DNA of 59,920 bases, filler included, from Dugesia japonica (taxonomy: Eukaryota): assembly GCA_001938525.1 (NCBI GenBank). It is 5 parts of 5 records of this genome, joined end to end, with 100 filler letters (N's around TTAATTAATTAA, not from the genome) between each part and the next. Parts side by side here need not be neighbours in the genome. Positions count along the whole stretch, not along the records: positions 17,760 to 35,493 come from MQRL01574193.1; 4 more parts are not named here. One strand, written 5' to 3'. Below the pieces are notes generated by a model. The model was not told the origin of the DNA, did no database searches, and worked only from the letters and a program-made list of their open reading frames with translations. Positions 1 through 59,920 of this stretch are shown one piece after another (positions within the stretch are counted from its first letter, which is position 1; every line of letters starts with the position of its first letter). The translations under genes were made by a program, and so were the position numbers.

Positions 1-556
1 TTAGATCCTTAAAAACATTATTAGTTAATGAATTATGTATATCATTTTCAAATAATACTCTGATTTACTAAATTCAGGAAGACAGTTTATTTGAATTTTT
101 ACAATTTCCACTAATGTCATAATTTTCACTTATATATTGTAGTGATATTAGTAGAAATTGTAACATTGTACGTTCTTTANAAAACATTAATTTCAAAATT
201 TCCACTTATTTCCTCCGTATATATATTTCAGTTTAAATTAATGAAATAATTTTAATTTTAAATTATTTTTTATACCATTTTCCGTTCAATTGCAACATTT
301 TTCGGACTGTTAAAAATAACAAAATATAATATTTATGGTTATTAGTGCATTTCGGCCACACAATTAGTTTTATTTTGGACAATAAGTCAAAAATATCCAA
401 AGGCATCTTCCGAAGTTATTCTTTCGGCTTTTGTAATCATTAAATTTAACAGTATTGTTTATTCATCACCTCTGAATCTAGGATGGATGCAATTTATAAT
501 TTTGATAAAGTATTTTCTATCGAATTTAAAAAATAAGTAACAAATAAAGTTTTAAA

Positions 557-765
557 ATTGCAATTATTGCGAGATTAATTGTTGGACGTAACCATTGATC
601 GTTTTNTTCAGAATTCATTTAAAAATAAAAGCTTCGGTCAAATTTTGTTTTTTTTTGTCAGATGAATTCGATATTTGTCTTCGAAAAAACAGTCAATTCC
701 TGACGAAAACAAAAATCGAATTAATCTCAAAAAAACAAATTTTGATCGACGCTTTTATGTTTAAA
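557..765 (-). mobile_element. Palindromic Penelope-pLTR-like short element, copy A (hammerhead internally deleted)
   Basis: Shared tail (CAATTATTGCGAGATTAATTGTTGGACGTAACCATTGATC) plus inverted arms AAAAGCTTCGGTCAAA...TTTGATCGACGCTTTT. CTGACGA core remnant at about 700-706. Confidence 0.7.
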
Positions 766-1285
766 AAATAAAGTAAATATATTTTTCAAGCTGAAAAAAA
801 TAATTTAAAACAAAATTTTGCATATTTTTAATACAGTTAACTATTTTCAGTGACTAAAGAATTAAAAATTTTCAATGAATTATTTCGCTATATTTATTAT
901 GTATTATTTCGTTACAGAAATGTAAAATTAAACATATGATACTAATGAAACAGTTTAATTAATTTTATATATTACTTATATAGATTTATTTCACTCAGTT
1001 GATCAAGTTTATAAAAAAATTTAGTGAATCTAACAAATTTTCTTCTATCATTTCGAATAATTTTATAGGAACGTTGATATTCATTAGACAAAATTGCACA
1101 TTTTCGATATTTTTCAAGTAAAAATGAAATTCTTTGCAATTTTAAATATTTAGATAATTTTAAATTTTCGAAAAAAAATATCCGAACATCTAAATAAATA
1201 AATGAATAAATATATAATTATGAAATTTTACTAACAACTATTCATCTCATTAGATTTTAAGTAATGTTTGATATTGATTTTTCAG

Positions 1286-4200
1286 TGGTTGATAGAAAAT
1301 AAATTTGTTCTGAAATTAGCAAAATTACTGGGATTCACAGAATATGTAAGTGAATATATAGGTTTATATTGTCATGTATGAGTATAATATAGAGAAACAA
1401 TTCTGTTCAATTGATTTTCTATAACATACTTTGGTTTATGTCGGCTGGATTGACAAACAAAAGTATTTCTGCTGAGCTGATTACCCATTTAAACGAGTAA
1501 AGAACTTTATTTTTTAGTGCTATTTTATTACTATTTAAATAGAATTAATTTAATTAAGGTAATAAATCAATTAAATCAAATAAATTAAGGTAATAGATCT
1601 CATTTTGAGATCTGGTAAAAGATCTGCTCTAGAAATTATTTAAAATATAGAATGTTAATATCATCCTTCATAATTTTATATCTAAACATCCATTCCGTTA
1701 AAACTCACTAAGTAATTTCTTTATTATACTCATTTTTTATGATTCCAATATGACTTAATTGCTTGTTTGTGAACTGCTGTCATAGGATAAACAAAGTTAA
1801 TTTTGTGGTTTTGCAGAATTACATGGATTCTGAGGGAGAATATGGTGTAGGAAGCATTTCCCGGCCTTTATTGGCGATATATTTGAAGACACGACACTCA
1901 TTATCGTGGTGGAAGACGATATGCTTTTTTTGTCACGATTGCAGCGTGGATGCGGCAAAGTTAAACCAGATGACCGTCACTGTTGTTATTTAATTGTCGT
2001 TTTTTCCGGAATCCACAATCGTCGTTATTCCACCAATAACAAATTTCTTTTGAGATGATTTTCCAATGGATAATTCCGTTTCTGTCCCACCAAATACACC
2101 ACGGTGTCTTTGGTTTAAACACCTGTTGAAACACAAATCCTCTTTCTTTTCATGTTTTTTTTTTCATCCCCAGTAAGGAGATTCTTCAGGTTTCGGTGCA
2201 GCAAAATCTCTCCACTAATGCTCCAATTCCGACTATTGTCTCAATTTCCACTAATATTCTATTTCTCTTTTCATAAAAGTACATTTGTTTGGGTTGGTTC
2301 TCAACCCTGCTATCAATATCTAGCAACGGGCCAATCACCTGATAATGTCCAGATATACGATCGTTGCTCGAATTCCCTTAAATGAAATCTTTGGGGTTGC
2401 GGCTATTCCAAATGACATCCTAGTGAAACAGTATTGTCCTTGCTTCACGGAGAATGTTGTATTCTACTGGGACTGTATCCAATTTCATCTGGTAATATGC
2501 ATTCCCCAAGTCTATAGAGCTAAAAGAAATTTCCCCACTCAAAGTATCCAACATTTTATCCACATTTAGCATACGGAAAACCTGTCTCCGCAATTTCTTT
2601 CAATCTTCTAAAATCCAAGCATAACCTAATGTTTTTTCTTTTTTCTCCTGATATCGTTTGCAAATCAATTCTTGATCACTTCATAAGTCTATATGACTCA
2701 CACATTAATCGGTACCCATTTCGTGTTGATGGTAGGTGTCTTGCTCACATCCTATTTGTCCGCCATGAAAACCTCTCGCCTCAATCTACATATCTCTATC
2801 AATGGCTTGTTACCTCCCCAATCTATGCTACTCTTTGCTTTCTCCCAACTTTCCTCAATACCAATTTGTCTTCCAAATTTCGCCTCCACGTTACAAATAT
2901 AATTTTCTCCTTCATACTCACTCCTCCCTTTTTCAATTTGCTCTAAACGAAACCCAAAAATGGCATTTGCCAATAATTTTCACTAATGTCATTATTTTCA
3001 CTCATGTATTTTAGTGATATCTGTAGAAATGATGAAATTAGAACTGTAAAAACATTAATTTCNNNNNNNNNNNNNNNNNNNNNNNNNNNNNNNNNNNNNN
3101 NNNNNNNNNNNNCCAAGCATAACCTAATGTTTTTTCTTTTTTCTCCTGATATCGTTTGCAAATCAATTCTTGATCACTTCATAAGTATATATGACTCACA
3201 CATTAATCGGTACCCATTTCGTGTTTATGGTAGGTGTCTTGCTCATATCCTATTTGTCCGCCATGAAAACCTCTGGCCTCAATCTACATATCTCTAACAA
3301 TGGCTTGTTACCTCCCCAATCTATGCTACTCTTTGCCTTCTCCCAACTTTCCTCAATACCAATTTGTCTTCCAAATTTCGCCTCCACGTTACAAATATAA
3401 TTTTCTCCATACTCACGCCTCCCTTTTTCAATTTGCTCTAAACGAAACCCAAAAATGGCATTTGCCAATAATTTTCACTAATTTCATTATTTTCACTCAT
3501 GTATTTTAGTGATATCTGTAGAAATGATGAAATTAGAACTGTAAAAACATTAATTTCTTAAGCTTATAAAAATATTTCTGAAATTTTATATTGAGAATTT
3601 TATAAAATAATTCATGTATTTTTATATTCATATTATTGTAGACAAGAATTCCTCAGTATACTTTTCTCACACATTTCGAATATTTCATCAGATTCCAGTT
3701 TAGTTTACACATGTTTGCAAATTATTAAAAATATAATTGAACTAGAAATGTATTATTTATAATTTATTAAAAATATAATTGTTTTTTAAAAAATATTAAC
3801 ATAGTAAAAAGAAAGAAGGAACCATGGTGGTTTGTTTGGATTTAGTTAAGGAACATTTTGCATCTTTAATTAGATTATTGAAAGAGCCGCCAAAAGTATA
3901 TTTTATTAAAATATAATTTTATTTCTATAATCTTTACGACAGCAAATGTATGACTCGATGCCTACAACTGTTGGTATTTGTCGCCCTTTTGGACCTACTA
4001 GAATCGAAATAGTAAATTTGATAGAATGTTTATTGAAACTGGAAAAATCTGATATTAATGATGTGATAATTGATTCTGGAGTTCTTATTATTTTTCTCGT
4101 ATGTTTATCCATTTCCCTGAATTGTAAAAACATTTTACCCATATTAGGATTACGTTTCCGAGTATCAATGGAATTCACAATTTCATTTAAGTTTATTCAA

Positions 4201-7200
4201 AGTTGTTAAAGTGATTTTTTCTGACTTGTCTGAAGAAAACAAATATTTTCGGTTGCAAACATATTTAGTTCAGAATGCTAGAATATACCATTGGTTTATT
4301 AATTTGCAAGAACAAATGAAGTATGTGAAATTTATGGAAATCTAATTAATATGACTCAGATCAGCAAAGCCACGACCAGGATATTCTGGTATTCTCTGGA
4401 AAATCGGAAATTTGCTTGATAAATTAAAAAATAGTAATATCAGCAAAGATTTATTATCGGGTAATTTATGATAATTTTCATTGCATTTTCCTATTTAAAA
4501 TCAAGGACAACCAGATATTGAAGAACAGTGGTTACGTATTGTTGAAGAATATTTGAAACCTAAAAATATCATAACTAAAAAAGGATCAGTAAATATTTTC
4601 TTTGGAGTTTTGTTTACATTTTATTTTATTTTCAATATTTCAGTTCAAAATCGATAGTGGAATGAGAGAATTAGATTTAGAATTGAACATTGTTGAAGTA
4701 ATATTATTATTATTAATATTATTAAATATTCTGTTTAATTAAAACAATTAAGTTCGATGAAACCGGAAACGATGGGCTGGAGAATAATCAAGATGCAATT
4801 TTGTAAGTTTTAGTTAGACATGCACATTTACGTTATTGAATTTCGATACGAATTATTATTTTAATGATTTTCACAGTTATTTTCGATTATAACATTTGTA
4901 AAAATAAAGTTGAAAATGTGTGCTGCTAAATTCAGAGAAAAAACAATGTATTTTATATTTATTGAATGGGTGCCCGATCAATCGATCATGAGGTGTTTTT
5001 TTTACTAGATCTCTTCCATCTCGATTATATTTACNNNNNNNNNNNNNNNNNNNNNNNNNNNNNNNNNNNNNNNNNNNNNNNNNNNNNNNNNNNNNNNNNN
5101 NNNNNNNNNNNNNNNNNNNNNNNNNNNNNNNNNNNNNNNNNNNNNNNNNNNNNNNNNNNNNNNNNNNNNNNNNNNNNTTTTTTTTACTAGATCTCTTCCA
5201 TCTCGATTATATTTACTTGGAATCATTCGTTAAGATGTTCGGTGCCCAATCAATCGATCATGAGGTGTTTTTTTTTTTACTAGATCTCTTCCATCTCGAT
5301 TATATTTACTTGGAATCATTCGTTAAGATGTTCCTGATGAGGATAATAAAAATAATATCAATCATATGTAATCATATGTAACCTCAAAACTACGAGTGGA
5401 GAACCCATGTCCCGTGAAATTCAATACAATTTAAAAAAATTATGTTTTACTTGTGTATTATTCTTGTTTTTAATGTTGTAATAAATAATGTAACACAAAT
5501 AAATGTCAGCCATAATTAGCACGCTTAGCAATCATTTATGACACGCAGAAGACATGTTTTAATATTTAAAATCCCATCCAAAATCATTCAATTTATGAAT
5601 AGTCCACGTTATTTCTATTGGTTAAACTTGAACGTTTTTCTTCAAGAAGTACTTTCAAACTATCCAATTGTGCACAATGGCGTTCAGAATTTATTGTTTG
5701 GTTGCTTGGTAGAAGTTTTTTCATTCCAGATCAATCCCACAAAACACTTAACAAACATTATTTTGGTGTAATTCTAATATTGGAGTTGTTTCCGGAGTTC
5801 CACCTTCTTTTTTTTCCAATATCGTTTACACTGAACATAATTGTGCATAATCCATTTGTCATCGCCTGTTACAATTTGTTACAAAATGAATCTATTTTTG
5901 TTTCTAATCAGCAAAGAAATGCAAGCAGAAATTTGATCAATTATGTTTTTTGTCTGATAATACAAGTGAAACCCAAATATCGTGTGTATTTGCCTTCCAA
6001 GTGATTTTAAATGTTTTCCATTTCTATAGTTTAGATCAATGATTCTCAACCTTTTTTGGTCTAGTGCCCCCTTTTCATAAATTAATTACTCAGCGCCCCC
6101 TCTAAAAATATTTAGAATGAATTCTGTTGTTTGAAGATTGATTTTCAATATCAATTGCCATTTCATCAAATCTTCTTGACACTATNGTTCAAAGGAATTG
6201 ATTCCTATTGGAACTAATTGTAGTCATATTTTCTAAAACTTCATTAATGAATGGTATTAAATATTCCCCTATATTATGTTATTTACCACACTTGCCAATT
6301 AAAAAAGCATTCCTTTGTCCGATTGTGAGACATAATGTTTATATAGAACTAGTATTGTTACTTTTTTTCAAAGCGAAGTTTAAAGCCTTTGAAATTTTCC
6401 AAATCTTTATCTTTTTTGTCTGAATGCATACTTGAAAGATGATTCCTTAAACTTAAAGGCTTTATAGCCTCATTAGAAAAGGCTTTCTTATATATATTAG
6501 GCTCATTAATTGGCGAAGCAATGAATCCAAATTTCAATAATTAGCCAATAATCAAAAATTTATAAAAATTTTACACGAATAATATAATGATAACATATTT
6601 AATATAAAAGCTTTGATCAAAATTTTTGTTTTTTTTATTGATATTGGATAAAAATTCGATATTTCGACCTTATCTTCTTTTTAAAAAGTCAATTCCTGAA
6701 GAAGACAAGGTCAAAATATCAAATTGTTATCCAATACCAATAAAAAGACCAAAAATTGTGATCGAAGCTATCATTTTAAATGAATTCTGTAAAACGATCA
6801 ATGGTTATGTCCAACAATTATTCTCGCAATAATTACAATTGTAAAATGATAACATATTGTTGAAAAATTTTAACAATACTCACCATGAATATGCAAAGCT
6901 TATTTTAGTAAGAAATTTAATGATTTTATTTATATAAACAATAAAATACTTGCACATAAGTATTTCTTTCAAATAATATCTTCAAAAATACTAAACGCAC
7001 TCTAATTTTGAAAAACACCCCCTTGAAAATCAAATTTGCTTTCAGCGCCCCCTTACCGTAAACTTTCGCCCCAAAAGGGACGATATCGTCCAGGTTGAGA
7101 ATATATAACCAAAAAATATAACTCCAATTTCCCGTGTTGATATTTGGGGATATTTTCCAACTAGTTCCTTGATTTTGTCATTATTAAGAAATGTGTTTCT

Positions 7201-8600
7201 TCAGCACGAAATTTTGTAAACCATATTCGAACATTCCGTTCCTCTCCATGAACATTGAAGTATTTTTTCCTCTTTTAAATTAATGAAGCATGCACCTATT
7301 CTCACAATGTATTCAGTGTTGCAAACGAGCATGATTTCGAGAACAAATTGAATTCCGCCGAGGTTCAAAACTCGACAACATTTCATCATCAATTTTTAGA
7401 AGTCTTTCATGATTTTTAATTTTTTTATTTAATTTCAGTTAATGTTTCATTATAGTAATTTTAATTTTCTATATTACATGAAATATAAATGCTAAAAATC
7501 GGCAAAACATTATGCACCAATACTATATATTATATATTGTAGATAAGGTAAATTTATTCGACTTGTTTCAGAAAATATTATTGGCACGCCGAATGATATT
7601 CTATGTCGACAAAAGGTTGCCACCGACCCTCGGATTTATCCGAATAATAATGAATTTTTTAGTGAATCTTATCGTTTTCCTGTTTCTCCATTAATTGTAA
7701 AGTCATAACGCCTCAAACATATCACCAAACGTTTAGTATAATCTTCTTTCGGTGAAGTTCTGGTGTTGGAGTTGGATCGCAGTTCAACCGCTGATTATTT
7801 GCGATTGTCATAAAAAAAATAATTTTTCATCACACGTGGTTGAGAAATTAAACATTGTTCCAGAAAGGTAGCGACGAGCGCACTTCAAAATGCCGAAATT
7901 AAAGAAATTCTTTTTAATATTAGGCTTTCAAAATAAGCATCGTTATAAATACTTTTCGTTATAAAAAAGAACTTAAATATAATCTCCTTTATACTGTATT
8001 ATTTATTCTTCGGATGAAAATTTGGACGTAATATGGGAAAATGGATTAAAATCTTCAAATATTTAAATTTTCCATTTTTTAAGATTTATTAAAAATGTTT
8101 ACATTATTTTTTTTAATTAGTGATACATTTCGGGCTAAATCTGATAAACTGGATGATATATTTAGCAAATCCTTAATGCATAGTAAATCAGATAATTTCG
8201 ATGAAATTTTTGAGAAGTCTTTGTTAAATTCTACTGACGAGGAATGGGTTGTAAATGAGCTGGAAATGCCTTGTGCTCCTGTTGATGATTTTGTTGGTAA
8301 TTCTAAATCAGCTATAGATTCTGATGAATCAACAAGTTCCGACGAGGAATCTCCTGCAATCGTTTTGCAAAAACCACATGGTAAAGCGGCTAAATATATA
8401 TTATCAGGTAATTTGAAGTAAAATGTTTTTCATTTTTTTGTAATAATTTAGAAGTACGTGCAAACTCGATTTGTGACTTGTCGGATCTACCAGATGTCCC
8501 AGATTCAACTGATATAGAATTTTCTCCCTTGGATTTCACTGATCCTTGGGAAAAGAATCCTTCAGATAATTTAATGCAAGACAACTGGGCGAAATTTTAA
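1286..8600 (+). CDS. PPP6R: SAPS-domain protein / PP6 regulatory subunit (PPP6R/SIT4-associated family), 3' part, 12 exons
   Basis: Phase-consistent GT-AG exons 1286-1345, 1393-1496, 3642-3749, 3805-3895, 3943-4098, 4148-4320, 4360-4460, 4506-4588, 4644-4697, 4753-4802, 8121-8380, 8452-8600(TAA) give one open frame. SAPS-like motifs: WLIENKF, LLKEPPK, MPTTVG..PFGPTRIEIVNLIECLL, EYQWNSQFH, RPGYSGILWKIGN, acidic DSDESTSSDEE tail, terminal WAKF. 5' exons not resolved. Confidence 0.85.
1589..2050 (-). mobile_element. Merlin (IS1595-like) transposase remnant
   Basis: Frameshifted minus-strand peptides FVIGGITTIV, STTIMS, NHKINFVYPMTAVHKQAIKSYWN and EWMFR resemble Merlin VNHS.FVDP.TG.HTQ.IES.W...EFMWR. 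Possible GGTAAT terminus at 1589. Confidence 0.55.
2050..2240 (-). mobile_element. mariner transposase fragment
   Basis: LLTG(D)EK (frameshifted) and PKTPWCIWWDRNGIIHW on the minus strand. Confidence 0.55.
2260..3470 (-). mobile_element. Ty3/Gypsy pol (PR-RT junction and RT) degenerate fragment, partly duplicated across gap
   Basis: VFMADK, IRLCLDFRRL, GQYCFTRMSFGIA, IVYLD. 2615-3062 is repeated near-identically at 3113-3557. Confidence 0.8.
4966..5345. repeat. ~95-bp tandem repeat spanning an N gap
   Basis: Unit GGTGCCC(G/A)ATCAATCGATCATGAGGTG(T)nACTAGATCTCTTCC...AAGATGTTC seen at 4970, 5178 (partial) and 5241. Confidence 0.75.
5540..6030 (-). mobile_element. mariner transposase remnant
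   Basis: Minus-strand QIVTGDDKWIMHN (TGDEKW motif) near 5840-5880; the rest is frameshifted. Confidence 0.6.
6037..7105 (-). mobile_element. Buster/Charlie-type hAT deletion derivative
   Basis: TIR-like CAATGATTCTCAACC (6037) and GGTTGAGAAT (7093-7102). Minus-strand LKFGFI..FSNEAIKPLSLRNHL..HSDKKDK, LIGKCGK*HNIGEYLIP and VSRRFDEMAIDIE match the ZBED5/Buster N-terminus. Confidence 0.8.
6598..6840 (+). mobile_element. Palindromic pLTR-like element, copy B, with hammerhead motif (nested in hAT)
   Basis: Arms ~6600-6677 and ~6700-6780, tail 6781-6840. CAATTC-CTGAAGA-A-GAC-AAG-GTC-(A)AAA-TATC-(A)AATTG at 6690-6726; the opposite arm keeps GTCGAAATATCGAATT. Confidence 0.75.
7640..7900 (-). mobile_element. 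mariner transposase fragment
   Basis: TTCDEKL..YDNRK and PELHRKKIILNVW on the minus strand. Confidence 0.6.
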
Positions 8601-9062
8601 TTTCATGATTTCATTTCTTGGGAGATGTTAAGAAATGTTAATAAATTTTATAATTGATATGAAAATTATTTTAAATTTAAATATAATTTTTTTTATGAAG
8701 TTTAAGAATGAAGTGTGTTGTTCCATTTAAGGAATTATGAATTCGTTTGATTTCAGTAGCTAAATCATAAAAAAATGTTGATTAAAATTATAGATTATGA
8801 AGATAAAAATCGGCCAATGAATCGACGAAAGTTCTAACTCCACTCGTCATATTCACAGTAAATTTTATTTCGATAAATAGTAAACGAGAAATTGTGGGTT
8901 AACAGATAATCAGTCTTTCTCAAACTTTATTCGATTACGACACCAAAAATTTTGAATAAAACTGGTTCTAAGTATTTATTGAATAAAATTTATTCGGTGA
9001 CAAATGAGCTTGCTTACGAGAACAGATTGAATTTCGCCGAGGTTCAAAAGTCGGCAACTAAA

Positions 9063-9162
9063 NNNNNNNNNNNNNNNNNNNNNNNNNNNNNNNNNNNNNN
9101 NNNNNNTTAATTAATTAANNNNNNNNNNNNNNNNNNNNNNNNNNNNNNNNNNNNNNNNNNNN
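9063..9162. other. Artificial scaffold linker N44-TTAATTAATTAA-N44
   Basis: Six-frame stop spacer at 9107-9118; identical 100-bp structure four times in the window. Confidence 0.95.
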
Positions 9163-9356
9163 ATTTTGTTATTTTATCATAAGTATTTCTCGAAAAAATA
9201 ATTTTTCTCGACCGTTCCAACTAGAATTCGATAAATTTTTTCACGTATTAATAACGAACAATCAAAATTCTTTCATACTAGCACTTTAATTACTAGCAAG
9301 ATCGACGGCGGTGGGGGGAGTGGGGGTCGATGCCAGTGCGCTCATATCTATCTACT
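9163..9356 (-). mobile_element. Polinton/Maverick terminus (5'-AGTAGATAG family)
   Basis: Reverse complement from 9356 reads AGTAGATAGATATGAGCGCACTGG followed by a C-rich tract, matching termini at 15926 and 54333. Confidence 0.55.
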
Positions 9357-9383
9357 TATGACTTTTATCAAAGTTTGTTTTGT

Positions 9384-12360
9384 TTAAAGTTTTGACTTTT
9401 TTAACTCNAGATCGTTCTTCTTTGGCATCTTGATGTAAAGTCTGACATTGCGAACAAAGACTTCTATCCTTGAAAGTCCATCAGCATTTCTATGAGCTAC
9501 TCCTTTTCGGATTTCTAGTTCAAAATTAAATTCCGCTAGATTTGTTATCAATGTTTGAAACTGATAACTAATGGGCTTACTAGTCTTCGTCAAAAAAGTC
9601 AATGCTTTATGATCCGTTTTTGCTCTAAATTTCTTGCCATACAAATAGTGTTTAAAATACATCTTAAACTCATGTAGAGCTAACAATTCCTTGCAAGTAA
9701 CGCAATATCCTTTTTCGTGATTGTTTAAAGCTTGAGAACCATATGCTATGACCTGTTCCAATCCATTATCCGTTATTTGACTCAAAACTAGCATCAGTAT
9801 CCAAAATAATTTCGCCCCTATTATTTGGGAAAGTCAACATCGGANCACTACACAATTTTATCTTCAAAGATTGAAAACTATCCTGACATTCTTTTGTCCA
9901 TTCAATGTTCTTTTCTTGTCCAGTCATCGCTGCATACAATGGTGATGCAAGTCAAGCATAATCTTTTATAAAACGTCTGTAATAATTTGTTAATTCTAAG
10001 AACGTTCGTATTTGTGTGGCGCATTTCGGCGTTACGACTTCTAGAATTTTTTTGATGATTTCATCATTTGTCTCTATACCTTTAGTGCTAATTGTATGTC
10101 CTAAAAATTCCAGCTTCTTGGAATTGAACACACATTTAATTGGATATATTTTTAAACCTGCATCTTTTAGTAGCTGAAAAACTTTACCAACTCGTTTGTC
10201 GTTCTCCTCTTTAGTTTTACCATATATTAAAATATTATATAGATATACTAATACTCCTTTGTGCAATATCCCTTCAAATATTTTATGCATCAAGTTTTGA
10301 AATGTTGCTGGTGCAGTACATAATCCGAAGGGCATTCGATTGAAACAAAATTGACCCATCTTTGTACTAAAAGCCGTCTTTAGTTTTAATTCTTCACTTA
10401 GTTCAATTTGATAATAGGCTTGGCCTAAATCTAAAGAAGAAAATAAGACTGATCCTTCAAGCGTATCTAATAATGGTTGAATATCTGGAACTGGAAACGA
10501 ATACTTTTCTGAAATTGAATTCAATTTTCTAAAATCAAGACACATTCTTATCGTCCAATCTTTCTTTGGTACAATTATCAATGGGGAATTCCATGGACTT
10601 CTGCAACTTCTTATAATATTTGATTTTCTAAGCTTTTCTAACAACTCATATATTTATTTTCCAATCCTGTCTTCTCGGACTTTTCATTATTGGAGGTCCT
10701 GTCGTTTCAACGTGATGTTCTATCAGTCTCGTATGTCCAAGATCAAATTTTGATGACATTAATATATTTTTTTAAGTTTCTCTCATTTATCTTACTTCTT
10801 GGTTGACATTATTTGAAGTATTCAAGTCATTTTTCACTTTTTCTGTATTATCGGTAAATAGATTTCCATCGTTGAGTTAATAAAACCAACTTCAGTGATT
10901 TTTCTTCCGAAGAGCTTCGATAAATTTTGGATAAATATTTCTAACAATTACTACTCCTTTCTCTCTTAGCTTCCATTTCATTGTAATTTCAGTTTAGTTT
11001 TCCCGATACATTTTTCTCCTTTTTCAGAAAACACTCCTGTTAGAACAATGTGTGACGGCGATAGATCAGGTGATCCAATTCCACTCCACACATCCGCACC
11101 CATGACTGATATTGCTGCGCCTGAATCCTACAACATCTCAATGTCATATCCATCACAACGCATTAAACTCCATTCTCTCACATCTCTCTTCTGAAACATC
11201 TTATTATAGAACATCAATTTTTCATCTCGGAGTATTTTCTCTGTTATTGCAACCTCACTGATGAGATGGTTGGGTTGCTGATAGCTTTTTTTTTATCATC
11301 ATCGTCTTAAGAAACATTGCGCATATACTCAATTTGTTCACAACTGTAAGATAACATAGCATCTTCTTCTGCAATAAATAATATCTTCGGAAATGTATAA
11401 TTTCTTATTCGAATTAATNNNNNNNNNNNNNNNNNNNNNNNNNNNNNNNNNNNNNNNNNNNNNNNNNNNNNNNNNNGACAATTCATTCTTCTATGTCTTG
11501 TATCTCCACAACAGAAACATGCTCCTGGAGCTAAAACGTCTTCGCGCGGAGGATTCTTTCCCTTGGTTTTACAATAAAGCTTATTGACTAAACACTTCAT
11601 CGAATATCGAGGACAACTATTGTTTGGGCCAATCCTTGGGTCTGAATTTCATTTGCACAATACTGATTCTCTTTGAATACAATTGGTCGACTTCTTGTAC
11701 TTGGATTCTTTTGAGTATTCATTCATGGATAAGTTTTTGAAAACTTTGACTGATACTCATCTTTCTTCACTGTNTCTGCATAGCTGTTATTTTACCACAT
11801 TAACAGAATTTGCCGGTATCAATTTATCCAAATTGTTAGCTAATTCTCGTCTTTGAATATCAGTAAGTTCTGGTTGAAGAACAANNNNNNNNNNNNNNNN
11901 NNNNNNNNNNNNNNNNNNNNNNNNNNNNNNNNNNAAATTGTTAGCTAATTCTCGTCTTTGAATATCAGTAAGTTCTGGTTGAAGAACAAAAGATTCTTTC
12001 AATTTTTCTCTTCTTATACCATTAATTACAAATATTATGCAATTTCATTTAGAGTTTTTTTACTAGCAAAAACTTCATTTACTATTTTTCTTACTCTTAA
12101 CTCAAAATTACGATATTTTTCAGTTNNNNNNNNNNNNNNNNNNNNNNNNNNNNNNNNNNNNNNNNNNNNNNNNNNNNNNNNNNNNNNNNNNNNNNNNNNN
12201 NNNNNNNNNNNNNNNNNNNNNNNNNNNNNNNNNNNNNNNNNNNNNNNNNNNNNNCATAATTCTTTCGCATCTCGTCTCATTAACATATCAAACGCGAATG
12301 ATAGCTCCATTTGATTAAACGCAGCAAATTCTTTGTAGTTTGAAACCATTCATCATCCGC
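9384..12360 (-). mobile_element. Ty3/Gypsy LTR retrotransposon internal region (gag, PR, RT, RNase H), pseudogenised
   Basis: Zn knuckle CFCCGDTRHRRMNC; protease DSGA near 11120; RT ORF 9952-10644 (SPWNSP, RMCLDFRKLN, RMPFGL, mutated YLDD); RNase H ORF 9384-9794 (KELLA, TDHKAL, NADGLSR). Confidence 0.92.
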
Positions 12361-12369
12361 TTTAGATGA

Positions 12370-12960
12370 ACCCTTGAAAATATTTATTTCTTAGTAGTTC
12401 ATGTGATACTGATTTCATTTCGTTGTTAGATTATAATCGTTTTGCTCTTATTCTTTCTCCTTTGATAATCCCGATTTTTTGCCTGGTGTTGCTGCTCCAT
12501 GGTAATATCAATCCGCTGTGAAATGGTTTTATAAATAGTTTTCTAGTCATAATTCTATTAGGTTCTTTCCGTATAAGTGTGTCAAGGAAAGATATTTGGT
12601 AATCTATTGCTTCTTCTAATGTGAATTGGATGTTACTGTTGATATTGTTGGCTATATTAAGAATATTTTNNNAGGTAGTATTAGTAATGAAGAAAATGTC
12701 ATCTATGTATCTTAGCCAAAGTTTGATTTTATTATTTCCTTTATGAATAATTTCTTTTTCAATGTGATTCATGATAATAATGGCTAATATTGGGTATAAG
12801 TTATTGCCCATAACTAGACCTTTCTTCTGTTTTCATAACTGATTTTTATGTATAATCTTGTCTGAGGTGAGACAGAGTTATTAATGACTTAAAATCATTT
12901 TTTGTAATTTCTGAAATTTCTGCATAGATCCTGTGTTCATCGTAAAATTTGCTTATAGTT
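12370..12960 (-). mobile_element. Penelope-like element reverse transcriptase fragment
   Basis: KQKKGLVMGNNLYPILA, WLRYIDDIF, NIQFTLE, SFLDTLI, KPFHS, RAKRL are typical PLE RT core/thumb motifs. Confidence 0.88.
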
Positions 12961-15925
12961 TTTGTTAGCTGTCGCTAAGTTATTGGGTTCAGTTTCCATA
13001 TCCATAAAATAATTTCAATAACTTCAAAATTTATTTAACAATAAAAAATTAATATTCTAATTCAGAAAATTTAAACAAAGTTCTTCAAGGCTAAATTATT
13101 TTAATGTTGACAAATTTACTGGTTATAATAATCAATATTAAATTTATTAACATTATTTAAAATTGCTGATTTTTAAAATTACAAATAGAAGTTTATTTTT
13201 AAACTCCTAACAGTATCTTTTACATTATTTGGTCTATTGATTGGTATATGATTCGATTGTTAAAAATTTTAAAAAAGTGAATAATTATCCAAAATGTAAT
13301 TTTCACAATAAACAAAAGAAAATAGTAATAATAATATTTAATAATAAATTTTTAAAAAATATGGAAAAATGAAATTGAAAAATCACGTGATAAATTCCGG
13401 AGATTATTTAGTTAAATAATCCGCGGATCTTATTTTACTTTTCTATTTTAATATTCTTTTTTTTTATTTTATTGGCTGTGGTTTTAAATGTTCATACTAC
13501 TGTTTATTCAAAACTTGGGTGAATTTCCTCGAACATATTTAATAATTGACATCTATTTGTGACGAAGTGCTTACAACGTAATGACAAAGAATGAATTGTT
13601 CGTGTATTTGACAAATTAATACAAAGGAGATATTGACAATAATAAAATTAACTTTGATTGAAGTATTAATGATATTTGATATTATAACTAATTATATAAT
13701 GGAATTAGATAGTAAAATTGATACAATAATAAATTCACATGATGTTCAAAAATGCATTTCACGGTTATTGTTATTTACTTTAGAAGAATTAAATTTACAT
13801 GCTATTGTATGTAAGTTGAGGACTATTTTTAATATAATATTTGATATTTTTATAGGAAAAAAATGTAAAAAAATCCATTTTTGATGTAAACAATGAAGTT
13901 TCCAGTTGAAAAAAAGGAATGAGATACCAATTGTTAAGAGATTGACAGTAAATGATAGTAATGGTGAAGTAATTTGATAAATAAATTGATATGGTTTTAT
14001 TAAATATTTTAACTTATAACATCATGAAAAACAGAGCAAATTCATATTAATTCATAAGTGTATTTTTATATGCATAATGTGTGTATTATAAATGGAATTT
14101 CAAAATGTTTACAAATCAGTTTCTGATGAGATATCCTTATAAAAAACTCAAAGGCAAAATCAAAGGTAAACTTTTAAAAATGAAAAAAATTAGCATTATG
14201 ATTAAAGTTGTTTTAGTTAAAAAAATTATTCATTTTTGCCATGCAGTTTTATTCATAATAAATTCATAAATGAAATTTACAGCAACAAAATCAAAATTTG
14301 TCATCAATAAAATAATCTGAAAAATTTAATTGATTATTGAAAATTATTTTTAATTCAATTATCATTGATGTAATGTGTCATGGTCACTTTCAAATGGAAA
14401 CACAACTCATCTAGTTAATCCAAATTTAAATCATAAGTTTCCATTTGCATAGTGTCCCTCGGGTATTTGAATAATTACGGTGAGTTTATGTGGTAGCAAC
14501 ATTTCGATAGTGATATAAACAACGAAGAAATTAATTTCAATATCTGCCGCATTATAGTTCACTCTATTTATTAACAGATAAAAATCAAAAATTTGACATC
14601 AACTTTCAGTTAAAAAACCTTAATCCTTAAATGCGTTTTATGCATCAAGATCATGATGCTTATTGTGGCAAATCTTCTATAAAACCTAATAATCATATTC
14701 CCAATAACATTATACTTGACATAAATTGAAACAAATGAGTTAAGCAAAAATTTAATTGTTTATTTATAAATTGATTATTTAAATGTTAATATAACAATTA
14801 GAATTTTAGGCTTTGGTCTAATAAAAAACAAGTGAAATGTTTAAATTATAATATTAAATAAAAAAATTTTAAAATCAAATAACAAAAATTTAAAATTGTG
14901 TTCATAAATACTTTTTTGAATTGAAATATTTTTCTATAATTTGTGACAATTTGCTTAGTTTTATAGTTTGAAGAATCAATTCATTGGAGTTAAGAATACT
15001 TATGAAAATTAACGAATGCTAAAGTTGAAGTATAATATTTCTGTTAATCAAAATCGTAGGGAACCAAATTTATTACTGATCCTAGAATTTATGCATCGCG
15101 CTTATATAGCGATAATTTTTCCTGTCCCTATTCTCTCTATTGGTCTATCTTCATTGCACGATCTTTAATCAATTTTCATTGGCGGCTATTTTAAGGTGTT
15201 CTTGTGATTGATCGTATGATATCNNNNNNNNNNNNNNNNNNNNNNNNNNNNNNNNNNNNNNNNNNNNNNNNNNNNNNNNNNNNNNNNNNNNNNNNNNNNN
15301 NNNNNNNNNNNNNNNNNNNNNNNNNNNNNNNNNAATTGATTTCTTTCATCACAAGTTATCTATTTTTTCTTATTGTGTAATTTTTGACCGTTCTAATTAA
15401 AAGTTAGTCTTTGTTGTGTTTTTAAACCACTTAATTGCATTTTCGCTAATAATTAATTATTTTAATTGCATTAAAATTTCTATTTCTTCTTCAATTTGAT
15501 TAATTATCATTGAATTAATCCTATTCCATTCTATGTTTTTCGTTCCGATTTCAATATTTCTTTCTTAATTTTAATTATTCTCCTATTTATTTCTGACTTA
15601 ATTTAAATTTCTAGTTAATATAATTTATATTCCNATATTTCTAATTTAATTGCTTCCTGATTCAAATCACTCAATTTATTTTATTGGATGATCATTGAGT
15701 TTTGTGGTCCTTATACTGGTGATTCAATCCAAACAATTTACCAGATGCGTAGCAATCTCTGTCAAACTAGAGAGGGAATTGGAAGCCCCAATTGGAATCT
15801 TATTGAATACTATTAAACCAAATTTCAACCCAATATTCAACTATTACGAATTAAAGAAGACATTTATCAAATTTAACCAGTAATCCAATATAAATTATAT
15901 ATATTCTGTTATCAGAGAATACAAT

Positions 15926-17659
15926 AGGTAGATAGTAGCGCACTGACACAGCACACATGAAGAACCCCCCCCCTCGACGGATTAGTGATGTAATGAAACT
16001 TAATCCAAATGCATTTAGTTGGGAATTTTAAAAAATGACATCATATTAGGTAATATTAGGTAAACGGATAAACTGTGTCAATATTTTCCCTATGCATTTA
16101 GTTGGGAAAAAACTTTACANACAAATTATGTCATAAGATTAATTTCATCGGTGAAATTTTATCTAATAGGATTAACTGTGTAAAATTTTTTTAGTGATTT
16201 TTAGCTGGCGAGTAACATTTATGTGCAAATACATGTATTTTTAATCGTGTTTTGAAAAGTTTGGAGAATTATTTTTCAAATTTAATCCTTTTTAGTTGGG
16301 AAAATTTTACAGGCTTTAGTATTTTTAGACTTTTTTTATTGTTGGAAAAAATTTTTCAAGCTTTTAGGTGGAAATTTATTCGCTGAGGTCGAATAAGGTA
16401 AATTTTTTATTGGTTTTAAGTGGTTATTGTCTAGAATTTACTCGGTGAGGCTAAATGAGGTCAATTTTTGATTGGTTTTAAGTGGTTTTTGTCTGGAGTT
16501 TTCTCGGAGAGGTAGAACGAGCTAAATTTTTGGTTGGTTTAGGCTTTTTCGTCGGGAATTAATTCCGTGAGGTCGAATGAGGTCAATTTTTNATTAATCT
16601 AGGTGGTTTTTGTCTAGAATTTGCTCGGTGAGGCTAAATAAGGTAAATTTTTGAGTGGTTCAGGTGAATTTGGTCTAAAACTTTCTAGTTAAGGTCAAAG
16701 TTGGTCAATTTCTGGCTAGTTTAGTTGAAATTGATTGAATATTTCCTCGGGAATGGAAAGTTTAAGTTTTTTTGGGTGATTCTATTGAGTTTGTCCTTGG
16801 GTTTCGTTAATTTGGGTAATTTTGAGTGATTTGGTCAATTATTTCTCCAAGATTGCACTGTTGGATAATTTTTGAATGAATTGGTCAAATTGTTCATAGA
16901 TCCGATTGAATTTGGTTTATTTTTTGTGCGATTTTTTCAATTATTTCCTCAGGAATGGTTAATTTGGGTCAGCTTTAGATAATTGTGTCAATTATTTACC
17001 CAGTTTAGGTAATATTGGTCAAATTTTTCTCACATTAGTCTCTTGTATTCAGTTTTGGACAGTTTGGCTAATTATTTACTCACAAGGGTCAGTTTTAGGT
17101 GAATTTGAGCGCTTATTTACTCGGGTTGGTCAGTTTGGGTTAAATTTTAAGAAAATTCATGGCAAAAGTCGAATTTGTTTAAACTTTCAAATATTTTAAA
17201 ACTTTTTTAAGGAAATTTTTATAGGAATTCGGGCAAACCGTCCATGTTGTTTAAATAATATGAAATTTTTATGGGAATTCGGGTAAACATTCGAAAGTTT
17301 TAAAAAAATGTTCTATATCTCAGATGTCCAAGATTTTTATACCAAAATGTGGAGAATTTTACAGCAATCATTTTTCACAAATAAAATATTTTCTAAACCA
17401 TTTCCTTGTCAAATAGATAAACTAAGTGTCTAGTTAATAGAGAATCTTTTGCTGATTTCAAATATGTTAACCTAAAATCGTCCAAGTTAATACTCGATCA
17501 AATAAATGAGGTTTTGTGGTGAAAAATCTCAAAACTCAAATTTTAATATTCTAATCTCTATGCGCAGATGACATCTATCGATTCAAATATGATATTATTT
17601 TACTCTGGAAGAAAAAGTGACACTACAAAGTTAAAATATCGTCTCGGGAAAAATGCTTC
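15926..17659 (+). mobile_element. Polinton terminal (TIR/subterminal) region
   Basis: Starts AGGTAGATAGTAGCGCACTG. Colinear with 54333-55260 (TTTAGTTGGGA repeats, CTATATCTCAG..., AAAGTTAAAATATCGTCTCG), which abuts a pPolB gene. Confidence 0.65.
16370..17150 (+). repeat. ~61-bp tandem array (about 6 good copies, then degenerate ~50-bp units) inside the Polinton terminal region
   Basis: Unit TCGGTGAGG(CTA/TCG)AATGAGGTCAATTTTTGATTGGTTTTAAGTGGTTTTTGTCTAGAATT repeats on successive lines 16381-16740. Confidence 0.85.
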
Positions 17660-17759
17660 NNNNNNNNNNNNNNNNNNNNNNNNNNNNNNNNNNNNNNNNN
17701 NNNTTAATTAATTAANNNNNNNNNNNNNNNNNNNNNNNNNNNNNNNNNNNNNNNNNNNN
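17660..17759. other. Artificial scaffold linker
   Basis: TTAATTAATTAA at 17704-17715 flanked by 44 N each side. Confidence 0.95.
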
Positions 17760-18094
17760 TATTAGTATTATTATTATTTTTACAACGCTCAGTTTAGACT
17801 GAAATTTTAATGTACATTTATTATTCAAATTGAAATAAACATTCCATTCCTATTGCAATTAGTAATTGTGACACATTACGCTTTGAAAATATTTATAATT
17901 GCCTAAAATAAATCGTAATAAATTATTTAAAACTCTCTTTAAATAAAAATGAAATGGAAATAAAAAAATTTGTTATAAATAATTAAGTTTTCTGTTTTAA
18001 AAATAAAAGGTTTTATTAAAATTCAGTTTTTCGTATAACTTATGAAAAATTTGCTTATTAAATAAACTTAAATTAATTATTTATTAATTTTTTT

Positions 18095-18280
18095 ACAATT
18101 ACAATTATTACGAGAGTAATTGTTGATCGTTTTTCAGATTTCATTAAAATAAAAGCTTCGATCAAATTTGTTTTGTTTTTGATATTTCGAATTTTCGACT
18201 TATTCTTCGTCAATTCCTAAAATTTGAAATATTATCGAAAACAAAAATAAATTTATTCGGAGCTTTTATTTTAATGAAAT
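18095..18280 (-). mobile_element. Palindromic pLTR-like element, copy C
   Basis: Same tail and arms (TTCATTAAAATAAAAGCTTCGATC...AGCTTTTATTTTAATGAA). Minus strand TGACGA-AGAATAAGTC-GAAA-ATTC at ~18189-18212. Confidence 0.7.
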
Positions 18281-20730
18281 TTTTTAATTTGTTGATTTTT
18301 TCTTAAAGATTATTGAAACTGAATTTAACTTGTCAAATGAAATGTTTTTAGTAATTTTTTTTAAAAATCTGTATTTGTTATTTATAAACAAATACAAATA
18401 CTCTATGCATTTAATCGCGTGTCTAAATGTGAAAACTAAAATGATTTTCAGTGAAATCACAGTGTCAGTAGATGCAATCTAATACATGTGACACTATATC
18501 CATTGTACTTTTCTGGTGGCGGTCATTTGTTATTAAATGCGCAATTGGATTTCTAATAAATGTTTGCGGATTCATTTCTACCAGACAGTCAATTTAATTT
18601 TTAACCAGAATGTCGATGTACCAGAAAAAATTATTTATCCAATAAATAATGTGCAGTCATGATTGGCTAATTAGATGAAGATGATTATTTTATTCGGTAC
18701 AAATCCTATAATCAATATACGAATTGATTAGTGATGATTATAAATGGGATTAAAGCATACAATATAACAATATATTCATACCAAACATACATTGCGACAG
18801 AACAATATCAGTTTATTAAACGTTACAATCATATAGACTGTGTGACTCATGCGTGATTTGCAAAACTTTGTTCTCAATAATTTTTTTGAAAGTGTAATAT
18901 TAAAATCAAATCGTAAACATAGTGCAAATATATTGATTATCTATTACAAGTTTGATAGAAAATCACCGTTGAGGTAAACGTAATTGTAAAATTTTTAAAC
19001 ATTTTGAATGATATTAAATATTATTGTAGATTGAAAATCATTCTTCATTTTTAACCTTTATTATTTTTTAAAAATACATTTCATTATTTTGATGTTCAAC
19101 CTTTTGAAATTTATATTAAATGTCAACAAAAATGAGAAAGAATTTTTCTAACTTTGGTGATCAAAATGATTAAAATCGAAATTTGAGCTCATTTTTTTTA
19201 GTTTAATGATGTTCTATGGTTGTATGCTTTTACAATTAACTACTATATTAAAATAATTATGCAATTTGTTGCAATTTTAATATATTTTGCCACCCTGTTT
19301 TCGTCCAAGTCAAACGTTTTTTGTGGAAAATGATTTTTTTATCTAATTTCTGATTAAAATTTCGTTTAAATGGAGTGAATTCCGATTCAATTTAGTGATT
19401 CAACTGGTTAAATGAGACAAAAACTCAGTGGACAAATGAATTTAATTTTAGTGGATTTCACTGTATATTTCTCACTTCAATAAGATCATAACTTAATAAA
19501 GCTTAGGTAGTTAAGCTTTAAAAACGGTTAAAGATGTTTAAAAACGGTATACGCCGAAAGTTTTAACACGAGAAATACCTGAAATTTTTGCTTAACAACT
19601 ATATTGTTTGGATTAAATTCGAAAACTGAAATCTACACTATTAATTACTTTCATATATCCGTAAAAATTTTGATGTGATTCAGCACAAAAAATTATATCT
19701 ATAGTAGAGATCTTTAAGGAAAATAAATAAACCCGGTCATTTTGATTGGTCATGCAATTCTGGGAAGAAATCATAAAAATTAACTCGTATGAATTGATTT
19801 ATTTATTCTTGTATAAGAAGAAATTAATTAACTTGATTATTCAAGGACTACTTGTTTTCTATGTTAAAAAATTGGCTATGTATTATATAATTATTTGTTA
19901 TTAATAAAATGATGTGGGTGATTGTAACCTGGACCCTGTATATATTGATAAAATTGTCTTTCATTAGAAAGCCTGTATTTTGAATATAAATTTTACTTTG
20001 GATGCTTTTAAGAAGGAAATATCATCACAGAGGTGCTATGTAAAATTTACTTGATTGTATTGGAACCAAATGAAAACTTTGATGGCTTTTAACTGAATAA
20101 ATTATTTCGTTTAAAACTTTTTATTCGATTGGTTTTACAGCTTTTAAAATTTATATTTAAATAACAGCGCATAATCTGTGAACCTCTTAATTTTGAAAAA
20201 TTAATTTTTTCTCAAAATAACTCGCCGTTTATCTATGAGACTCTTGGTTAATATGTTTTCAGAGTCGGTATTTAAATTTAAGATTATATTCATAATAAGT
20301 TAGAATTTATCTGAATATAATTATAAAAATATTTTACAAATAAATATTCTTTTTCAATTCATTTTAAATAATTTCAAACATTCAATTTTCAAAATTGTAT
20401 ATTTGTTTATTTAAAAATTTTTTATTAAAGTAAATTGAAATATTTTCCATAAATGTGCAATGGAAATAGTTTTTGACAAATTTAAATCGTGGTGAAATTT
20501 GTAATAACTTTATATTTGTCAATTATAAATTAAATAGTGTTACGGTTCCATCAATTGATAATACCCATTTAATAAATTCAGTTTTATTTTTGTTACATTA
20601 TTCGACCATAAAAAAATTTCTAATCGTAAAATCTAAACTAAGATTTTCTACAGATTTTTGTTTTGTTAACTTCTGTATTTTAATTTGATTTTTAAAGAAA
20701 ATGAAGTTTTTTGATTTATTTTATTTATAG

Positions 20731-21153
20731 GATTTTGACTTCAATGAACACGCTATTCAAATAATGGAAAGATGTGGTATAAATAGGGCTGAAATTTGTG
20801 AAGTGAGATTTTTTAATGTTATATAATTTTTGTCAAAATAACGTTATGCATTCAATTTTTTTTCTTTTTCACCTTTATAGGTTATTAAAATTTACTTAAT
20901 TATATATATGAGAAAGTAAGAATTATTCATTTAAATTGTCAGTAGTCTATTTTCAATATAGAATCTTTAAGATTCTTAATTTAAACTTTTTATATAATAA
21001 TGTACATGGATTTATTATTATTGTTTTTATTATTATTATTACTATTATTATTATTNNNNNNNNNNNNNNNNNNNNNNNNNNNNNNNNNNNNNNNNNNNNN
21101 NNNNNNNNNNNNNNNNNNNNNNNNNNTTATTATTATTTTTATTATTATTATTA

Positions 21154-21201
<48 letters not shown>

Positions 21202-24200
21202 ATAATACAAATAATAATTACTAATTACTCCGGTGACAAAATTAATGAATTAATTAATAAATTTTTCAAAATTTTATGAAATTTTAAAGTTTTGATTTTT
21301 AAAATATAATTCAAAAATTGAATAGAATTTGTGTATATTTGGTTTCTCAGAGAATTTTGTTATTCGATATATTTGATCGAAAATTTGAAAATTTAATTTC
21401 AAAAATGTAATAGAAATAATTTGCTTGAATAATTTTGATTTATTTAGAATTTGTGATATTAAATCTTTTGAATCATTTGTGATGCATTTTTCGAATTTAT
21501 GAACCTAAATTTCTAAAATCTATCAAAAATGATTAGAATTTTTATAATACTTAAAAGGCGGTATTCTGAATATATTATATGCTAATGAATTATCTGTTGA
21601 AATAGATGTTTTGAAATTTTATTTTATTTTATAATAATTAAATTATTAAATATCATAAATAAATTATATCAACTAATTTTACTCAGGCCTTAACATTAGT
21701 AATATTTATGGATCATCCATTATATAAAAATTATTCAATTTAGTCACTTTAATTGGAAACAAATATATATTTAATCTATTATAACTACAAAAAATTGCGA
21801 TTCTTCATGACACTATGTTTCTCTGTTGTAAATTGTATTCCTTTATAAAGTACACCCTAAAATGCCAGAAAATTTTAGCTTTTATCCTCTAACCAACCAC
21901 ATCCATCTCTAAGTCGAAGTATTTATTAAAATGTAAAAGGTATTTTTAACATGCATAACATATGAATAACATACCGACGATGAGGCCATTAATTGGTTGT
22001 AAAAATTAATTTAAATGGATTCGAATATGCTAGCGAAAAAAATTAATTAAATTAATTCTATTTGTTAATTATTAATTTTTATCATTTGTATATTATTATT
22101 AATTTTCTCTACTAGTAATTCGCACCAATTTGGAAGAGTCACTTTGGTCTCTAACTAGCCACGGCTTATAATGGAAAAAATAGGGTGCAACTCTTGTTTC
22201 ATGAATATTTCTTCTACTCAAACTCTTAACCTTAATTAGTTCTTTAAATTTATGTTTATTTATGTTTCCATTATCAATTATCAACTTCTTCATTTCCTGC
22301 AAAATGATATTTTGTTGACAATTTTCTGTCAATTACCATTATTATTTTAAAAATTTCTGATTGTAAAAATTATTTTCATTTATAATAAGATTTTTTATGC
22401 TAAAAGTTTTTTACTTATACTTTTACTGAAACAATCAACGAAAACTTTTGAACTGGAATTTTGAATAAATTATAAATGATTTAAATAAGTGATTATAAAT
22501 AAAAAGTTTATGATTAATTTTTACATAAAACTTGATAAATATGTTGAATGTATTTAACAATGATTTTTCGTTGACTTTATGAAAATCATCAGTTAGTTAT
22601 AATAACCCATTGGCAATCAATTAACCTGTTTTTATATAAGTATTCTTAAAGATTTTCATGTTTATCAAAAATATAAATCAAATTTTTCTTATTTTTTTTA
22701 AAATTTATTACGATTTTTATATGGTATTATACTAAGAAAAATTAATAATTTTATTTTTATGTTCTTTTGAAATAAAATATAATTTTTATTATTTCATTAT
22801 TAGTTAATTTAAATTACCGTATCTCTACAACGGGGATATTTAAAGTTACGGCAAACTAACTTCAAAATAAATTTCTGTGGCGCACCTAAAATTTTCTTCA
22901 ATACACTTAGCAAATGTTTATTTTTTCATTATAATATTTGTATTTTTATAATGTTAGTTATAATTGCTGTAAAAGGTTTACTTTTCTGCAAAGTTATGAA
23001 AAGGTTCATTATTTTTACAATTACAATTATTGCGAGAATAATTGTTGGACGTAACTATTGATAATTTTTGAGAATTTATTAAAATAAAACCTTCGATGAA
23101 ATTTTTTTTGATATTATTTTGAATTTTCGACTTTGTCTTTGTCAAGAATTAACTTTTCTTTAATTCCTGACGAAGACAAAGTCGAAAATTCGAAATAATA
23201 TCAAAAACAAAAATAATTTGATCGAAGCTTTTATTTTAATGAAAGCTTCATTATTATTTTGTTCTTGCTATATTTATTCCTTGTTTTCTTGGTAAAATAG
23301 AAAATTTTATAAACAAATTTATTTTAATTACTTATTATTTAAAACTTCCTGTTTTCTATTTATTAAAATACACCCAAACTTCACTTAACACGGAAGATAG
23401 GTTCTGCTATACCATCATGTTAAGTGAAGGATGGGTGTAATACGTATTGTCCTTCTTCAGTTAATTTTTTTATATTTTAAATGGACAGCAATCATCAAGA
23501 TATCATAACCGTTATTTTTAGAAATTCGCACAGCTGTGTGTACGTCTACAATACAATATCTAATTGAAAAATATTTTCGACAAAACGAAAACCGTGTTAA
23601 GCGAGGGATGGTGTATGTGAGTAGGATATATTTCTGATAATTAAATATTGATTTGACCCATATGTATGTTGCGATTGATGTGGACCGTATGAACATTGTG
23701 AATTATATAATATATTTTTCGAATCATTGCATCATTTATATTCCCCATATTTAAGAATGCAATTGGTGTGTAATTAACACTTTTTATTATAATATAATTT
23801 TGTTGAATTTAATTTAGTTCTCGATACTAATAGTATATGTTAGGTAATTTTAAAAATTTGCAAATATTTTTAAAATTTAATGCAATGTTATTAGTTGAAA
23901 TTTTTTANNNNNNNNNNNNNNNNNNNNNNNNNNNNNNNNNNNNNNNNNNNNNNNNNNNNNNNNNNNNNNNNNNNNNNNNNNNNNNNNNNNNNNNNNNNNN
24001 NNNNNNNNNNNNNNNNNNNNNNNNNNNNNNNNNNNNNNNNNNNNNNNNNNNNNNNNNNNNNNNNNNNNNNNNNNNNNNNNNNNNNNNNNNNNNNNNNNNN
24101 NNNNNNNNNNNNNNNNNNNNNNNNNNATAAAGTATTGAATTAAAAGTCTTGTTTTAGTTGATTTAAATAAAGAAGAAAACTAATAAAACTAACAGTATAT

Positions 24201-27200
24201 ATCAGTAAAATTTAGGTATTTTTAGTCTGATAAACAAAAAATCATTTTAAAATAATTAAAACCTAACTATTCTTTTTCGAAATATTCTAAATTTAAAATC
24301 ATTATAATAATTCAGTAAAAATTGTTATATTATTCGAATCCAATTTAACCTGACCCAAATATTTTTAAAACAATAGTATTTAAGTAAATATAATGAAACC
24401 TATTCAAATTAAGATGTTTATTTTTATATTGAATCCAGTTATCTCACATTTCCTGGTTAGTGATGATTGCTATTCGGATCCGTTGTTGTTCTGATTTGCG
24501 ATGATTATTTAGTTTTGATTTAACATTTGTATTCATTGATTCATTTTTCTTCGTAAATGTAAATAAAATTTTTTTGAATTATTTTTTCAATTAATACGAA
24601 GTAATAGATGGTTCATGATCCGTTTACGAAATGTTGAATATTAGAGATTTTTACTAAATTATTTTATCTCATTTATTTTAAAATATTTGTTGTATTGATT
24701 ATTAAATATTTTTTCTGATTATATATAACTGCATTTTAATTTACTGTTTTCCTTTTTTGAAGAATTGTTCTAATCATTTTTTTATGGTTTTGATAAATTT
24801 TACTATTTTCCAAATATTTTTTTTAATATAGAAAATTTTTCAGATGCTCCACATTTTCTTAACTTAGATGGATCATTTTCAGTACTTCAATTTTTCATAT
24901 TTTTTCTTTCTACATAATCTTACCTATATATTGTTTAAGAATAAACCGATGTGAATACTTACTAAAATAATCAATTACGTCTTAGATGCAGTTGTATCTT
25001 TTCTTCTTAATTTTAAATAGTTCCGAAGCTTCATCCTATATTATATATTATGTTACGATGCTTTAGTTCTTCCGTTGATTATTTATTGTATATTATATAT
25101 TGAATGCAATGTTTGCATCGTTCAATTGCTTATTTAATGTCGAAAGCCATCGATTAACAATAAAAAANTTTTGAATATCTTCTAATGATTTCAATAGAAT
25201 GTTACCTAAGTAAATGTAATTTTTAATATTATTTGCGAGTGTTTCTTTCGGTAAAATTTGTCTCTATATTTCATTTTAGGAATATAATTAGTCATTTATT
25301 ATTCAAAGTGTTTCTTTGTTTAAATTTCTTAAATTTTACTACATAATATTTCTTTATCTAAAAACTGATCTTTTATTATATTTATTTATCTAAAGTATTT
25401 ATTAGCAGTCTTCTTTATTTTTTGAATGTTTAGAATTTTTCACTGACTTCAATTTCTACTATTCACTAAAAGCAGATTTCAAAATTCCATTCGGATTCAT
25501 TTAAATTTTGTTTTTTCTATATTCGACTCCTATTTCAAAAATTACTAATTGCATATTCCATATACAATATTGAGATTTATTTGAACTACACCAGTTTATT
25601 AACGATTTAAAGTAGTTATTCAATTTTTCTTAATGTAAACTACATTTATAAAGATAATCTTTTATTTTCAATACAAAGTCATAGATTACTAACAATTTTT
25701 TATGGTTTAGATCAGCGCTTAAACTTTTTTCATTGATGACCGCAATGTATCATCAAGATTTTTTTGGCGACTCCAGATATTAAATTTTTTATACGAAAAA
25801 CGAACTCCAAAGTAAAATCTGTAATAAATTTTGTAGTAAATAATTTTTCGCGACAGCGAAATTTCACTTCGCGACTCATAATTTAAGAAGCATGGTTTAG
25901 ATAATTAATTATTATTTTTGTTATTAATTTATAACATAATATTCATCGCCATCTTGTAATATTATATTTTATTTTCATAAATTAATTATAAATTTCGTAT
26001 GATAAAATGCAAGAGAGACCTAGCATTTCAGTGATGGTCAAGGGTCAACAGTTTGATTGTTTGTTGGATACAGGAGCAAGAATAAATGTGATGAGCATGA
26101 AAGGATTTAATAGACTCGGAGAATCAATGTTAGAGAAAAGCGAGGAACGATTGCATTGCGCAAATTACAGCTCATTGGAGACAATTGGAAAGATATGTGT
26201 CGAAGTTGTAATTTCAGAGGTGTGCAAGGAAGTATCTTTTATAATAGTAGAGAAATTAATACCAGGTCTAATTGGTGGAGTGGAATTTCAGAATACTTTT
26301 GGATATCATCTTCAAAAAAAGTGCAGGGTAGAAATAATTAATCATCGAGAAAAATTTGTTTGNNNNNNNNNNNNNNNNNNNNNNNNNNNNNNNNNNNNNN
26401 NNNNNNNNNNNNGCAAATACAGACGGGTGAACGACTGAGACATGTAATGGAGATTCTAGAAATTAACAAAGATCATAAATTGACGGCGATTATTCAGAAT
26501 AATGAGGATGTATTTATGGCAGAAAAATGGGACATTGGATGTACACACTTAACGAAGCATCGAATAATCACTAAAGGATGCTTCAACATAAAACCGTATC
26601 GCTAACTAATGAATCTAGAAGAAAAGATTGAAGAGGCCATCAAGAATCTATAGGATAATGGTANCATTCGNAAGTGTAATTCGCAATGGAATNCGCCATT
26701 AATCTGAGTTTGGAAAAAGGAANAAAGGATATACGATTATGCTTAGACTTTAGACAGCTCAATGCAATAACAGAAAGACAAGCTTTTCCTATGCCAAATG
26801 TGGACGAAATGATGGATGCTTTGGAAGGTAAGCAGTATTTTAGCTCAATAGACTTTGGAAATGCATACTACCAAGTCGAACTCAGTGAAGATTCTCAAGA
26901 AAAGACGGTTTTTCGATCAAACAAGGGCAATTTTGTTTCAATAGAATTCCTTTTGGAATTGCATCAGCACCAGGTACGTTCCAGGAAATGATGAATAAAA
27001 TAATCTGAAAAATAAAAGGAGCGATGGTTTATCNAGATGATATTCTCATATTTACCGAAACAAAGGAGCAACACTATGAAATAATCAATAAAGTATTAAC
27101 AGAAATTAAGAAGGCTGGTTTAAGAGTTAATCCGGAGAAATTTCAATTCATACGAAAGGAGATCAAATTTTTGGGTCAAATTATCAGTAAAGAAGGTATC

Positions 27201-30200
27201 AAAACTGATCCAACTAAAATAGAAGCAATTAAGAACTTTAGTAAACCAAAATGCTTTAACAAAATTAGAAGCTTTTTGGGAATTTGCAATTACTATCGCG
27301 AGTTTATTAAAGATTATTCGAAAAAGGCTAGATTACTAGAACAACTGTGTAGTGGGCCTAGTAACAAGAAAATTGAATGGGCGAATGAATCAGAAGAAGT
27401 TTTTAACGGAATGAAAGAAGCACTAATGATGTCTCCAATATTATGTTTTCCAGATATAAATAGAGGATTTATTTTGGACACGGATGCGAGTTTTTATACG
27501 ATTGGGGAAGTACTATCTCAAAAAGACAACAATGGACAAGAAAGAGTAATTGCAAATGGGTCACACGCAAGGACGAGTCATGAGAAATGATATTGTACGA
27601 CACGGAAAGAATTGATCGCAATTTACTACTTTTGTATTAATTTCAAACATTACTTATATGGATAGAGATTTATACTCAGAACAGACCATAAAGCCATCAC
27701 TTTTATGCTAAATACCAAGAAGCCGATTACATCACAGTTTCAAACCTGGATTAATTATTTGAGCAGTTTAGATATAAAATTGGAATATAGAAAANNATCG
27801 CTTCATACAAATGCGGATATGTTGTCAAGGAGTAAATGCGATACATGTGCACAATGTCTAATGTCACATAAAGATCCTAAAAGTGGAAAATTAAAAACAA
27901 TGATGTTAAATACAGTATATATTCAAGAAAAAGGCAACTTTGGTGAAAATGATGAAGGAACATGGATACCTGATGATAATGTAGAAGAAGTTATAATGAG
28001 GATACACCATCTTTTGTTTCATGCTGGAGCAAAAAAGGTAGCAGGGTATTTGAACCATAAATATAACGCGAAACATTTGTGGAGCAAAGTGCAAGAGGTT
28101 GTGTGAAGCTGTATAACATGCCAGAAAGCTAAAGTGTGGACAACAAAAACGAAGGAAGAAACCAAAAAGACGCAGTCAGTCGAAATGTTTGAACTGTTAT
28201 TTATAGATGTGTGTGGACCACTCCCGGAGACAAGTGGTCGGAAAAAATATNNNNNNNNNNNNNNNNNNNNNNNNNNNNNNNNNNNNNNNNNNNNNNNNNN
28301 NNNNNNNNNNNNNNNNNNNNNNNNNNNNNNNNNNNNNNNNNNNNNNNNNNNNNNNNNNNNNNNNNNNNNNNNNNNNNNNNNNNNNNNNNNNNNNNNNNNN
28401 NNNNNNNNNNNNNNNNNNNNNNNNNNNNNNNNNNNNNNNNNNNNNNNNNNNNNNNNNNNNNNNNNNNNNNNNNNNNNNNNNNNNNNTCGAGAGGCAGTTT
28501 AGAACTATGTGGGATATTATTAATGCAACGCTTAAAGAAAGGAAATTTTCAGATTGGGCGGATGTATTGCCAGAGATAGAATTTACCTTAAATGCTACAA
28601 AGAAGAAAACTATCGGGAAAAGCCCTGCTGAAATCTTATTTGGGAAGGAAATAAGCAGAGGAAAGTGGTATGAAACCAATACTCAAAGAGTGTACAAAGA
28701 ACAAGAANAAGAAATATTAACCAAAATACAATTCGAGATCGGTGATGAGGTCTTAGTGAAAGCTGAAACAAGAACCAAGATCGTTATGAAGGACCCTATA
28801 AGATCAAGAAGAATATTCATGACAAACGTTACATCCTTGAGGATACAAACGGGAAAATTCTTGAAAGAAACATAGAGAAAATCAAAAAAATTCTTAAAAG
28901 TGAGTGGTTTTGAAGTGAGTTGAAATTTTGGTGCTTTTATTTGGAATTATTTTTTTTTAAAAATCTCTTATTTGATAAAATGGAAGTCACAAATGATTCA
29001 ATAATATAAATTATTTAATTTAATTTTTTGTTAATTTTTCTTGTATTTCTTTTACTTTTGATTTATCTTTTTAATAATATATCCTGGTATTTATTTCTCA
29101 TTAAACATATTCAAAAAGTAATTTAAATTTTAAAAATATACAGTTTATTTGTTTTGATTTGAAATAAATAATAGCAGTGTAATTCATTATGCATTTGTAC
29201 TTAGAAATTTTACTAAAAATAGAAACAAAATAAGAAATCGTTCGACATCGTTAAACAATATCCATATATGGTGAAATATTTATTATATATTATTTATGCA
29301 CTAATTCTAGATTTGTGTCATAATCCATTAATATTTCGTCTATATAATTTTTTTCAAGAAAACGACAGTTTTTATTTTATATTTTAAATATAATCTCTAA
29401 AAATATGTTTTTTTTTTATAATGGCCCTTTGTGATATTTTATAAATAATATATAAAATATTAGTTAATATTAATATTGTTATGTGTATTCGATTTTTGCA
29501 TGTTGAGATTTTAATAATGTAACGTTTTATAAAATTTTCAATATTTAATTATTTATACATATATATGTATAATCCTGAGTATCTCAAGATTGGTAATACT
29601 GACACGTATTTCTGTTTTCTTTCTTTCATTTCAAATCGATTTTTTACATTTTTTTTAAAACCGAAGAATCGTTTTTGTCCTCGATTAGCCAGTTTGTAAA
29701 GTATTTTATTTATATCGGTTCAAAGAAACTCCAAATTATTTTTATTTTTGGAATTTTAATAATAATAAAATTTCTTGTTTGAAAATCTTTATATTGACAT
29801 ATTTTTTTATTATTTCAAAAATTAGTGAAAAAATATTTTATTTGAATATAGTATTTTAAGTAGTTTCTTTTAAATTCATTGTATAACCTCGTTAAAATGA
29901 GTAAAATTTATAAATTTTAATTTAATACAATATATTTTAAAATTTAATAAAATTTATGTTGAAGCCAAATATTATTTTAGAATAAAAAAAGCAGTATCAC
30001 TTATCCAATGACCAGTATTTTGAAAAATAAACACTCATTAAGTTTAAAATGGTCTGACAATGTAGTCATTTAAAATAACTTGCTTGTACAAATACATCGA
30101 CCAAAAATAAATACAATGCTTTTTTATGTGCAAATCTGCTGTGTCTGATGAATTTTCAATGAAATAATACCGAAGTAATTGACGATAAGAGAGTATTTAT

Positions 30201-33200
30201 CCAAAATACGACATGAAATGCAGTAATACATAATTACAGTAAAAATGATAAGTAACCTTAGCAATTACAGGGAAATATTGCCAAAATTATTTTGAAAAAA
30301 AGTTATTAGAGGTGAAATATTTCCCATCATGACATATTAATGGACAGGTATAAAAAATGAATAGATTTTTAAGCATTAAAGATTGCGTCACTCTGCCAAG
30401 TATTATAAACTAGGTTTGTTAAACGTTAAAATATCTTGGGATACAAGAAAAAATTAAGAATAACTTTGGAAATAATTAAAAGAATTTAATTTGCTATGAG
30501 AGCAAAGCATAATAGAATCCAAGGACGACGGCGCCCAAAAAATGAATATATATATATATAAATATATAATAAGATATGTTAGTAATGTAATATATTAATA
30601 TTAATAAAATTTGGATCCCAAAATAAATGAGAGTCAAATTCATTGATTATACTCATCAATTTTTATTTCATGCTGGATCGAAAAAAGTTCTTGAATATAT
30701 TTCGAGACAATTTGATATGGAAAATAAAACTGATATACTATATGAAACTGTACAAAGCTGTGAAAAATGTCAAGAAAAGAAAACTGTAACTTCAAAAACC
30801 AAAGAAGACATAATTAAAACGTGGTCTACAGATATATTTGAAATTATACATTTTGATTTTTGTGGACCGTTTAAAACCGCTAGAAATAGTAAAAAAAAAT
30901 ACATATTAGCTATTAAAGACCAATTTTACAATTTTTAGACCAATCTTATTAACATCGGTAATTGATCAAACTTAAAAATCTGTAGCAAATACATTAAAAA
31001 ATCAGTGGATTTTGAAATTTGGGCACCTACAATTATTATGTGATAGAGGAAGACCTTTAGAATCGAATTTGATTCGAGAATTGACAGAAAAACATGGAAT
31101 AGAGTAAAGTTCTCAAATCCGTATCATCATTCTAGTAATTGACAAATCGAAAGACAATTTCGAACTATAAGAGATTTCATTCATACAACATTACAACATA
31201 AAACGAATAAAGTTTGGACAGATATACTCCCAGAAGTAGAATTTATAATAAGTTCTACATATCAAAGTACATTAAAATTGAGCCTAGTGAAAATTGTATT
31301 TGGAAAGAAAATTTCGAAAGAATGGAATATTCATGAAAATGTAGAAGAGATACATGGAAATACAATAAAAAATCTCATTGGTCAAGATCAAATTAGTCAT
31401 AACATGTATATAACATGTAGACATTTTAAAATTGGAGACAAAGTTTTGGTAAAAAATATCGCTGCTAATAAAGATAAAGATAGGTATGAAAACCCAGGAA
31501 TAATATTTAAAAAGAGATATGATAGGAGTTATCACATTACATTTGAAAATGTTAAAATAGTTACCGGAAATGTAGAGTGGTTAAGAGCTTTTAAAAAGAT
31601 GAGGATATGAGGATATTTTATATTTATTATAAATCATTATTAAAATGGCATGTTGCATATGAGATCAATGTTTGTTTGTTGATTGAAATATTTTGATTGC
31701 TCAAATCATTATTACTTATATATTTATTTCTCCTTTTCTAGATTTTCATTAATAAATATGGTAATTAAACTGACTTCTAACAAAATTCATTGCTAGTTTT
31801 GAACCTATTATATATTATTGATGATAAAATATTAAATTTTGCTTATACTACTGATTATAATATATCTTTATATTCTGAAAGTGATATAAAAGATAACAAT
31901 GCAAGTTTTAGTGATAATTTCAGTTGTGTAAGTTATAATAATAAGAAAAATGTGTAATTAAAGATAGACAAATATTTAAAAAGACCTCGGGAAAATGTAA
32001 AGCATTTAAAAGATGTTAAAAGTGAAAGATTTCATTTTTCAGAAGTCTGTTTTTAAGTAGGATCCTGTAGAACTATATTTTCGTCTAAATTATAAAACAA
32101 GATGGAATTCCATATTNCCAACATTAGAAAGCTTAATTAAACTGAAGGGGTGTATTTAAAAGATTTAGAAGATAGATGCATCAAAATTTATACGGTAGTT
32201 TTACAGTTAAACAATATTGCTGATATCTTGAAATTATTAGAAATTGAAATAAATGAGTTGAGTAAAGAAGAAAATACAGTATTGACAACAGAAGATGTAT
32301 TAAAATTTCTATTTGAACAATTGAAAACGTACAATACAGAATTTAGCACTTAATAATTAAATAAAAGAATATTCATGCAAAAAATAAAATATTTATATAA
32401 TTATGCAAAGTCCTTCTAACTTTCTCAAGAGAGAAGACGAATTATAATATTTAACCAAAAATCAAATCGTTATTTTAATGGAGTAAAAAATCAATAACGA
32501 AGTCTTCAAAATCTTTATCTACTCCAATTTTAACGAAATAGATATTATGTATAAATATAAACCAAAATAAAGCAAATTATTGGTAAAAGAAATGAAGAAA
32601 AGAATGCTCTGTGTTTTACAAGATCAATGTACAAGCCAAACAAAATTTCCAGATAATATTTACCACAGAAACATTACAAAAAAGAATTTGAGCTTTTTAA
32701 ATTAATTGATACTAAAATTCTCAATTTAGAAAAGTTATTTACTTTTTTCAATATTCAGTTAACATCGACATTAAGCGAATGAGTATTTTAACCAGTATAA
32801 ATTATAAAAATGACCCAACAAAAATCACGATTACTCGGATATGTCATTTCCCATGTAAAAATGTTAACGCTAAACATTATTTGCATTGCAGGTTATTTGT
32901 ATTTAATGCCCAGCAATAAACTTTCTTAATTATATCAATTGTATATGTTGGGTTCCTTGTGTTTTACAATTTATATGACAAGTATAGATTGCTAATGCAT
33001 TATTGTATGTATAATACTATGAATATTACAATGTATGTAAAATTTGTAAATTGCCTTATTAATCCGTGTTTTTACTCAATTTTGGCCCTCCCAATCGTGT
33101 TTTTACGCATTTTTCGAAAGGTCAAGCGTGTTTATTTCAAAAAATTACCGTGCTGTTGGTTGGGCTCTAATTATAAGTATAAATACGTATAACATTATAC

Positions 33201-34800
33201 TGTTTTTATTATAAAAAATATATTGTATCATATTTTCGGATAATTTTTATTTTTCACAAANNNNNNNNNNNNNNNNNNNNCGATTGAAATTTGGTTTTTA
33301 TTATACAATTTTTTAGTGTCGGTTTCTATTTTGTAAAAAAGAATTTTGAAAACTCTATTTTGCTGTTATTTAATTAAATAATTTAATAAAATGATAAACA
33401 CTAGAAAGGTCAAACTTTTCAATTGCATGTTTTTTTTGCAAATAACTATTATTGATACTATTGTTGATATAAAATTACGTGACATCATTCTATGTGCATT
33501 CATAGTCTTCAAAAGTTTTTGATTTGGAAAGAATTAAAAAATGCATTTAGTGTTAAAATAATAAAAAATTATTTCTATTGATTCACAATTCATTTAATCT
33601 CATATGTACCAAATACAGTTAACTGAATATTATAATCAATTATTTATTTGATCACATGACAGTTTTAAAATATATTTATAATTTAGGCATTTGTCTGTTG
33701 TTGGTATTAAGTAAATATTTTTAAGAAATAATGTTTACNNNNNNNNNNNNNNNNNNNNNNNNNNNNNNNNNNNNNNNNNATTTATGTCAATGTATGATTT
33801 TGTTGAAAATTATAATTATTTCTTTTCAAATTTATTAATAAATCCGTTAATTAATCAAAAATTATGAACAAAAATTAATTTTCACAAATTAATCAAAATA
33901 GTTAAATATTTAAAAATTTAAATATCACATTTCTTTTGGAGATAAATAATGAAAATGCTTGAATTGCTAACATCATTTACCAAGATTAAAAATTTTTGTT
34001 GCATAAGATAAAAAATCGCACACATTTCAAAAACTAAAAAATTAAATCTATTGATAATTTTAAATTATTTTTGGGATCTAACATATGTTATTTACTTTTC
34101 GATATTAATATTAATCGATATTTTTAATAATTAGGAATTAATTAACAAAAAATATGGATCACATACTGCCACATACCTTCTGTTAAGTGAAAGATTACGA
34201 TTTCACAGACAAAGTTATCCACCTTTAAAACAAGATTATGTTAGCAATCATAGCTCTATAATCAATCAATCACATTTGAAGCCCGAAGCGCATAACCCTA
34301 TTAAATTTGTCCCAGACAATAGTCAGTTTAAACCGTGCCTTTCAGATTTAGTGGAAAACATTGATACAGTCTTTCAAAGAGTCCAGATAAATGATAAAAA
34401 ATTCTCTCCTCAGAATGACAGGTGTTCTCCTTATGAAAATATTAAAACGAATTGTGTCGCAAATGTCACTGAAAACAATTTTACTAATAATCATTCTCCA
34501 AAACTTGATGTCAGAGAAAATTTTGTGCAATCAAAGAGAGACAATCAGCCCAGTGAACGTAATGAATTTCAGCAAAGTGTACATAGAAGAAACACTTCAT
34601 CCGTAATTGTGGATGTTATAATTCCCCATGAACAAGTTATAAAAGAAATTACTAGTGAAAATCAGAAAAGTTCTTTATTGGCTTTTCAAATGAATGAAAG
34701 AATACAAATTCTTTCGACAAATGAAGCAGCTAATTCTCCAGAATACATTATTTCTTATCCTAGAGAATATTTTCCTTCTAGAAATCAGACAAATATTGCA
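20731..34800 (+). CDS. SIK: SIK (salt-inducible, AMPK-related kinase) family, UBA and C-terminal exons, partial
   Basis: Exons 20731-20802 (DFDFNEHAIQIMERCGINRAEICE) and 34135-34800 (ELINKKYGSHTATYLLLSERLRFHRQSYP...RRNTS), both phase 0 with AG/GT. They join to match the SIK UBA pattern (FNE..M..GI...L.NK.Y....A.Y.LL.ERL..HR.S.P). Kinase-domain exons not found in this scaffold. Confidence 0.75.
21012..21200. repeat. (TAT)n microsatellite
   Basis: Direct sequence, interrupted by an N gap. Confidence 0.95.
23015..23245 (-). mobile_element. Palindromic pLTR-like element, copy D (best-preserved hairpin)
   Basis: Tail 23017-23065. Arms ~23078-23151 and ~23161-23240 are reverse complements around a ~10-nt loop. 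Confidence 0.8.
23161..23197 (+). ncRNA. Minimal type-I hammerhead ribozyme motif
   Basis: Helix I TAATTC/GAAATA (one mismatch); core CTGACGA 23167-23173; extra A; helix II GAC-AAA-GTC; GAAA 23184-23187; palindromic AATT helix III; predicted cleavage after UUC at 23191. Confidence 0.7.
23369..23615. mobile_element. Tigger/pogo-like MITE remnants
   Basis: TA-CACCCAAACTTCACTTAACACG ... CATGTTAAGTGAAGGATGGGTG-TA (23369-23439) and a second right TIR CCGTGTTAAGCGAGGGATGGTG-TA ending 23615. Confidence 0.6.
25713..25894. mobile_element. 182-bp hAT MITE with 8-bp TSD
   Basis: GTTTAGAT direct repeat at 25705-25712 and 25895-25902; imperfect TIRs CAGCGCTTAAAC / TTTAAGAAGCATG. Confidence 0.7.
25995..28910 (+). 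mobile_element. Ty3/Gypsy pol (PR, RT, RNase H, INT), pseudogenised, in SIK intron
   Basis: LLDTGA, RLCLDFRQLN, VYxDD, LDTDAS, NADMLSR, HHCC zinc finger (H.GAKK..C..CQ), IDVCGP, ERQFRT, WADVLP..SPAE. Order PR-RT-RH-INT. Confidence 0.95.
30600..31620 (+). mobile_element. Ty3/Gypsy integrase fragment with 3' end
   Basis: HQFLFHAG..CEKCQ, DFCGPF, CDRG, ERQFRTIRD, FKIGDKVLVK, NVEWLR. A purine tract follows at ~31595-31610. Confidence 0.85.
32060..33169 (+). mobile_element. hAT transposase C-terminal remnant with possible right terminus
   Basis: TRWNS at ~32097-32111, helical ORF 32150-32353, KKEFELF...NLEKLF..TSTLSE*VF (dimerisation-domain PTS..SER.FS like). Subterminal CGTGTTT repeats; ends GGTTGGGCTCTA. 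Confidence 0.6.
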
Positions 34801-35493
34801 GTGAGTTATTTATGATTTGTTGTAATTTCATCTTTTTTTGCATCTTAAATTATTATTTTAATTTACTATTTGATTTCGGTTTTAATTAGTGGCTTTTATG
34901 TTGCTATATTAAGGCAGATTCATATTTGTTGTATATCAATAGAGATTTAATATTATTAACTAATGTAACATTCATTATCCACTAACTTTACCATAACAAT
35001 TTAATCATTACCAAATTTATATCAAGTTTCTTCTTTGAAATTACTTTCCAAAATGTATAACCTTCTTCTAATAATTTCTTGTAACAATTTCGTACTGAAT
35101 AAACTTTAAAAATTATTTCATTTAAAAATCACAGAAATTTAAATTATTTAAAATTTTACACTATAAAATAAATTTTAATCATTAAAACAATATTTTTAAA
35201 ATTAAAATATATTTAAAATCATGTAAATATTTTAGTTTTGTTAATTATAAATATTTTTTATTACAATCTTAGTAATATTAAATTTTTGATGTACTAAAAT
35301 TTTAGTTATATTTAACATTTTTTAAAAGGGTTAAAATTTGTAATATATGTAAAAAGTTGGAATAAAATACTTTTATTTTTTAAAAAGAAATTCAAAATAT
35401 AAATAATGTTTAATTCTTTTTTTCTGTGAGAAAGGTTTTCAAACTATTTGCGATTAAAGTTTTTGAAAAATATTAATTTATTTTTTAATAATA

Positions 35494-35593
35494 NNNNNNN
35501 NNNNNNNNNNNNNNNNNNNNNNNNNNNNNNNNNNNNNTTAATTAATTAANNNNNNNNNNNNNNNNNNNNNNNNNNNNNNNNNNNNNNNNNNNN
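35494..35593. other. Artificial scaffold linker
   Basis: TTAATTAATTAA at 35538-35549 flanked by 44 N each side. Confidence 0.95.
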
Positions 35594-35978
35594 CATCAGC
35601 AATTGTAAAAATAATTAATCTGTTATAGCTGTCTAGCTATAATAGAAGGTGTAAGAACGGTTCTTCTCAGTTTCATCTATCAGGGGTAACAAGTTTTTCG
35701 CTTTAAAATTTGAGATGAATTTGTCATTGACGGAGTCTCGAGAACTCCTGGAAAGCAGTGAAATCTCTTTAAATTGAAATTAATTAAAGTTCAAAACAAT
35801 TTATGGTACCAATGACCTTGACCTACTTTTTAGTTGCTATAGAAACGACCTTGACCTAGTTTCCGTTGCTAAGGATGGTTGACATGGAAACGACCTTGAC
35901 CTACATTGGTTGTGATGGCAACGGGGAATTGGTACCCCCCTTCTGTCCTCTGTCCTCATGTCCTCCTTTCCTACTACT
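35594..35978 (-). mobile_element. Polinton terminus (5'-AGTAGTAG family)
   Basis: Ends ...CCTACTACT at 35978 (revcomp AGTAGTAGG, the canonical Polinton AGT-repeat end); GC-richer subterminal repeats; adjacent to Polinton genes. Confidence 0.65.
35813..35922. promoter_or_regulatory. Alternating nuclear-receptor (GACCTTGACCTA x3) and RFX X-box-like motifs (x3-4)
   Basis: (T)GACCTTGACCTA at 35813, 35847, 35892; GTTGCTATAGAAAC 35833, GTTGACATGGAAAC 35878, GTTGTGATGGCAAC 35909. Confidence 0.55.
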
Positions 35979-36017
35979 AAGATAGAATACCAGACGAAAT
36001 AAATACTGCGTATAGTA

Positions 36018-36221
36018 TTGTTGAATGGTATTAAGAAAATATTAATAATTCTGATAAAAAATAAAGATGAAAATATAAATGAGGAAAATAAAATTGATGT
36101 TAAATTTTCTAATAAACTGAAGATATTATTTATTGTGATAATCTTCCTAAAAAATAAAAGGAATTTAGTAATATTTGATGATGTATTAAATATGAAAAAT
36201 CAAGACTTAATACTTGAATAA
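36018..36221 (+). pseudogene. Polinton A32-like packaging ATPase fragment (Walker B)
   Basis: KNKRNLVIFDDVLNMKNQDLI resembles the Polinton ATPase hhhhDD motif; Polinton context. Confidence 0.5.
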
Positions 36222-36569
36222 ATTGAATGATTATATTCATTAACTATTTTATCTAATAATGCTTTATTCCAATCCTGTTTCCCAATTGATGTAAAATATT
36301 TAAACATTTTACTTTTCCATGTTTTTAATTATCTTTCAGCAAAAACAGATTTACCTTCAATCTCTGTGTGATATAATTTAATATTATTTTCATTAAGAAA
36401 TTTATCAAAGTATTTTGATTTTATTGCTGATTATTTATCAAACCAGATATAATGAGGTATTCTATTATTTCCTCCAAATATGTTTTCATAAGCTTCTCTT
36501 AAATATTCTTGAGTTTTATTTATCATTGGAATACAAAAAGCGTATCTTGTATATAGATCAATACAAACT

Positions 36570-36604
<35 letters not shown>

Positions 36605-37171
36605 TTATCAGTAGATTTTTAACCATATCTGCAATATTGCATCCTTATGTGTGATCTTTATTATGTATTTGTACTTTTAAAAATCTCTTTGTTTTCAATA
36701 TTCATGATGTAATTCAGATGCATAATTTATTTGATCTTCTCGGGGTTCAATAATTTTAGTATTGCTATCTTTTTCTACGCGTTCTTGCGTAGCCTGTTCA
36801 ATAATCTTTTGATTAGCTATATTTTTAATTTGTCTTTCTAATCCTCCTCCAACTAATATTTTGCATTTCATAGCTAATTTTACTAAAACTCTTTGAATCT
36901 TTTTTTTAAATGAAGGACTTTCTATAATATTTAAGTCATTAATTAAATTGCCATCAGCAATATGTATGTCTCTCAAATCTTTTGATTTATATGCAATATC
37001 GTGTTTTAATGTTGCTGCATCAACTTTATTTATAGGTTCTTCTTCTGGTAAAGTATTATTATTTTCATATAATCTATAATCTAATCTTGTATGTGGACCG
37101 GTATAATTATGTCTAATATAATGTCTTTCACCAGGATATTTTTCAAACGTAAATGATTTTAATAATAATTG
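36210..37171 (-). pseudogene. Polinton PLA2-like domain fused to retroviral-type (rve) integrase
   Basis: Open frame 37171-36695: ERHYIRHNYTGPHTRL..PINKVDAATLKHDIAY..IADGNL..ASELH. After a stop/frameshift: YILVCIDLYTRYAFCIPM, IPHYIWFDK, KSVFAER*LKTWKSKMFKYFT, W..LLDKIVNEYN. Confidence 0.88.
36572..36602. repeat. (TA)n microsatellite inside integrase
   Basis: Expansion at the Tyr-Ile codons of the KYIL motif. Confidence 0.9.
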
Positions 37172-37380
37172 TTATGTAATTTTTATTTTTTATTGTGTAG
37201 GTGTGTACATGTCTGCATGCATAAAGTTAAGATTTCTATAATAAATTATTAATTACAGAATGAGATGTCAATAATAAAAATTGACACAATTAATAATTAA
37301 AAATTTCAGATTTAAAAAAATATATCTTGGCAACCGCCGAAATTTTAAAGAAAATTAATAATAAGCGGTAGGAAATAATA

Positions 37381-37635
37381 ATAATCATCTTGTGACAAGT
37401 ATTATTGTATCCACTACTACTATAGAAAACCTTTATCAAACAAGCTGCAAATCAAAAGTTATCCTCTATCCAAAAAGAAACAGAAAGTTCTGAAGTAATC
37501 CTCTATTCAAAAAGAAACATTTAAAAGGGAATCATAATCATCTTGTGACAAGTATTATTGTATCCACTACTACTATAGGAAACCTTTACCAAACCAGCTG
37601 CAAATCAAAAGTTATCCTCTATCCAAAAAGAAACA
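37381..37635. repeat. ~153-bp spaced direct repeat next to gap (insertion within Polinton)
   Basis: ATAATCATCTTGTGACAAG...CCAAAAAGAAACA at 37381-37482 and 37534-37635. Confidence 0.8.
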
Positions 37636-38235
37636 NNNNNNNNNNNNNNNNNNNNNNNNNNNNNNNNNNNNNNNNNNNNNNNNNNNNNNNNNNNNNNNNN
37701 NNNNNNNNNNNNNNNNNNNNNNNNNNNNNNNNNNNNNNNNNNNNNNNNNNNNNNNNNNNNNNNNNNNGCTGTCCCAACTCTGATACAGGAGACGCTGCCG
37801 GGTTCTACATTACTTCCTAACGTACAAAATAATCAAAACAATAACAAGCCAGGTTAATTATAAAATAAACAAGGACTTTAAAATTACAAATTAAACAATA
37901 AAATTAATATAAAGAATAAAATACAACAGATATAATAATATAGTAACCTTATAATAATGAAGTAACTTTAGAAAATTGAATATCTCTATCAGTTTTCTCC
38001 CATGGGAAATAGTTAATTACTGGTTTATCTATTGGTTTATTATTTTGCAACGCTTCACATTTAGTCATCAGAGATGACGTTTTTATAATTATTTTTCTAC
38101 AGGTGAATTATGATTTCTAATATGTTTATCTATTCTTTCTTGTGTAGCTTTATTTTTGCGTAAACTAGAATAATTACGTACATTACAGTACCAATTTAGA
38201 TCACTCGTTTTTATTTACTTATTTATTTATAAAAA

Positions 38236-39690
38236 TTAGGCATCTCCTTTAACGTTTTCTATTATTTCTATTTTAACTCCGCTTAATCTCATTTCAATTT
38301 TCTTTTATTCAAGAATTAAACAGTATAATTTAGCTTTGAAACCTGTATCTTTTGTACAATGTAAAGTTACATCAACATTATTAATCATCAATTTATCGTC
38401 TTGTGCTGATATATCAATACAAAATATTGGATAGCATTTATTGAAATCTTGTAAACTAAGTTGTGGTTTAACTTTAAATTCTTTACAAAAATTTACATAT
38501 GAACTAAAAGGAAATATCATTTTGTTATTTGCTACATTAAACTCCATTCTGTTGACTCGATAAATATGTATTATTTAACTGTATTTGTATTGATTTTGAA
38601 CTATTATTTTCACTTTGGACTATAAATAAATTATTATTTATTTGAAAAGAAATATCTGTATTTTTAAAACCAATTAAAATAGATCTAGGTCTATAAGCTA
38701 AATTTGCTAATTTAAATAAATATGTTGATCCATCGCACAAATCAATAATAGAACAAATTCTATTTAAATAATTTGAATATATAGATTTATTTGAGTTTAG
38801 TCTTTCTAATAGACTTACTTCTGATCTTGGATTAAGCATCTTCTACTAGTCTGTTGCATATTAATTCGATAAATATATTATGTAATACTCTATCGTAATT
38901 CTGTAGAAAACCGAATAAATATTTTAAGTCAAAATATGCTTCAAATTTCTTTGTGGCATTATATAATAATTTTCTTTTATAATAACCAATATTAATATCT
39001 TCTCTTGAAACATCGTTTGTTCTAGCAATGTTATCTATCCAGTCATTCCACCATATTCTTTTTTACAATCAGTATCACTTAAAATAAAGTTTAACATAGA
39101 TGAATATACTCCTGGATTTAAAACTGATTCTACTTCTGTTGAACCTCATTTCAATCTTATATTATTAAACAAATTAGGAAAGAAATTATTTTCTAAACTT
39201 ATATCACTTTATCTATAGTAAGTGTTATTTCAATTTTATAATATAACCGTGCGTTACAAATATCTAAATGATTCAATGATTGTAATGATTGAAAAACAAT
39301 TTCTCCTGATTTATTTAGGTTAGAAATAGAACCAGATGTTGAAGAAATCTTTAATATATCGTTTTTCTTAATGTCGTGTTTGAATTCTTTATTGTAGTTT
39401 AAATTTAGTTTAGATTTGTGTTCAAATGTAGCCGATTTATTAATCTTATTATAATATTTATTTTTCTCAAAGATTTTATTTAAAGCAAATGTTGTCAGAA
39501 TAAGATTATCATCTTGTTCAATTTCATTTCGATCAAAAACATAATTATCTTCATATTCAATATAATCTTTATGTTCATTTAATTTAAAATTTTCATAATT
39601 AAATTGTAACCCTATATCAGTATTTCTTTGATGAAAATAATCGATTACGGACTGTGGAGCGAGTTCAAATCCTTTAAATTGTTTACTCAT
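38236..39690 (-). pseudogene. Polinton/adintovirus double-jelly-roll major capsid protein
   Basis: Frameshifted segments NLNKSGEIVF, LENNFFPNLFNNIRL, LNPGVYSSM, LKYLFGFLQNYDRV, RPRSILIGF, IQLNNTY, LSLQDFNKCYPIFCIDISAQDDKL, LYCLILE follow Polinton MCP motif order. Confidence 0.8.
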
Positions 39691-40439
39691 AATTATCAAT
39701 TTTTATTTAATAATTCCATTTAAATTTAATTTAAATCTTATATATGCTACTAAAAATAGTCTATCGCGTTAGACTCTAAATATACAAAAAAATAATATGT
39801 AGTTTTACATATTATTTATTTATTTATTTTTTCTAAATATAATTTTAACATCCTTAAAAATATTTTTTTTTTAAACTAAGTTTGAAAAATATTTGTTATA
39901 TTTAAATAGCTATTAAAAATAAATAATAAATAACGCAAATTATTAAAATATCTCTTTATTTTAAAATAAAAATAAACTTTACCAAATGTTTTTATAATTG
40001 AAAATCCATAAGAGTTATAAATCGATTCATAATATCAAATATTTTTAAAAATAATATCAACATTATAATAGTTTATAGTTTATCTTAAATCTAAAATAAT
40101 TTATTCCGTTTTTATTTAATTCAAACAATTCAATTTTAAACAATTTTTTATTAATTTATTTTTATTTTAATTTACATTAATAAATTTTCTGTGTAGTGGG
40201 GTAATTTTGGGATTTCTCTTATTTATTTTTTCTCTCGAAATTGTTAAAATTTGAAATTTATTTTAATTTCATAATATTGATTTATTACTCAAATTGTTGA
40301 AAAAGTCTATTTATTGATGGTTTTTGAGTTTCTAAAAATTTGAAAAATTTTGAAGGAGCCCTAAAAAAGTCTATTTTTGCCCTTTTACGCTTGTTTTAAC
40401 ATGATCACTTTTTAATAAAAATGAGCATCCCGCCCTCGC

Positions 40440-42320
40440 CCCTATTTCTAATGATTTGCCATTCCAAGAAAAGATCGCAACTATTGAGTACATTTTGGAA
40501 TTCCAGCATTTACAATCTCCTTGACATTCTCAAAATTTGGTTTTAATCAAAATTTGTTTATTGTATAACCCAAAAACTCGAGCTCTTCTTGATACAGTTT
40601 ACATTTGGCTGGATTTACTTTAAGATCAGAAGCGAGAATTCTTTTAAATACTTCTGATAGAATACGATTATGTTCTTTACAATTTTTCGCAAAGATTAGA
40701 ATATCATCGATATAAACTACAGGTCGTCTAAATAGAATATCCGACAAAATCGTATGTATTAACTTTTGAAACGTATTCAGACCAGTTGATAGGCCGAAAG
40801 GCATGCGATTATAACAGTACTGATTTTTCTTTGTAAAAAGCGCGGTTTTAATTTTATCCCCATCTTCTCGTTTGACTTGATAATACACTTGACCTATATC
40901 TAGTGTTGAGAATATGATACATTCACTAAGATGATCGAATAACATTTGAGCATCTGGTATAGGAAACGAAAATTTATTAGTTGCTTCATCCAATAATCTG
41001 AAATTCTGACACATTCAAATAGCCCCATTAATTTTGTTAACAATCACTATAAGTAAGTTCCACGGGCTACTGCCTTCTTTTATTATACCGCTTTTAACAA
41101 ATGTTTCAATCATATCATCAATATTGCCTTCTAGATGCATTGATTGACGTCTTGGCTGTTGTTAGATTAGATTTCTCGTTGTGTTCATAGGATGTTTAAC
41201 AAGGTGTGTTTTACCTAGATCAAACGTATGCCCCATGAATATCGAGGTGAAATACGTTAATATTTTTTTAAAGTGTCATTTTGTGGTCTGAAAACGTCCA
41301 TAGTGACTCCTTAACGATCATCATCAGAAACATCACACATTACATTATCTGACTTGATTAATCCAATCATCTTTAATTGGATATTAAAGACTTTGAATAT
41401 GTCCATTCTTCTAATGAACTCTGGGCTTATACTCTGTACTACCACTAAATTGACAGTTTCGTCCATATTATTGTACTCAATTTTCACTTTTCCAACGCCT
41501 AAGCATTTAACGGCTTCCTTCAAAAATGCTCCACTCAATTTTATCTCTGAATTTTCCAATGGAAACGAACCACATCTTTTCCAAGCATTCATATTCATAC
41601 TGAAATCAATGATCCTGTGTCCCATAACATCTCTACATCTCTACCATTTACTTTAACCACTTTCCAAATTCTTCTATCGCTTTTCACCTACATCTTGTCA
41701 TCTACGTTTAAATTTTGATTATGATTTGTTCTTATTGTCTTGATTCCACAGACGAAATTGGAACCGTGAAATCCTTCTCGTTAAAATAGTTCACATCATG
41801 TGCTACTTCATCCGATTCATCGCAAATTACATCTATAGTTTCGTTTTCATTAGTTTCATCCGCAATGCATCTAACATCGTGATATTTCCCAAGCAGTCTA
41901 CAATTTCTAAACTTATGTCCTGATTTTTCACAAATTACACAGCAATCTTTTAGAGGACAATTATTGTGGAAATTTCTCATTGAACCACAACAAAATCACA
42001 TAGCGGGTCTCAAAATCTCTTTTCTTGGAAGTGAAAAATCTTTTGATTGATTATGAAACTTTCTGGCAATGAACTTCATAGATGTCGCCGGTAAGTTTCT
42101 CTGGATTAGCTTTTGGTATTGAATTTGAGAATTTGTTTCTGCATCATTAACAACAGCAGCTTTCCTTGATACCACTGACCTATCCGGAGTTCGAATGCAA
42201 TTATGACTGTTAATTCTTACTGTATCAATTACATATTTTTATATAATTTTCTTTTAAAACTGTTGAGATGCTTTGGGGATTGTTGCCAAAGCAAATCAGC
42301 AATTGCGTGAGTTTAGTAGT
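40440..42320 (-). mobile_element. Ty3/Gypsy gag-PR-RT remnant
   Basis: Zn knuckle CVICEKSGHKFRNC; protease region 41311-41625; RT 40547-41014 (RMPFGL, VVYIDDILIF, FLGYTI). Confidence 0.9.
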
Positions 42321-42500
42321 CTGCGAATATATCCTTAAACANNNNNNNNNNNNNNNNNNNNNNNNNNNNNNNNNNNNNNNNNNNNNNNNNNNNNNNNNNN
42401 NNNNNNNNNNNNNNNNNNNNNNNNNNNNNNNNNNNNNNNNNNNNNNNNNNNNNNNNNNNNNNNNNNNNNNNNNNNNNNNNNNNNNNNNNNNNNNNNNNNN

Positions 42501-42935
42501 AGTTTAATAATAAATTTTTATCTCACGAGTGTTGTCTCGGTAAGACTCAACTCGATTCGAGATTTTCAAAAAATGTGTGGTACAGGTATTTATTTGTACA
42601 GGTGTTTATATCTAATTTCTTGATGCATGTGCATCCTTTACATATAATAAAAATTACAAATATTTATATAAATTGTCCTATAAAAATTACAAATAAATCC
42701 AAATATTTATACAAATAAAATAAAATTGTCATAAAATATTTACCTCGTTGATAATTCCAATAACATAATCAAAATTTAAATATCAATAATTCCAGTAACG
42801 TAAAATTCAATTATTAACAAACAGCATATAATAATAAAACTTCAAATATTAAAGTTCATCCAAATTTAAATATCGATAATTCCAATAACGTAACAACATA
42901 TAATAATAAAACTTCGAATATTAAAGTTCATCAAC
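42501..42935 (-). repeat. Probable 5' LTR of the adjacent Gypsy, with internal tandem repeats
   Basis: Duplicated ~75-bp unit (AAATTTAAATATC..ATAATAAAACTTC.AATATTAAAGTTCATC); minus strand begins TGTTGATG at 42935. Confidence 0.45.
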
Positions 42936-43938
42936 AAATTGTCAATAATTTTATAAAATAATTTTAATCAATTAAAATTGTCAATTCATAATTTCAATTA
43001 AAACTGTCAATGAATTTTATTTGAACTGCTGCTTTGATTGATTGGACTTAGACTGCTTCTGATTGTGCTGCTTTGATTGATTGAACTGCTTTCTCTATTT
43101 GTGCTTTGTTTGATTCTCAACAAAACCTTTAAACATTTGGTTTCTCATGTAATAACTGGTCATTTAAGATAAATTCAGTAGAGCTACAGAGTTTAATATG
43201 TCTTGATTACGGGACTTATTTTTTGAAATAAAGTTAAATACATAGATTAGGGTCCTCGCAAACTTAATGTGGTTTAATTGCATATTTCTGAACAGTATAA
43301 GGGTTACTATACCTGTGAGTAGTTATTGACGTATTGGATACAGTTGATAAATTTCAGCCGAGCAATGTAGAAATAGGTGAATTGTACTCTTGTGTAAGTG
43401 TAAGAGATAAGGTAATATATAGAAAGGCTTACTTCATTTAGGGTTTCAGGAACACTAACCAAAGGCACACTTTATGATTTTAGTTGGTGCATAATTTTGT
43501 TTCACGCTCCAGTATATCATAAATATACTATAATATAGTTATATACAGATATAGATTTACAAATAGCTTTTATTTCAATTTATCCACCGAAATTGATTAT
43601 TAAAATTACTAATTTAATGTTTTAATTTATTTATTTTGTACTATTTCCTATGACATTTGTCTAACTTATTATTTTTAGGCTTACTATTTCTGCTAGCATT
43701 AAGTGGTTGAATTTTTAATCATCAATATTTTTAATTAATAATTATTAAAATCATTTCAGTTTTTTCATCATCGAACTTAATATTTCATTAAACTGGATTT
43801 TAAAAATGAAAATTTAGCATTGTTTGAATAATTTTTACTCATGTTCATTTTAAATTGGTTATTTTTAATAAATAATTAATTAAATAATTTCTGAAATTAT
43901 ATGTTATGGTTAATTTTTAAATATTTTCATAAATAAAA

Positions 43939-44562
43939 ATGAAAAAAATCTGGATAATATATCGTGGTAAGTATAATGAAGAGTGTCAAGAGTTTTGCTT
44001 TTCTAACAGTTGCACGAAGGACGAAATAATTGGAACTTTGCAACGCACATTCAAAATTGATGGAATACTAAATATCAGATTACGAAATTTTAACAGTTGT
44101 ATTGTTCCCATTAATATTCTAACCTTAGAATCAAATAATAGAAACAATCCTTATAAAATTGAAGTAAACATGAAATTAAACGTTATTTATATAATTAGTT
44201 TCCAGACTTGGACTAGTGAATGGCAGTTATGTGTGTCTTGTAGTCAGGGATTAAATAAGTGTGATAGGTCTGAATGGGGTGAAGCTTGGAAATCCAAGTT
44301 ATCTCTAGTTGAATCCCGAGTTACTGCAATGGAAAATTTAATCGAGATTTTATCCAACAAAAGTCTGTAAATAATCGATTAATAAAGCATTTATTTAATA
44401 TTAGATTCAACAATTTCAACTGCTGAAACAGAAGAATCTGTTCAAAATCGAATTATCAATTTACATTCGGATTTAAACGATTTGATTGCTCGTTTAGATG
44501 CGAATAATAACAGTGAAATAAATTCCAAATTATCAGCAAAACTTAGATCCCCATTATTATAG
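43939..44562 (+). CDS. Uncharacterised 179-aa protein, 3 exons; N-terminus resembles the PDE9-type N-terminal domain, C-terminal coiled coil
   Basis: ATG 43939; exons 43939-44163, 44206-44362, 44405-44562 with two 42-bp GT-AG introns; phases consistent; TAG stop. Confidence 0.65.
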
Positions 44563-45471
44563 TCTATTGATTTTTTAAATTTACGCTACAATCTATTTAT
44601 AATTAATTAATTTTAAANNNNNNNNNNNNNNNNNNNNNNNNNNNNNNNNNNNNNNNNNNNNNNNNNNNNNNNNNNNNNNNNNNNNNNNNNNNNNNNNNNN
44701 NNNNNNNNNNNNNNNNNNNNNNNNNNNNNNNNNNNNNNNNNNNNNNNNNNNNNNNNNNNNNNNNNNNNNNNNNNNNNNNNNNNNNNNNNNNNNNNNNNNN
44801 NNNNNNNNNNNNNNNNNNNNNNNNATAATGCGGACGGGGCCTTACGCTTCCCCCCGTTCCATAATATATAAAGTTGGCTACGAATTTCATGATGCTCATT
44901 ACATAATCGTTAATGTACCACCGTATAATTCGTTTCTTGATTACGCAATGAAATACGGTGGTATACTAATTATGTTATGACTCGGAAATTATATACTTTT
45001 GAATTTCACAAAAATGTCGTCATTTTTACGTAATCGAATTGAAAACTTCATTTTTCACGGAAATTCAGCGAAAAGCTCATTTTTGTTTAAATAAACCAAA
45101 TTTTCAAAAATAATTTTTGTTTTCCAAACATGAAAAAATTGTTACCAGTAAAAATAAATTTTCGAAAAAATAATTACATTATCTATTATTGTAAAGTTGA
45201 TGTTTTTCTAATAGATAAAACTGGTCTGCTCATTATTTTTCTATTAACAATATGGCAGCTTCCCTTCTGACTTAATGGGTACACATCTTTCTTCAACTCG
45301 TCTTGATTATTTACATTCTTTTTTACGGTAATCAAATTATTGGTTTGTTAGTAACTACGGAAAACTAATTGTTGGGGTTTTACCCAAGGTGGGTTGTATT
45401 CTTGTATGATTTAAATCTAGGGAGGTCGAACTTTATATAAAATTAAGTCTAGGGTAATTGACCTGGTAAAA

Positions 45472-45571
45472 NNNNNNNNNNNNNNNNNNNNNNNNNNNNN
45501 NNNNNNNNNNNNNNNTTAATTAATTAANNNNNNNNNNNNNNNNNNNNNNNNNNNNNNNNNNNNNNNNNNNN
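45472..45571. other. Artificial scaffold linker
   Basis: TTAATTAATTAA at 45516-45527 flanked by 44 N each side. Confidence 0.95.
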
Positions 45572-46910
45572 TGGTGCCGCTGCAATGCCAAATGGCATTC
45601 TATTAAAACAATATTGCCCGTGCTTCGTTGAAAACGCCGTTTATTTTTGAGATTCTTCTTCGAGCTCTACCTGATAGTATACATTTCCCAAACATATTGA
45701 ACTGAAATTTTTGACTCCATCTAACTTGTCCAGCATTTCATCGACATTAGGCATCCAAAAGGCTTGTCTCTTCGTTACTACATTCAATTGTCTGAAATCT
45801 AAGCATATTTTTATGTCTTTCTTTTCCTTTTCCAAACACAAATCAGTGGGGTATTCCATGGAGAGTTTGATTTCCGGATAATATTATTCTCGAAAAGGGT
45901 TTGGATAGCTTCTTCAATTTTAGATTCTAAGTTCATTGGTTGTCAATATGGTTTTACATTGATTGGTTCACCAATTGTGATTATTTTGTGTCTTGTCAGA
46001 TGTATGCGCCCTACATCCAATTTATCTGCCATAAAGCATCTTCTTTACTTTCAATTATTTTCAATAACCGTTGATCCTCTTTAATCTTCAAAATATTTAA
46101 AGCTCTTCTCAATCGCTATCCTTTTTTAATTTGTCTTCCAAACTTCGCTTCAATATTGTAAATGTAATTTTCGACTTTTTCTTCCGTTTTGCTTTAGACC
46201 TTTCGCATAAGCTGGTATCCAAAAATCATCTTCATATATATTCCTCCTATCAGATCTGGTAATACTCTTTCAGCAGCTAAGAACGTAATCTCTTTGCAAA
46301 CTTCATCAATTATTACTCGAATTTTAACTTTTCCAACAATTTCAAGTGTACTATTATTTGCACAACGCAATCTTTCATCACTAATTTCTAAATTTACTTC
46401 TCGTAATTTATTAAAACAACTCAAACTCATCATGTTAATTCAAGCCCTTGTATCTAAAAGACATTCAACTTTATTTCCTTGAATTGATACCGTAACACTT
46501 GGTCTGCCTTGCAATTTATTGTACAAAATATTTGTTTTCTTTTCTGCTTCAACTGTTCCAACCCATTCTACTTTTCTCTCATCTGCAAAATTTCCCCTTT
46601 TTAAGAACCCGTATACTTTTTCTGTAACTTTTACTATATCATCCGACTTTTCGACCCCTTGAAGATAATTACTATTTTCATTTATGAATGGCTCCAACCA
46701 ACTCCTCTAGTGGTAGAGCCCTGCCTTTTGAATACTACCTTTCAGAATCACTTTCATATACGTCCTCATATCCATCGTTTATACTGACATCTTCATCTTC
46801 AATCGCATGTACTCGATTATATCGGTTTCTTGATTTTTCTGCAGTCATAAATTTAAAACCTTTGGCTTTTAAATTTGTGTAGCACTCTTCTGTATACATT
46901 TCCAAAGTTA
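45572..46910 (-). mobile_element. Ty3/Gypsy gag end-PR-RT remnant (same family as 26007 and 2260)
   Basis: GRPSVTV..CLLDTRA, RLRCANNSTLE, ICLDFRQLN, MPNVDEML, GQYCFNRMPFGIAAAP. Confidence 0.9.
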
Positions 46911-47302
46911 CTTGTATGGTAGAAGATTTACTCCTAGAACAGATCACAAAGCTCTAACTTTCATGATGACGACGAAGAAACCAATTACGTCCCAATTTCA
47001 GACATGGATTAATTATCTGAGTAGTTTAAACATGGTTTTGGAATATAGAAAAGGATTTCAACATGCTAATGCATATATGTTATCTAGTTTCTTAAGAAAG
47101 GGAATTTGAAGAAATAATCATTATTTAATAATTTTGAGCCAATAGAAATTGAGTTAATTCTGGATAAAAATTTTTAAAATACTATTCAATAATCATTTCT
47201 NNNNNNNNNNNNNNTTTGTAGTAGTAAAATAAAAAATGTCTAACAATATAAATTCTGATTTGCAAAATGAATTAACAATTGAAGATTTACCTAACATGGT
47301 AA
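46910..47302 (+). mobile_element. Gypsy RNase H fragment + PPT + short LTR + gag start
   Basis: YGRRFTPRTDHKALTF..HANA; purine tract AAGAAAGGGAA; TGAAGAAATAATC at 47107; gag start MSNNINSDLQNELTIEDL at 47236. Confidence 0.75.
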
Positions 47303-47329
47303 TATCCACCATTACCACATTGTTTTCAC

Positions 47330-48329
47330 CTCACTTCTTGAGGTGGCCAAGTATTAACCTTCTAATATGGCAAACCTATTCACAACCAAAACATTTTGTT
47401 GGTTTTTTGTTTGGACAATCTCGACTTATATATCCGTTTTTATGATAACTCCAGCACTCTACCACTTTTTTTGTCGAACAATTTTCTTTTGTATGACCGA
47501 CCTTATGACATAATCAACATTCGATATTTTTTTTTCTTTCTTTACTCCACATGTCTATTCACTGTATGATTTACAAGTTTCTGATAATTTCGATTTGTAT
47601 CTCTCGCGTAACTTCTAACTGCATCAACTCGATCTCTCTTTTTCTCTACTCGATCGACTAATGTCATTGTTTCTTCAATTTCTTCTATATTCTCTCGTTT
47701 CCGCAAAGTCACTTCTTCAACTTTTTTGTTATCTGAACAAAATACTAGCATCATTTGCTATCATTTTTTCCTTAGTAAAATCTTTATTTGTAAAAAATCG
47801 TTTTACTAAATCTTTTACATTTTTAAAATAAACTTGAATCTCTTCATTTCCACGCCTGTAGTTAATCTTTCTTTCTTTCTTTCTTGCTTTCTTTCTCTTT
47901 CTCAAATGCCATACATAAACGAGCCTGAAAACCTTCAACCTTTTTCAACGTCTTTACATACTCTTCCAACAAATCTTCATTTAACAAACACGAGACTAAT
48001 CTCTCCTGTTGTTTTACATGGGTAATGTTTTTAGCTTCAAAATACAATTCAAACCACTTGATGAATTTCTCAATATTATCTCCTCTGCAGAATATCTTTG
48101 CTGATAACCTCTCAGTAATAGAATCGGTATTTACCGCTGATACCATGTTAGATAAATCTTCAATTGTTAATTCATTTTGCAAATCAGAATTCATATTGTT
48201 AGACATTTTTTATTTNNNNNNNNNNNNNNNNNNNNNNNNNNNNNNNNNNNNNNNNNNNNNNNNNNNNNNNNNNNNNNNNNNNNNNNNNNNNTATTGGCTC
48301 AAAATTATTAAATAATAATTATTTCCTCA
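47330..48329 (-). mobile_element. Gypsy short LTR + gag with three CCHC knuckles
   Basis: LTR start TGAGGAAATAATT at 48329; gag ORF 48206-47862; knuckles C.LCHKVGHTKENC, CWSYHKNGYISRDC, CFGCE*VCH. Confidence 0.85.
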
Positions 48330-48480
48330 TAATCATAATTAATAGAATGAAATGAATTTCAAGGGCTCTATTGAGGAGTTTTATAATAAATTTAATTGAT
48401 TCAATAAAAAAAATATGAAAAATGTATTAAATCATAAAAAATTAAAAGAACCAGATGGAAAAGTTACGAAATGATACAGT

Positions 48481-48570
48481 CTATCAAATTGTTGGACCTA
48501 GTGGTAGTGTAAAATCTTTGTTTGTATGTAAATTACTGAAAGAAAACTTATTCAAGTCCAAATCAAAATA
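48481..48570 (+). pseudogene. Polinton ATPase N-terminal fragment (Walker A)
   Basis: YQIVGPSGSVKSLFVCKLLK (GPSGSGK[ST] with G>V). Confidence 0.55.
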
Positions 48571-48939
48571 AAATTGCTCCAATATCTGATAATAAATACT
48601 TAACTTTGACTTGCGATTATCTATTAAAACTCCTATTTAATGATGGATATACGTCACACAACCGCAATTTTGGATTTATGTCTAACCAAATAACATTTAC
48701 AAAAAAGAAATGTGTGTACACAAAATTTAAAGATGATTCTTCAATAGAAACAATAAAAATGAAAATAGTTTATTTAATAGTAAAGTGTTTTAATATAACG
48801 TTTAAGGATAATTTTTACATTAAAGAAATAGAACAATTAAATAAATATTTTACAGAAAATTGTTCTATTCTTTTTAAAAATGTCTTATCAACGCAAATCA
48901 TTCATTCTGATTCACACTACATGATGATGTCAAAACTGT

Positions 48940-49869
48940 AACACTTGATAAAGTCTTGACCAAAACATTGGGATTAGAAAAACAACAATATTGACTTGCA
49001 GATATGAAGGAAGATCATATCAAAGCTATTAATGAAAATAATCAAGTTTCATAAAAGATTGAAATAATGCCAATAACACCACAGTAATACATGACCCACG
49101 TGTGTAGACATTGATGAAAAATGGTTCATGCTACATTCATTCAGTTGCAAAAGATATCATAGCAATAATTCCAGAAATAAAAGTCCTTGATTAAGCAAGG
49201 TCAATATCTCTAAAATAATGATACTAACTGCTGTCGCAAAACTGAACTCTGAAAAGATGTTTAACGGTTTAGTTGGTATTTGATGAATCCAGTCAAACTA
49301 CAAAACCCAATGATCGTCGAAAACTCACAAAAAAGGTGAGGTGTACAAAGTTGATAGCACAATCACTTCTGACTATTTTTATGAATTAATACATAATGCC
49401 CACTGTCTGCAACAAGATGCATTGGTGTGAAAACATTTTCATCCAAATTTATAATGCTCGTCAACATGTTGGTAAAAGCAACGGGCAAAATTTAAATAAT
49501 TTTGGTGAAAGTCGAACTCCAACAGTCACTGTTATGAACCAGCCCACTCAATCTCCTGAGTTAAACATCAATAATCTTGGATTGTTTCATTCGTTGAATA
49601 AGCAATGCCAAAAATTTATTTGTAACGACCTGGATCTATTGTGGACAATTTTAGAAGCCAAAATTTGATCTACTAAAGAAGAAATAATGACTTCTCTCTT
49701 CAAAAAACCAAATCTCAAACAGATCTTAAACAGATTATTGTTTCACGATGAACGTCTATCAATGTTACTCATAAATGATTAATATTAACATTTTATCCTG
49801 TATATATTTGAAAAATACAAATTTTCTAGGTTTTTTAATTTTTTAAAATCCAACTTTTTATGGATGTAG
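48940..49869 (+). mobile_element. DD39D-like (plant-mariner/Guest type) Tc1/mariner transposase pseudogene with right TIR
   Basis: VDIDEKWF, SKVNISKIMILTAVAK, FNGLVGI, IQIYNAR.H, QPTQSPELNINNLGLFHSL. Right end ATGGATGTAG-TA (revcomp CTACATCCAT, Stowaway-like). Confidence 0.8.
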
Positions 49870-50327
49870 TAAGTATTATTATTATTATTTTTACAATGAA
49901 AAACCAATATAAGCTATTGAAGAAAAAAAAGGAAAAAAAAGTAAATTTGTTTTTAATAATTATTAATTAATTAAGTAATTAGTTTAGAATTTATATGATG
50001 CTGAATTACTAAGAGGTGAATGATAAGCGTATGAATGTGAATGCTTAATCACGCTAGTTTATTTTTCGAATTTGTTATGATTTTTTAAATAAAAGAAGTC
50101 AATAATGAAGAAGAAAATCTATACTTTTATGCTATTATTATGAAAAATTTGTTTTTAATGCTTTTATAAAGAAAACAAATACTTGAATTAATATGTTATT
50201 AAAATGATCTTATTAAAATTATCATTCTTTTAGGACAATGTAGTTTGTAATAAAACTATTGCGCAAGTGCAAGTCACAATGGTGGCTTCCATAGTATCAT
50301 CAAAAGACATAAGGGCCAATCTTTTAT

Positions 50328-52570
50328 GTGAAAAGTTATTTTGTACGTTACTATAAAAATTTCTATAGAACCCATAGAGACCACCTTTCGAGTTTTACTA
50401 AGAATAAGAAAAATTTATTAAAATCTATTTTAGATAGGGAGTTAAATAATATGCAATTAGATGCACCGAATAAAATAATTAAGCGGGAAAAACTGAAAGT
50501 TATTACTATTAAGGATGAAACGATAAAAATTATTTTCATTGAAAACGATGAAGAAGAAATAATCTGGAAGGAAACAGAAAAAACAGTCAATATTTTACCA
50601 GAAGAAGAAGAATTCAATAATGAACCAGAAAAAGAATATTGGAACAGTTTCGAAATCGTAGATGAATTAGATTAAAAAGACATTATATTACAAGAATTCA
50701 TCGAATCAAAAGAAAATATTTAAATTAGTGGTGCATTAAATTCTGTTGTTGCAGATGAAGAAGTTATTATTGAAAAGGATTTGAATCGTTGGCACCAAAT
50801 CATAAAAATTAATATATCAAGTTGGAACACACATCAAATAATATTAACAGAAAATTTGATTGGCCAACTGTTTAAGATTATAAAAGAATTGAAAGAAGTG
50901 AAAATTCAATTTTGGATCGATTTTGAGTTCATAAGGTATGAGAAGATAAAAACTTGCAGAATATTAAATCAAGTTATTCCCACAAACAAAAACTTTTCTA
51001 ATGTTCGAATAAGGCAATTAACGAAACAATTGATATAAGGAGTGAGCTTGGTTCCGGCTGGATACTGAGCTGGATTTTGGAAATTAATTTCAAAATAACC
51101 AAATTAAAAAATATTAGCTGGCTGTCGGAACATATCTGTATACCGACACCAGTAAATCTGAAAAAGAAAAGAAACTACTACTAACGTTCAAAACACAGAT
51201 AATAAATGCATTATTTACAGCATTTTAGCTATTATTAAACAAGATTCAACTCATTAAAATAGATTTAGAGAATCAAAATATCAAAAATACATGTCTGAGT
51301 ATGTGTTTGAAGAATCAAAACATGTCAATGAAATTTGATAATATTCAAGAATTTGAAAGAAAATATCTAAGACCTTCAATCAATGTCTTTTCATGGAATT
51401 TGAAGGATGTAGAAGATGATGATGAAGAAGTTTTCAAACATCCCAATCCACAAGTTAAATGTAGTTGATAGAGAAAATATTTATTTATTGTAGCTAAAGA
51501 ACAATAATAAGTATCATTATTCAGCCCTAATGAATTTGAACAAACTTATGAATCGGGATGCTAAAAGAGCTGGTGTACAAATCTGCTCAAATCTTTTAAA
51601 TGGATCTAGACATAAATTAACATTTAAGAAAAATCAAATAATTTGTGAGAAAATTCAAACTGAAACAATTGCATATATCATGCTGACGGAGAAAAACTTG
51701 AAGTTTAAGAATTTCTCCTACATTTTGACACCACCAATCGTTATATATGCTGATTTTGAATCATTTTTACCGTAAGTAATCTACCTGTAGCAACAGAACA
51801 CCAAAGCGCTCCAAGCAAAAAAGTGAAAAAGCTAATATTAACTCTTTACGCAAAAACGGATTATGTAGTACACGGGAAGCTGTTACAAATATATATATAT
51901 ATATATATATATTTGCAACAGCTTCCCGCGTAGTACATAATCCGTTTTTGTGTAAAGAGTTAATATTAGCTTTAATGAATAATGTATTGAATCAATGTAT
52001 TGAGATCACCAAAGCTATATTGGGCAATCTGTACTGAGCTTGAGCAAGTAACGGATGTACAAGCTACATTACATCAAGCTTGAGACGTAAAAAAAGAAAG
52101 AAAACTGCAAAATTAGTATTGTAGCTGGCGATACTGACAGCTTTTTTCATGAATTACTGAATATAAGCCTAGAAAAACTTACCGGTTTAATGAAGAAAGA
52201 TGAATTATTAGATACATTTAATTACGGTAAAGATCATTCCCTCTATAGTAATCATCTTGATTCCGTCATTGAAAAGTTCAAAGACGAGAATAAAGAATAA
52301 AAGTATCTAGAATGGATATTTTTAAGACCAAAGTTCTAGAGCTTGTTGAGCGAGAAAGAAACATTGAAAGCACCAGGTGTTATACTGAAAAATAGCAGCA
52401 TCAAGCATCACACTGCTAAATAATAATATAAATAAATAATAATAAATAATAACACACAATAATAATATTGAAGAAATAGCAGTCGAACAAATGTTTCGAA
52501 AAATCATCAACTGTTAAGTATTAAATCAACGAAAATTGCGTTTGGTAACAGTGATTATAGGAGGTACTGG
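50328..52570 (+). pseudogene. Polinton protein-primed DNA polymerase B, internally deleted
   Basis: GSGWIL, NVQNTDNKCIIYSILA, ExoI PPIVIYADFES, KKLILTLYAKTDYVVH, SYIGQSVLSLSK, motif C AGDTDSFF, DHSLYS..KFKDE, LRPK, KIAF..DYRRY. Confidence 0.88.
51828..51973. repeat. 146-bp fold-back palindrome centred on (TA)n inside pPolB
   Basis: Arms are reverse complements with 4 mismatches. Confidence 0.95.
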
Positions 52571-54224
52571 TTTTGGAAAAATGAAAGTGTAACTTAAGGG
52601 CACTTTAAAAAAAATAAAAAAATACTTTTTCTCATAAGACTATCAGTTTTATTCGGCCTCATGAAAAATAATATAGGTGTGTATTTGTTTTATGATGTAA
52701 ATTATTTAATTATTCTTATTTTAGAAAGAAGAAAAAAGAAAGTTCAAGAAAAAAAGAAATAAGAAACAAAATAAGTATATAGAAAATCAAAACGAACAAA
52801 ACGATCCTCTTTTAAGCCACAAACTGTGATTGTGTTACGTTTACATATTTTCTTAGGACCCAAAAAAAGTGGTATTGTTTTTTTTATTTTATTATTTTAT
52901 AACATAAACATATTTTATGTTCATGAAATGTATTTATAAATAGTTAAATTTTAACTTTCAATTTTTTTATTAATTACCTTTGATTACCTAGATTCAATAG
53001 TATTTTCTAATTCTTCTGAATTGAATTTGAGTTGTTTTTGCATTCTTCGTTTCGTGAGATAACTAGACTGTCTAAAAATTGAATTTCAATTCATGCACGG
53101 AGTCCTTCTTGCAATTTCTTCTCCAACATATAATGATACAACAATACCTCATTGTTTGAGATCTCTAGTATTGAATGTTCAAACGGATTCAGATTGTATT
53201 CTCTCTTTAAGAGTTCGGCTTTGTTCACTATACATATAAATAAATACTGAGGACAATCCAAAGTTTATCTTTGATCATTGATTGAAATAACTTTACATCC
53301 AACACTTCCTTCATTGTACATCTGAAAACCTTCATTATTTTTTTTGCATATCCCGATTTGTTTAATCATTTCATATTTTCAGAATAAGGTGCTCTTCAAA
53401 TCTATCATTTTTGAGAAAAAATAAATTATTTAAAACATTTGACTTGACATACTTATGTACATTTATATTTTTAGGTTCTAGATTAAAGAGAGAAACATCA
53501 GGAACCGAAAACTTTGTATAGATGAAGAAAAAACCAAAGAAGTGCTAATAAAATGTTATAAAAAATAAATGTTTGTTATTGTAAATTATTTTTACTTTCT
53601 TTTTATAAGTAGTAAATAAACCAATATATATTTGCAATAGATATGCAACCAAAAATCACGTGACTGATGATTTCTAGACTGCTCGAAGCATTAAAATACA
53701 TTTATAATTAAATTTTGCAACATGATTGCATCAACCATGTAATACGGTTGCAAAAAGCATACACGTAAAGATTTCCCGAACAAAGAAAACATATCAAGAC
53801 TGCCCAAACATTCATCCATAAGTATCTTGCTCCTTTTCCACTATAGTAAAAATAAAAATTCATATATGCGCATTCACATCTCGAAAAAATATAAACACAT
53901 CTTTTTCCTATCACCCCTTTCTTCCTCTTTCCAATAAAAATAATTTCAACTCGGAAATATTTTCCAGCTACATATACTACTTACTAATCTTTAAACTTTA
54001 AACATGAAAAATAAAAGCAATAATTTATCATATCACCCAAACATTGACACCATCATCTATTCTTTCCAACAACATCAAATTTCAAAAAATACAACAACCA
54101 AACTCAACACCACACAAATTTTAAGTCAAGTGCGCGATAACTCATTGCACTGTGCCAGTGCTTACCTAGGTTTGCTTACCCAAGCATATTTTACACCATA
54201 AATCCTCTAGGCAATGTATTGTTC

Positions 54225-54332
54225 GAATCCAAAAATCTTAAGAAAAAAATGGATTTGAGATTATGTACTATGAGTAAAAAGCTGGTAACATGTACATCCA
54301 AATCCAGCTTTCAGAAATCTATCAAGATTGAT
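54225..54332 (+). pseudogene. Short pPolB fragment
   Basis: KNLKKKMDLRLCTMSKKLVTCTSKSSFQKSIKID is homologous to KNLKKRINLHLCNSAKKLVAYTSKPSFQKTF at ~55610-55720(-). Confidence 0.7.
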
Positions 54333-55380
54333 AGTAGATAGATAGTGAGTTACTGGATCACACACACAATCACAACCACTCCCAGGATTAATGATGTAAC
54401 GAAACATAATTCTAATGTATTAAGTTGGGAATTTAAATATTGCATCATATTAGATAATATTAGTTAATTTCATTAAAATAAGATAAGGCTTCGATCGAAG
54501 CCTTATATTATTTTAATGAAATCTCAAATCCGATCAATGGTTAAGTCCAACAATTATTCTCACAATAATTGTAATTATAAAATTAGTTAATTTGGTTTGA
54601 TTTTTCCCTGTGTATTTAGTTGAGAAATTTTTTTGCTTACAAATTATGTCATTAGATTAATCTCATCGTCGAGCTTTTTACGTAATATAATTAAGTGTTG
54701 TGATATTTTCATGTGTATTTAGTTAGGAAATTTTTTCAAGCTTTTATGTGGCAAAAACGTTTTATCGAAATTTTTTTATTGGAATCCGAGCAAACCGTTT
54801 TGTTTAATGTTGTTTAATATAATATAAAAATTTAAAAATTTTTCAATGAAATCTTTATGGGAATTTGGGTAAACAGACCAAATTTTTGAAAAAATATTTT
54901 CTATATCTCAGGTTTCAAAGATTTTTATACCAAACTGCTGAGGATTTTACGACGATAATTATTGGTTTTCCAATATTTTATACAGAAATCTTTTGAAATT
55001 ATGTTGTTTACTCAAAATCGGCCAACAAGGTGTTTAAATGATAGAGAATGTTTGTTTGATTCCAAATATGTTAAAATCGTCGAAGTTAATATTCGGTGAA
55101 ATAAATGGGTTTTGTGATGTAAAAATCTCGTAATTCAGAGTTTAATTCTCAGACCTCTGTGCGTAAAAAACTGCTATTGACTCAAATTTAGTATTTTTTT
55201 TTACTCAGGAAGAAACATTGGCTGTGCAAAGTTAAAATATCGTCTCGAAAAAAAGCTTCCTAACAAATATGTACAACTGTCCTAGCGGATTTTAATATTT
55301 TTTGAAAATATCAAAAGTAACTTAAAATTTATCGAAATTGATACTATTCGATGGAAAGTTTTACAGTGAGTACAAATAAC
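54333..55380 (+). mobile_element. Polinton terminal region (5'-AGTAGATAG)
   Basis: Begins AGTAGATAGATAGTGAG; colinear with 15926-17659; directly followed by pPolB. Confidence 0.7.
54471..54581 (+). mobile_element. Palindromic pLTR-like element, copy E (collapsed), with 12-bp TSD
   Basis: Palindrome centred on CGATCG (54468-54521) plus tail. ATTAGTTAATTT at 54459-54470 and 54582-54593. Absent from the homologous TIR near 16060. Confidence 0.8.
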
Positions 55381-55429
55381 CCTATAAAAATCTGTCAAAT
55401 ATATTACATATTAAGTTATTTAAAAGAAA

Positions 55430-57060
55430 ACAAACATTAAATATTGGAGTATGACCCGAGAAACATTTTCTTCTTTTCCATATTTTTCAAGTTCTGCATA
55501 TTGAAGTTGGTACATTCTAAGCTTAGATAAATCAAGTACAGATTGTTCAATATAATTTGGACGATCCAAACAAATAACATCCTTATTAAGCTGAACAGCA
55601 ATCAAATCTTTATCAATTTAAAAAGTTTTTTGAAAGCTTGGTTTGGAAGTATAAGCTACCAACTTTTTAGCAGAGTTACAGAGATGAAGATTTATCCTCT
55701 TCTTAAGATTTTTAACAGTCTTACCGTAAAGTCTATTTTTGAGTAACTTATAATAACTTTTATCTAACTCATTTTCACTTTCAAACCTTAATGCAGGGTT
55801 TTAAAGCTCTATGAATTTTAGTCACTTCAACCACTATTTTTAAATAAAATTGAAGTAATCTCCAATGCATTAAATAGTTTTCTTCAAATAATGTGTCAAT
55901 AATAAATTTTAAATTTTAGTACCTTACACAATTTTTGTTTTGCAGCAACTGGTAAGGAACTTAAGAAGTCATGTAGTTCATTTGGAATCATCATATTAGC
56001 TTCAACACCATAACCATAAGATAAAGAATCTAAATCTAAAATCCTACAATCAACAAAAATATTTTCTAAGTCAATGTACCCATTTAAAATTCTTAAAAGG
56101 TATCTTTTGGCTTAAAGTCCAACCGTATAAATTATTAATATCTATGAATAAAAGTTTAGAATCATAATTTGTAGCTACATAAGGCTTATTTACAAAATTA
56201 AGACCTTCTCTAATACCACCTTCAAAGAAAGTGTACATATTATTGTCAGTCAAAAAGTTAATGGGTTCATTTAAAGTCATCACTGCATAAGCCTAACTCA
56301 TTTCAGGAATACCAAAAAATTAAGTTGTTCTAACCTGTTATGTTCTAAAGATTTAGCCTAAAATTGCTGAAAAAATCAGCCAAAAGAAAAACATTAAGTT
56401 TCAAATAGACCATCATATAGTTTAAAAGATTCTTACAACCACAAAATTCCCACGTCTCAACAGCTCTAAAGCAATTTTCCTCAGAAACTCCAATAAAACT
56501 GGTAACTATTTATAAACTTTACTGATACGTTCAATATATGTGCAGTGAAACTCAAACATTTTTCATTATTGTTGGGAATACAAGAAATCTCCCAATTTGA
56601 AAATTTACTAAGTCCATACTACAAATTATGAAATAGTACAAAAAGTTCAAACCTTATTTTCCTATTTATATTGCATTGGGAACAAGCAGGTCCTATATAC
56701 TTTCCTGTAAAGTGGTCATGGTCTTTTACAGGGTTTTTAATTGATTTTCTACACAAATAACAGATTGTAGATCTTTTAAAGCTTATTTCCTCATCATGCG
56801 TAATTATAATTGACTTTCCACTATTTTTCTCATAATAAGGTTTGACAATGCTTTTAGTTAAATCCTCAATCATCTCTAAAAAGTTGTAAATACAGTTTAA
56901 TCTAATGAACTNNNNNNNNNNNNNNNNNNNNNNNNNNNNNNNNNNNNNNNNNNGTCCAGCAAAACTTGGTTCATGTCCCTAAAAATATTTAGGATCTTTT
57001 GATAAAACTGATTCGAAATCAGGGTAAATTACGAAAAGAGGCATTACAGTCTTATATAAA
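55430..57060 (-). pseudogene. Polinton protein-primed DNA polymerase B with Endo VII/HNH-like Zn module
   Basis: VIYPDFES, CYLC..VKDHDHFTGKYIGPACSQCN..FHNL, GGIREG, motif A DINNLYG..LSQKIP, motif B LLKNRLYGKT, RPNYIEQSVLDLSK. Confidence 0.92.
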
Positions 57061-57134
57061 AATATTCATAATAAAACTTACACAGTAAAAATTACAAATG
57101 AAATAAGTTATACTGTTTTTTATTCAATACATTT

Positions 57135-57480
57135 ACTCAATACAAAATGTCATCCGTATGATGATTTTCAACATATTGCGATTTTTCAGCCTCCATGTTG
57201 TTTCTTAACAATAATAGGCAATGTTCACCACAATTTTTAGCTTGTCATTCTTGTTATCGTGTTCGATTATAGATAATAAAATTTGATAGACTCGATAGTT
57301 GCGATACTAGTATTGATGAATAATAAATCCAAATGGATCAAATACTAAGATATGTTCAGGTTTATTATAAACCACAACCCAATGTTCACCTTCGAAGTTT
57401 GAGCTCTAAGTATTGGCCACTAGAGCTCTATTGACTGTAATATATGAAATTTTGACAAACAAACATCCTACTAACTAGTA
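57135..57480 (-). pseudogene. Adenain-like (Polinton) cysteine protease
   Basis: VANT*SSNFEGEHWVVV, VFDPFG, IIYNRTR*Q, NCGEHCLLLL: catalytic H-D-Q-C in adenain order. Confidence 0.82.
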
Positions 57481-57610
57481 TAATTCAAGCCATTATTTTT
57501 ATTGATCTGAATAGAACTAATGATATAATAAATTAATTAAATTATCAAAACTTACTTCATTTTTTTTTAATTTTCATGACGTTAAGGTTGTTTAAACCAA
57601 AGTTGATTGA

Positions 57611-58040
57611 TTAAAGAAATATTTTTCTTTTACCAGTACTTTGAATTTCATTTTCAAGTACTTCATAAATTATTGCATGTGTTGGGGCTACTAATGAAGT
57701 ATTGAATATTATATCTAACTTAAGATTACCATGCATTTGGCTTAAATCAAAGTCTAGAGCAATCACAAAGACAAAAAACAGATATTTCGTCTTAAACTAT
57801 TCAGTTGTTATTCCACAATTCATATTCTGGTTTGGATATCACATATTTCTAACCATCGATTGCATATATGATGTACTATAATCATTATTTTTAAAATATT
57901 CAGTATAAGTCTCTCTGTAATCTCCATTTTCTAAAAAAATCCATAAAAATCATTAATTTAACTTAATTTAAACAAAAATTGAATTATCGGCGGTTCCGTA
58001 ATGATTAAATAAGTACTAAGTCCTATTAAATTTATTAGTC
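57611..58040 (-). pseudogene. Second-type Polinton major capsid protein, C-terminal fragment
   Basis: FKNNDYSTSY, NCGITTE*FKTKYLFFVF, GNLKLDIIFNTSL..HAIIYEVLENEIQ matches the GNL.LE..F..AL....IVY..F.N.I ending of vertebrate-type Maverick MCPs. Confidence 0.65.
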
Positions 58041-59174
58041 ATAGATACACATTGATTACACTATAAACTCTATAAATTTCTAACTTACTTATGCAATCAG
58101 CTAAACGAAATCTGATTGGTCGCACGTGTGGGGAAAGGTGAACCAGTTCGCTCCTATCTATTTATTAACATAATTTCACCCTTTTATAAGGCAATGATTA
58201 AATTAGTTATTATATTAACCAGTCGCTTTAAGGTCTAATATGAGAAAATTATGAGAAAATTATTTCTGGTAAATTGATATCAGATAAAATTAATNNNNNN
58301 NNNNNNNNNNNNNNNNNNNNNNNNNNNNNNNNNNNNNNNNNNNNNNNNNNNNNNNNNNNNNNNNNNNNNNNNNNNNNNNNNNNNNNNNNNNNNNATTAAA
58401 TTTATAAAGAATCTTTTTATAAATAATATTTTATATTTTTTCGTTTACGTATATTTTTATTTATATTTGTGGGTAGTTTTGAATGGATTTAGTTGAAATT
58501 TATGAAAACTTCATGTATTTTATATATCATTTTGTTTATCAAAACAATCGAAAAAAAGTACAAAAAAGTTTAAGTGGGTTTTGTTTTTTGTTTATTTAGT
58601 TCTAAAAATAGTTTGTAAATCAATATTTTACTGAATGAATGTTTTTCTAATCGTTTTGATTAAAATTATTTTATTTGTATTAATTATATTTATCTTTTAT
58701 TAACTTGTTTTTATTAGTTTTATTTTTACAATGTTACAAGTTTCCATAACAAATTTATTCTAATACAAGTTTAGTTGATTTTTTGTTAATAGTTTAATAT
58801 TTCAATAAAACAATACATTTATAAAAACTCGTGTCTTTGAAATTCAATAAATATTTAGTATTTATTATTTAAATATTTATACATTCAATAAATCAAAATT
58901 AACATAAATATATTTAATTAAATTTTCACAAAAAATATATTCTTATAAAAATATAGTTCAAATATATATTCGATAATTTTACAATTAAATCATAATACAG
59001 TTAAGTAAATTAAAATATATACATTGACAAAAATTTCTTTTAATATTTATACATTCAATTAATTGAAATGTACACCTCAATACATTTAATTAATTTCCAA
59101 ATAAAAATATAATAAATAATTTTAAGGGAAAGCTTTATTATGCTATAATACATAACCTTCTTGATAATATACGG

Positions 59175-59658
59175 CTAAATTAGCAGGTGTCTAGAAATAG
59201 TAGATTCACTACCTTTCAAATGGAAATTCTGTCGCATCCTTTGCTTCAACTTGTGTATACTTTCAGTATATTTCAGCCCTAGGTTAAAGTTCACCCAAAT
59301 ATATTTCAACACCAGGGATGGAGGGGTGATGCAGTGCGTTAGGATCTGCATACTCCTCTTTTTTACAACCTCAATCTTTGTTATTTGAATTACCAATAAA
59401 AACACACCTACGTGCTGAGGATATTTTACATCCATATGCCTGTGCCAGACTCCAAACCGCCACCATTTGTTGCGGTTTCTAAAACTCTTTTTTTTGGTAA
59501 CTTCATCAATCTTCTTATATATACCTCTGTTTGAAACATGTTTAACTCCTCAACACACTTTAACAACTATTCTGTTATCCGAATTAATTGAAATGTCATC
59601 AGAAGTAATTGAAATCTCCTCTAATTTAATTGAAGTTTCTTCAGCTTCAGATACCATT
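59175..59658 (-). mobile_element. Tc1/IS630-like transposase N-terminal HTH remnant
   Basis: YKKIDEVTKKRVLETA..SLAQAYGCKISSA and KLKQRMRQNFHLKGSESTISRHL resemble paired HTH domains; no DDE part visible. Confidence 0.45.
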
Positions 59659-59920
59659 ATAAAAGTAATGATAAATTAATAAATCAGTCATTGCAATAAT
59701 TGATTGAAGATTATCACTTTCAATGTATAATATTTTAAATTATAAATTTTCTATTTTTTATTTAAAAATGGATGTCTACTTTTTGAAATTTATTGAATAT
59801 TTTTTTTAAATTTGTTTGCTTATTATTTTAAATAGATCGGGAAAAGGTATACTGTCAACCAATGAAAATTATTAAAACTGTAAGAAATAGCTCATGCCTT
59901 AGGACATTTTTTAATTTTAT

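Follow-up and report, generated by a model that had tools for sequence, protein, structure and literature searches.

The window analyzed here, a stretch of 59,920 nucleotides of Dugesia japonica DNA (assembly GCA_001938525.1), is AT-rich (19–33% GC) and crowded with broken mobile elements. Four identical 100-nt linkers, in which Ns surround a 12-nt word with stops in all frames, lie at 9063–9162, 17660–17759, 35494–35593 and 45472–45571, implying that the window was likely built from five separate segments. An initial annotation had described five related copies of a short element, each with a long hairpin and a tail of about 60 bp, and this was confirmed when we compared the five regions with the window by BLASTN: the five copies were the only strong matches (pairwise E 1e-34 to 1e-11), accompanied by two short weak matches elsewhere (E 3e-4 and 0.004), and 5/5 copies consist of a long hairpin of two head-to-head arms with a tail on one side only.

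Several other features were seen in the window. Broken protease/RT/integrase pieces of LTR retrotransposons lie at 9384–10653 (with RVT_1 confirmed for 9952–10653), 25992–28875, 30627–31610 and 40547–41640, and their motifs suggest that they are Gypsy-like. ORF fragments resembling phospholipase A2 (PF08398, 36695–37171) and endonuclease VII (PF02945, 56619–56978) are of kinds typical of Polinton/Maverick-like elements. A tandem array of six diverged units, each about 61 nt long, occupies 16342–16721, and an inverted repeat of 73 bp at 51828–51973, near-perfect and centered on (AT)n, which gave the best sub-threshold Rfam miRNA matches, is possibly another foldback element. Just to the right of the fourth copy, 23356–23427 is a different, moderate repeat with a summed contig depth of about 1,000–2,700 compared with 10–20 in its flanks.

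Copy A (551–765) has its tail on the left, and the same 7 nt of helix II and G12 of the ribozyme described below are missing from both of its arms. Copy B (6600–6846) has its tail on the right and a contiguous sense unit on the plus strand from about 6686; its arm with CUGA lacks G12, which is changed. Copy C (18091–18280, tail on the left) has no intact CUGA, and copy E (54471–54581, tail on the right) is a short hairpin that begins downstream of the ribozyme. Copy D (23014–23244) shows the whole insertion, comprising tail, inverted arm, junction and free arm. Its tail (23014–23075, minus strand, about 60 nt) covers the start of the ORF region of a Penelope-like element (PLE) and is predicted to fold into a short stem-loop, and its inverted arm (23074–23152, minus strand) is a second copy of the sense unit with a decayed core, having 7 mismatches to the free arm in 78 aligned columns. 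Tail length is 60–64 nt in these copies, apart from 50 nt in copy C, which carries a 13-nt deletion there.

Exact target-site duplications of 9, 14, 8, 9 and 12 bp flank copies A to E, respectively: 542–550/766–774 for A, 6586–6599/6845–6858 for B, 23005–23013 and 23247–23255 (both plus strand; 14 bp with one mismatch) for D, and 54459–54470/54582–54593 for E. That of copy C is the weakest of the five, being low-complexity (12 bp if one mismatch is allowed). In control comparisons, 8 bp was reached by 0/20 cross-copy boundary pairs and 9/400 random pairs. Each copy is one insertion. The arms within copies A, B and E have that copy's private indels in common, and the two arms of one copy differ at 4–15% of aligned sites, implying that the copies are old and that a single template likely gave rise to both arms of each. 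All five junctions differ, each lying at or beside a short self-complementary motif, and at contig joints the inverted-arm lengths were many and different, each near single-copy depth (depth 6–120; 15 listed of 228 joints). A junction that is different in every copy makes the antisense arm most likely a by-product of integration; if so, the replicating unit is then the sense strand of about 165 nt. Head-to-tail tandems were seen in 0/5 window copies and in none of the 15 listed among the 228 contig joints.

The free arm of copy D contains the motif of a minimal type-I hammerhead ribozyme (23162–23196, plus strand), recognized by our own descriptor and by the family variation described below. 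Helix I is formed by 23162–23166/23192–23196, and CUGAnGA (23167–23173) is followed by an extra A (23174) between positions 9 and 10.1, a 3-bp helix II (23175–23177/23181–23183) with a 3-nt loop and the G10.1–C11.1 pair at 23175/23183, G12–A15.1 (GAAA, 23184–23187), AU at 15.2/16.2 (23188–23189), U16.1 (23190) and H17 (23191); the motif is predicted to cut RNA after 23191. The descriptor, written after the motif had been seen, matched two sites in the window, copy D and one unrelated site at 30145; 400 block shuffles put the chance rate at 0.005 matches per window, and 200 Markov simulations put it at 0.01. That second, lone match (30138–30172, plus strand) has CUGAUGA at 30145, an A-U helix II and 5/6 pairs in helix I, is without the helix III insert and unrelated to the five-copy family, and is to be set against a chance rate of about 0.01 per window or less. 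At E≤5, Rfam gave no hammerhead family among 27 matches in the window; sub-threshold miRNA matches fell on copies D, B and E. A hammerhead consensus had been reconstructed for the family, but the motif is complete in 1/5 copies only, copy D, and E has none.

We examined how the ribozyme varies over the family by mapping contigs to the interval 23150–23206 (3,502 and 3,180 contigs; 80% likeness needed, counts weighted by contig depth) and inspecting all 14 variant rows of at least 3%. Loop II was variable at 5.7% and 18.6% (contig set X2). Positions 15.2 and 16.2 varied at equal depth (38.9/39.9% in X2 and 42.3/43.5% in X4), from which we infer that they probably change together as a paired AU/UA swap. 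Copies A and B have AUAU as helix III, C and D have AAUU, and the same split runs through the family at about 40:60, just as the earlier observation of a helix III that changes yet stays palindromic had it; the palindromic 15.2–16.2 of the PLE minimal hammerhead was found in two DNA contig sets, and the original assignment to the minimal type-I class was right. H17 is C or A (C>A in 31%, X2). U at 23195 in about 62% restores the helix I pair missing in D, giving a helix I of 5 bp in that fraction and one mismatch in the rest, D included. The sixth helix I pair (C–G) of the proposed consensus is not family-wide, a G row of at least 3% at 23197 being absent in 4/4 runs, and 23198 also varies (at least 3%, X2). 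In the catalytic core, G12>A at 4.6% is the sole exception, the other core positions showing less than 3% variation. DNA variants of at least 3% were absent at the extra nucleotide 23174 and at the 23175/23183 pair, and the remaining variant rows had few RNA reads behind them and stayed below 2% in DNA.

Conservation of the core above the free positions had been named as a check of the ribozyme, and it came out in its favor: at a 5% cut-off, 0/11 invariant core positions vary compared with 5/8 free positions. The Fisher p for this contrast, 0.005, or 0.04 with G12 counted, is indicative only because of the 80% mapping threshold, the depth weighting, the few subfamilies and the non-independence of positions. 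The core is near-invariant, and the variation falls in the free positions (loop II, the helix III swap and H17).

Evidence from beyond the window comes from contig sets of sequencing runs of one organism and from protein searches. Mapping of copy D on three contig sets recruited 27,519, 26,581 and 24,961 contigs, compared with single-copy flanks at depth 9–13, so that the high copy number suggested at the outset stands. Scaling the density of five copies per 57,639 called bases to 746–933 Mb of contig letters, we infer an abundance of the order of 10^4–10^5 copies; summed contig depth was not taken as copy number. The family ends at 23013 and 23243–23244 in the three sets, and 798, 760 and 734 contigs exit at 23013 into unrelated AT-rich DNA, so that this one position alone accounts for at least several hundred distinct sites. 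Upstream, an A-run plus GUC some 10 nt ahead of 23162 marks where the common sequence fades (agreement 0.51–0.53 over the 30 letters shown); the common sequence thus starts at a fixed point about 15 nt upstream of the CUGAnGA core.

Depth does not rise at the predicted cut site (270,532 before and 235,189 after, X1), implying that the copies carry the ribozyme uncut and that their likely template was uncut RNA. In 3 RNA runs, read ends did not pile up; these were poly(A)/cDNA short-read libraries whose type and depth are unsuited to judging cleavage (11 and 26 reads over the ribozyme). Of the 13.6 million reads of one poly(A) run, 2,233 mapped, on both strands, and 96% of them continue into unlike sequence, which fits passive read-through. 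Nearest-neighbor energies for a double hammerhead formed from copy D (+8.8 kcal/mol compared with −10.3 for an alternative dimer, without a positive control) were not used because the model ignores core contacts and copy D has its own helix I mismatch.

A broken PLE reverse transcriptase (RT) fragment lies at 12374–12956 on the minus strand, interrupted by stops and a frameshift. Its best relative of 3 (70%) is P0001, a protein of 843 aa with RVT_1 and GIY-YIG domains; the fragment aligns with P0001 aa 464–660 (65% over aa 491–660, E 4e-61), its RVT_1 match (E 6e-5) is below the Pfam cut-off, and it belongs to the same family or to a sister family. The fragment noted initially is therefore real, but it sits between two N-linkers on a segment with none of the five copies; its nearness alone is no evidence because of this, and physical linkage to the copies was rejected.

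The proposed connection with a PLE is borne out by the tails. When the first 30 aa of P0001 were searched against the window by tblastn, the five best matches (E 2e-9 to 6e-6) coincided with the five tails, the next match had E 0.23, and 0/300 shuffled queries reached the score (72 compared with a maximum of 51). The tails encode P0001 residues ~1–18 in 5/5 copies (matches within aa 1–20); in copy D, 23061–23014 aligns with aa 3–18 at 75% identity. The tail thus has a coding origin, although the element had been called non-coding. The tails stop at residue 18, right before the N-terminus common to full-length relatives, and the commonest alternative sequence beside the tail, at contig loose ends at 23062, encodes the first four residues of P0001. 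The main tail variants listed stay in an open frame (a synonymous Cys codon change and a Thr/Lys change matching P0001). The first codon of P0001 is about 85–95 nt downstream of CUGAnGA; it seems that tail and ORF adjoin each other both if translation begins in the tail and if it begins at Met21, the putative ribozyme-to-ORF adjacency resting on the tail peptide. This peptide was absent from 155 other proteins compared (best score 29), and the N-terminus of P0004 does not match the tails.

P0001 carries a DKT motif and a CxCX5C linker. In its endonuclease a CxxC and two later His are present, which we take to be the CCHH-type motif. Filing P0001 under the Hydra clade was rejected on the retained CCHH and the ribozyme type; its sequence appears Nematis- or Hydra-like. 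Compared with the Nematis linker CX2-5CxxC it has a one-residue-shorter variant, and many relatives at 34–39% have CX3CxxC. Exact-pattern scans for the tail gave 0 matches in both viral contigs and prokaryote genomes, and those for the ribozyme motif gave 0 in viral contigs. A metagenome scan with the P0001 alignment returned 77 loci, all distant (23–46%), with only one 22-nt match to the element (E 0.009).

These observations can be considered together. Four features of an insertion made by an endonuclease-bearing PLE were found, namely a tail from the ORF start, an inverted and variably 5′-truncated arm, a one-sided tail and a duplication of variable length, and we are highly confident that the five copies are gene-less pseudo-LTR (pLTR) insertions of such an element. 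One point against this fit is the tail, about 60–64 nt long compared with 30–40 nt in print. That the PLE's own RT-GIY-YIG protein inserted them from uncleaved RNA is, as an overall explanation, probable. We lean, with less assurance, toward by-products of the RNA of an autonomous PLE rather than of a self-propagating short RNA.

Taking the anatomy, the duplications, the tail that equals the 5′ end of the P0001 ORF and the conserved hammerhead core as what was directly observed, we modeled the steps on the Anolis Poseidon element PAc. The endonuclease would nick both strands of AT-rich DNA about 8–14 nt apart; one nick would prime cDNA at a distal site, the end of the tail, and the other about 60 nt upstream, the end of the free arm. 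Both cDNAs would run back to the RNA 5′ end, about 15 nt upstream of CUGAnGA, and join head-to-head at short self-complementary motifs, which would give a hairpin with one tail. RT would start inside the 5′ pLTR and ORF start of normal, uncut mRNA; if it can start there, a few active masters would turn out copies without an ORF in large numbers as by-products. Any action of the ribozyme would be confined to the masters, which would have two pLTRs and use a dimer or protein assistance; the ribozyme would be under purifying selection there, while the scattered solo copies decay and the antisense arm arises as a by-product whose junction is made anew each time. The two-nick, two-start steps are borrowed from the lizard element and would apply here by analogy, AT-rich flanks being what is seen in this family. 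An unchanging core beside an AU/UA switch in helix III and a C/A switch at H17 points to selection in masters. Gene-less pLTR copies from autonomous PLE RNA explain the data by a published mechanism.

The strongest competitor is a non-autonomous, retrozyme-like RNA, in which solo pLTRs with their own promoter would yield a transcript of about 165 nt that is re-inserted in trans by the PLE protein, so that the family spreads without the ORF and the ribozyme is under its own selection. We regard it as possible and rather unlikely. The fixed start about 15 nt upstream of the core and the lack of a conserved ORF 3′ end upstream in most contigs would suit it, but the same fixed 5′ end is also expected from RT starting in the 5′ pLTR of normal mRNA. 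The very high abundance also speaks for it, as does the core-killing 7-nt deletion in both arms of copy A, which counts against the by-product model to the extent that it fits a defective or non-autonomous template equally well. In the excerpts used here, pLTRs suffice in cis for trans-mobilization in A. vaga (PMC3846280), and animal retrozymes are proposed to be pLTR-derived (bioRxiv 10.64898/2026.07.22.740005). On the other side, none of the five copies has the tandem arrangement that is the defining trait of non-LTR retrozymes, the frame stays open in the main tail variants listed, and 96% of the mapped RNA reads, which fall on both strands, continue into unlike sequence. The independent non-coding ribozyme element of the initial annotation is in this respect possible. 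A more specific version, which we hold slightly less probable still, is that the ribozyme-plus-tail unit of about 165 nt escaped its parent PLE and became a retrozyme-like parasite that is not in tandem, forms hairpins, spreads by itself and numbers tens of thousands of copies; as part of the same joint reading, it would keep a selected dimer hammerhead though copied from uncleaved RNA. If true, the escaped unit would be a natural test bed for the purpose of PLE hammerheads.

It is improbable that the whole hairpin is the functional unit, with an antisense arm that silences the ribozyme or yields dsRNA or small RNAs for element or host. On the plus strand of copy D, 24/25 ribozyme positions are predicted to pair with the antisense arm at a probability of at least 0.98, but any inverted duplication would give such pairing; elsewhere, small RNAs directed against Penelope have been reported (PMC3846280, as excerpted). 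Against this reading, the junction is different in each of the five copies, loci near single-copy depth differ in arm length, the two arms have been diverging through decay (4–15%), and in copy E the hairpin lacks any ribozyme that could be sequestered. The idea, envisaged earlier, of a palindrome that moves as one piece and whose antisense arm is functional is accordingly unsupported, because an inverted 5′-truncated pLTR with a tail is the ordinary product of PLE integration. A foldback or MITE DNA transposon with a fortuitous hammerhead-like string is hardly credible and largely refuted, for although the copies are short, AT-rich, high-copy and hairpin-forming, they have an asymmetric, one-sided tail that encodes a PLE N-terminus, variable 8–14-bp duplications instead of symmetric ends and a fixed length, a descriptor match with a chance rate of at most 0.01 per window, and hammerhead-type covariation.

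Returning to the gene-less pLTR reading, a two-start, internal-initiation model predicts hairpin-plus-tail copies without genes whose ends are fixed and whose ribozyme is uncut; that model came from one in-vitro system, and the present family extends the comparison to a different PLE lineage at genome scale. What PLE hammerheads do is treated as unsettled in the excerpts of two papers (PMC8557442; PMC11167929), and the AU/UA and C/A variants provide a natural set for ribozyme assays. Such hairpins can also be mistaken for MITEs or miRNA precursors.

The insertion architecture and the ribozyme class are already published, the ribozyme kind having been described in 2014, so the finding is largely ordinary; the notable features are the abundance, the long tail and the natural ribozyme covariation. 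A search of the literature turned up no earlier account of the family, and tail and motif searches of the Craig 2021 supplement gave nothing relevant in the sequence runs shown there (PMC8557442). The comparisons below draw on excerpts of the cited papers.

As excerpted, Craig 2021 describes for PLEs an inverted 5′-truncated copy, a one-sided tail of 30–40 bp and a hammerhead in the pLTR (PMC8557442), and Arkhipova 2013 describes a pLTR holding the first 12 aa with a tail extending to 22 aa, duplications of 8–10 bp, head-to-head palindromic junctions and solo pLTRs (PMC3846280). The present copies resemble Pen2/Pen2a of A. vaga in the head-to-head inverted copy, palindromic junctions and 8–10-bp duplications (PMC3846280; PMC8557442) and in a one-sided tail into the first ~20 codons, the A. 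vaga pLTR being about 200 bp (PMC3846280). They differ in the tail of about 60 nt instead of 30–40, in having no ORF between repeats, and in their very high abundance, A. vaga copies being few in those excerpts (PMC3846280; PMC8557442). With non-LTR retrozymes they share a short, ORF-less build, a type-I hammerhead and a PLE relationship (bioRxiv 10.64898/2026.07.22.740005; PMC7229834), but retrozymes are defined as tandems in the former excerpt, in a head-to-tail order, whereas the copies here are head-to-head single insertions with tail and duplication.

Minimal hammerheads were defined by Cervera and de la Pena 2014, in whose excerpted text thousands occur as solo motifs attributed to truncated PLEs, monomers have no activity and dimers low activity (PMC4209133). 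Like these metazoan PLE ribozymes, the present one is type I with a helix I of 4–5 bp, an extra nucleotide between 9 and 10.1, G10.1–C11.1 and a palindromic 15.2–16.2; unlike the S. mansoni form, with a helix II of 7–8 bp, it has a 3-bp helix II and a 3-nt loop (PMC4209133, as excerpted). Our descriptor found 12 motifs on the 77 distant PLE loci, several with a 4-nt palindromic helix III, and the minimal build with a short palindromic helix III recurs beside unrelated PLE ORFs (L003:2813, L006:2768, L025:1984, L037:198 and L055:1863), L037 having the same 3-bp helix II and 3-nt loop as this family. At another of these loci, on a metagenome contig, two identical hammerhead motifs 181 nt apart (L043:36 and L043:217) lie immediately 5′ of a PLE RT match, an arrangement that would suit a tandem pLTR or a retrozyme.

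Within the excerpts of Craig 2021, P0001 resembles the Hydra clade in its DKT and CxCX5C linker and the Nematis clade in a short Cys linker, and differs from Penelope/Poseidon in having a Cys-rich RT-EN linker at all (PMC8557442). It is unlike the Hydra clade in keeping the CCHH-type motif, described there as absent in Hydra, and the ribozyme is unlike that of Hydra elements in being without a 3–4-bp monomeric helix III (PMC8557442). A further comparison is with the Anolis Poseidon element PAc. As excerpted, Frangieh 2024 reports that both strands are cut and extended, that two internal RT starts bound the tail, and that cleavage is protein-assisted, insertion being independent of cleavage and using uncleaved RNA (PMC11167929). 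PAc differs in that its ORF starts within the ribozyme, compared with a P0001 first codon about 85–95 nt past CUGAnGA, and the two agree in a ribozyme near the ORF start, AT-rich targets and, by the steps proposed here, an uncleaved RNA template and a tail that equals the stretch between two internal RT start sites (PMC11167929).
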